Shown one piece after another: positions 1-64,000 of a stretch of 64,000 nt of DNA (position 1 is the first letter of the stretch; every line of letters begins with the position of its first letter). Both the position numbers and the translations under genes were made by a program. The notes under the pieces are model-generated. The model was not told where the DNA came from. It made no database searches and saw only the letters and a program-made list of their open reading frames with translations. The DNA comes from Paragordius varius (Eukaryota > Animalia > Nematomorpha): contig OZ176053.1 in the NCBI GenBank assembly GCA_964247055.1, forward strand, positions 1,736,001 through 1,800,000, in the 5' to 3' direction.

Positions 1-125
1 TGGACAATATTCTAAAAGAAGGCAATGCAACCTTGGCAGAACTCAACATTATAACTAAAAATAGCCATCTATGAAGAAGTTTTATTTACAATATTGCAAA
101 GATCGACCACATCTGTAGCACTACA
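1..125 (+). mobile_element. 3' end of an RTE-clade non-LTR retrotransposon remnant
   Basis: Sequence (tggacaatatt...gcaaccttggcagaact...tatgaagaagt...tttacaatattgcaaa) matches the reverse complement of 58250-58350, the 3' end of the RTE fragment at 58205-58700. Confidence 0.7.
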
Positions 126-519
126 TATTTACATAATTTAAAAGCTTATTTATAGAAAGTATTATAGTTTTCAATAAATTGTCTGGTAAAGGTAAGAAAA
201 TTGTATAATTTTTCCCCTGGTATGCATGCATACACCAAAGCATATATTAACAAATAAATTTCATACAATTTTTTAGCAGAAATAATAATTTATATCGTGG
301 CGCGATAATTTTAACATGAAATAGCGAAAGCATGTACAATTTTTCAAAATTATGGCGATGATTATTTTTTTAAAGTTACTAGCGTAAATCTCGTGCTGCT
401 ACGCTGCCCGAGGAAGTCCTTCCGATTTCTGGGAGGGGGGGGCATATTTGATTTTATAAGCAATTTTGTTATGTGTCATGAAATTTTAAAATGATTAGTT
501 TCATATTCTGAAATTTGGC

Positions 520-1350
520 TCCAAGGGCATGCTGTATCGATATGATGGCGCAGTTGTAGGCGGGTAGCCCCCAGGCCAAAATAAATATAGATAAAAATTT
601 TTGCCTTTATACCTAGAATCAGCGTTCATTCCTAATAGTTTATGGAAGAATGGCTTCAAAACTAAATAATAGTTTAATGATAGCGTATTTTTTAGACAGT
701 AAAGGGTTTATTTAACAGCTAATTCAAAAAATCCACTCGAAGTAAATTTTTGACTTTGTACGGGTAATACCTTAAGCAGCTATTGAACCCATATGGCCCA
801 ATTTCACAAATTTAGCCCCAAAAGCACGCTATTTCGATATGACGGGTCAGTTTTTCGCGGGTAGCTCCTTATTCAGCATCTATCATCAAAGAAACGCTTG
901 ACTAAAATTTTTGCCTTTTAACAGGGAATACGTGGAATCCTTATTGAATTTTTACGGTCTCATACCTTGGGCGAAAAATAGATTCAAAAAAATTTTTTTT
1001 GTGGATTTTGTTTTTTTGAAAATGTCATAATAAGGGGGGAGCGGGTAAAAAGAGGGCTTAAATTAAAAAAGTGAACCGACTATGTTCGGCGCAATCGAAA
1101 ATAAAAAATCATATTTGAAATTGAATGGTCCAACCGTTCTCCGGAAAATTGTCTTAAAGACACGATTTTTGTGGACTTTTGTTTTCAAAAAAACCCGTTT
1201 CTCACACGGGGTGGGCCCGAACTGGCGACCTAATTCAAAAAAGGGCGAAGCTATTGTCGGGGTCAATGATTATATCGATGTTTGGTCTTGAATGGGTCTA
1301 CCGGTTTTCCAGAAACAGATCACAAAGCCATTATTTTCCATTTTTATAAA
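520..1350 (+). repeat. Dispersed non-coding repeat, about 0.8 kb; second copy inverted at 39270-40075
   Basis: Blocks such as gggcccgaactggcgacctaattcaaaaaagggcgaagc and accggttttccagaaacagatcacaaagcc recur reverse-complemented at 39300-39430; collinearity extends over about 0.8 kb. Boundaries approximate. Confidence 0.75.
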
Positions 1351-1506
1351 TATAGAGATTACAAATCGATATTTTATGTGTTTAATTATTTTAAAATGTA
1401 TTACACCTGTTTATGACGTTTGACTCCCATTTTTATGGATAGCCTATTGAATGACGGCATTTTTAAAGTAAATTAATAATTAAAAATCAATTTATTGTAA
1501 AAGAGA

Positions 1507-3298
1507 TCATTTATTATATTGTAGATATTGTAATACGCTGCCACATTTTTTGTTGATGTAAGAAATTTCCCTGGGCTTGAGCTTTATTTTCCAATCATGC
1601 AAATGTTCGGTGGGATTTTTCCGATACGTATTAAAACTCTCTTCAATCATTGCGTTGTGGGACCAAGTCGATTTTATCAACCTTGGATTATCATAATTAT
1701 TATATTGCTGATGACCATAAACAACTAATTTTGGATTTAAACTGTTTGATGGCAAATTTAAAAATGTCAAAAGTTTTGACATAATGCGTGTATCTTGTGT
1801 CACCAAGTCTTCATATTTTACAAGTTTAATAATATTTTTATGCGATAATAACTTATACGTATTGAGATCATTAGACATGATAGAACACAATTTCTTAACC
1901 ATAGTCTGAAACGGATTTATAGTATTCCAATGTAATTTAATGCGACTTGATATGATGGCCCTTGGGTCTCGAACCAGGAAGACATAAGAAAATTGAGTAT
2001 CTGGAACTAATATGATATAATGTATAGGGATAAATTTATATATTATCCTTTAAATAAATATTTTAATAATAAAAAAAGATTTTTTTAATATATGATATTT
2101 GGCTTTTATGGGGAGATAAAACTAAAAAAGAGTTATATCTGTTTTTATAAAATTGAACCAAACTCAGCATTTTCTGTAGAACCGCTTTAAGCCTGAAAAG
2201 ACGTTTTCAAACCGTTTTCAAAATTGACTGCGGCATGAATTCTAGATCATTAAACATACTTTAGATTTTTTCGAAATATTAGCATACATGTTTAATGCCT
2301 TAAATATTATTATTTTGTAGCAATTTATTCACACTCCAGGATATGTGTAAAATAAATTTTTTTTGACCAAAAATAGTATCATTAAACAAAAACCAATTTA
2401 TCCCCGCAAAATATTAAAACTCAGAACGAATTGCCGCAGAAACTCATTATTGTCACTAAATAGAACCGAAACCAAAAACAAAAATATTCACCTCCCTATA
2501 TACTGATGACATTAAAAATCCAGACTTTTAAAAGTTACCGTATAAGACTTGGAATTTCGGAATTCACTTAAATTCACCCTTAATTAATTTATGGCGACAA
2601 TTCGAAAATAGGGTTGAGTAGTGTTGATTGAAGAATAATTTAATTTTTTATATTAATTAAAAGGTTTTTTAATTTTCTAGGTCTGGTTTAAAGATATGTT
2701 GTTATATCCCATTATAGTTTTTATCAATTTACCATTAGAATTATAAAATAAACTACATAAATAATACTAATTAAATGAAACTTTCAGAAGATATTGAGAG
2801 GTAGGTTGATAGAGGTCCGCGGACAAACTTAAATATTTTTGTCGGATATTTGTAACACAGTTGTTGAAAAGTGTATTTTGTTATGCGTGAAAATTTGTCC
2901 CTTGTCAAACAATGCGGATTGGTACAATTTAAATAATTTTGTATGGTACGACTTCGAGGTAAGATAAAGTATTTGTAATTTAGGGCAAAACTAAGCCATC
3001 TTATGTCCGATAAATAATTGATGTCACATTGAATTAGGGCTTGCATGAGTCCTATAATAAGTGTTTGTAAATGGGCTTTTAAGTAGGCCGCATCGATGTG
3101 TCCATCTATTTTATTGTGGTAAAAATTGGTTGGTTCATGAATATATATACTATCTAAGTAAGTGTCCAACTTTTTAGCCAGCAGTGTTGTACCTCCTCGC
3201 ATATATCCATATATTACGATGGCATTTTTACTCTTCGATGTTTCTAGTAAAAATTATAGAGCTTTAATTACTGAAAAACATTACTAAATTAGAATTTA

Positions 3299-3373
<75 letters not shown>

Positions 3374-4870
3374 TAAACTAATTCAAAAAATCTTTTAATG
3401 AGTTTCTAGGGCGTCGTAAATTGACAAAAGCGGGAATTTCGGCCAAAAATATTAAAATAATTAGATAAATTTAATGTTCCTTTTCACCCAACACCCTCTG
3501 CGAAAATAAAGGTGGAACCTATTTAGCATTTTACTCGATATCTTAATTGTATGAGTCAAAGAATAAAATACAAAGTCATTTAAGTTTTTGTCAAATTAGT
3601 TAAAAACAAAAAATGATATATTTCGCATATCAGTTCTCTAAGAAGGAAGATGAGTCAAATTTTTCATGTATCCTTATTTATATTTTAAAGGTTTAAAAAA
3701 GAAATCAGAAACACAATAATGCAAAAAAGCGTTTTTATTTACAATTAAATAATATATACTATATATATTTAGCTTTATTTAAAAAAACATTATTCACAGC
3801 GGAAGTATAAATTTTTACCTTTCGGTTTTACCCCTGAATAAGTCATATCAAGTATTTTTGAATGAATATTTTATTATATTTTGGTTTATTAATGTTATAT
3901 AAGTGCAAACTTTTGCCATGGTTTTAATTTATTCCATATTTTTTATATTTATATTTAAAAGTCTGGAGTATCTAACTACCCCAATTTGAATCAAACGACT
4001 GAATGCGTTGTATTCAAGTATAAAAATAATTTTACACCTTTCCACTAAGCTTTAAAATACGTAGGCTTCAATTTTTTAGACTATGCATTTTTTAAATTTT
4101 TTTGGTGTAAATAATATATGGCATGTATTAAAAATATTGCATCTCGGAATTTTTGTGTTAATTAAAAAATATTAGCCCATTTTGGGGGATGCGACTTTCG
4201 GATTTCCCTAATATTGCGGTTATGGAGCAATCATCTCAATAATGCAAATAACTTTCATAAATAACTTATAAGCCGCAAAATTTAAAGTCTATGAGAATAA
4301 TAATACATTTTTCTAAGATATAATAAATATTTTTAAGATTTTTACACTCTGTATTGTGCCTAATTTTTGATTTTTGATAAGGGCCAGTTAGTACAAAAGT
4401 GGAAATATTTTTGAATGATCTGTATGGCATAAAACCAGCACTATTAAAATCCTAATATATTTTTCTCTCCGGATAAATATCGTCAGAATAAATGCATTTC
4501 ATCAGAATTTTTTTATGGCACTAGGTAATTAGGATTTAAAATAGAGAAAAATGATTATTAGCTATAATTTATTAGCTCATGCACCGATTAGTGATGTTTA
4601 TTTTTTTTGTTTAATAACGTAAAGTAAGGAGGTCAAGTCATTTTGAATAAAATTTTTCCTATATTTGTACATAAGAGTCATATACGCAAATTTTTAAAAT
4701 GGATTCAATACATGGCATTTATAAAATATATTATTTAACTGACCTAGGTTTGCTAATAATATTTGTATTAAAAACTTATACTTGAATGCAAAAATTTTTA
4801 AAACAGTCAAGCATAACACAAATTTAATTAAATTTTTTATATCAGCACTCTTACCTGCCACTCTGCGCAT
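1507..4870 (-). CDS. Golgi type II membrane carbohydrate sulfotransferase (CHST-like, Sulfotransfer_1), about 362 aa
   Basis: Exons 4870-4744, 3243-2782, 2006-1507 join with GT-AG sites in matching phase 1. N-terminal signal anchor (LIKFVLCLTVLKIFAF), 5'-PAPS-binding motif YMRGGTTLL, IHEP, 3'-PB motif LVRDPRAIISSR, and VKYEDLV. Confidence 0.88.
3302..3372. repeat. (TA)n microsatellite
   Basis: Perfect TA run of about 35 units. Shorter TA runs near 15500, 34575, 40790, 55440; (AC)n at about 33016-33044. Confidence 0.95.
3780..4000. mobile_element. Partial arm of the TTAA-flanked MITE family seen at 54617-55160
   Basis: aagtgcaaacttttgccatggtt...ctaccccaatttgaatc is the reverse complement of the 54625-54730 arm. 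Confidence 0.6.
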
Positions 4871-5790
4871 GTATAAACCCCTTCCACCTTCCTTACTTTC
4901 CAGTACTGATTTTAGTTTTATATTTGTCGAAACTGGCCCGATATTATCAGCCAAAATTTGTTTGGTATTGAAGCAGGGTATAAAAGAATATAGGTTACTA
5001 TTTTTTTCTGTTGGGATAATATTTTTTTGAATTATTTATACACCGCAAATTAGTTATTAACATTTATTGGAATAATTTATATGCCAGAGTTGAAAGCTGA
5101 ATAAACTACTGTTTTGTAAGTTTAGCTAAAATTATCAAAATTTATTATCATATTTTAGATAAAAAAGCTTTTAGTTTTTTTACAGTTTTATGACTTCTAG
5201 CTAATATTTAGACAGTACAAAAACGATAGAAACTAACAGCCGATATTAAAATCAAAATATATTAAGTTTGCTGGTAAAATATAGCCTGAAAACATTTTAA
5301 AGGTTAATTATTAAAAATGTCCAAATACACATTTTCATCAGCGATTTATAAAATTTATAGATAAGGGCGGCAAAAAGTTTGAGATGAGTATATTTTTTAC
5401 ATTTTTATTTTTTAAATTTTTTTGTATAATGCGCATAAAAGGTTAAATAAAGCATATTTATTTCAGCTTTATACTTTATATACTTTTTATATTTATTAAA
5501 TCGCTCTGATATAAAACTACCCCAAAACACGAAGTGTTAAATTTTACGAAATCTAAATTTGGAAAAACAAATACTAAAATATCATGGATTTAAATTTTAC
5601 TTGTGAAAGAGAGCATATAATACATCACTGTTAGAAAGCTAATTATAAGAAGTAGTATCTTTATTTTTTTACGTAACAACGGCATATCTAGAAAATAATA
5701 AAAAAAAATAAATAAATTTTATATATATATATATATATTTTATATTTTTACTGCCATATGACTCGTTCTGTTAGCACTTAGTTCGAGAAT

Positions 5791-5834
5791 ACCGCGAATT
5801 TGAAATTAGCGCAAAACCGCGGTACATTTTGCGC
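5791..5834 (+). promoter_or_regulatory. Putative cell-cycle promoter elements upstream of cyclin E: CHR-like TTTGAA and an inverted pair of E2F-like sites
   Basis: TTTGAA at 5799-5804 preceded by CCGCG; GCGCAAAA at 5809-5816 and TTTTGCGC at 5827-5834, 24-60 nt before the ATG, in a GC island within AT-rich DNA. Confidence 0.45.
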
Positions 5835-5857
5835 TTGATTTATATCGTTCAAATTTA

Positions 5858-8582
5858 ATGGAAGACAAAGAAAAGTATTATTATAAATTATATTCAGTAT
5901 AAATGATTATTACCATAAAAAACCAACAAAGCCTATTCTCCAAAATGCGTACGATATGGCAGAAAGAACGATTCTTACACCCATCGAACAAAGCCCCATA
6001 TTTAACGTAATTTATTTTTTATATTTGTAGACTAAATCTTTTGCCACCCTAAACCTAGCAAAAAGTAAAAGAACCCTAAGATTTGATTTAAACGAAAAAA
6101 CTCAGTTCAAACATGCCATAAATTATAATCCTATACCCCATTTAGAATGGGCTGACCGAAATGAGGTTTAATTTTCCTAATTAAATATTAGCTCTGGAAT
6201 CACATTAAAGCCAAAGATTTTTGCCTAACAAATTCAAACTTCCTAAATTTTCATGCTGATTTAACGGAAAACATGCTTGAAATCCTATATGATTGGTTAA
6301 GTGAGGTTAGTAAATAGTTTTTAAAGATAAACAATAACAAATAAATAAATTTGTTAATAGGTTTCTGGCGTCCTTAAACTTAAACGAATAACCTTACACA
6401 CATCAATTCACTTAATTGTTGCCTATCTGTCCATAGAAACAAACGTTGAGAAAAATATCCTACAGCTACTTGGTATAACTTGCCTTTTTATAGCGGCAAA
6501 ATTACAGGTAAATTAAATTTTACTCTTTTTAATAAATTTTAAACAACATTTTACCTTTAAAAAAATATATATTTAGGAAATTTATCCACCCAAAGCCAAA
6601 GTTTTTGCATACTTTACTGATCATGCATGTACCCAAAAAGATATCTTGATCCAAGAGTTGCTTTGCATGCAGGTAGCTAAAAAGTGTTAATTATTTTTCA
6701 GTTATATCATTTTTTTAAAAATATTGTCATTTTGATTTTTTTTAAAATAAAATTCAAATTTTATATCTCGAGGCTCTAAAATGGAACGTGAATGTATGGA
6801 CACCCATGGATTGGATTGGGTTTTATTATCAAATCTTTTGGATCCGGAATCGACAAGAAGAAACTGAAACTTTAGACGTATTAAGGGCTCAGGAGAAAAA
6901 AGACCCTAAAATTATAATAAACCAATCAGGCGAAAGAAATTTCACAGATTTACTACAATACGATTTTGATCAAATTGGTCACATAACTTTGCGAGAATCT
7001 AAGATGCCATATTGTACTGATTCGTACATGTCTTTACCACAACTTGCTCAAGTATAATATTTGGTTCAAATGAAAGCGATTGAAACATAAACAACAATTA
7101 AAATATTAGTTTACTTATTTAGAGCCCAAATGAGATTCGACCTAAAAACTAAATTATTAATGGGTTAAGCAGCTTAAGAATGTCACTATCATATAGTTTT
7201 TTAAACTTATTATTTTCCACATGCTTTAATTTTAGGTATTGGATTTATGCATGCTCAATATCCAAGCCACCAAATTCAAATATTCTATCCTAGCGGCCAG
7301 TATTTTGTATCATTTTATCAAATTTCATACCGCGGTTTCAATCACATCCATTACAGGTAAGTGACAAATTTTTTTAATTTTTATATAATTAAAATTCAAA
7401 TAGTTTTTCATTCCAATAAAATTCTAATATTGACAAATTTATGTAAAAAACAATTTATCTTAGGTTATGAAGTTTCTGACCTGCACGAAGCCAATAAATT
7501 TACACTGGGTTATTACATGGAAACTATTGGAAAATATCGCACAGAAAACCAAAGCAATTCTTCTCCTCTATCTTTGCCCTTAAATTTACAAGTAGCTAGT
7601 GATCCTTTTATCCATACCCACACAATCAAATGGGATACTTATGTAAGTTAATGGATTGATTAAATTTTTTTTATGTTTTTTTCTAGAAATTTAAATCAAG
7701 ACCGTTTTTTCTACCAGTTATAATCCATAGAATGTGATAACGTAAAAACCAATAGCAAATTTTTACAATGTCCTACTTTCCCCTAACTAATATCCTCCAT
7801 TTTGAGCGAAAAATATGGGGGCCAAGTTATCGTTCTTTAAAAACATTTTTGGAAAAATTTATCAGATCAAAAGCGCATGTTGACAAAATCTTATTAAAAC
7901 TAAAACTGTTTATTATATATATATGTATGTATCGATAAAATAATTTGGGTTAAAACAATTATTAGCCTTTTTAATAATTTTTTAACATAATGCGCGCGGA
8001 TTTGGATTTCTTGAATTTGGATTATCGTGAAAATTTTTCGACAATGTGTTTGTTAAAAATGACAGTAATCGATTTATGATACTTTATTTGATTTAAAATT
8101 CTCCTATTATCGTGTCTCCTAATTTGATTAAAGTCGGAAAACTGGTATATAACAGGTATTAATATCAAACACATTACTGTGAGCATATACTAAATATTTG
8201 TTGATGACACAGATAAATTTAGAGAAAAAAAACATATTTAATTTTCAGAACGGCGGGTTCGATTCTATTGGTACCCCCAAAAAGATATTTGACAATAGTG
8301 ATTTAAGTTTCAATCCTAACTCTTTTTACTGCTTAATTTAAATTATTATGATTCCAAAAGGCAAGAGCTAAAGCTTATAAACCCATGATTGAAGAGACAA
8401 AACAACCAGATGATAAAGTTGGAGATGACGAAAGCATTTTATTGACAAATGATTTGAACACTCCCAAACAAGTTGTAAGAAAAAGTCATGTCCTTGAAAA
8501 TATTTTGACACCACCCATTAGCCATAAAAAACCGAAGCTCTTTAATACCAGTAATAACGGAAATGTACTGCAAAAGAAATAA
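5858..8582 (+). CDS. CycE: G1/S-specific cyclin E, about 472 aa, 10 exons
   Basis: Exons 5858-5874, 5898-6006, 6031-6165, 6192-6305, 6361-6507, 6577-6672, 6773-7051, 7236-7356, 7464-7642, 8361-8582 are all phase-compatible. Motifs LEWADRNELW, DWLSEV, QLLGITCLFIAAKLQEIYPPK, ALKW, LDLCML..YSILAAS and the C-terminal Fbw7 degron ILTPPISHKK (human LLTPPQSGKK). Confidence 0.92.
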
Positions 8583-10230
8583 TTTTGTTGACAAAAATTT
8601 CATGATATATAAAATTGCATTTAATGAAAAAAAACAAGCGTTTGTTAGTATATATCTATTCTATGCATTTACAATCTATCATCAACAAAACAAGACCTGT
8701 GATATATTCTAGTTTTGTAACCATTATACACACCAAAATACATGCAAAAATTTATATATTGTATTATTCATCATCATAATTTATATCATTCATTTGCATA
8801 AATATATATATGTATAAATAAAATATATATTTGATAAATTTGAATAAAAAATTATATTATATACTGTTTGCTGAGAGGTTATCGAATAATTGCTAGTCAG
8901 ATGTTGGATAAAAAAGAAAAAAGATGGTAAGAAGGGATATGCGCATATGTTTTCAACTATAACACATTTCTAAACACCCTTTTGAAACTATTGCCTTTCT
9001 CTACCGAAGAGTAGTCGTAGATATTTATAATTTGTGTAAAAATGTAGTTTTTTTGTCAAGTTCTTTATTTTATAAATCAAATGAAAGCGGTGATATTTTT
9101 ATAATTTATAGAGGCTTCTTAATTTTACACTATGATAAAATTGATAATAAGCTTTTTAAAGCAAAATTATTAGGTATATTCATATGAAAATTATATTTTG
9201 CCAGAATTAGGTTTCAATTCAAGCAAATAAATATATAAAAAGAAAGCATATGCATTATTTAATCATCAGAAACAATTTAAGCCTATTCCATAGCTTAGGC
9301 CCATTAAATATGTTTAACAATGATTTCTGCCCAAACCTTAATTATCGCAAATTATAGATTATATGTATATTGGTTACACAATTAATTAAATATTTTTAGA
9401 ATGTTAATAAATGGTTTAAATAGGAAAAATTAAAGTTTAGTGTGATTGTATTTTAGAAAAAAATCCTCTTAAAATTTTCTCGTTTTGTCCGTATAATTTT
9501 AGTTTTTACTGTATTATTTCTATATTATTCAACTAATTATTTTGGTCCTATGCGTTAATAATTTTATAGATTTTCCTATCCTTTATGATTTATGATGATC
9601 TTTTTTAATAGATATGGTGGGACTACCGAATTTGCAAATGAATATTGACTAGGCATGAAATCAGAAGTTTTTGGCACTTCTTTGAAGATAATTTTTTTAA
9701 AATTGAGATGTTTTAAATGCATGATTTATTAGCTTATATATTGTTGATATCCTTTTTTATATAAAAAAGGATACTTTTTATGGTGCATTTTGAACTATAT
9801 TTTTTGATGAAATAGACTAATTATGTAGCAAAAGTATTTTGCTAAAAACAGCTTTAGACACAGTTTAAGAGTATAGATGAGTTGTCTATTATCTGTATTT
9901 TTAATAGATTTTTTTCTGCTGGGATGGCGTTAACCTGTTATATATGGATTAAACCTAAAATCTGTTTCATTTGATACCTAGAAAATGAAATATATGTATT
10001 CATTTTCCTGCAAAAGAAATACAACAAACTTTCTTTACAGATTTATTGGTAAAAACACCTAAAAATACTCCACATATATAAATTTTTTTTTTAAAGTTGT
10101 AACCGAAAAAGTTTTGGATTGCATTGCCTAATTAAGTATAAACCTCAATTTCAAACATGAAGCCTAATTGAATAAACGTTGAACTGTAGAATCAAGATTC
10201 TAAATATATATACACTTTAATTATTGCAAT

Positions 10231-10911
10231 TAGGGTTGTGCTGACCAAGTCATGACCAGGTCAGTGACTATTTATTTTTTACCATGGTCATTTAAAAAAC
10301 AGCTGTTTTTTGAAAAATTGCTGGTAATTTTTTTTTGGAAGAGAAATGGTAAGATTTCAGTGTTTTTTAATATATTTTTTAAAATATAAATTAAATATTT
10401 TAATATGCTTATTTGACAATATAATATTGTTAAACACGCATCGTTATAACATTTGCATTTAAGCATATCCAGTTACTTCGAAAAACAAAACTCAAGCACT
10501 TTGCAAAACATGCAATTATTCCATAACCAATAAAATGAGAAAACATCTTATATTTAGATATTAATTCATTGATGAAAGAAAGTGTAAAATAAACTAGGTA
10601 AAATTTAATTTGAAAATTCTGGTATTAAAAGCTATGTATTTATAGAATCAGAAGGCCACAAACATGTGGCAAAATTTGAAAACAAAATTTTTGGTTTGAT
10701 TGAAAATATTTGTATATAATAAATATCAAAAAAATATATAATAAACTTTTAAAAAAAACATGATATTACCAGTGAAACGCTAATGTCGTACGAACATTAT
10801 TTTCACAATCAAATATCGCATGATATTTACTTAAGTAAAAAATGGTCATGACCGTGGTCTGACTGGGTCTGACCGGACCTTTTTGAAAAAGCAGTCAAAT
10901 GCACAACCCTA
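10231..10911. mobile_element. Non-autonomous hAT-like element, 681 bp
   Basis: TIR tagggttgtgc...gcacaacccta; 8-bp TSD attgcaat/agtgcaat (7 of 8 match); homologous to 17225-17791 in the opposite orientation. Confidence 0.85.
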
Positions 10912-11579
10912 AGTGCAATATTTAGTTTAAAAGCAAATAATAAATTATTTTTTTTTTAAAAAAATTGTTAAGGGAACGAAATTCTCTCACAGCTTGATTG
11001 ATATTTCCCAATTTTGTGATAGAATACAAATAAAAAGGATAATATATAAAATAAATTGATATTATATAAAACCAAAATATGAAATTGAAAAAATATCTTA
11101 GCCGAGTTCGATCCGAAAACAGTTCGTTTCTAAGAGTTCCAATGCCTGGTTATAACAAAAAAACAGCCGCTTAAACTTAATATTTTAATTGAATTGTTGA
11201 GTACTTTTATTATTTTTATTCTATTTTATTAGCGTTTAATACTTATTTTAACTCAATTAAAAAAACTTAGTAGTTTGAAACTGTGTGTGATAATCAAATT
11301 TAATACCTTTTTTGATTTATTAATTAAATTATATTACATAATTTGTGATTTTTGGTAAATCTTTGTGTAATTTTATCATATAATGAGTGCTTTACATCAC
11401 AATTGCTAAGAAATATAGATATTGTAAATTTATATACATTTACAATTTATAAAAAATCTATAATCAAATCTTTATATATTTTTTTTACAATCTCAAATAA
11501 TAGATATTATTAACCGTATAATAAAAATACAAAGCGTATGAGCTATAATTTACAGTTCATTTGTAATTTTGGAGAAATT

Positions 11580-14500
11580 TTATTTTTTTCGTTTATGATG
11601 TTTTTTATTGCCCCCAAAAGTATTTGAATTATTATGAAAAGAAATGTTTCCGGAATGTACTTTTTTTAACGGGGATTCTAAAAGCTCATTAATATTATCA
11701 TTTTCTATAGTGTAGACTATAGAATTTCGGTTTTTATTCTTTGTATTTATATTAACTTTCAATTTTTTGGTTGTCTCTTCGGTTGAGTCTTGTTCACCAT
11801 AGTTTTTGCGCTTTTTTATTAAATAATGAGATACAATATTTGAGCAGCATAGCAGGATATTTTGTAGACAAGTTTTGCCATATGTATAAGCAGTATGCAT
11901 TTTGGAAAATCGAATAGTTGTATTTTGACCCAAAAGTAAAGGGGAAGTAGTTTTTAAGTTCCCAGGACATATGTTAGAAGAGGAGTCTGTAGACTGCGAA
12001 GATATCATCTCAGACCAGGAGTTTAAATGTACAGTAGAATAACGAACAAATTTGGCATATACCCGACCTAAGCATGGCAGTAGGCATATGCAACACAAGT
12101 GATATGCAAAAAATAGGATAACATACAACCCTATCAAAAATGATGCAAGTAAAAGTGAAGTTACAAAAAGCTTTTTGGCATACGCCCCAAAAGTCCATGG
12201 CTGTTGTTTATTTGACTGGGGCGTGGCAGAAATGGTAAAGGGTATATATCTTGTCCAAAAATTACTAATATACCCCAAAATGGCATCAGTATTAAATGTG
12301 TCTCCTTTCTTACCATCACCATGATTAAATGGTTCATCTTTCATTGGTGTAGTAAGTAACAAATTTGCGGATTTCGACATCGGTTTTTCGTTATTCAATG
12401 TTGGCCTTTTTGATTGAACAACATTTTTTAAGTTTTCAAACCCAGACTTTATGGTTGAAAGTAGGTCTAAATTTAAACCATGGACAGAGGGCTGACCAGG
12501 TGCCGGGGTTAAAAAAGTCCCGTAACTGTGCCTAAGACGCGTAAGCTGAGCCCCAAATTTAAGTTCCAACGGTTTACCTATCCTTGCGCTTTGTATGTAA
12601 GCCGAACTGTATGGACATTCTGGTAACTCCTTATAAACGACTTCATTAACATTACCATAGATATTACTTGGTGTGGAATCTAAACTGTTACTGGCATTTT
12701 GAGAATACTTTTCAATGGTAAGATTATCATGGTTTATTGGATCTATATCATTGTTGATTAAAAAAATTATAAGAATTGGAGTGATACAATATGATGAAAT
12801 ATACATTGCTAGGTTTTATTTAATTAAATATTGCACCAAATAGAATATACAACAAAGAGCATCATAATCGTCTGATAGCAGTTTAAAATGAAAAAAAAAC
12901 TATAATAATATTTCCCTTGTCTTTTTATATGTGGAAAAAATTTGAAGTACTAGCACATACTTATTCATACTGTAAAAATAGTTGTTCAACAAAAAGTTAC
13001 TTTAAGATTAATAACAAAAGGTCAAATGCAAATTCTTAATTTCAGTCAAAACATTAATGGCTTATTTAGAATCTTATCCTTTGTTTTTACCTTTAATAAC
13101 TTTCGAGTATCGGAAAAGTTTGTTCCCTTTCAAACGTTTAATACTGGATGGAACCACAGGTGTGGGGAATGTGTAATTATCGGCAACGTTTTTTAGTTCC
13201 GGATTTAAGTGACCCGTCATGGCATACGCAAATAGATCATCAAACAATGAAAAACAATCTGCAAAAATGGAAAATAATATAACTTTCTTTCAAACATTTA
13301 AAAACGGTATTTAGTGTTCAAAAGAGCTTCCAAAAAAATGAAAAAATCGTAGTTTTCGAATAAAAAGTTTCGTTCATATATAAAAAGTTATCCTTATAAA
13401 AATGGTTTGAATTTAAATCTATAGAATTAATAGGAAAATATATAGGGCAGCAATATTCAAAATTATATATAACTTGGATTTCATTAAGTACTAATTAACT
13501 TATAAAATATACATAAAACGACTAAACAAGAATAAAGATAATCAAAATGCCCTAAACTGGAATGAATATTCATATTTTGACTCATATATACTATTTTAAT
13601 ATTAAAAATTCTTTCTAAGTTTTATAAAAAAAGTTTATGTACCTTTAGTCATACGTAAGCTATCTAAACAATTTGCATCACCAAACACAATAATACGGCC
13701 AGGATTGGTTATATTGAGTAGGGGTTGTGGATTTAGCTGTAATAAACCAAGGATAGGCACAGTGCCAGCCAATTCTTTAAAGACTTCTTTGGGAGCGGTA
13801 AATCCCTCAAATATCACATTAACACCTATTTTGGAAACATATGAAACATATTTTAAAAAACAGTAAAATTATAAAATACGCAGTTAGTGCCACAAAAAGC
13901 TAATAGGTTCGGTTGATCACCATACAATTTTTGGTTTTGAATAGAAAGAAAACTAAAGAAAAATTAAACTTGATCATTTCATATAAAAGAAAGATAATTA
14001 GCTGTTGTCAATGAAGACAGGGTTATTTTTATAAATTTATTTATTAAAATTTTTTTATCTGGCCAATCATGTTCGGATAAATAATAAAGGTATCTTGGGT
14101 ATTTTTATTTTATTTTTTTAAAAAGATACAATCCTCTCAAAAATTTAATATGAATTAATATAATTGTGTAAGTATTAAAATTGTTACAATATTAACAGAA
14201 TGGGATTTGTCGTCAAAGACAAATAATGACTTATATGAATATTTTAAATGAATTCATTAAGAGGGAAATAGACTATAAGTGTAAAATAAAATACCTTGAT
14301 TTTTCATAGTCGGCGTATAGACATAACTAGTATATAGCGTTTCAGTGTCATTATTTCGATTTTCCCAAGAAGATTCATTCATATGCCCATTTCCTAGAGT
14401 ATTACTTTGGTTCGTAAGATTGGCCGATGTTACAGATTGGTTTGATATGAAAGGAGAAAAAATGGAAGTAGGAAAATGGGTTAAACTAGCCCCTGAAAGG

Positions 14501-15492
14501 TATTCCACATCATGTTTCCCTAAAGAAAATAAGCCCTCCCAAACCGTATCACCTAAACTAATGTTCCAAGGCGCTAACAATTCATTCAGCGCTGGGATGT
14601 TTGAACCACCCGTGTCAGGGACCCACCAATGTCTAAATAATATATAATGTATAAAAAAGAATTGTTATACGGAAAGAAAAGGTAAAAATGAAAGAACATT
14701 TATCATTTTTTTTATAAAAAAAATGATTTTATTAAAAATAAAAACTAAAGTTTTGGGTAGCAAAATAGGGATTTTAAAGTGTAAAATATTAATTAACCCA
14801 ATATAATACAGTGTAAATTAGAGTAAAAATTGAAATTATAAGGACAAAACGTAAAAATATAAAGACATTTTTTTCAAAAGACAACCATACCTTTTTAAAC
14901 GTTAGTTTATTCGAAAAATTTAATTACAATCGTAATATACATAATTGATTGTATTACCAATTTACATTTCTATATTATACTTTGTAGTTTAAAACAGTGA
15001 GTTATATTTTAAAAAAGTCAAGATTAAAAAAGTATGGCTGTCTTTTTTAAAAAAATATTTGTCTTTATATTTTCACGTTTTGTCCGTTAATTTTCAATTT
15101 TTACTGTAATTAATTTGTGTAGGAAACACGTCAACGTTTTAAAAAGTATGGTTATCTTTTTTTGAAATAAGTGTATAATTTCAATTTGTTCTGTATACTT
15201 TTATTATATAATAATTGCCCGTTTTGTCATCAATGTACGCATATTGTTAAATGGTATTTTAAAAGTATAATCATTAAATTAGCAGTTAAAAAAACTATCA
15301 TTTATTTAAAATTATTTAACGCTTTAACCTTACAATGTATCGAATAAGTATGTGAAATAATTCCATATAGAAAGCCATCTACCTACTTGTCAATTATTTC
15401 ATTATTAATAATTCATTTAACTAATTCGTTATTACACTCCTTAACTTTTATAAATTTAATCACAAAATATACACACTAAAAGGTAACTGATC

Positions 15493-15530
<38 letters not shown>

Positions 15531-18500
15531 TTATACATATTATCGTACACTCATACTTATCCAATATATGCCATTTACAATTCAAATTCACCCTAAAAAT
15601 AAATTATGTGTTAAATATATTCTTATGGGATAGTATATTATTTTTTCAGTATTATATTAATTTTAAACGAAATTCCATTTTATAAAAATATAAAAAATTT
15701 AGGTAATTTTTAATCTTAAAAAACGCACAATTTATTTTAGGATGAATTTGAATTGTTCAAGGGTAAATTTGAACTGTAAATGTTATATATGTATGATGTA
15801 AAATTACCTCGTATTTTCATCATAAAATTTGATACGTTTCATTATGGTCGTATTATACCATTCAGCCACAACTATGAGTGATAGATTGTGATTATTCACA
15901 TCATTTACCAATTTAGCGCGTTCGCCCGGGAAAAATTCCTCTTCAGAATCTATAAGGAGTAAAGCTCCATAATTTTTAGCCTCAAAACAAGTGAAAGGTC
16001 CACTCAGGACTTCAATGTAATATCCCGCTTTGCGGTAATGATTATAAAAACCACGAAAATTTGTATGCACGTGATCACCATTCCAATCCATAGGTTCATG
16101 CTTATGCACTAGGTTATCGCGTGGACAGTAACCTACAGAAAAATCAAAACATATAATTAAAATTTAGATTATATATTGAGAGCTTGTGTGTAGTAAATTT
16201 TCATACAATATAAACAGCGCATATAAACCTATGTAATATGATGATTATCAGAGACGGTTTCCAGATTTAAAAACGGTCTAGGTTTTAAAGTTGCACCCCC
16301 CCGTTAAAAATATGTACCTCACCACAAACTAACTCGTTTTGAGTTTTTTTGAACCATCATAGCCAAGAATGATAAAATAAATTTTATCATTTTTGTGATT
16401 TATGCCAATAAATATAACATTTAAGTTCAATCGGATAATTCTACAAAAGGGTTTTACGAGAAAGATTAGTACATATGCTATACCATTTATTCAAAGTCAC
16501 CCTAAAAATAAATTATGGATTAAAAATTATCTATATTTTTAAAAAAATGAAATTTTATTTAAAATTAAAATAACACTGAAAAACTAATAAACTATGCCAC
16601 AAAGATATATATAAGTATGATGAGTTATATTAGCCCTATCATACATAATTTATTTTTGGGGTGACTTTGAATTGTTTAAGGGTGAATTTGAATTGTAAAT
16701 GGTATAATATCTACGTTTTTATCCTAAAAATCATACAGATATGTATTACATTGTATATATTCAAAACATACATATGTTGACCATATATATATATATATAT
16801 AATTGCTTATTTCTTTATTTGAATATTACACAAAACATGAAACATATATCATTAGATAGAAACCTGGTGGATAATTTAGGTTATGATATTGATCCCACAA
16901 AATTCGTTTGTCCCGAGCCGGTGTCCGTATAATTTTAAGGCGGAGTGGAAATGTCAGGCTATAACTGGCAGCGTTTGGTCCAAACCCTTTGAGAGTTACA
17001 TTGATTTGTCCAGCGGATAATCCTTCCCAATATATGGGTGTACCCTTTTCATTGACCGTTATAACTAAGGCTAACCAACCGGCCCATGGCCATACCATAG
17101 GTGTGCTGTGTGAAAATCCAACATTCAAATACTTTCCATTCTCTTTGGCGTAGGCGTGCCATATTGGCTAAGGTTATAAAAATATAAATGTTATTGAGAG
17201 GAATTTTATAAAATAAATTCTGACTAGGGCTGTGCATTTGACTGCTTTTTCAAAAAAGTCCAGTCAGACCCAGTCAGACGATGGTCATAACCACTTTTTA
17301 ATTATAAATATCAGGCGATATTGGATTGTGAAAATAATGTTCTAAACTTGCGTTTACTAATAATGTTATGTTTTTTCTTAAAAGATTGTATTATACATTT
17401 TTTTAATATTTATTATTTACAAATATTTTCAATCAAATTTAATCAAGAATTTTGTATCCAAATAAATTTTGCCACATGTTTGTGGTTTTCTGAATCCTCA
17501 AATACCTAACTTTAACTGAATATTTATAAAATTTTTCCGAGTTTTTATACTTTCTTTCATCATTGAAATATCCAATTGTTGTTTTGTTTTACGAAATAAC
17601 TGGATATTCTTAAAGGCTAATGTTATAAGGATGCATGTTTAACAATTTTACATTGTTAAATAAGCATATAAATATTTAATATATATTTAAATATTAAAAA
17701 ACAATAAAATCTTAATATTTCTTTTCCAAAAATTTTTTGACCATGGTCTAAAAATAAATAGTCTGGTCATGACTTGGCCAGCACAACCCTAATTCTGACA
17801 ATGTAATTTAAATAGTGGACTGGGTCAACTGTTTGAATTTTGCGCAGGTGATTTTAAATTAAATAACTTTACAATGTGAAAAAATTACGGATCGAATTTT
17901 GATACTGATGAGTACCAATAAGCACGAAACTAATTTGCAATAAGTATTGACAGAGGGTTACACATATAACTTTGTTTTAAATATTCAGATATCACTTTGT
18001 TTTGTTTTCAGTTAAATTTGGGCAGATAATATCAAGTTTAGTAAATGATTTTTGTGTTCCTTTATTTAATTTTAAGGATACAAAAATATATAAAGACAGG
18101 AATTTACAAAAAAATATATTCTGACAATGTAATTTTCATGGCGGAGTGAGTCAAATGTTAAAATTTTGCGTAGGTAATATTAAATTAAATAACTTTATTA
18201 TCTGAAAAATTACGGAAAGAATAATGTTTCATACTTATGAGTACTAATAAGCACGAAATTAATCTGTAATAAGTATTGACAAAGGGTTTCACCTATCACT
18301 TTGTTTTTATCTTTCAGATATCACTTTGTTTTATTTCGGTTAAATATGCCCATATAATATCAATATAAATAATTTTTGTGTGACTTGATTTAATTTTAAG
18401 GATTCCTTACCTTTTCATGTTAACAATTGTTTTTAACAAATTTTAACGCCAACATTTGTTTAGCATACTATCAAATAAAAAATATATAACCATATTTGAT

Positions 18501-21500
18501 AAAATATATGCTACAATAAGTAATTAAACAGTAAAAATTGAACGGACAAAACGAGACAATATAAAGACAAATATTTTTTTCAAAAAGAGAATCTTGATTT
18601 TTTTTTCTCATTGTTTTAAACTACAAAGAATAATATAGAAATGTAAATTAATAACACATCTATGTATTTAATTATTGTAATTGAATGTTTTTTATAGATA
18701 GGGTTGTTTAAAAAAGTTGTTGTCTTTTGAAAAAAAATTTTGTCTTGATATTTTTACATTTTGTCCGCATAACTTCAATTTTCACTGTAAATTTATTCAC
18801 GATAATTTAAAAATTACACATTTTATATACATTCTACAGAAAAATAAAACCTTTTCCACAATAGCCGAAGTTAAGGATGTAGGATTGAGAATAGTTAAAT
18901 TAATAACCATAGGCATAGATGTTAAATATAAGGGTTGGGAACAATAAGGCCACATATAAGGGCATTCATTCGCCCCAGCGGCATCAAGGTATGCAGGACT
19001 GAATGTTGGAATCCAATTATTTTTGGAGTTTTGCTAAACAAAAGAGTGAATTAAATTTTTACGCAAAAAAAAACAACTGGGAGAATTTTTTTGATTTTTT
19101 TGGTGAAGCTTTTATCATAACTTGAAATAAGGTATGAAAATGGTATAAAATTACTTTAGGATATTATAAAACACATTTTCTATATAATTAAAGATGCTGA
19201 ACATTTCTATCACAAAATATTATTTATTTTGAAATATGAAAATAATTTTTAAAAACTTAACTTATATATAATTTAAATTTTTAGACAAACGAATTTTTTA
19301 ATAAGAAATTTCCAGAATCATCGAATTATATAGAAAAAGTGCTAGTAGCTTTTATTATATATTAACGTTTTTATACCGTTTCCAACATGTTTTAAAATAC
19401 CATAAAACTCGTTTCACAATATTTTTTGCTATAAATTAATTAAAGCAAACGCGTCCATTTTTGGGGTCAAAAAAACTTTCTTTATTGTCAAAATATAGAC
19501 ATGATAAAAATTATTCTCGCGCAATATTGTTTTTGCCCACCATTTTGTGAAGGGGACACCCCAACAAATACTTAATTATTCCAACAATTTGGTTAATTAT
19601 TAATTAACTTGTTTAACTTTTGATCATAAAATATTATATAAAATCGCAATTTGTCTATTTTAAGATTAGTGGTGACCGACCCATTCTCAAACTTATATAT
19701 GATTTTTAAAAAAAATTAACAAAATGTGTTTTAGTTTAAAGCAAAGGGTGTTTAACAGACGGTCCACGGGTAGACATTATGCGCGGCCCACGAAAAACTT
19801 GTTCAAAATTTGCAGAATTTGTTCTCTAAACCTTAGCAAAATTGATATTTTGTTCTCTAAATAAGTCATCTATCCATTTGGAAAGAATTAGAAAAAATTA
19901 TCATGTTTGATATCAAATAAATTATTAATTTTTACATATTTCGAATGTGGCCCGCAGTATTTTTTAAGTCAAAAATGCGGCCCACGAAGCCATTTGTGTT
20001 GTACACCCCTGGTTAAAAGTTTTTTTTCTGATTTAAAAACAAAAATATTACCAGAAATCGTTTCCTTTCTTTCTCATAATCTCCTTCGGTATCATCCTCA
20101 TTTTCATTAATACTATTCCGCTTTTTTTTGTGCTTTGCCGTAAATTTTGTTTGCGATTCAAAGGGATTAATATTGTAGTAAGACATTAGGAGTTGAAAAG
20201 ATTTAACAAGATCCATTTTCCCGGACCCCTGATCAAAGATTGAGATAGAGGGAAGGCGTTCAGCCCCACCCATTAACACCTGTTTAATGAGTGCGACATT
20301 AATGTAATTTTCTTTGATCTCGTCAAAATTGGCATCTATTGTACATAAAATAGTAGGATATTAAATTTTTTTTACTGTTAGAGTTTGTGAAAGCTAAAGT
20401 TAATTATATAATTTAAATTTATAACTGGAACCAAATAAAATTTATAGGATTTTTAAGATTCAGTAAAATTGGTTTCTATTAGTGTAGTGTATAATTCCAC
20501 TAAAAATAAAAAATAATCCTATTTTACACATATTAAAAATATTGCCTAATTCCATCATAAAAAATTAGATACAAAAATTTATTTAATGTATTATCAATAG
20601 GCAATATTCGGAACATAATCTTAGTTTCGCATATCATATATGTTTTTTTTAATTCTTTTATATAGTTTTAATATACACTTACTTATATTAAAAAAATAAA
20701 TAAGTTTTAATATTTATAAAATCTAAAAGTCTCGAATAATTCGTATTAACCTATTCGATACAGTGAAAATTTGAATAAATTATGCATAATACAAAAAGTA
20801 TATGGACTAAAACACAAATAGGTTTTAAAAAGACAACCATACTTTTTCCAAACCAATTTTTTTTCAAACTCTCATCTAAAGTTGTAAAATAAGGAATAGA
20901 GATGTATGGCAGGCAACACATATATACCATTTGCACTTCAAGAGTGTCCTTGAACAGTTCAAGTTGGTCCTTGAACAATTCAAGTTGGTCCTTGAACAAT
21001 TCAAGTTGGTCCTTGAACAATTTAAGTTGGTCCTTGAACAGTTCAAGTTGGTCCTTGAACAATTCAAGTTGGTCCTTTGACTTTTTTGTTTTGTTTTTAA
21101 TTTTTATCAATCAAATCGTAAATATTTCATCTATTTTATTGTTTTTAACCTATTTTCTATTATTTAACATAAATTTTAAATCGATATCAACTTTTAATCT
21201 CAGAGAAACCGTATATCTTTATTAATTTCTTAAAATAATTTTGGATATTTATAAGATTTTAACACGAATGAAAAAATATATAAGTTTTCTGGGTTATTAA
21301 TTAAAATTTTTCAATAAAAACATTTAAAAGTCAATAATTTTGTTTAATTGACAAAAAATAGTTTGGAACAAAAAAGTGGTTGATAAATTAAAATTTTTAT
21401 TTTTAAATGAATAAAAATATAATAAATAAAGAAAATTAGGTTTATAAATAATAAAATAAAAAAATAAATGCAAAAATTATGGTTAAATCTAAATTTACAA

Positions 21501-24500
21501 ATTTTAAGGACCAACTTGAAGTGTTTAAGGACCACCTTGAATTGTTCAAGGACCAACTTGAATAGTTCAAGGACCAACTTGAATTGTTCAAGGACCAACT
21601 TGAACTGTTCAAGGACCAACTTGAATTGTTCAAGGACCAACTTGAACTGTTCAAGGACCAACTTGAATTGTTCAAGGACCAACTTGAACTGTTCAAGGAC
21701 CAACTTGAATTGTTCAAGGACCAACTTGAATTGTTTAAGGACACTCTTGAAGTGCAAATGGTATATTTCAATATTGTAATTATCAAGTTTTACGTATAAA
21801 AAAAACTTTTATGTTGTAATGGTTAATATATTAAATAAGTTGTAGAAACCTGTATAATTATCACTCAAATATTTGAAGATTGAACTAATGAGAAGCGAAA
21901 CGGCTCCAGTAACTACAGGAGAGGCTACACTTGTCCCTGATAAAACTTTGCAGCCCCCGCTAAATTAATAAAAAATAAATAAAAAATGAAACCTCGATAT
22001 TTTTGTTATATAACTTGGTTTTTGAGGGTAAAGTTGTAAAATAAGAATAGAAAGAGAGAGAAAACTAGATATAACCTCAATATATCACAATATTAAGCAT
22101 ATAGGTTATGTAGATAAGGTTTTCATTATTAAACATTTTTCTAAAATTATTGTTTTTAAATTAAAAATCATAAAAATAAGAGAATTTAATAATTTTTGGC
22201 TTATGACTTTTTTGAACAAATGGTATATTGAATATACATTAATTAAAATCACTAAAATAACGCATTTTTGGCAAATTACACATTGTAGTAAAAAAATGCG
22301 TGATCGCTTTATTTTTAATATTTAATAAATTAATATTTAAGTCAATCTACTAAAAATTACAAATTTAATGTAGTGTATCGATTGTAATAAAAATCAGATT
22401 TAATCATTTATAATATAAAATAGGTTTTTTTACTCAATATCCGAACCATATACAATCCCATGCGTTAATACATCAGGCTTAACTCTACCATAACCAAGTG
22501 GTAATTCCTGAAAAATGAAAACATTTAAGGTAAACATAAAACACTGATTTTTTTCCAGTCAAATTATATCTTAATTATATTTAACATAAAAATATAACTG
22601 ATATTGGGCAGTAAGAAAAAAATCGTTATTATTTTATCATTCACGTTATTAACTTATAATTTTAATAAAGTATATTTTATAATCTATCCAAACACACTTT
22701 GATGTAAAATAAAAAAATTGATAAGGTAATGTTTCTTGTATTAAAACTTCCTTAATTTTTTTCCTTAAGTTTTAGTCAAAATAAACCTACATTTGTGCAA
22801 ATATTACAGTAAAAAAAGGTTTTTAATATTTAAACTGACCTACTAGTGGTTGAGAAATCTAAATGTTATTGCATTTTCTAAGCTCCAACAAATGCTAAAA
22901 ACAAATCCACATTCAAGAATATGCCCATTTTACGGAAATTATCTTGCATTTAGCAAGAAGAAATTCAAAAATATTGAAATTTTTTAAACTTAGCCATACC
23001 TAAAATCTCAAAATTAACCCAAACTAATTTTGTAAATAACCCAAAAATTGATTTAGAAAAAATCATTTTATAAAAGGAAAACCTCAAAAAATTAAATTTT
23101 ATTTAACATACCCATGTGGTCATACCACGCGATGAAAAAGGGGCGAGCTTATTATCGGGCGTTAGACCACCAACTCCAATAACATCAATCATATCAGCCG
23201 GATTATTGAGTGAACCCGCAATGGGTCCATCATTCCCTATCGAAGATACTATAATCATATTATTGGCTGAAATTTCCCATACCTATTTTATACATTTATA
23301 ATTATATACCATTTACAGTTAAAATTCACCCTTAAACAATTCTTTAAATTGACCTTTGAACAATTCAAATTCACCCTTGAACAATTCAAATACCCTTGAA
23401 CAATTCAAATTCACCCTTGAACAATTCAAATTCACCCTTGAACAATTCAAATTCATCCTAAAATAAATGATGTGTATTCTTTTAGATAAAAAATTACCAA
23501 TACTTTTTTTTATATTTTTGTATATTTTAAAAATTAAAATTTTGTTTTAAATTAAAATAATACTGAAAAAATAATAAACTATGCCATAAGAATTTATTTC
23601 TTTTATAAATGATAAGTTATATTAGCCCGAAAACACATATTTATTTTTAGGGTAAATTTTAATGTTGGAGGGTAAATTTAAATTATTCGAGAGTGAATAT
23701 GAATTGTAATTCACCCTAAAATAAATTATTTATTTTCGGACTAATATAACTCCTTATTAATATGAAATATATCATAATAGCATAGTTTATTATTTTTTGG
23801 TATTATTTTAACTTAAACAAAATTTTATTTTTTCAAAATATAAAAAAATGTAAGTAATTTTAAATCTTAAAAAACACTTTATTTAAAGGGTGAATTTGAA
23901 TTGTTCGAGGGTAAATTTGAATTGTAAATATGTATATTTACATTGTTATAGAAAAAACGTAATAAAAAAACTAAAGGACAAATATTTTATTTACTAAAAA
24001 ACAACATTATTTTCAAACTTTGTTTTTTTCTCGATAACCTAAATGATTTACAATTGTAACATAAGTATTAAGTGTTTTATCAATTTACTTATCTATCCAT
24101 TATTTCGCACAATCAAAAACAATTAACTATATTAGAATAAATTAAGGCTTGAAAATACATGTTAAAAATTTGTGCGTTTCTTAATAAAATTATGAAAATT
24201 ATAGATTTAATATTCGCTCATATATAATTGATTTTATTCTACATAGAAAAGTGAGGATATGATAATTTTCACGTTCTGAATTTATATTAATACATAACGA
24301 GAATAATAACAGTTTTTATAAAAATAAATATTTTTATAAAGAATATCTATTATTATTAGGGATTTATAGTAAAAACTAAAATTATACGGACAAAAAGTAA
24401 AATTATAAAGACAAATATTAATTTCTAAAAGATAACCATACTTTTAAATCTAGATATCAATATAATTCATTGTATAAATGGATGGCAAAGTGTGAAATAG

Positions 24501-27500
24501 AGATATATAATACTAACACAATAAGTTTTATATTCTACAATTGTGACTAAATAACTTATATGAGAAAAATTAAGGTTTTAAATGTATGGTTGTCTTTTAG
24601 AAAAAAATAAATTTGTCTTTATATTTTTGCATTTTGTCCGTATTTTTATAGTTTATAAATTTAATAAATGAACAAACCTTATCCAAGAATGGGTGATCCA
24701 AAAAATCGGGACCTCCGATACTAAGATTAAGGATATGAAGTCGTTTCAAAATAGCATAATTAAATGCATCCAAGTACCATGATGTATAAGATATCTAAAG
24801 GTAAAATATATATACCATTTGCAATTCAATTTCACCCTTAAACAATTCAAATTCACCCTTGAACAATTCAAATTCACCCTTGAACAATTCATATTCACCC
24901 TCGAACAATTCAAATTCACCCTCAAATAAATAACATGTTTTTTAGGATTATAAATTACCTATATTTTATATATTTTTAAAAATTAAAATTTTGTTTTAAA
25001 TTAAATATATTACTGAAAAAATAATAAACTCTACCATAAGCATATATTTCATATTAATAATGAGTTATATTAATTCAAAAACACATAATTTATTTTTAGG
25101 GTTGAATTGTTTAAAGGTAAATTTGAATTGTTCAAGGGTGAATTTGAATTGTTCTAGGGTGAATTTGAATTGTTTAAGGGTGAATTTAAACTGTAAATGG
25201 TATATATTTAAAAATGAACTTCACTAAAACAAAATATTCATAGTAATGATCAATATACCTATAATATTTTTTAAATAGATAAAAAAATTTAAAATTAAAA
25301 TATAATTCGGCATATTTTAGTAATAAATTAAAGCGATCAAAATTTTGTTAGGAGAACAACATACCTTTAGGAATTGATTAAAGTTTGATTTTTTTTAGCA
25401 ATTTACAACAAATGGGTATGCTTTCAATTTTTGTGCATTTCCACCCAAACTCACTGATAACTTAATTAAATCCGTAAAATTAGTAATGTAAAAAGATAAT
25501 CCCTTGTATTTTAATTTTTCCACATATTACATCATTAATTTTAAAAAAAAATGTTTTTCGTATAATGAAAAATGTTTTTTTTGAGACCTAAAAGATAACC
25601 TAAATACTAGAGATTCCGTAAATACGCATTAAAATGTATAAATTGTCGCCCCCTTACACATAATTAATGTTAGTTTTCACATAAAAGATTAATTTTACAT
25701 GAAAAAAAATGTTTTAAATTTTCTAAACATATATTAATTTTGAGCTACAAGAAAATTATAAAACAAGCCCACCTGAGAATCCGTAAAAACGCATCAATGT
25801 TAAAACCCTTACAATTAATGTTAGTTTTCATATAAAAGATCAATTTTACATGGAAAAAATTTCAATTTTCAAAAATTTTAATTTCGAGCATAAAAGAAAA
25901 TAAAAAACAAACCTAAGAACCCTAAAAACGCCAAAATAGAAATCGCTGCCCCCTTACACATAATCAATGTTAGTTTTCTAATAAAAGATTAATTTTACAT
26001 GAAAAAAAAATGTTTTAATTTTCTGAGCATAAAAGAAAATTATAAAACAAACAAACCCACCTGAGAATCCCTAAAAACACGGAAAATGTAGAAATCATCG
26101 CCTCCTTAAATATAACCAATATAACATAATAAATTTAAAAAGATCAATTTTACATGGACAAAAAGGTGTTTTCAATTTTCAATACATATTTTAATTTTGA
26201 ACAAACCCACATCTCACCAGAGAATCCCTAAAAACGCATTAAAATGTATAAATCGATGCCCCTATACACATAATTAATGTTAGTTTACTTTTAAAAGATC
26301 AATTTTACATGAAAAGAAAAAGTGTTTTCAATTTTCAAAAATTTTAATTTCGAGCATAAAAGAAAATCAAAAACAAACTTGAGAATCCCAAAAACGCCAA
26401 AATATAAATCGCCGCCCCCTTACAATTAATGTTAAGTTTCATGTCAAAGATAAATTTTACATGAAAAAAAAATATTTTCAATTTTCAAAATTTTTTAAAA
26501 AAAATTATAAAACAAACCCACAAACCCACCTGAGAATCCGTAAAAACACGGAAAATGTTGAAATCACAGCCTCCTTAAATATAACCAATATAACATAATA
26601 AATTTAAAAAAGATCAATTTTACATGAAAAGAAAAAGTGTTTTCAATTTTCAAAAAGTTATTTAAAATTTGAGCATAAAAGCAAATTATAAACACCTGAG
26701 AATCCGTAAAAACTCGGAAAATATAGAGATCACTTTCAGGCGAAATCCCTGGACACAAGGTGCTTTGTCCCCCAATGACACCAGCCACAAAAGTTCCATG
26801 TCCCAATGTATCAATTCCACCTGAGACAAATCTAACACCATTATTTGTACCTTTATTCTTGTTTAAAAAACCATTGAGAGTGTCTTTATGAGGTAAATCT
26901 TTAGATGGATCTAAGATTGTGGAAATAATTTAAGAGTAAATATTGCTTCTTTATATATTCTAAAATGTGTGCTTTATGTATAAATCTTATCCAAATTAAA
27001 AGCAAATTTTATTAATTGGCTTCATGGTAAAAAAATTATATTATGCTTTTTAAAATTTTGCATGATGAATAAGATTGAGTAACTAAACTTTAGGACTTTA
27101 TATTCATAACTAAAAAAATTAGTTGAAAAATCAAGTTAATATTTTTTAGGTATATCATCCAAAGAAAAAAAAAACGAATATACCCGTCTATAGCATTATG
27201 ACAAATGATGCCAGAAAATAAAAATTTAGTTCTATGAAGTTTGGATTTTACAGAACAAAACATTATTTTTTGTAAATTGTGTGAATAGTTTGACTAAAAC
27301 CATTCTAAAAAAATAAATCGCTAGTCAGGTAGTAAAATTTACCCTATAAAATTGCGCAATTTTTCCATTCACTGTCAGTCCTAGGCAAGCGAGTGTTAAA
27401 GCTTTTCATCGGTCACTAATAATAGACTTTTCCTTAAATTCTTTAATAAAAAAGGAAAAAACATTATTTAAACTGAACAATAATCTCATTATATCATTCA

Positions 27501-29742
27501 CAAAGAAAATTCTGTACGATTAATAAAATGTATTTTAAAGTCAATAAATTTTTTTTAAACATTCAGTTTACATAAAATTTTTCCAAAAATCTCAAAAATC
27601 TTACCAAGTTGTTCCGAAGAAGCCTGAGCCGAAGGCGTAGTAACAAATTTATTTTTACTCAATTTAGCCCCCAAATTGTTATCAAAATATTCCGTTTTCT
27701 CAAAACTATGTTCATTCTCAATGTTGAGTTGTTCATTATTATCCTTATTGAAATTTTCACTTTTGTTGTAATTATTATTATGAAAGGTATTTAACGTATT
27801 ATGGGGTGATGGTGGGGTAGTAATAGAGATTGGTATATTTTCATAAGTCCAATCAGTAACATCTTTAATATTGAGCGTACTTTGAAAATGGGAATGGTGT
27901 AAGGATGAAATACCTGTATCAAATATACCAACTTTAACACCCTTCCCGCGTATTCCTAATTCCCACAGTGTTTCAGCTCCAATGAGTTGAGAAATCTTTT
28001 TTGAAAAATATAAAATAATTTTTATTTAAAAAGGATGACAAAAAAATGTATTACAGTAAAAATGAAAAATATTATTACGAAAGAGATATATATAACCTTT
28101 CATTTTTCCTACAAAAACTATATATTTTTGAGATATAGGGTGAATAGAGATGTAAACATAACTTACTTAATATAGTATTTACAATCGTAATAATACAGAT
28201 TATTATATTTAAAGATCAAGGTTTATAAAAAGTATGAGTGTCTTTAACAAACATTGTCTCTTTTATTTTTTAAGTTTTGTCTTTAAAATTTAAATTTTTA
28301 CTTCCGAAAAAAATTATTTCTATTAGAAAATTTTGTGATAAAAGCAGTATGTTATGATAAAATAACTAATAATTTTATCTATTTAATTGGGTATTATGGA
28401 ATCTGGTATAAAAACATGAAACCATCGCCCAATGTAAATGCTGAAATTTCTATTACAGTCATGTCTCCTTTATTTTATCGAAATTTATTTTTTTCGTTAA
28501 ATGGGTATAAATATTTGGTAAAGAATGGAAAAACAAGAGCTCTATGGTTATTCTTATACTTTTGTTATAAATATGTTGTTAATACCATAGAGCTATGTTT
28601 TAATTATTCTTTACCAAATATTTATACCCATTTAAGGTAAAAAAATAGTTTTTTGATAAAATGAAGGATACATGACCGTAAATCCAAATGTTTTATTTTT
28701 TATTTAAATAAAAATAGCCTTGGTTAAATGGTATCATTTATTACATACATGTACAAAATGTCCTTCATTAATTTTTTATTGATGATATATGTAACGAGCA
28801 GAGACATCTAGTTATAAAATACATGTAATCAATGATAGGATCAAATCTATTTTTTTATAAAAATTAAAAATACCATTCGGATTTTTTAATAAATTAAACA
28901 CTTTTCAGAATTTACTGTGATATGAGATTTTTAAAAAACTGTTTAACAGCGATATTAACGCAAGGAAATTTAGCTATTGGATATATAAATTTTTTTAAAA
29001 AAATAATTATTATAATTTTTTCAAAGATATAATTTATACCAAATAAAAATCATAGTCAGACTGATTTATTCCAATTTTATTTAAAAATATAACATTATTT
29101 AATGATTTTTTATAGTCACAATTACCCTTCTAGTGTATTTTGGGTTATCGAATTGCGGGTTTCGCATTCGAGTTCTCGGCCTAGTATGTTTTTTCTCAGA
29201 TGAAGTTGATGATGAGTTATTGTTTAAGTTTTTAAACCAAGAATTTGAAATGGATGCCGGAGTTTTACAGGTAAAACATTCAGTTTTAAGCCCATGAATT
29301 TTCCTGGTTATGATTTCGTGTGGATGTATGGCTTTTATTTTAAATTTACTTTTCTGAAAAATGCATTCTTGGAGCTGGATATCGAAATTTGAAATTATAA
29401 CCTAAAATTATGTTATAAACATGGTTTACTGTATCAAAATCGGTGGCTAATTTGGAAAATGGATTAGACATTGGTCGTTCTTTTAAGCAAATATGATTTT
29501 TAAGTGGGTTTCCAATGCAAATTTTATTCAATTCGTTTATAATGGTTCTTCGTTCATGTGGCAATAAAAAATCACCGTATTTTATAAGATATTCTAAAAA
29601 AAATAATTAAGCTTTAGATAAACCATGCTCAATTGCATTATACTTCCACAGAGCGTTCGCATACAAAAATTTTATGATCCAAAAATCTAAAATATTATAT
29701 AAAACTAAAACCAAAAAGTATCAAATATAATGCACATTTCAT
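11580..29742 (-). CDS. MBTPS1: Membrane-bound transcription factor site-1 protease (S1P/SKI-1), about 1519 aa, 18 exons
   Basis: Exons 29742-29712, 29686-29624, 29593-29430, 29401-29126, 27995-27605, 26910-26696, 24794-24678, 23282-23112, 22507-22434, 21959-21850, 20335-20052, 19033-18851, 17167-16864, 16132-15808, 14632-14295, 13825-13643, 13258-13091, 12742-11580; 4560 nt, all phases compatible. Signal peptide; catalytic FDTG, GHGT, GNDG and SGTSVASP; S1P-specific [68 protein letters not shown]; C-terminal TM. Confidence 0.96.
14822..15106. mobile_element. MITE family D (Tc1/mariner-like, CAGTAAAAATT ends)
   Basis: About 50-bp TIRs (agtaaaaattgaaattataaggacaaaacg...cgttttgtccgttaattttcaattttactg). 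Other copies at about 18529-18787, 24367-24652, 28054-28302, 35098-35350, 35729-35968, 36945-37199, 52761-53033. Confidence 0.8.
15571..15782. mobile_element. MITE family A (CCATTTACA...TGTAAATGG ends, subterminal 21-mer ttgaacaattcaaattcaccc)
   Basis: TIRs with TA flanks. Other copies at 16483-16702, 23309-23929 (composite), 24815-25200, 31836-32071, about 36425-36677, 43975-44233; partial at about 38950 and 40720. Confidence 0.8.
17225..17791. mobile_element. Non-autonomous hAT-like element, 567 bp, in an S1P intron
   Basis: TIR tagggctgtgc...gcacaacccta with a perfect 8-bp TSD attctgac (17217-17224 and 17792-17799). Confidence 0.9.
17795..18405. repeat. Diverged direct tandem duplication, about 325-bp unit x2
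   Basis: Units start ctgacaatgtaatt at about 17795 and 18121 and share aataagcacgaaa, taagtattgaca, tcagatatcactttgtttt, tttaattttaagga. Confidence 0.85.
19745..20011. mobile_element. MITE with (C)AGGGGTGT-type TIRs (hAT-like)
   Basis: agggtgtttaac...gttgtacacccctg with an internal gcggcccacga repeat. Relatives at about 31096-31420, 48208-48486, 58745-58975. Confidence 0.6.
20927..21761. mobile_element. MITE/foldback family B, 835 bp, with inverted subterminal arrays of the 21-mer ttgaacaattcaagttggtcc
   Basis: TIR ccatttgcacttcaagagtgtcc...ggacactcttgaagtgcaaatgg with TA on both sides; about 6 units on the left and 11 on the right. Second copy at 47000-47567. Confidence 0.9.
25590..26720 (-). 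repeat. Tandem array (about 8 units of 140-165 bp) of the S1P exon-6 3' end plus donor region
   Basis: Core cctgagaatccgtaaaaac or variants at about 25612, 25774, 25915, 26062, 26220, 26381, 26531 and 26697; the last copy is the real exon end (RVFTDSQ|gt). Confidence 0.85.
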
Positions 29743-29894
29743 ACTCTCCCGAGCTAATTAGGTATTTTTTTGTTTTTTAAATCCAGGTTATCAGAACTTT
29801 TATTGCGCATTCGTTCCCACAGATGCCTTATTTTGCATAATAGCTAATGTATTGGGAAAATTTTAAGCTTTGATTTAAAACTCATTCAAATTGC
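29743..29894. promoter_or_regulatory. Putative bidirectional promoter shared by MBTPS1 and ZNRF
   Basis: Only 152 bp separate the two divergent ATGs (29742 on -, 29895 on +). Confidence 0.6.
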
Positions 29895-32800
29895 ATGGGT
29901 GCCAAACACAGCTCTCCGAGACCTCGTTCAAGCGATGGATTCTTTCAACAATACGCTTCACCCTCAGGATCCTCGTCTATTTTATCAGCCGGTCCTGAAC
30001 CGTCACGATTACTGCTAAGTAACAATCGGCAAGACCGAACGTCTGCTGGGCATTCACAACAAAGCCGTTTATGCAATCGAAGACTTTATTCTAGTCTCAC
30101 GAATGAATCGTTTGAAGATTTAAGTTTTGAACAAGCCGCATTAAACCAATCTACTACATCATCAACCTTATCTGCTCAAAATAGTAGTAGTAGCATTATT
30201 GCAAATTCAAATTTCTCTCAAAGGCATTATGCTTCAAACAATGCCAATAATTTATCTTCATTAATCTCGAATCGAAGGAGTCCCGCACGCCAACTTCGAA
30301 GTGGCAACAATATTGACCCAATCTTTTGGGATCACCTGTATGCGCTCAGATGTTCCATATCGAGTTCCCTTTATTTTGAAAGTTAGTTTTTATTTTTCGG
30401 TTTTTATTTTATATTTAGTCAAGTTACTCTTATTAAATTATACATAAAATCCCATGATGAATTTGCATTAACGCATGATTAAGTTTAATAAAATTCTTAT
30501 AACCTTAAAATATACAATGTTTCGACATTAATTATTAAGATTTTTGTGTATTTTTGCGGATCGTTTCTTTGGTTTTAGTGTTAACAGTTTTTATTTGATG
30601 ATTATTGATCAAAATTTTTAATATATAGATAAAAAATGAAGTTAGATTACCAAGTAAATAGATATACGCTTATTATTTGTTGTTTTCATAGTTAAACTAT
30701 AGTGGACCCCCTTATAAAGATTAATGATTGCATCATTAGTATTTTGGCAAATAAATTTTTCATATAGTTTGATTTCAATATCCAGCTTTCTGCCTATAAT
30801 ATAATTAAATATCCAGCACTCTACAAATATCTAAATGAAAATATGATTATATATAGAAAATGGGTTTTGGGCTCTGACGATGCCCAAATACTAGTAGGTT
30901 TGTTTGAAATGTTATATTAACTTTAAACGACCATAGCTGAAAAACTTGAGCTTAAATTAAAAGTAGAAATACTGTATCATGATTACCATGAGCCAATTAT
31001 AGTCTATAGGCGCTTGTTATTACTAAAAAGCTCAGTATAGCGAAAAGGTCCATATCTCTAGAGTTATAAAAACGGAAAAACGATGCCTTAAACAAGAGGT
31101 GCCCAACACAAATGGCTTTGGATGGAACATTTCTGATCATCAAATAAAAACAGTTGAGTCGCATTAAAAATATATATGGGCACTCATAAATAATATATTA
31201 GGGTGCATAAATTACAAAAATACAGATATTTATTTCACAAATTTTTTCTAACTCGTTGCCAAAGGTTGAAACGATTCATTCAAATTCAAAAATTGTTTAG
31301 GAAAAAAACGTGAATTTTACCAAAAAAATTTTTATATGAATAGCAATATTTTTAGGAATTATGGAATTTCCTAATTATTTGGTAATTTTTCAAGGGCCGC
31401 GTGCTGAACATCCCTACCTTAAACACTTGTTTTAATTCACTTATATATAAAAAATTACTGTCCTTAGCAAAAAATAAATACGATTAAAAATTGATTGAAA
31501 TCTATTATTATACTTACCTGTGTGTTGTTTATATTACATCAGTAGTGATAAAATAGTAATATGTTGAAAATTTCAAATTTTTATACTACTTTTTATCAAT
31601 ATATATATAGGGGAATATCAATTGTTTAATATTTACTTTGGCCCCAATACTCTATTATTGTTATGGCTGAATTTATATTTTCCTGATTGGCAAATATAAA
31701 ATTATTATATCTAAACCGTCTATATAGAGTTGCTTTAATGTTCATTAATAGGTTGTAAATTCTTGTGTTTTTTTTTTCAGAGTTAAAAAACTCCAAAAAA
31801 ATTTGCAAATAACTTTTTTTATATATATATATATACCATTTACAATCCAAAATCACCCTTAAACAATTCAAATTCACCCTAAAAATATATGTGTTTCGAC
31901 TAATATAACTTATCATAATTATAAAATATATCTATATATTTTTGTATTATTTTAATTTTATTTTTTAAAAATATAAAAAAATATAGGTAATTTTTAACTT
32001 TAAAAAACACATAATTTATTTTAGGATAATTTGGATTGGAGGGTTCAAGGGTGAATTTGAACTGTAAATGGTATATATATGTACCGTCTATATAAAGTTG
32101 CTTAATCATATTAAATTATAAAAATAAGTTCGAATTTCTTATTTTTATTCAGGGTTAAAAAACTCCAATATATATATATATCTTAAACTTTTGAATATGT
32201 TAAAATGTGTGATTTTTATTTTTTAGATCTGAAATGTCCCATATGCACGAAAAAAATTCCTTCCGATGATTTAGAATACCATCTATTTTTGTGTTTGACT
32301 AAACCGCGCATTACATACAATGGTATTATTTAAATTTTTTTAAAGGTAAATTAGTTGTTTTAACTATAAATGAAAAAGCATGAGAGAGCGCATTTTATTT
32401 GTCTTTGTAAGTTGCATAAAAATTTCTGAAAAAGGTATCAATTTACATAAGGCGAATTTTGTTAAACTTTGGTATCATTAATTGTAGACATGCGTTTCAA
32501 GGAACCTTTTTACTGCTAAAATATCTAATTACAGTTTTTTCAATTAATTCCATGGTTCATATTAACATTTCTTTTATACATTACATTATTTTGAATTTTA
32601 AGTTAAAACTTATTTTTATGTGTAAACTAAAAAACAGTGGAAACACTCACAATGAATAAAGATGAATGTGCAATCTGCCTTGATGATATGGCCAAAGGGC
32701 AAACTATAGCCCGATTACCCTGCCTTTGCATTTACCATAAAGAGTGAGTATATATATATTATATTTTATAAAATGGGGGTATGCTTGGTAAAATTATTGA

Positions 32801-33012
32801 TTTTAACATATCTATTTGTTTAATGTGACCCTAACGAGCTTAGTCGCTTGCTTAATTTGGATTATATGATCAATTCGTTTTTTTACATACAAGAGTGCGT
32901 ATGAATCAGAAAAATTCTTATTACAATTAATTGATTTTGTTCATTTCAGTCAGCGGTCAAGTTTTTAAACTGTAAACTGTTTCGCTATGGTGGAAATTTT
33001 GAATTTGGTTTT

Positions 33013-33045
<33 letters not shown>

Positions 33046-34272
33046 CGGGACTAGCTAAAATAAGTTATGGCTTATGACTGAGAAAACCTGTTAAAAACAC
33101 AAAACTATCTATTCCTAAAGACCATACCATTCCAAAATGTGCAATTTATATATATATATATATATGGTCAACCTCATTTCCTCTAGAGGTGTATAGAAAG
33201 TGGAATAAAACACTTCTGGGTTTGTTAAAGTTAGAATTCGATACATCTTGGATAAGTATTTATCAGCTTTAAAAACAAAATTGATAATTTACATCACGGC
33301 GATCCAGTCAGCCTTTACTTATCGTTATAAAATTGACCGTTCATTCAAATAAATTATGTTACTAATTTAATCGTCTCCCTACATTTATTTCAAACGATTA
33401 AGTTATTATAGGGGATATATTTGGCTTTAAGGTTCATATAACGCCCAGTTTTACCACATTCAATCTCAGATAAAAATTTTTACTGAAGGGCCAGACCCAA
33501 TCTCTATGATCCACTATAAAAAAATTTGTTTAATTTTGCCTGCAATTAACACTTAGGAAACTATAATCAATTAAGTTTTAACAAACCAGTTTTGATCCAT
33601 TAATATTGGACTTGTTTGCGTACCATATATCTGCCTTGTTATTAGGTTTGTCTTTATTGTTTTTAGGCATTTTAATTAATCTTTTGTGGGGAATCCTTGG
33701 TACTTTGAAGCTTATATATAAATATATCCTCACGAACTATTTATTATTGTTGTCTATTGCTATACGCATTAGCGGGAAAGTTTTTTTTCCTTCACCATTT
33801 TTCCAATGAAAAAATTAATTTAGGCTAGCTAAATAATAATGCAATTTTTGTTACCATATTACGTGCGCAATTATTTATGAGGCCTTTAATTCTATTATAC
33901 TTTGTTTAACTTAACTTGTTGTTATGGACACTTAGTTATTACGTACTTGGAAACCCTAAAAACATTTTGGCTAATGAAAATAAATACCCTTAAAAATAAT
34001 TTTTTTATGTGTGGCGTGATTATTTTTTGTGGGCTTATATTAATTTCGTATTAAACTAAGGAATTCATTGCCACATAAAAATAAATTTACCGCGATTTAT
34101 TAAATATGGACAGATTTTTAATTCCATGCATGCCATTTTGGTGAAATTGAAAATAAATACTTATTATATAAAATGATTTGTAATAATTAATCTGGTATAT
34201 TTATATACTTTTAGATGCATTGATAAATGGTTTAAAAAGAATCGCTCCTGTCCTGAACACCCTATCGATTGA
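29895..34272 (+). CDS. ZNRF1/2: ZNRF1/2-type RING-H2 E3 ubiquitin ligase, about 248 aa
   Basis: Exons 29895-30381, 32227-32322, 32638-32743, 34215-34272, phases compatible. Myristoylation-type MGAKHS; zinc finger [77 protein letters not shown]. Confidence 0.94.
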
Positions 34273-34566
34273 TTCTATGATTGATTATCGATTTTATCTG
34301 TGCAAAAAAAGATTACAATAAACTTATTAAAGGCTTAATTCTTTGGGAAAAGGGGAGTTTAAAAGTTTTTTTACACAGCATATCCATGGGACTTTCATGA
34401 AATTACATTGATTAGTCCTAACTGGAAAAATTAATTTTGCTCATATGTAATCTTTATATCAAACCGTTTTCTAAGTTTTATTAAAAAGATGATTTTTTAT
34501 TTAAATAAATGTTTGAGAAGAGCCATACCATACTTAGTGTTCTAGTTAATTATATCCCACACATAC

Positions 34567-34598
<32 letters not shown>

Positions 34599-36015
34599 CA
34601 ACCAATTTAAAATTATTATAAAAAAATTTATACTTATATGTAGAGAGTGATATTGTCAAGATTTTTGTATTATATCCCATTTTATCATAAACTGATTTGT
34701 ATAAAATATAAATGATAAATAAATGATATTTTACAATGTTTTCATTTATTGCAAATTTTATTAGTTTCATTGTTTTTAAGGTAAAAATTCAGAATCTAAG
34801 GTGAATCTTTGAAATTGGATTAATTTTTTATCAATTATATTTGTTGTCAAAGTGTAGTGATTAAAAATTATTTAGTATATATTTCTTGTGTGAAACATGA
34901 AGAATGGTTGGAATCAGTACTGCTAGGTGTAACAGAAATTTTCTATAACCCGATGTTGTTTTCATTGCTTTTATTTAGTAAAGCCAACATTTGACATTTA
35001 TTGGTCCATAAACGGTTAGAATTTTCCAGTGTTAGGAATTTTAGATTTTACAAAATTCAATAATTTACCGCATTATACTTCAAAATAATAATATATATAG
35101 TAATTGAAATTATACGATATGTGAAAATATAAAGGCAAATTTTTTTCAAAAGACAAACAACCATACTTTTTTCTTAATATATCTTATAAAAAATCATTTG
35201 ATTACATTCATAAAATAATTGTGTTACCAATTTACATTACTATAATTTACTTTGTAATTTCAATGACTTATATCTAATAAAAAGTGTAGTTGTCTTTTTA
35301 AAATATTTGTCGTTATAATTTCATGTTTTGTCCGTATTAAATTTTTACTGTATAATAATTAAATATATAACCATAAATATATTTTGTAGCTTTATGAATA
35401 AAAGTGGTCTGTCTATAAAATCTACTAATATAAAAGTGCAGGGGCCTTCTGTAATTTAAATAATCTGATGCCATCGCTATCTATCCATCAAATCGACCAT
35501 ATTTTTAGTTTCTGATATTAAATATAAAAAATGCGACTTAATACTTAAAAATGAAACCAAAGAACCATAACTTTAAGGCACGTCACTACTGACTTTAGTT
35601 AAAAAAATATTTACATAAAAAAATTAAAGGTTGATATTGAAAGCCTTAAAGATATATAATAATTATTTAAATTTATGGAATGATTAGGCATAATGTTATG
35701 TTAAAATTAATTATTAATTAACAATATACAGTATACGGTCAAAACTTAAAAATATACGGACAAATATTTTTTTAATAGACAACCATACTTTATCAATCCT
35801 TAATTCTATCCTATTAAAATCATTTAATAACAACCGTATAAATATACATTTCTATTTAATACTTTGAACTCTTTATCAAATAGTATATTTTAAAAAATCA
35901 AGATTATAAAAGTATGGTTGTATTTTAGAAAAAAGTAATTGTAATATTTTTACGTTTTGTCCGTTACTCTAAATAGAAGTTTATATTAATAATGATTACA
36001 GCGAAAGCATCCCAT

Positions 36016-39000
36016 TTATCCGGTTTTCTCTACAAACAGTCCAATGATGATAAATGTTAATCTTTTATAAAAAATATGATAAAAAAAATTCAACAATATT
36101 TTTTGCGAAATTCATACACACACCGTGATTGCAATAGTTTTTATCGAAATTCTTCCCTGGTTTAAGATTTGATAAAAAATAATACGGTAAGAGATTAACA
36201 CACTTTAAATAAAACAAAATAATTTTTGTTTAATAATCTTTTAATCATCCGAAACGTTGAATAAGCCGAAATCTCCAATTTTGATAGCTTGGAAACAACT
36301 TATATATTATAATCAAAAGTTTATTTACGAATCATATTTCAAAACACGACCAAGTGCAAATTTTGACAGATTTCGTTATACCTATAATAGAGATTGCACA
36401 ACTAGTAAATATATAATATACACTTCTATCTAATTCACTCTTAAACAATTGAAAATCACCTCATAAATTATGTTTTTTTAATATTTAATATTACCTATAT
36501 TTATTTTACATTTTTTAAAAAATGAAATTTTGTTATTAAAATAAAACTGAAAAAATGTTAAACCAAGTCGTAAGGATATATTTCTTAATAATGAGCTATA
36601 TATTAGCCCGAAAACACATAATTTATTTTTAGGGTGACGAATTCGAATTGTTAGGGGTGAATTTGAATTGTGAATGGTAATTACGTATTCGGGGAAAATA
36701 TAATTCGCAATTCAATAGGTTGTTAACACAACTTTAGGAGTTCCTCGAAGATTGAAAATTTAGCCACCATGTAAATGACTAATTTAAAACCTTGCATGCC
36801 TCACTCTACGCTAATGACAGTTAATGTTACATACTTTTTGGCATTTCAAAACCAAATGCCAAAATATTTTCACACTCGTAATATCACTAACTTAATCTAT
36901 TTTTTATTTTATTTTTTTCCCCTTTTTTTTATTTCTAACATATACAGTAAAAATTGGAATTATACGGACAAAAAAGTAAAATATATGTACAAATACTGTT
37001 TGCTTAAAGTCAACCAATAAATTTATTTTTTTATATCTAACTAAAAATGAAATAGATATGTATAACAAATCAATTTTATATTTTACAGTGGTGTGTAAAT
37101 ATTATATATAAGAAAAATCATGGTTTAATAAGTATGGTTGTCTTTTGAAGAAATTTTGTCTTTATATTTTAACGTTTTGTCCGTATAATTTATTTACTGT
37201 TCATTGAAAAAAATATGTCATCACTAAAATGGCTAACGAATGAGCTATCAGCTTTTATTGGTTTTTGATTCACAATCTATCCTGGTAAGTAAGAGGACTC
37301 TAAAAACCCTTAAACACGTGTTTTCCATAAATTTACAAAATAGGAAATAGGCTGAACAAACTCCTGATAAAACAAGTATTGAAGTATTTATTGATTTTGC
37401 AATGAAATTTTGGTTACTAAAAGATTAAATTTATCTTTCTCTGTTTTCAATTTCTATGTTCGTTTCTTAAATCATTTCTATGCACATAAAATAATTATAA
37501 TTAGAATTCATATTTATAAATCGGTTGATTAGTTTGAATCAACAAAGTTGTACATACCTCCTACCACAGCGGCTTTAGAAAATGAAAAAAAAATATATTA
37601 GCCATAATAAATCAGTTTGAAAATTAATTATTTAAAAGGATTATACAGCAATTTTTTGTTCCGTTTTTTTGCATTCCAGACCCTAACTGTCGCCGCTTTC
37701 ATTGTAACCAATTAAAAATTTTACATGTTTATCAGGTTAAAATTAATAAAAAGTAATGATACAAATAAAATAAAACTTAAATTAAATTGTAAGTTTTTAT
37801 TTAATTTTAATTATATTAATATTAATAATTTTCAGGAACTAATATCTTGCTTGGTGTAGTTATAACATTTTGTGGCAATGATGATTGCATATTAAGAAGC
37901 AGTCAGACAGCCTAAGACCACACCCTACTTAAGTTGGGTGGTAGTCACATGTAGTCATTGTATCATTAACACATTTTACTGATATATACGGAAAATTCCT
38001 ATCAAAATTGTATATATAGCTATTCCTGCCCAACATCTTTATATATTTCATTAACAAAGAGAGACGCTCTAAAATAAATATTTAACAATTATAATCAATC
38101 GATAGCACTATTTATATTTAAAATGGTAGATTTCTATCTTTTTAAAAACACTAAGCGTATGGTGTGGATTATCACTCCATATAAAATTTATTTAAGCGTT
38201 AAAATAAATATGAAAAAATACCATCCGCAACTATATGATATAAATAATAATATATTAATTCAGATTGTCCAATGATCGAAAATAATGTAATAACTAATAT
38301 AATTTTGCAAATTTTAACTATGTTCTTTTAGATCTTAAATACATTATAGGATCTACCTTGTTGATTAAATTAACGGTTTTTATGGGTTAAAAAAGTTTTA
38401 GTTGTCCAGTTTTATTATACCATTTTCAGTCAAAAGCAACATGTCATTCAATCGCAATATTTTTTCATTCAAACACACTTTTTCATCTATACGTAACATT
38501 TTTTCATCCAGTGTTGTTGGGTGAAAAATGTTGCGTTTGGATGAAAAAGTGTGTTTGAATGAAAATATGCTGCATTTGCTTGAAAAATATTGCATTTGAT
38601 CGCAAAAACATTGTGTTTGCATAAAAAAATATTGCGTTTGGTTGAAAAATGTTGCTTTTGACTGAAAAATGGTTCTAAAATAATTACAATTCCCTACTGC
38701 GTTTCATCAGCAGCAATTCATCAATAAATTAGTACAAATTCACCTTTTTTATAAATATTTTAACAAGCCTTATTAACTTTTTGTAAATAATTTTTAAAAC
38801 GACTCATTTAAGCGCATTACACCCCATATTTAATTTAAAAAAGCTTGTTGTCAATTGAATGTAAAGAAATTATATAATTAAAATTAGATTTAAATTTAAC
38901 AGTGACATTAAATTATACGCTACTTATAATGGAAGAGACAAAAATTTACCTTCACAAATTACCCCTAAGATAAATTATGTGTTTTTTAGGATCAAAAATA

Positions 39001-40781
39001 ACCTATATTTTTATTATATTTTAAAAAAAATAAAATTTTGTTTAAAATAAAATAAATACTAAAAAAATAGTAATAAACTCAGAGCTTCTTAAACTATGGG
39101 TTGCTACCCCATTTGGGGTCGCGAGTGTTAAAAATACAATTTAACAAAAAATGTTTTTTAACTTGTAAAATTATTATTATAATGAAAAATAAAAATCGTA
39201 GTAAATATATCATAAAATCTTCTGGTTCGGAAAGACTGTTTATACCAAAATTTCTATTGCGATCATTATATTCTATATGTTTATAAAAATGGAAAATGCT
39301 GGCTTTGTGATCTGTTTCCGGAAAACCGGTGGACCCATTCATATCCAAATGTCAAAAAATTATAATCCTTAATGAATGCTCGACAAAAGCTTCGCCCTTT
39401 TTGGAATTAGGCCCCCAGTTCGGGCCCAACCCGCGTAAAAAACGGGTTTTTTTCGAAAACACAAGTCCAAAATCGTTTTGAGGCATTTTTCCGGAAAACG
39501 TGTTGGTCGATTTTAAATATGATTTTTTTTACTTTTTCCGATTGCGCCGAACATATTCGGCTTACTTTTTAAACTTAGACTCTCTTTTTAGCTATCCCCG
39601 TAAAATGCCATTTTTATTCAAAAAAAACAAATAATTTTTTGCCCAGGGTATGAGACCGTTAAAGTTCAATGAGCATTACAGGTATTACCTGTTAAAAGGC
39701 AAAATTTTAGTCTTGTGTTTTTTTAATATTGGCTGCCGGGTAAACATATAACCGCTAAAATATATAGAAATTGCGTTGTTTTGGAGCTAATTTACAGATA
39801 TGAAGCCATATGAGCTCATTAAAAGCTTGAAATATTCCCCGTCACTAGGTAAAAATTAAGGTCGAGCTTTTTTTTATTAGCCGTTAATTTGGGTCCTTTA
39901 TGCCCTAAAAATACGCCATCATATAACGATTATTTAATGTTGAGGTATTTTTTCGAATAACCCATGAGACGATGGTATCAAAGATGATTCCAAATATTTG
40001 CCTTATAAAGGGAAAAAATTTAACTCAGGGCTGGGTAGAAAACTACCGGCTTAAAACTGAGACGCCATACAAAAATGGCAGAGTTCTGAAACTAATTTTC
40101 AAAAAACCTAAGACGCCATACGAGTTCAGTTAAACACATTTCTGGGGATTTGTATAATTTTAAAAAGATACCACAAATGATTTACTTTTTATATCCCTTG
40201 ATCCCAGCTGTGTTAACACAATTTGAAAATAGAATTTTAACCATGATTTCGTAAAACGAAAACCTTAAAATCCAATGGTTGATAAACTTTAATAAGGGAC
40301 GGTTTAAATATGGTCTTTTGACTAAAAAATATTTGAGCCTATGCAAAAACCCGTAAAAGAATAATTAAAGACATTCTTTTTATTAACCATGTTTTTTATT
40401 ATTTTTTATCTCCATTACTCTATTTATTGCAAATTATTAACAATAATTATCGGTGAGACTACGTCACAACGAAGCGTGACAGGATCAGCTAGTATCTTGT
40501 ATTTTACTATGAATCAAAAAATGTTATAGAATTTTTGTCAATCTCTTATAACCAAAATAATCCTGATATATATTATCAACAAAATTTCTAAGTCATTTTT
40601 CGAAGAAACTATTATTTTTCTTTTATATTTGTTGGGGTCGTTAAGAAACTCGCAATCATAAATGGGGTCGGGAACTACAAAAGTTTTAGAAGCCCTGAAC
40701 TATGACTTAAAGATATATTAATATGGGTTATTTTAGCCCGAAAACACATAATTTATTTTTAGGGTGAATTTGAATTGCAAA

Positions 40782-40823
<42 letters not shown>

Positions 40824-43800
40824 GCTGTGTGCTAAAAAGAGGGTCATTTTTATTTAACAAAAAAATTTTTTTTAATGAGATAGCTGATGACCAACGTATT
40901 CATTTGCCGCAAAAATTTTTATATGTTGACAAATCGTTTATTATCATTTTAGGAGATATTTTCAATATATAAATAGCCTAAAATATAGTTAGGGTTTCTA
41001 TAAAATTTCAGGTCAAAAGATGGCGTTTTTCTTTATTACACTTAAAAGACAAAAAAAATTAATGAAACTATATTAAAATATTTTTTCTAAATTATTTACC
41101 ACCTAAACTTATTAAAATCTTAACATTAATATTTGATTCGGAAATAAAACTTTTATATCATGAAACCAAAAATATTGTTTATTTTTTCATTTTTTTGTCA
41201 TCTGGTTTATAAGTGTATAAAAAATTTATACTGTTTTATTTTGGATTCTTACATGATTAGGAATTATTAAGTATATAATTAATGCACAATAGGATTGAAA
41301 ATTAGTGGTAAATCAACCAACAATCCGTACAAATCCCAATACAAATATTAATTTGTCATAAAACAGACTTGTTAGAGGAAATTGTAAGGATTTTTGGGTT
41401 GATATTCCACTACTTTTAAATTTTATTTTGCATAAATTATATACTTAATAATTCCTAATCATGTGAGAATCCAAAATAAAACAGTATAAATTTATACACT
41501 CATAAACCAAATGCAAAAATAAAAAACAATATTTTTGGTTTTATTTTGATATAGAAGTTTATTTTACTTAATATAATATAGATGTTAAGATTTTAATAGT
41601 GAGTTTAGCTAATAAATATTTAAAAAAAAATTATTAATATAGTTTTATAAAAAATAATTATCTTGTAAGTGTGTTAAAAGAAAAACGCCATCCTTTGAGT
41701 TGAAATTTTATAGAAACCCAAACTATATGATTTTTGGCTATTTATATATTGAAAATATCTCCTAAAATGATAATAAACAATGATATTTCAAATTTTATCA
41801 TTATTTTTTGAATTGTCCTTAATTATCCTTAATTACTTTTTGCCCAATTTCGATTTTCTCTCAATATTTCAAAAACTAGGTTGTCAACAAATAAAAATTT
41901 TTGCGGCAAATGAATACGCTGGTCATAAGCTATCTCATGAAATTTTTCGTTAAAAATTTTTTTTGCACACAGTGTAATATGGGTACGCGGATACAGTATA
42001 AGCCTATTATCAAAAAATTATTTTTACATATATTTTATGATTTTTTTAGGATTAATATGCATAAAAAATTTGTTGGACGATTACAAAGACTTCAATATGT
42101 TATGAAATAACATTCCTAAATGATATTTACTAATATATATTTTCTTAATGCTACCGATCGGGTTCCAAAATTTTAAAAAGAGGTTTTATTGTTTTATTGT
42201 CACGGAACCATTTTTTTAATATAAAAAATTAATCGATTTAAACAAAACATATTAAATAAAAGTTTTACTGAGGAATGCAGAAACCATTACTTCCGCTATA
42301 CTCGCTCCTAAGTATATATGAAATATATGTTTAAATATAAAAATTATTGAAATATAATTCTAATAACTTCAAATTATACCCTAAATATTCGAATTGACTG
42401 ACCTTTTAACGAATTCGCGCTAAGCAAATATTTTGTCCTATTTTCCTAGTCTTTTTTGTTAAATATATATTTTTCAAATATGAAAAATACAGTTTCTGAT
42501 TGATTTTAGTGATTTGTTGAAAATTTATTTAAAGTTATTTAACCAAGGCACCTAAATTCAAACAATACCATATTTTATGAAATATATAGAGTTGAAAAAA
42601 GGCTCTAAAACCCAATCGGGATTTTTTAGCCTCCGAAATGCAATGGAGTGTAAATGTTAAAGGGAGGATATAAAAATATTTAAGGGCGAGTATAAATTTT
42701 AAATATTATTATGTTGATACCTTCGGCCGCTATTTCAAATAAAAATAATTATTAAATGATTTTTATATATTTACAATGATATAAAAAGCATTTCATCTTA
42801 CTAGCACTGGCAGCAGCTCCTCCAGCTTAAATTTTCCAAAAAAAAAAACAAGAAAATTTGTTTATACTTCATAATTTTTTGAAATTAAAGAATTGAACCA
42901 TATTACCTGCTATTCCTTCTCCAACCTCAACTGTTAGATAAATATTAAATGGCAAATTTAACAAAAACTTTTAAGATAATATTCTTTGGAATGGTGAAAG
43001 AATTAATTTTACCCGAAGCTCCGGCTGTTTCATAATATTAATAGAAAATATTCAAAAAAACAGTTAACACCAAAATTGAATTCCAAATAAAATTTGTCAA
43101 AAACCTGCTATAACGCCACCCTCAGCAGCAGTACCTATAATAATGAAAATAGGTAAAATAATTTTTTAATTCTACCCATTTAATATTTACGTATACCATA
43201 GAATTTTAGATTTATAAAATACGATCTCAAACATTTTGCCGCCAAATCTCAATTGGCTCATAACTCAAACACTATTTTTTTGTATGGTCTAATTATCTTC
43301 TAGATAAATATTTTAACAAAAAACAACTTTTAATATTTTTCCATCGAATTTCGCTTAAGTATATCCAGTTAGGTCTTTTGATAACAATTAATCTTCAAGT
43401 AGGAAATAAATTAACTTTTTGTCCTATTCAAATATCATTAAAGACATTTTTTGTTAGAAGTAGTTGATTACAACTAGGCCTACTTTAAATTTGACGGTCA
43501 TATGTGTTTGATTGCAATCCAAAAACTAATTATTATTAATAAAGGACGTTGCGTAAAACAAATACAAAACATTGGTTATAATACTAAGAGATATTTGAAG
43601 ATCATTTTTGTTTAAGATACGTTAACTACCTGATACAGCTCCCGCAATGGCTATCAAAATAAGTAGAATAAGTTTAATATTTAAAGACTATTCATTTTTA
43701 AAAATATGCATTAAGATTGTTTATATGATAAAAATTAATTAACCAATATCTCCGACTTCTGCCGTTTCTAATCCTATTTCAGTTGCATCTAATTAAATTG

Positions 43801-46800
43801 TATATAGTATTAATGGTTGCCCAATATTACATTTAAATTATATAGAAAAATGTATCAGGAATCTCATGGAGCTTTAGGTTTTGGGGCATACGAATGATAT
43901 AAAAAAATTATTTATTCTTTTGTGGTAGGTAATCCATATCAGAAAATGCCAAATTTAAGCATATATTTTGCATACCATTTACAGTTTAAATTCACCCTAA
44001 TTGAAATTCACCCTAAAATAAATTGTGTGTATTTTAAGATTAAAAATTACTTTATTTTAAAATATTCAATACGAAATTCTGGTTTATTAATATAATGCTG
44101 AAATTATATACTCTGTTTTAAAAATATATTTTTTATTTATGATCTATATTATCCTTAAAACACATATTTTATTTTTAGGGTGAATTTAATTGTTCCAGGG
44201 TGAATTTGAATTCTTAAAGGGTGTATTTGAATTGGGATTGGATTGTTTTGATGGAACTTGATGGAAACGGTATAATGCTTTCATAAAAACCTTTTTTCCA
44301 ATTAATTTGATAATGCTGAACATTTCATCACCTCAGGGTTTCGATTAACATTTTTTAAATTTATGATAAATATAAATTGTGTTTTTATATCAAAATTCAC
44401 CAAAATTGATAGTAAATGAACCTTTAAATAAAAATTCTGAAGCGGCATCATTAAATTATATAGAAAAATCTAAAAACGTTTTATATCATTTTTATTGAAA
44501 ATTAATAGGACGTACGCTTCAACAAAATTTTGCTAAAAATTGAATTTTTCTAAAATGTATTATTTAAAAATATTTTTTTGTATTGTCAAAATTTAGCATA
44601 TATATTAAAATTTTTATTGCATAATTCCGGCATTTTTGCGTCTATTTTAAAAGAACTAGTCGGTGTAATAGAGTAAAAAAATTGGGACTTTTGGAGCCCA
44701 CATCTAAAAATATATTAAAAAAATATTGTTTTGCTCTTTCCACTTTTTGTGATATATTTTGGTGATATTTTTTGGAATGACGCATTTATTCGTTAAAAAA
44801 TTTATTATAAAAAATGTGATCAAATTTTTCCATTTTCTCATATGGAGCACTTAGCACAAGGTTTTTAATAACTTTTTATATCACTCGTAAGGACCAAAAT
44901 CAAAACTACCATGATAATACTGATACATTTTTATCAAGATATTTTTTGACCCCCGATTTTGTACACTCTGTTATACAGAGTTTATATGCAAATTGCCCTT
45001 CCATAAAATAATTTGATACTTTGGAAAAACATTTTTTAATAATATGTGCATCCCACACGGATTATTTTTTTAATAAATTCTTCATCTCAAAGATATTTAT
45101 TCAATTTCAATGGTAAAACTGGCTCTTTAAAAGATCCTAATGTTAAACAACAAATGATTATATAGCTTCAATGTTTTTTTTTGAAAAAATTAGTACTGAT
45201 TTATGTTTGCATGCAAAAGAAATAACTACTTAAGTTTAGTTTAATTGGATCCAAGTTGTCATTATTATTTTAAATAAAACATAAAGTATAAAATTATGTT
45301 TTAGTTATTTTATTTTTTAATATTATTTTGTAACATGGACCTTTTATTAAAACGTCGACCAAATGATAATCCGCTAATTGGCGTATTTAAGTATCGCATT
45401 TATTTATTTATTTCAAATCCCTCATTTGTTTTTCTTTTGCCCAAAAAATGTAAACAGCCAACAAATAAATATATATTAAATAGTAACAATTAAAACGCAA
45501 ACCACCCACCAATATTAAATAATAATTTTACCCCCATCTTAAATTTGGATTTTAATTATTTATACTTTTCACAAGCAAATTTTTTGGATTATTATTATAC
45601 AATCATGATATAGGGTCGTATAAGTGACAAAGTCATTTCAGTGAATGACTCGGCTCAACTCACTTAAGTTTAGTGGATTTAATCTGCAATTTTTTATGGT
45701 TATATGAGATGAAACTATCATACTAATGGCTAAATTTTTTTATGTAACTCCACAATTAGGAGGAATACATAGATTTTATAATGTGTATTATCAACTGGAT
45801 TAATGATTGATTCAAGTGGTCAAACTTGAGTCAAGGCTTATTTGCATAACCTTAAATTTAAAGTTTAAAGTGATAAAATTAATAATTTACCCATTATAAG
45901 ATATAATTAATGAAAATTTTAACTACTATAAAAATTATATAATAACAAAATATTTGTTTAGATTCAATTTTAAAAATATTATCGCATTTTAACCAAAATC
46001 ATTATAAAAATAAATAAATCATAAATAATACCGATGTTGGCTAGTCGTAAGGAAAAAATATATTTTATTAAATGTGTAAAAACTTTACAAATGATTATAT
46101 TAAGATAAAAAATGGGTTGGTCAATAGCCAGGCCATTAAAAATGTTAAAACAATCTTGAAATGCTTAATGTGGAAATGTTAAATCTAAAGCTTTTTATTA
46201 CATATTTTACATTATATACATTAAGTGTGAGAAAGTTATTTTTTCTTCATTTCGTATTTTTATGGAAATTCCATAATCCGAAAATGCTAACGTTGCATAT
46301 TAAATTATTTCAAACACTGATTTTAATGCACCTAGCGGTAAGATCTTCGTTATAATTTTTTTAAAGAAATTGGCTAAACCTTTGCATATAAATGGATAAG
46401 AGTATAATAGATATATTTTCAAATGTAGGTTTTAAAAAGCATTAACATTTATGAAGGAATGCGCCCTAAATTTTATCAAAGAAACAGTCTATAAAATTTC
46501 ATTGAAATTGATTATATAGTTAAAAGCATATGGCCAGAAATTTCTATTTATCCCAATTTGTACCAAAAAAGTTAATTTTACCTAAAATCTCCGCGTCTTG
46601 TACTATTTTAAAAATGATAATAAAAAAGAAAATTATTAATATTTTATTTAAACTCTTACTTGCAGCAACGACATTTTCTACCAATGTAATAATTATATAT
46701 AAAAAATTTATAACTAAATTGATTTGAGAATTTTTAAAAAAGTTGAAAGAAAACCTGCAGAATTTCCTGCCGTACTTAGCACAACATGTGCTAAAATTAA

Positions 46801-49800
46801 AGTGGAATAAATTAGATTTTATGTAAAATGTCACAAATAATTTTTTCAGGTTTGATAATACCAGCTTGTCCAGCATCTTCTAAACCAATACCCTCAGCCG
46901 TATGAAGTAATGCTAAATTTTTTTAATTATTTCTGAAAAAATTACCCTCGTATTCAGCAGCTAAATGATGCAAGAAGAGTCAAAAATTATTAATATTTAC
47001 CATTTGGACTTCAAGAGTGTCCTTGACACTTCAAGTGGGTCCTTGAACATATCAAGTTGGTCCTTAAACGCTTCTTGCTTGATCAAGTTGGTCCTTGAAC
47101 ATTTCAAGTTGGTCCTTAAAATCTTAAGTTTAGATTTAACCATAATTTTTGCATGTATTTTTTTATTTTTTTATTTAATTATTTTTTAATCTATTTTTAT
47201 TTATTTATTATATATTTATACATTCAAAAATTAAAAATTATATTCAAAAACCACGTTTTTGTTTCAAACTATTTTTCCATTACAAACATTAAATTTTAAA
47301 TATCAATGATATGTAAATAATAACCCAGAAAATTTAATTTTTTTTAATACTTAAATTCTTATAAATATCCAAAATAATTTTAAGAAATCAAATATATACG
47401 GTTTCTGAATGTTTAAAAGTTGATATTGATTTGAATTCTGTTAAATAATAGAAAATAGGTTTAAAATGATAAAATAGATGAATGATATACGATTTGATTG
47501 ATAAAAGTTACAAAAAAGTCAAAGGACCAACTTGAAGTGTTTAAGGACACTCTTGACTTGCAAATGGTATACATAGTATGAAAAAGTATAAAAGCTAGTT
47601 TTTCATTCATAATGCCAGTTAGCATAAAGAAAATTATTATTGGGTAATAATAGTTAATGATAAATTTAACCCTAAATCAATAATATTTCCCTTATTTCAT
47701 CTGTCAATTATTAATGTAGAACTAGCAATTGTATATACCAGTTCCCAGTCTAAATAAACGTTTTCCAAGTCAATCGAAACATTTTCCCAGTCAATCAAAA
47801 CGTTTTCCCAGTCAATCGAAACATTTTCCCAGTCAATAAAAACATTTTCCCAATCAATAAAAACGTTTTCCCAGTCAATAAAAACGGGACAAACTTTTAA
47901 CCATTATCAGCGTAATATTAGGATATTATTTTTTATAAAAAAAAACAATTATTGAATGACAATTTTCCAATTATCTTCCATACCTAATCATTAATGGCTT
48001 ATTCTTTAAAAGTTATATTATTGGAATTAGAGATGAAGATAATATTTTTTTATTGATGGCATTATTTGCGGCTAACTTACAAAATCTATAGTTACGGATA
48101 TATTTTTATAAATAATATACCATTTTTATCTCAATTATTTAGCACGTCATATTGGATCTCAAACATAAATTTTACCCTAATTTTATAACATTTGTTATTT
48201 GGTTTTCGGGTGCCTAACGCGGCTTGCCGAGTATCTTTGTGCGGCCCACTAAAAATTTAGAAATCCATATGCAAAAATATGCCCACAAAATCTTAGTAAT
48301 ATTCATATTTCTAACGCAATTACTGTGAATGAGTCTATTAAATTGGTAACAAATTAAAAAAAAATTGTTGAATTTTTGTATTTTACAGTCTTATGTCTAA
48401 TCGAAAAATTATTTATGAAATATATCGGATGCGGAACGCCGTGCTTTTTGAGTATGCCGGCGAAGCCATTTGGTTAGACACCCCTGATTTAATCAAATAT
48501 CTTATTAAATATTTTTAAATTTAGATACTTTTTCTGACGGTATTCTTATGGAAAAACTTGTCATGTTTAAAAAGTGTTTTGAAGGGTTCGGCATATAGTA
48601 ATGCGAACCATCAATAAAATAAAAAATATTATCTTAAAAACATCTCAGATTACAAAAGATATAACTTTGAAAGAATAAGTTTGATTGTCCACTGGAATAT
48701 ACTTGGAAAATTATTCAATAATTGTTTTTTCATGAAAAATAATATCCTAATATTACGCTGATAATGGTTCAAAGTTATTTTTATGTCTTGTTTTGATATT
48801 TATCATCAAAAATAAAACTGTTTTTATTGACTGGGAAAACGTTTTTATTGATTGGGAAAATGTTTTTATTGACTGGGAAAATGTTTCGATTGACTGGGAA
48901 AACGTTTCGATTGACTTGGAAATTGTTTCGATTGACTGGGAAAACGTTTCGATTGACTGGGAAAACGTTTCTTTAGACTGGGAAATGGTATACATACTTG
49001 TACTGTACATAAAATGATTTTTGTAAAATTACCCAATGTGTCTTCAATGTTTGCTAGAATACATATAGATATTACATATATATAGTCGTAGCTTGCATTT
49101 CCAGCACCTACAAGAATCCGTGATGCGCCCCCTCCCTCCATGCCACCCCCAAAAAAATTAACCTGTATGACGACTCATAAACGGGTAATTTTTTTATGTA
49201 TTATTTGAAATAATAACTTTTAAATACATATTTTTATGGAAATAAAATTTAAGTATATCAAAATTTGGCCCCCCATTTAACTATGGCGCCCGGGGCATAC
49301 CTTTCCTCGCCCGAAGCTACGCTGATATTTGTAACTTAATTTTTTAATCACTCAATTTTTCATAACATATATTTAAGGTTTGTATTGATCATTGAAATAT
49401 TTATCTTATCCATTTACACCCAAATCATCCTACTACTCATTCTTTGCAGTTTTATGGATAGGAATAGGAATTTTATCCGCCAATTAAATGTTAGAAAAAA
49501 AATATTAAATTAAAGAGAAATTATTATATTATGAACTTATACAGGCAAACTGATCTAATATAATGAATGATATGATATTTTTATTACAGTTATATAATGC
49601 ATTTCAAACTGCCTTTCGAGAACCTTATCTGTTCCTAGTGGCCTTTGTGCATTTATTTGGTCGAAAGGAATAACAAAAAATAAAGTAATTTTAAAACTAA
49701 GTTAGAACCAAAGACTTCTAAGTTATATTTAAGCAATAGATATCATATAATAACACAGAGCTTTTCCTATTAATATTTAAAAAATATAAATAATAAGGTA

Positions 49801-52800
49801 AACCTGGTTCAGAAGCCATATAGCTCATGATTTCATTTGTAGCTGTACACATATTATTATAAATTAGTTTACTCATTGGTGAAAGTTGACCAGATTCCAA
49901 AGCCGTCATCATTAATCCTGTTATACAAAAATAGTAAAATAATAAAACTATTCCATCCTTTGATTATTACTTTAGTATTTTAACTGGATATTAGTGACAT
50001 TAATAAGACATTTTATTATTAATAATGGTCAATTACAATAAAACGCATTAACATTTCATTTTGCTAGATAGAACATTATTAAAGTGTATTTTCCTTATAG
50101 GCTATTACCCATATTCAAAAAAAACAAAAAGTGAATTGCAAATCCATATATTTTTAGTTTTTTAGAGATAAATCCAAAAAAATATTTAAGGGCAAAAAGT
50201 TCGAGGTGAGAATTGTCTGCGATTTTATACATAATGGCTTATAGGGTATAAAATGACTATTTTGACCCAATATGATGAAGACATTTTAAGACACTTATCT
50301 TTATTGGTTAGAAATTTACCCAAAAGGGTAATGACATGTTTATGCGGAAAAAAAAATTGCATTTAAATATAATTAACATTTTGCCCTAAGAAACATTAAA
50401 ATCACATGAGATTTCATGTTAAAAAAATTGTTTTCTGAGGTTTCCGAATATTTTAGTTAAATCATAATATTTATCTTTATGTTGCTCCATAAGAGTCTAC
50501 GCTTTACTTAGGAAATTATTTTGATTTCGAATTCCCAAAAATTACACAGATACCCTAATTTACTTTCTGCATATAATTTTTATAGAGAAACAGTAACTAA
50601 CTTCTAATATCATTGCCGGCTTGTATGTATAAACCTATAAATCATAAATAAGCATATTAGTTTTGGTAGCAAAATCGTAATTTTATTTTTGCAATTGATT
50701 AATAATCTATTGGAACAATTTATCACAGATAAATAATCAATAAACAGCAAAAGTATTGGTATATGTGTATAATTTTAGCTAAAAAACGGTAAAAATAGAG
50801 ATGTTGAATACAATTACATTTTTTCTCTATTAACAATCCATTACCTTTTAACGTAGTATTATATCACAGAGCAATTAGCTGATTATCTTAGTATTTAAGC
50901 TATTAAGCCGAATATAAAAATAGGCTATATCAAGCCTTTAGACGCATTAATTTTTTATAAAAATGTAAAATTGGAAAAATCATCTCAAATTTCCTTGCAG
51001 CCATTTTGTCTTATATAAATTTTTTTAATCGTTAATGCAACTGGGAAATAAATGTATATTATGGTTATAAAATGTAAATAATTAACTTTAAAAAGTTTCA
51101 GCCTATTTTTTACCAACAAAACCATAATATATTTGGATTTTAAAATCAGTTATCGTGTTTTGAAGCTGTCCCAATTTACTGTAAAAAATATAAGCCTTTT
51201 TATCTAATATAAGAGAACACTGTTTGATGATTAAATTTTAACTAAAATAACTTATAAAACTGCAGTTTATTTACAAAATTGAGCTCTGGGATATAAAACT
51301 ACCCCAAAAGGTACACTACAACAAAAATATAAAATGGTATGGAAGTGTTGACAAATCAAAAGACTTATATATAACTTATAATATACCTTCTTCTATGAGA
51401 GATGATAGTGTTTCGAATAATAAAATAGGGGATCGTTTTTTTCGTTTTAGTGTTTTTTGATTCTTTTGAAAACGGTTGTCAATGTGATAAAAAATATCAT
51501 CCATAGGTATTTTATTTTTGTCCCTTTCATAATACAACTTGGTTTCATGCATACTTTCATTGATGGTTAAATTATATGTTTGATTTTTGATATGCCACAC
51601 AAATATAACTTTTTCTAACACATAATAATAAACGCATTTTATTAAATTTATAATATAAAATTGAGGCACATATCCAGGTTTGGACGTTTCAGTCAAATTA
51701 TAAATGGTAATGGAACTTATTAAGTCATATTCAACTTTATGTTAAACAAAATTTTTATTTAAAACAATCAATGTCAAATGGCCTGAGAAATGTATTGGGA
51801 GACATTGTTTATGGCCAAAAGGAAGCCTTGTAAATGAACGGTGAAATTATTTTTGTATTGTTTTTGAAACTCAAGCGGTATCATATATACACCAACAATG
51901 GTCTTTTTTAAAGACATCTAATGAATCGAGATGGCCCACTTAAACAGCGAAATTCTAAAGATAAGGTCCAAACTACCATCTTTAGCTCAGTCGTCGCACG
52001 CAAACCGCGGCTTTAAAAGTGCTTTTGCATAAACATCTTCAAATGCAAACAGCAATGTAATTCTAATTGGTGAGGAAAAATTTTTTTATTTCGGCCTTTT
52101 AAAGTTTTTTGGTGATAATTATTGATTTAATTAGTTAGGTTTGAATGAAATGATAAAATGAATCATTAAAGATTGGAGACCGTTGTTAGCACGGTCAGGG
52201 TTATTTAAAAAAAATACCCCGATTAGTTAAAACAAAAGTATGGACCTTATTTAGGCTATAAGACGAATCCACTAACTAAAAATTTAGTAAAAATATCCTT
52301 AACTGGTTTGGTAGAAAAATTAGATACTATTCCGGAATCACAAAATGCAAGGTTAATACCAACTAAAAAATTTAAAATTTACAAACCTGTTTTTATATAC
52401 AACAGATTTATACATCAAAATAAATTTTATCATAAAATGATTAGACCAGTCAATATAAAATAATTACTTTTTGTGACTGTCATCATTAATATCATGTGGG
52501 AAGTAAAGTTAGCTCGATGAAATTTTTCATACAACATTTTTCGTGTTATGTCTAAAAAATATTATGAGTATACAATGCACTTTTATCCGTAGTAATTATT
52601 GCCATATATTTGCGGCTGGGCACTTTATAGCTTAAATTGTTGGAAGTAAATTGCACAGTTATTATATGATGTTGGATATCTTAAAATGCGAAAAATATGT
52701 TGATTATATTATTATAAGATATTCAAAAAAATTATTTCATCAATTAAAATGGTTTACGTACAGTAAAAATTAAATTTATACAGACAAAATGTAAAATATA

Positions 52801-55431
52801 ATAGTTTTCAAAAGACAACCGTACTTTTTAAACCTTGACTTCATATATAAACTATTTAATTACAATTATATAATATATATTAGATTCTGTTACCCATTTA
52901 CACCTCTACATATTTTGCAACTTAAAACAATGTTTATTTATATTAAGAATCAATCTTAAAAAAATACACCAATCCTTTGAAATATTTTTGCTATATTTTT
53001 ACGTTTTGTCTGTTAAATTCATTTTTTAAAGTGATTTTTAAATAGACATCTAATTTGAAAGAAAAATTAATTACCCGTTTTTGTTTTAAGGGAATAGAGT
53101 TTTACCCAAGGTGTGCACATTATATTATGTTTCTTGGGTAAATATGTCACACTTATTGATAGGGCGTAGGAACCGTTTAAGTTCCTTATTGGGATCTTTA
53201 TGGTTTTAATTTTCTATTGTGCCAAATAATGTAATTTTAAATACTCATATTACTTCCTAATGTAATTAAAAAATTAGACTTGTTGCAGTTACTTTTTAAA
53301 AATATTGAAAATTTTCCTAAACAAAACTTATTGGTAATATTAGAGTTGTTTTAAAAGTTTCTTATCTATACAAATACAAAAGACATTTTTTTCGTGAATT
53401 GTGTCGGATATTTTTACATATGTATACATTTTTCAGACAAAAGCAACACTTTTTTAAACGCAACATTTTTGTTTAGTTTGGATAGGAATGTTGCGTTTGC
53501 TTGAAAAAAATGTTTCGTTTTTAAAAAAACGTTTCGTATGTTAAAAAATGTTGCATTTAGTTGGAAAGTGATCATTTTGACAAAAAAATGTATATAAGTA
53601 TTTCGAAATTTTAAAATTTAAACGCAATTTAGCTCATACGCCTTTCCTCCCGTTTCTTTTATATTTGACGCCGAAAAGCGCAAAAATGAGATTTTTCGAT
53701 TTGGCTTACATAAAAAATTAAAATAACTTTACATCCTTATAAATTATATAAAAAGAATCCTTTTATTAAATCTGTGGGAAGTTCTCACCTTAATGCGGAC
53801 TGAATTCAATATTATGTATCCCTTTTTAGTATCATTTATGGTAATGTTGAATTTAGTGGGCCTACGCCCTCGCGATTTCAGAAAAATTTTCAAGTGCCGA
53901 GAATCGTTTTGTATCGTAAACTTTTCTAAATATAATAAATTATCTTCATTTTATTAAACATTTTTTATAATTCAATAACAGCTTATGTTACAGTAACAAT
54001 TTTGATGTAATCTAGCTTTTATAATTCTTACCAATCCATCACCATATGAAACAAATATAATTTTTGGGCTATCAAGTTTAAAGCATACATTTTTAAACAA
54101 TTTAATTATTCTTAAGTCTATCCAATTCGTTTGGCTAAATGAGAGCTTTTTCGTCATTAATTTTTACATTTCTTATTTTGATAAATAAGTTTTTGAGGGC
54201 TAACAATTAAAAAAATTTTAATAAGTCATTTGAGCGACATCGGCTTATGTAAGTATAGTAAAATCATATTTTTTTTATAAAAATTAATTCTATAAAACCA
54301 AATGCTCCATAAGACAACGATTTTTCTCTTCCTAATAAGATATTTATCAGGAATGTATGTGCATCTTAGTTTTACTGCGAAATCATAATTTTTTATATAA
54401 AAGATCTAAGGATTGAATAAATATTGTTTTATGCCCTTAAGTGTCTATGTTTTTTACAAATGTCCTATTAATTATTAAATACAAAAAATATTAATAAAAA
54501 TTATTTTACATTTTTTAACATTCACCATTTTACATGTAGGTTAAAGTGTTTGCGGCATCTAAGCATAAATTTACAATGTTCAATCTAGGTTAACACTAGG
54601 ATACAACACACGCATTTTAATCCCTCGATTCAAATTGGGGTAGTTGGATACCCCAGGCCTGTTTAAAATCAAATACTTTAAAAAGTATGGAAAGAATCGA
54701 AACCATGGCAAAAATTTGCACTTATATAACATTAATTAACCGAAATATATAAAAAGATTTATTCAAAAATACTTGATATTAATTATTTTAAGCTCAAACC
54801 AAAAGGTAAAAATTTCGTCAACGTTACATGGGTGAAATGGTAAAATGAAAAAATAATACAAAATAAACCACTTTTTCTTATATTAATGTTAGATGTAAAT
54901 TAAATAAATTAGCTTTAATTTTACCCTTAAAATTAAATGAAGACGATTTTACAAAAATTTTGTAAAATAAAAATGGCGTCGAAGTAGATTGACATGGAAC
55001 TTTTTTATTCAAAACAAATTTTTTTAAGCTATTTATATAATTTTTATTAGGATAGAAGCATGAATTTAAATTGGGGTCGTTTCCTTTAGTAGTTTTTAAA
55101 AATATTAGTTTAAATTTAGTCTGGGGTATTTAGATGCCCCAATTCGTATCGAAGTGTTAAATCAAACTTATCAACTTGATTGCTTAAAATTTTTTAATGA
55201 TTTATATTATCAAAGGGTAGTTAAATGTTTTAGAACATATTTTTACTTAATTATAATTTAATATTTAAAACGGGTAATTAAAAGTCTTATAGTCTGTCTT
55301 CATTCTCATTCATTTTTAATAGGAATCGCATTTATATGAAAGTTTGTAGTTTTATATTAATATTTAATATGGAACCAACTTGAAATATTATTTTTTTTTA
55401 TTTCCAATTAAAAAAAAATTCCAGCTTAAAA

Positions 55432-55478
<47 letters not shown>

Positions 55479-56415
55479 GCATAAATAGTTTCAAAGTCTC
55501 TAACAAAGTTTAACATTATATTTTTAAATAAAAAATATGTATTATAACAGAGGCATAGCTTATATTTCTGGCGTCCATGCATGAATCCATGATGGCGACC
55601 CCCTGATCCATGCAACCTCTTGCATTTTTAAATAGTGATCAATTCAAACCAGAGACATGACCACTCATAAATGGGTGATTTTTTGTATTATTAAAAATAA
55701 TAACTTTTACATACCTATTTTTTGTAATATAATAAAAAAATGTGCATCAATCCCCCCTTTCCTCCCCCCTAGGTAGGCCTTCTTTTTTAAAACCTAGGCT
55801 TAAACGTTAAAATTGATTAACGCATCAATTATATTTAAAAAATTTAAGCAAAATGACATACCCAACATCATTTTGGTGTGAACTATGCATATGGAAAAGA
55901 AATTTTTGATTAAAAAAATTATTTTACTATGCATTACTGTGGCGTTACATTCGTACGACATTGGTGCTGTTTTATTCTTGAATTTGATAAACAGTGTGGC
56001 CATTTCACCAAGTTTTAGGGCATTTGCATAAAATCTCCATTGGATATTCTTAACGTATATCAAAAATTATTACCGTCAGATTTTTGAATTCCGGAGCGTT
56101 TGTGTTAACCCTATCGGGATAATGGTCGGTGTAATCAAAGTATTGTTGTAAGTTTGATGAGAATGACATATTAAGAAATTTTTGGAACCGTGTATCGTTG
56201 ACTCGAAATAGAATGTGAGATTTATTGTATGATACTAAGATTTTGCACGGCTTTACTAAAAATAAACTTATAGTCGGCATACTATGAACATGTAATAAAC
56301 AAATAATAAAATTGGATTTTTAATCATTAAACTTAATCAAAAACGGGATTGGAATCGAAAGCGTTTTTGTGGTACTATTCCGTGATAATTGCTGCCTTCC
56401 TGTTTTAATTGCCAT
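36016..56415 (-). CDS. Orphan multi-exon gene (over 35 exons, roughly 900 aa): N-glycosylated ectodomain, RKKR furin site, micro-exon-encoded Gly/Ala/Glu segment, C-terminal TM segment(s)
   Basis: Phase-compatible exon chain: 56415-56333, 56281-56074, 56048-55928, 55882-55862, one uncertain exon near 54.3-54.6 kb, 54134-54043, 53925-53789, 53704-53624, 53213-53075, 52679-52581, 52551-52468, 52362-52277, unresolved 52245-51740, 51734-51387, 50634-50602, 49917-49804, 16 micro-exons 49053-42269, 42115-42085, 40338-40186, 38036-37990, 37572-37558, 36778-36733, last exon 36061-36016 (alternatives exist). No family recognised; the 5' start is uncertain. Confidence 0.65.
38398..38677. repeat. Inverted-arm element built from degenerate about 21-bp units (aaaaatgttgcgtttggatg type)
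   Basis: ttttcagtcaaaagcaacatg...atgttgcttttgactgaaaa. Relative at about 53440-53580. Confidence 0.6.
39270..40075 (-). repeat. Second, inverted copy of the 520-1350 dispersed repeat
   Basis: Collinear reverse-complement similarity to 520-1350. Confidence 0.75.
40823..41974. mobile_element. About 1.15-kb foldback (near-palindromic) element
   Basis: Ends cgctgtgtgctaaaaa and tttttgcacacagtg with TA flanks; arms of about 500 bp are reverse complements. Copies at 57161-57844 (truncated) and 59695-60890. Confidence 0.85.
42269..49053 (-). CDS. Array of 16 symmetric (phase 1-1) micro-exons of the orphan gene
   Basis: Exon coordinates (length in nt): 49053-49033 (21), 46960-46946 (15), 46912-46862 (51), 46790-46755 (36), 46677-46660 (18), 46602-46582 (21), 46040-46032 (9), 45729-45724 (6), 43788-43744 (45), 43650-43630 (21), 43134-43105 (30), 43024-43013 (12), 42930-42907 (24), 42825-42802 (24), 42729-42721 (9), 42307-42269 (39). 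Each is a GC-rich island bounded by AG and GT, a multiple of 3, and stop-free. Confidence 0.8.
47000..47567. mobile_element. MITE family B, second copy
   Basis: ccatttggacttcaagagtgtcc...ggacactcttgacttgcaaatgg with TA flanks; fewer 21-mer units than 20927-21761. Confidence 0.85.
47738..48988. mobile_element. MITE/foldback family C, 1251 bp, with inverted arrays of the 21-mer ttttcccagtcaatcgaaaca and a nested element at 48208-48486
   Basis: TIR ccagttcccagtctaaataaacgtt and aacgtttctttagactgggaaatgg with TA flanks; arrays at about 47755-47885 and 48825-48985. Confidence 0.85.
49113..49325. mobile_element. Small repeat with GC-rich ends; relative at about 55580-55790
   Basis: gaatccgtgatgcgcccc and actcataaacgggtaattttt..tattatttgaaataataactttt are shared with 55582-55710. 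Confidence 0.5.
54617..55160. mobile_element. TTAA-flanked MITE (piggyBac-like target site)
   Basis: TTAA at both ends with imperfect TIRs (ttaatccctcgattc and gtatcgaagtgttaa). Copies at about 60905-61365 and 3780-4000. Confidence 0.6.
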
Positions 56416-57160
56416 ATTTCTCACAAAAGACGGTTACGTATCAAATTTTTTATCAAATATAGTAACGAGAGCTATTTTAGGTCATTTGGGTATTTTTAAT
56501 GGCTGAAAGGGTATTAAATTTACGTGATTGGATCTATGATTCTTATACATATGTGATTGATATTGTGAAGAAAAGTCAATGGGCTCTGATGTCATTTGCA
56601 GTTAATGTTAATATTTGATGGGAAATATAATATTTTTTTAGGAAAAAGCTAAACACATAAAAAAATTAAATTTAGCATTTTGATACAAATTATAGGTATG
56701 ATAGTAACAATTATAACAAAGGTTTAAAGATTAATATTTTAAGAAAATGGTTATTTTTTTTACAGTTCATCTATTAAAATTTCTAAGAGTGTATTCCTCT
56801 GCCTTGCACTTGATTCAAGTTTTTTTCATCGTTGTAAATTTAAAATCGCAAATAATTTTAAAACTAAATTTGTAATATTATTTTTTAATCGGTTCAAAGC
56901 CCAACCATAAACTTGTTTTATCTGCAAAACTTAAAACTATACCATAATATTATATATACAGTATGACTAAGTATATATTGCTATAAAGTTATTAATTATT
57001 GCCTAATAACATATGCAGCAAAAAGATTTATTATTGGATGATATTAGAAAAAGTGAAAAAGATAACTATAAGTCAATACTGCCCTTTGTTGTATGTACTA
57101 TTTGGCAATAATTCTTTTTAAAAATGTATACCTCATGTACATGTATACATAATATATATA

Positions 57161-57844
57161 CACTTTGTAAAAGGGAGGGTTAATTTTTTTTAACAATTTT
57201 TTTTATGAGATAGCTTATGACCGGTGAATTCATTTGCAGAAAAATATTATTTGTTGACAACCTAGTTTTTGAAATATTGAGAGAAAATTGAAATCGGGCA
57301 AAAAGTGAAAATTAAGGATAATCGTTAAAGATAATTCAAAACAGATGATAAAATTTGATAAATTATGGTTTATATCATTTTAGGAGATATTTTCATATAA
57401 ATAGCCTAAAATTATATAGTTAGGTTTTCTATATAATCTCAGCTCAAAATATGGCGTTTTCCTTTAACACGCTTTAAAGACCAAATTTTTTTTATGAAAC
57501 TATATTAAAATAATTTTTCTAATTATTTACTAGTTAAACCCACGATTGAAATCTTAACATTCATATTTTATTCAGTAAAATATTTTGCATTATCTGGTTT
57601 ATGAGTGCATAAAAAATTTATACTGTATTATATGGGAATCTTACATGAGTGGGAATTATAAAATATATTATTTATGCAAATAAGCATTTAAAATTAGTGG
57701 AAAATTTACCAACAATCCTTAATCCCTGTAACAAGTCTGTTTTAACACAAATTAATATTTTTACTACAATATGTACGGATTGGTTGATATTCCACTAATT
57801 TTAAATGCTATTTTGCATTTATTGTTAAAAAAATTTTCACACAG
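57161..57844. mobile_element. Truncated copy of the foldback element at 40823-41974
   Basis: Shares gagatagcttatgacc...attcatttgc and ttttaggagatattttca...tagggtttctata; ends ttttcacacagta. Confidence 0.8.
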
Positions 57845-58204
57845 TATATATATATATGCAGGCACCCCAATCCGTGCCAAATATGCATGTTAATTATTTT
57901 CACTTAAAGTAAATTTAGTTATAAGCAGTGACTAAACGTAACAAGTTCAAATTAAAATTTTTTGGTACTAGATTTTGATTTTAAAGTCTATTGTTTGAAG
58001 GGAAAAGATAAATGAATTTAGGTTTACGCTAAATTAATATTGTTCGAATTGATACAGGTCTATATAATAGGATAGTCGTGCATTCTGCATTTACCGTGAC
58101 TGTGACCGTGTATAAAATAAATCTTCCAAACTTTTGAACATATGTTTTCGTGATATAGAGTAAATAAATGTAAAATTAGCATTTATATTTGGTCATATCT
58201 TGTG

Positions 58205-58700
58205 GTATTTGTATCATCATCCAAAAATGTGTGTGTGTGTATTGCTGCGTCGAGGTCGACTTTTTGCAATATTGTAAATGACTTCTTCATAAATTGTGGT
58301 TTTTATAAGTTCTGCCAAGGTTGCGTGGGTTTTTTGTTGAATATTGTCCATCCACCTTATCCTTTTGCGGCCCCTTTTACGCTTACCGCTAACTTTTCCC
58401 AACATCAAGGATTTTTCCAGTGAGTTAAATCTCATAGGTCAAAGTAAAATAGTTTGGTGCGGATGAACATTCCAAGCAATGACATATCGGGATTGATTTT
58501 ATTTAAAATTGCATTGTTAATTATATTATCCGTCCATTTTAATTGCAAGAGTTTTCTCCACATCTTGAGTTCAAAGTAGTTTATTATTCGGATTTCAAAG
58601 TCCAACCTTCGCATGTAGAGAAAAGTTGGAAAATGATTGCATTTGTCAGTCAAGTTTTGCTTTTTAAGCTGACATCATGGGATGCCCAAATTTTGGCTCC
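58205..58700 (-). mobile_element. Degenerate 3' fragment of an RTE-clade (BovB-like) LINE reverse-transcriptase ORF
   Basis: Frameshifted translation FELKMWRKLLQLKWTDNIINNAILNKINPDMSL...KLFYF then SLEKSLMLGKVSGKRKRGRKRIRWMDNI matches the RTE C-terminal pattern (FELWCWRRLLRVPWT...SLEKTLMLGKIEGRRRRGRQRMRWLD). The tail ends in an (AC)n-like repeat. Confidence 0.88.
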
Positions 58701-59694
58701 AGCCAAATACTTGATTATCATTTAAATCAGATATTTTAAATAAGCGGCCCTGTGATATTCTAAGTTTGGGCCGCGAAAAAATTTAAAAAATTACTAAATT
58801 AAGGCAAATTACACAATTTGAAAACTATTAATAATCCAATAAAGCTTTCGGTTCGCGAAGAAGTAGCAAAAATTAATTTGCTAATTTTTACAGACTCAGG
58901 TTTATCTAAAAAAATATTTATTAGTGCCCCTATATTTTTTAAATGCAATCCGCGAAGCCATTTAAGTTACCCCCTTTGAAATTAGGGATAAAATTTTTTT
59001 ATATTAAATTATCACCTTATGAAAATCGGGAGCTACAGTAAAATGTAACTTTACTAGCCTATTATAGACATTAAGACATCTCGATTTTCGTATTCAAAAT
59101 TATTATAAGTTTGAAAATGTTGAGTTAATAATTATATATAGTTTAAACACTAAATAAATAAATGTCTTAAATATAATAAAATATTGATAAAAAAAATTAA
59201 TTTACGATAAATTTTTTAAAATTTAACAATTTAATTATAAAAACTTTTACCTCTAATTTTATAACCAGTATTAGTTGAGATTATCCAAAAATGAATGATA
59301 ATTATGGAAATTGGCAGGATTAGAATATTTTGCATATTAAAAATCTTAATTAATGGGCCGTGGATATTGATTTTAAAAAATTTATATAATGAATAATATA
59401 AAACAACTATCTATTAGATATCAATTAAAAGCAATAATTTTTATATAATGCTGACTTGTTTTATTATATCATCCTAGCAATTATCATTTAAGGCGGCTAG
59501 CCAGACACATACAAAAATATTCAAAGAAAAAAAAGAAAGCTACATTTACATAATAAATTTTTATTGTTCGATTTTACAACAAATATTTAATTAGCACCTA
59601 TTTATATCACGTATCCGTAAAAATCATTATAAGAAATAATGGCAAAATTTTACTTATATAACACATAATATTATTATTTATTTTAATATATCTA

Positions 59695-60890
59695 CACTGT
59701 GTGCAATAAAATATTTAACGAAATAATTTTTTTTTCGTGAGATGCTTATAACGAGCTAATTCATTTCAATTTTTTTATTTGTTAACAACCTAATTTTTGA
59801 AATATTCAGAGAAAATTAAAATTTGGCAGAATAAGTGAAAATTATGGATAATTAAGGATATCAAAAATTAATGATAAAGGTTGAGAAATTATGGTTGATC
59901 ATTATTTTAAGAGATTTCTTTGAATAAATAGCTTAATATTATATAAATAGGGTTTCCATAAAATCTCCGATCAAAAGATGGCGTTTTTCATTAAAACACT
60001 TAAAAGTCAAAATGGTTGAAACTATGATAAAATAATTTTTTTATTTAATAGCTAAATTAACTATTAAAATCTTAACATTCATATTTATTCAGTAAAAAGC
60101 TTCTATATCAAAATAAAACTAAGAAGTATTGTTTTATTTTCATTTTTTTGTCTGGTTTATGAGTGTATAATATTCTGTCTTTAGAATCTTACATAAGTGG
60201 TAGTTATAAGGTATATAATTTATGCAAAATAGGATTTAAAATCGTAGAAATTCAACCAAATATCTGTACATATCCCAGAAAAAAATTACTTTGTGGTAAA
60301 ACAAACCTGTTAAAGGATTTTATAAGGATTATTGGTTGATATTCTACAACTTTTAAATGCTATTATGCATAAATTATATACTTTATAAATCCCTCTCATG
60401 TAAAATTCCAAAATAATACATTAATTTTTTATATACTCATAACCCAGATGACAAAAATAAAAAATAAAAAACAATTTTCTTAGTTATATTTTAATATTGA
60501 ATTTTTTTTATCGAATAAAATATGAATGTTAAAATTAATAGTGAGTTTAGCTATTAAATAATTATAAAAAGTTATTTTATTATAGTTTCATAAAAAAATT
60601 TTAACTTTTAAGTGTGTTAAAGAAAAACGCCATTTGATCTAAGATTTTATCGAAACCCTATTTATAATGATTTTAAGCTATTTATTTAATGAAAATATCT
60701 TTTAAAATGATAATCAACCATAATATCTCAACCCTTATCATTATTTTTTGAATTACCCTTAATTATCCAAATTTTTCACTTTTTTCCCAATTTTGATTTT
60801 CTCTGAATATTTCAAAAACCAGGTTGTAACAAATAAAAAAAATGCGAGAAATGAATTGGGTTTCTCTTGAAAATAAAATTTTTTCGATAA
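59695..60890. mobile_element. Third copy of the about 1.15-kb foldback element
   Basis: Starts cactgtgtgcaataaaa; inverted arms collinear with 40823-41974. Confidence 0.8.
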
Positions 60891-61896
60891 ATTAAAATGA
60901 CCGTCTTTTATGCATTTTGCACTTATATAACATTAATAAACCATAATATATACAAAACTTTTTTCAAAAATACTTAAAATTTCTTATTTTAAGGTAAAAC
61001 CTAAAGGTAAAAATTTAGACGCGACATGTGTGCATTGGCTAAATTGAAAAATAATACAAAATAAACCACTTTTCTATTCATATCTATGTTAGATGTGATT
61101 TAAATAAAAAATTAGCTTTTATTATCTTGAAAAATACACAAATATTTTGCAAAAATTTTGGAAAATAAAAATGACCGCCAAGTAGTTTGAAATGGAACTT
61201 TTTTTAAAAACGAAATTTCACTAAGATATTTTAACTTATTTATATAATTTGTATTAGGATAGAAGCATAAATTTAAATTGGGACTATTTCCTTCAGTAGT
61301 TTTTTTAAAATTTGACTTATTTGGTCTGGGGTATTGTGATACCCTAAATTGGATCTAAATATTAAGTAGTTGTTTGAAATATTATAAGATTGTTAGGTTG
61401 AAATGCTTTAATCTCTAACTAAATGATTTTAATATTAGTCCGTATATTAAATTCAATAAAACTTATATTTATTAAGATACCGCTCAATCAGCGGGCCAAC
61501 AAAAAGAGAAATTCCAGGTTTACTCTGAATCGAAATGTAATTAATTGTTTAAAATAAATAAATATAATGAACGATTTGATTGTGAAAATACGACAAATTC
61601 CATATTTAGACTCCTTGTCTTGTTAGCCTTATATATATTGCAAAAAGGTTAAAATATAAATGCAATTGGTAATCTATTGGCCTTATTATTAAGTTAAGTA
61701 ATGCGGAAATTTTGGCCGTACAATTTATATGTTATTGATGGGTTAGTTGGGGACTACGCCATAAACGAAAAATTCGCAATCACAATGGATAATAGTGAAA
61801 AGATGTTATATAAAGTTATATCGAAATTCATATTGATACAATAAAAATAGATTACCAAGCACATTTCCAATATAAATCAATCGACTTCATTATTGC

Positions 61897-62078
61897 ATTT
61901 AGGGCGTTTTAATACGTTTCCTGTGTTAAAATCATCATATTTTATCAGTCCGAAAAAACAATCAGCGATAAAAAACAAAATCTGCACAAATGAATTTAGG
62001 GCGTTTTAATACGTTGCCTGTGTTAAAAGCATCATATTTTATCAGTCCGAAAAAACAATCAGCGATAAAAAACAAAAT
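61897..62078. repeat. Near-perfect direct duplication, 97-bp period x2
   Basis: atttagggcgttttaatacg...cgataaaaaacaaaatc starts at 61897 and 61994. Confidence 0.9.
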
Positions 62079-64000
62079 CCAATTTGGTTCAGGGTAAAGG
62101 TAGTATAACACAGTATAATGATTCGTTGGAAGGTGGCAGGAAGTTTGAAAAACCAAGAAAATTTATCAATATATTTAATGCTAAAAATATAAATTATTGA
62201 TCAAGCAAACTATCGAAAAACGCGAGTTCTGTATAGATATGAAAAAAATATTTGTAAAATACAAGCTTTACTCTATTTTCCGAAAAAAGGCCGCCATTAT
62301 TTTGTGTTATATCTCCGCTCAGAAGAAAAAATCGAATGCCTGTATAGAGACTTGGCTTAAATGGAATTTACAACATTTCATTTTCCGGGGCACAATGCTA
62401 ATTTTAGGGCATAATCAAAAATTTTATTTTTAAATATCGTTATAGGGCATCCCAATAAAATAGCCATTATTTCGCTATGTCATCAAATTTACAAGATTTT
62501 TTTTATATTTGTTGGTTAATTCACATTAATGTGGGTCTGTTAGGCAATACGTATCGTATAGTAAAAACATAGTTTGTCTATATCTAAATATACACATTTA
62601 ATGTTACAAGATAACAAACAAAATTGTTTAATTTCCCCCATTTTTTTTAATCGCACGTTACTATATTGCCAATTGGTCAAAAATAATACTGCTCAACAAG
62701 GTTTTGCACCACCCCATTATTGCATTTTCTGATACCTAATGGCATGGAAAGGCCAAAACAAAAAAGAAAATTGAGGCCACCATTAGGATTTTTCCGAAAT
62801 TTAATTTTTAAATTTGTATTTAATTTAAGAATAAAAATCATTCCTCGTGTATATATGTTAAAAATATTCAAACAAACAAGTCGATACAAGTAATATTTTA
62901 TGCATCAATAACAAAATTCTAGGCATTAATTAAGATACTAAACAAGCTAAGAGCCAAAGTATTAAAAATCTAAGAGGGGCTTATGTTTAGTTATATAGAT
63001 CCGGGCGGCTGCACAAGATCTGCATATCCCCCAAGCTATCCAATTATGCCAGATATGGCAAAGATAACAATAAGTAATCTTAAAGCCCGATAAGAGACTT
63101 GTAAGCAAAATCCAGGCAAATTGATATGTCAAATTAACCAATTCACAGAATAAAGTTAGATAAATTCTACAATTAAATTGAATAAAAAGATTAGGTAAAT
63201 ACAAATGATCTAATTACATAATGGTAAATTCTACTAAAAGTGGCTACACAACATCCATCTGAAATTTAAAATGCAAAACAACCAATAATTTTAAAAAATA
63301 AAGTATATCCACTAGGTATAAGTAAAGGATTTTTTGTAAGAACCAACTCAAGAAAAAAAGCCTAATAAGTACTCGAAAGAACAAAAACTAACAAAAATAT
63401 AGCCTATCTAAAAGCCGAAGGTTTAAACCATATAATGCCTTTTATAGTATTTTTTTAAAAAATTTTTATATGTAAAAATTTACTTGAAAGAAAAAGACTA
63501 AATTTTGACGTTTAAGTCCGAACTATTTTTTTCTCTCTGATATTTAAACATATTTATATTCAAAAGATAGAGTTTAAAATATTAAATGATATTAAGTTTA
63601 TAATATAATAGCATTTTATTATAAAGTTATATTTAATTTTCTCTCGATTTTCTCTTGTTTTTGAAAAATTGAAAAACCTATAATATTTCAAAATTCTGAG
63701 TGGCGGGATCAAAAATTTTTTCACATTCGGTTTTAAAACACTGAAATTAGTCATAATTTAAAGGTTTGAGTGGTGGTCAAAAATGTCCAAATTTGTCGAC
63801 TAGTGTAATGTAAAGTGGCCATTACTGCATTTACCTTATATGCTAAAAACCAGTTAAATAGATTAAAAAAGCAATTCTTCGGAAAACGTAGAATAAAATT
63901 AGAGCCGTAGTTATAAATGCTAAAAATTACAATTACTTTTTTCAAAATTCTGTCAACCAAATCTCGTTGGTGACAAAAACTATGGTGGTCATGTGAACAA

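Follow-up and report, generated by a model that had tools for sequence, protein, structure and literature searches.

Does a 7-kb stretch of an animal genome hold a gene that is assembled from many very small exons in a row, and what would such a gene encode? The locus that raises this question lies in Paragordius varius DNA, on the minus strand of the 64,000-nt stretch that we analysed (the window), where an array of about 7 kb stands in AT-rich sequence (~26% GC). This value agrees with the 26.93% published for a hairworm genome. In a first-pass annotation it had been read as 16 micro-exons, each bounded by AG and GT, each a multiple of three and of phase 1, which together would encode a coherent peptide of 127 amino acids. 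We found all 16 islands on the minus strand between 42269 and 49053, every one preceded by AG, followed by GT, 3n in length (6-51 nt) and open in phase 1, and joining them returned the same 127-codon peptide. It is very probable that this 7-kb stretch holds 13 to 16 tiny in-frame predicted exons; additional scans for missed micro-exons found no further ones. The predicted exons are as follows.

Exon 0, 49804..49917, minus strand: 114 nt, phase 1-1, immediately upstream of the array.
Micro-exon 1, 49033..49053, minus strand: 21 nt, codon score +1.2, weakly supported.
Micro-exon 2, 46946..46960, minus strand: 15 nt, +3.2 bits, 33-nt intron to micro-exon 3.
Micro-exon 3, 46862..46912, minus strand: 51 nt, G1 scan p=5e-5, +10.4 bits.
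Micro-exon 4, 46755..46790, minus strand: 36 nt, +4.7 bits in frame versus -7.7 and -0.9, introns of 71 and 77 nt.
Micro-exon 5, 46660..46677, minus strand: 18 nt, +2.0 bits, inside the short-intron cluster.
Micro-exon 6, 46582..46602, minus strand: 21 nt, +1.2 bits, upstream intron of 57 nt with 11% GC.
Micro-exon 7, 46032..46040, minus strand: 9 nt, codon score -0.1, no individual support.
Micro-exon 8, 45724..45729, minus strand: 6 nt, codon score -0.5, GC 33%, no individual support.
Micro-exon 9, 43744..43788, minus strand: 45 nt, G1 scan p=1e-5, +6.5 bits.
Micro-exon 10, 43630..43650, minus strand: 21 nt, +2.4 bits, G1 scan p=6e-4 (24-nt form).
Micro-exon 11, 43105..43134, minus strand: 30 nt, G1 scan p=2e-5, +5.0 bits.
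Micro-exon 12, 43013..43024, minus strand: 12 nt, 75% GC, +3.2 bits.
Micro-exon 13, 42907..42930, minus strand: 24 nt, G1 scan p=3e-5, +3.5 bits.
Micro-exon 14, 42802..42825, minus strand: 24 nt, G1 scan p=3e-5, +7.6 bits.
Micro-exon 15, 42721..42729, minus strand: 9 nt, 78% GC, +2.4 bits.
Micro-exon 16, 42269..42307, minus strand: 39 nt, +3.1 bits versus -10.8 and +1.6 in the other frames.

The set as a whole is far beyond chance. Counted from the acceptor, the bases of the 16 islands show a strong periodicity of three (chi-square p=3e-25), and G occupies the first codon position in 80 of the 127 codons. The other two frames of the spliced islands contain nine and seven stops, and when bases were shuffled within exons the frame stayed open in 0.035% of trials (3.5e-4). 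The GC3 of the islands (0.27) is close to that of the recognisable genes of the window (0.30), hence the GC-richness of the exons is confined to codon positions 1 and 2. With a codon model that had been fitted to neighbouring genes, the 16 islands together scored +56 bits in the claimed frame, 14 of the exons being positive, and exon 0 scored +12.0 bits in its claimed frame versus -37 and -28 in its alternative frames. An unbiased scan of the whole window recovered six of the 16 exons, all in phase 1 and all on the minus strand. Splice features that lay outside the selection criteria point the same way: Y at position -3 in 15 of 16 islands (p=1e-4), A at +3 in 13 of 16 (p=5e-5) and a T-rich tract ahead of the acceptors (z=4). 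Mechanical AG-3n-GT candidates number 138 in the region, and the GC-rich ones number 36 on the minus strand versus 4 on the plus-strand control. In the DNA control run the locus is covered, with single-copy k-mer depth over the exons and repeats only in the long introns.

Taken one by one, 13 of the micro-exons are well supported, but three (49053-49033, 46040-46032 and 45729-45724) are individually at chance level, so that the proposed number of 16 stands only in part. Micro-exon 1 stands apart, with introns of 750 and 2072 nt on its two sides, and each strand of the window contains 36 AG..GT-flanked 21-mers with its GC content. Micro-exon 7 has canonical YAG and GTA sites with a pyrimidine tract, and for micro-exon 8 there are about 69 AG-6nt-GT candidates of its GC content per strand per 64 kb. 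This 6-nt exon is the least supported of all, and the earlier example of a junction that would change from D-A-T to an N-A-T sequon depends on it. Micro-exons 12 and 15, short as they are, stand out: nowhere else on the minus strand of the 64-kb window does an AG..GT-flanked 12-mer or 9-mer, respectively, reach 75% GC. Micro-exon 10 has an alternative in-frame donor 3 nt beyond, at 43627, and an E-I-G-L-E motif is common to micro-exons 3 and 9. The best joint explanation, which we regard as fairly probable, is that 13 to 16 symmetric phase-1 micro-exons form a real run on the minus strand, in frame with exon 0 (49917-49804). The expectation that standard gene finders would miss such a run is supported.

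The roughly 127 residues encoded by this run form a low-complexity segment rich in Ala, Gly, Glu, Ile and Val, with a net charge of -19 and a recurrent motif of the A-E-G-x-I-A type. Lys, Arg, Pro, Cys and Trp are all absent from it (P=1e-11 at the coding composition of the window). This composition bears on the uniform phase of the introns. Since codons ending in A precede codons beginning with G, 'AG|' protosplice sites fall in phase 1 (28 of 36 such sites in the spliced sequence), and phase uniformity is therefore partly a by-product of composition. With composition as the sole cause, a set of 16 introns that are all in phase 1 would come up in only about 2% of cases (0.78^16), hence a further factor is needed, be it duplication or selection for symmetry. 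Among the 15 internal introns, nine measure 33-93 nt and have 11-21% GC, whereas the exons have 33-78% GC. A recent origin of the short introns from introners or by tandem duplication was considered and rejected, as no significant similarity between introns was found.

If the run of symmetric micro-exons is real, its exons are most likely recognised by intron definition, and the large introns would have been enlarged by repeat insertions. The uniform phase would follow in good part from the encoded sequence. The product would then be a lineage-specific, strongly acidic low-complexity segment, and its composition suggests that it serves an orphan protein as a flexible, acidic stalk or spacer. 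Splicing would be mostly constitutive, and exon skipping would be tolerated.

Three RNA assemblies, labelled with the species of the DNA runs in which this stretch occurs, contained no contig on 42200-48199; these assemblies are small and uncalibrated on a housekeeping gene. No exon difference was among the differences listed for a second sample and for a related organism at 80% likeness, a comparison that is patchy and, with only about 2.4 differences expected, uninformative. As it stands, the locus is a gene predicted from DNA sequence, and its proposed splicing into variants is not supported.

Where this gene begins and ends is less clear than its middle. It had been described as coding for a furin-processed, membrane-anchored surface protein, with larger exons on both sides of the array. 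Two further candidates are concerned.

Candidate upstream exon with RKKR motif, 51387..51741, minus strand: 355 nt, 121-codon ORF, membership uncertain.
Candidate terminal exon, 40186..40321, minus strand: 136 nt, 46 codons, coding score 0.2 bits, very uncertain.

No ORF in 31-64 kb is longer than the RKKR ORF, whose phase 1 donor is compatible with exon 0. The coding score of this ORF is about 0.1 bit per codon, its composition resembles that of chance ORFs, its 121 codons had no match among 1.84 billion protein representatives, and none of its words (51.4-51.7 kb) occur in the three small RNA assemblies. Exon 0 likewise had no match in a collection of 5.8 billion protein clusters; Pfam returned nothing for six flanking ORFs, the RKKR ORF among them, and Rfam nothing for the window. 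A convincing first exon with a signal peptide was not found within 10 kb upstream. Furin processing and a surface location are not supported: the RKKR motif is present, but in a weakly coding ORF that has no homologue and for which no signal-peptide exon was found. The proposed flanking exon 40338-40186 does not fit either, since phase 1 reading from the 40338 acceptor stops after five codons; the 46 codons listed above are those opened by an alternative acceptor at 40321. The membrane anchor shares this problem, as the terminal exon first proposed is out of frame; the best 19-residue stretch reaches a hydropathy of 1.47 with Glu residues inside, no window attains 1.6, and a hydrophobic stretch of transmembrane grade was not found. 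A transmembrane or GPI anchor on these exons was rejected, the hydrophobic ORFs downstream resembling AT-rich noise, but a signal peptide and an anchor may both lie on further exons at the two ends of the gene. We also set aside a likeness to viral fusion proteins (a furin site, then an Ala/Gly-rich segment), for the sequence after RKKR is not hydrophobic and the Ala/Gly part is filled with Glu and split by 15 introns. The micro-exons comprise 381 nt and exon 0 another 114 nt; their share of the coding region would be about half or less if the RKKR ORF, further upstream exons and the 136-nt terminal exon were included.

It is possible, though we hold it only tentatively, that the locus encodes a small cytosolic acidic protein whose translation begins with the ATG-ATG in exon 0 (49912) and ends soon after micro-exon 16, so that neither the RKKR ORF nor the exon at 40 kb belongs to it. 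The ATG-ATG, at 49912-49907, is in frame and a possible start codon, with an in-frame stop upstream of it in the acceptor tract of exon 0; exon 0 scores well as coding, whereas the RKKR ORF does not. However, the acceptor of exon 0, with its T-rich tract, is strong, which implies at least one upstream exon, and the RKKR ORF offers a donor in a compatible phase. At the other end, reading through the donor of micro-exon 16 gives S-K-T-F-I and a stop, five codons in all, with AATAAA motifs about 70-90 nt downstream, and micro-exon 16 may be the last coding exon instead of an internal one. Yet at this composition an AATAAA should occur roughly once in 400 nt, and all donors look canonical, that of micro-exon 16 included.

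Rather unlikely is a system of diversification like that of the micro-exon genes (MEGs), in which a surface protein at the host-parasite interface, cleaved by furin and either secreted or anchored in the membrane, would exist in many variants owing to combinatorial skipping. The architecture itself agrees: by the operational definition a MEG has seven or more exons, half or more of which are micro-exons, with four or more in succession (Olson et al. 2020, PMC7653826), and the predicted model, with 13-16 consecutive exons of 6-51 nt that are all 3n, falls within it. Junction codons are free of stops whichever subset of exons is joined, because exon ends are G or A only. The upstream ORF with the RKKR motif is compatible in phase, and the lack of K and R would make the segment resistant to trypsin-like proteases. 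However, the three small RNA assemblies yielded no contig and hence no isoforms, a signal-peptide exon and a transmembrane segment (maximum hydropathy 1.47) were not found, the terminal exon first proposed is out of frame, and the RKKR ORF is weakly coding and has no homologue. Moreover, phase uniformity is partly compositional, and the sequon example hangs on the unsupported 6-nt exon. The furthest-reaching version, that a non-flatworm lineage of parasitic worms evolved its own class of MEGs, with this locus supplying, by combinatorial splicing, acidic variants that withstand proteases and act on the surface or in secreted form against the insect host, we would consider a long shot.

It is improbable that there is no functioning gene here, be it that the islands are an unexpressed, decaying relic of a micro-exon gene or chance AG..GT islands that have been over-read: although the three small RNA assemblies hold no transcript, very large protein databases hold no homologue of the flanking exons and the region offers 138 mechanical candidates, the 127 codons are intact, strongly periodic and background-like in GC3, the splice-site positions are canonical, the GC-rich candidates are 4 on the control strand versus 36, and in a 26% GC genome a relic would build up stops fast.

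If the predicted run of micro-exons were transcribed, it would speak for the MEG design, reports of which have been confined to parasitic flatworms, having arisen in a second animal lineage. It might then be possible to ask which cause yields such genes: parasitism, an AT-rich genome with intron definition, or the encoded composition. The locus gives a mechanistic hint in this respect, for Ala/Gly/Glu-rich coding sequence puts protosplice sites almost only in phase 1, and symmetric exons may thus arise without selection for combinatorial splicing. Such genes are missing from annotations and protein databases, so that the proteomes of these animals are incomplete.

The biological definition of schistosome MEGs reportedly goes back to DeMarco et al. 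2010. It calls for a product that carries a signal peptide and is secreted or membrane-anchored, for micro-exons that account for most of the coding region, and for protein variants that arise when symmetric exons are skipped. MEGs have been described as restricted to platyhelminths and as all having a signal peptide (Philippsen et al. 2015, PMC4350168), and the micro-exons of S. mansoni measure 3-81 nt (PMC10526429). With the MEGs of schistosomes and tapeworms the locus shares a long run of very small 3n exons with introns of up to kilobases between them, an architecture that gene finders miss, and an orphan low-complexity product; the likeness is architectural. It differs in that a signal peptide, present in all MEGs, was not found at this locus of a nematomorph, in that most introns are short (33-93 nt) and not long, and in that exon skipping is documented in MEGs, whereas the present locus is known from DNA alone. 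The schistosome gene VAL-6 is a composite, with a MEG-like segment and a recognisable SCP/TAPS domain (PMC4350168). In the model first proposed, our locus resembles it in joining very small symmetric exons, in part of the gene, to ordinary larger ones, but its flanking exons have no recognisable domain and their membership is uncertain.

Arrays of symmetric exons in one phase also encode the repetitive low-complexity spacers, extracellular or elastic, of elastin, titin PEVK and mucin-like stalks. Common to them and the present locus are a compositionally biased spacer, frame-neutral skipping and, judging from the motif repeats, probably growth by duplication; however, with a median of 21 nt the present exons are far smaller, repeat units and exon boundaries do not coincide, and the introns have no residual homology. 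In vertebrates and other bilaterians, neuronal microexons are 3-27 nt long, and their inclusion is regulated. Exons of 6-27 nt need special recognition in both cases, and including one alters few residues. Neuronal microexons, however, are single exons in conserved structured proteins, whereas in Paragordius varius a predicted run of 13-16 of them would form a low-complexity domain.

We find at 49053-42269 of the minus strand all 16 segments that a first-pass annotation had proposed as micro-exons, each with AG just before it and GT just after it. Spliced in phase 1 they form an open reading frame and yield the 127-residue peptide described there, and its observation is largely confirmed. Judged from the sequence, the array is probably a real, unannotated run of phase-1 micro-exons. 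Their product would be a spacer, acidic and of low complexity, within an orphan protein; they would be recognized by intron definition, and the uniformity of their phase would be largely compositional. By k-mer depth in a DNA run the array exons are single-copy DNA; no second copy was found elsewhere in the window, and a scan for additional micro-exons found none. The array and its surroundings are laid out as follows.

Features of the locus and neighbouring genes
1.5-3.3 kb, minus strand: sulfotransferase-like gene
11.5-29.7 kb, minus strand: site-1 protease gene MBTPS1
29874-32720, plus strand: RING-H2 gene, starting near 29.9 kb, divergent from MBTPS1
49053-42269, minus strand: micro-exons 1 to 16 in transcript order, of 21, 15, 51, 36, 18, 21, 9, 6, 45, 21, 30, 12, 24, 24, 9 and 39 nt
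49917-49804, minus strand: exon 0, 114 nt, directly upstream of the array
51741-51379, minus strand: RKKR ORF, a candidate upstream exon with a putative furin motif

The peptide is dominated by Ala (35), Gly (16), Glu (15), Ile (12) and Val (11) and has a net charge of -19. Lys, Arg, Pro, Cys and Trp are all absent (P about 1e-11 at the coding composition of the window). Motifs recur as a pair (A-E-G-I-G-L-E / A-T-E-I-G-L-E) and as a set (A-E-V-G-D-I-A / A-E-G-G-V-I-A / A-E-G-A-S-I-A), and these repeats are out of register with the exon boundaries. Of the 36 AG dinucleotides in the spliced sequence, 28 have their G at codon position 1. Hence protosplice sites in such a sequence would be mostly phase 1, which explains much of the phase uniformity but leaves a part unexplained (0.78^16, or about 0.02).

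With MBTPS1 and the sulfotransferase gene as its sole training set, a codon log-odds model scores the array at +56 bits in the claimed frame, with 14 of the 16 exons positive and the other frames negative, and exon 0 at +12 bits. Exon 0 is well supported; it occurs in no predicted protein of large collections, and since it contains an in-frame ATG-ATG the protein may start there. The first-pass annotation had gone further and read the locus as combinatorial diversification of a furin-processed, membrane-anchored surface protein. We consider this reading doubtful: its structural part, the run of micro-exons, stands, but its functional parts are unsupported or putative. The RKKR ORF is the longest ORF in 31-64 kb (121 codons) and its donor is in a phase compatible with exon 0. 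It scores about 0.1 bit per codon as coding sequence and resembles chance ORFs in composition; searches found neither a Pfam match nor a homologue among 1.84 billion representative proteins. The membrane anchor is putative: no 19-residue segment of the modelled protein exceeds a hydropathy of 1.47, and the best one has Glu residues inside. The terminal exon proposed from 40338 meets a stop after five codons in phase 1. Begun at an alternative acceptor at 40321, it would have 46 codons that score 0.2 bits as coding sequence, and read-through of the exon 16 donor ends after five codons. The downstream reach of the micro-exon gene is limited by the RING-H2 gene on the plus strand.

Candidates of the form AG-3n-GT that are open in phase 1 number 138 within the array region compared with 71 on the opposite strand. 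By itself this criterion is weak evidence; several boundary-independent tests are strong. Counted by offset from the acceptor, base composition shows a sharp period of 3 (chi-square p=3e-25): G opens 80 of the 127 codons, and 73% have A/T at position 3. The two other frames of the spliced array contain 9 and 7 stops, and after shuffling of bases within exons the frame stays open in 0.035% of trials. GC3 of the micro-exons (0.27) matches that of the recognisable genes of the window (0.30), so the GC-richness of the islands lies entirely in amino-acid-determining positions. An unbiased scan for AG..GT segments enriched in G-initial codons, covering both strands of the whole window in all three symmetric phases, recovers 6 array exons, all of them minus-strand and phase 1; elsewhere it gives almost no signal except in known genes and one repeat element. 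Apart from the 9-nt exon at 42729 and the 12-nt exon at 43024, no AG..GT-flanked 9-mer or 12-mer on the minus strand of the 64 kb reaches 75% GC. Features unused in exon selection agree: a pyrimidine at -3 in 15 of 16 acceptors (background 0.47, p=1e-4), A at +3 in 13 of 16 donors (background 0.31, p=5e-5) and a T-rich tract 5' of the acceptors (z about 4). That the array is a relic or arose by chance is improbable, because its frame is intact and its splice sites are canonical.

Three exons are without individual support: 49053-49033 (21 nt), which is isolated (+1.2 bits), 46040-46032 (9 nt, -0.1 bits) and 45729-45724 (6 nt, -0.5 bits), the last having about 69 similar candidates per strand of the window. 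As all exons are multiples of 3, dropping these leaves the frame unchanged, and sequence alone does not decide on them. The predicted exon count is 13 well supported plus 3 optional. In micro-exon 10 (43627-43650) tandem donors lie 3 nt apart (GT at 43629 and 43626); the second could add one Gly codon as a frame-neutral alternative.

Among the 15 internal introns, nine measure 33-93 nt and have 11-21% GC, and the long ones (302-2072 nt) contain high-copy repeats. Comparison of the short introns with one another gave no significant similarity, so any duplication would be old; nothing points to an introner family among them. Intron 1 carries a foldback element (47726-49000) of very high copy number by k-mer depth in the DNA run. 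Its inverted arms (47726-47886 and 48840-49000, 89-94% complementary, about 950 nt apart) are arrays of 21-nt tandem repeats. A dispersed tandem-repeat family of about 21 nt lies in MBTPS1 introns and intron 1 of the micro-exon locus (20750-21810, 24780-24930 and 47000-47120); such repeats give long open frames (e.g. repeated K-D-Q-L-E-L-F) and thus inflate ORF lists. In intron 10 (43223-43439) one contig of a second DNA sample shows 14 differing positions and 3 gaps across 217 nt, with adjoining pieces identical, which suggests a divergent haplotype or patchy polymorphism. The window is animal sequence of 26% GC, a value consistent with the 26.93% published for a hairworm genome. A GC-richer dispersed element has two copies in opposite orientation (1046-1330 and 39300-39640, 79% identical over about 300 nt), and a short element is common to 49167-49245 and 55657-55732 (84% identical). 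In the RING-H2 gene the first ORF (29874-30383) is Ser-rich, and a RING-H2-like exon (32634-32720) carries a C-A-I-C-L-D motif.

Three RNA assemblies of 19-30 million letters each, sharing their species label with the DNA runs that hold the locus, were examined. In these small assemblies, uncalibrated on any housekeeping gene, sampled words of the locus were absent and no contig lay on 42200-48199; this silence is absence of evidence, not evidence of absence.

Micro-exon genes (MEGs) in flatworm genomes are operationally defined as having 7 or more exons, of which half or more are micro-exons below 70 nt and divisible by 3, with a run of 4 or more (PMC7653826). As a predicted gene model our locus falls within this definition, and the interpretation of the first-pass annotation is supported in part. 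MEGs have been described as restricted to platyhelminths, with VAL-6 as a precedent for a composite gene (PMC4350168). All of them have a signal peptide (PMC4350168), whereas no convincing signal-peptide exon was found within 10 kb upstream at the present locus. Our literature search found no paper tying micro-exon genes to Nematomorpha or Acanthocephala. Provided that the animal does belong outside the flatworms, the locus would be a variant of a known gene design.
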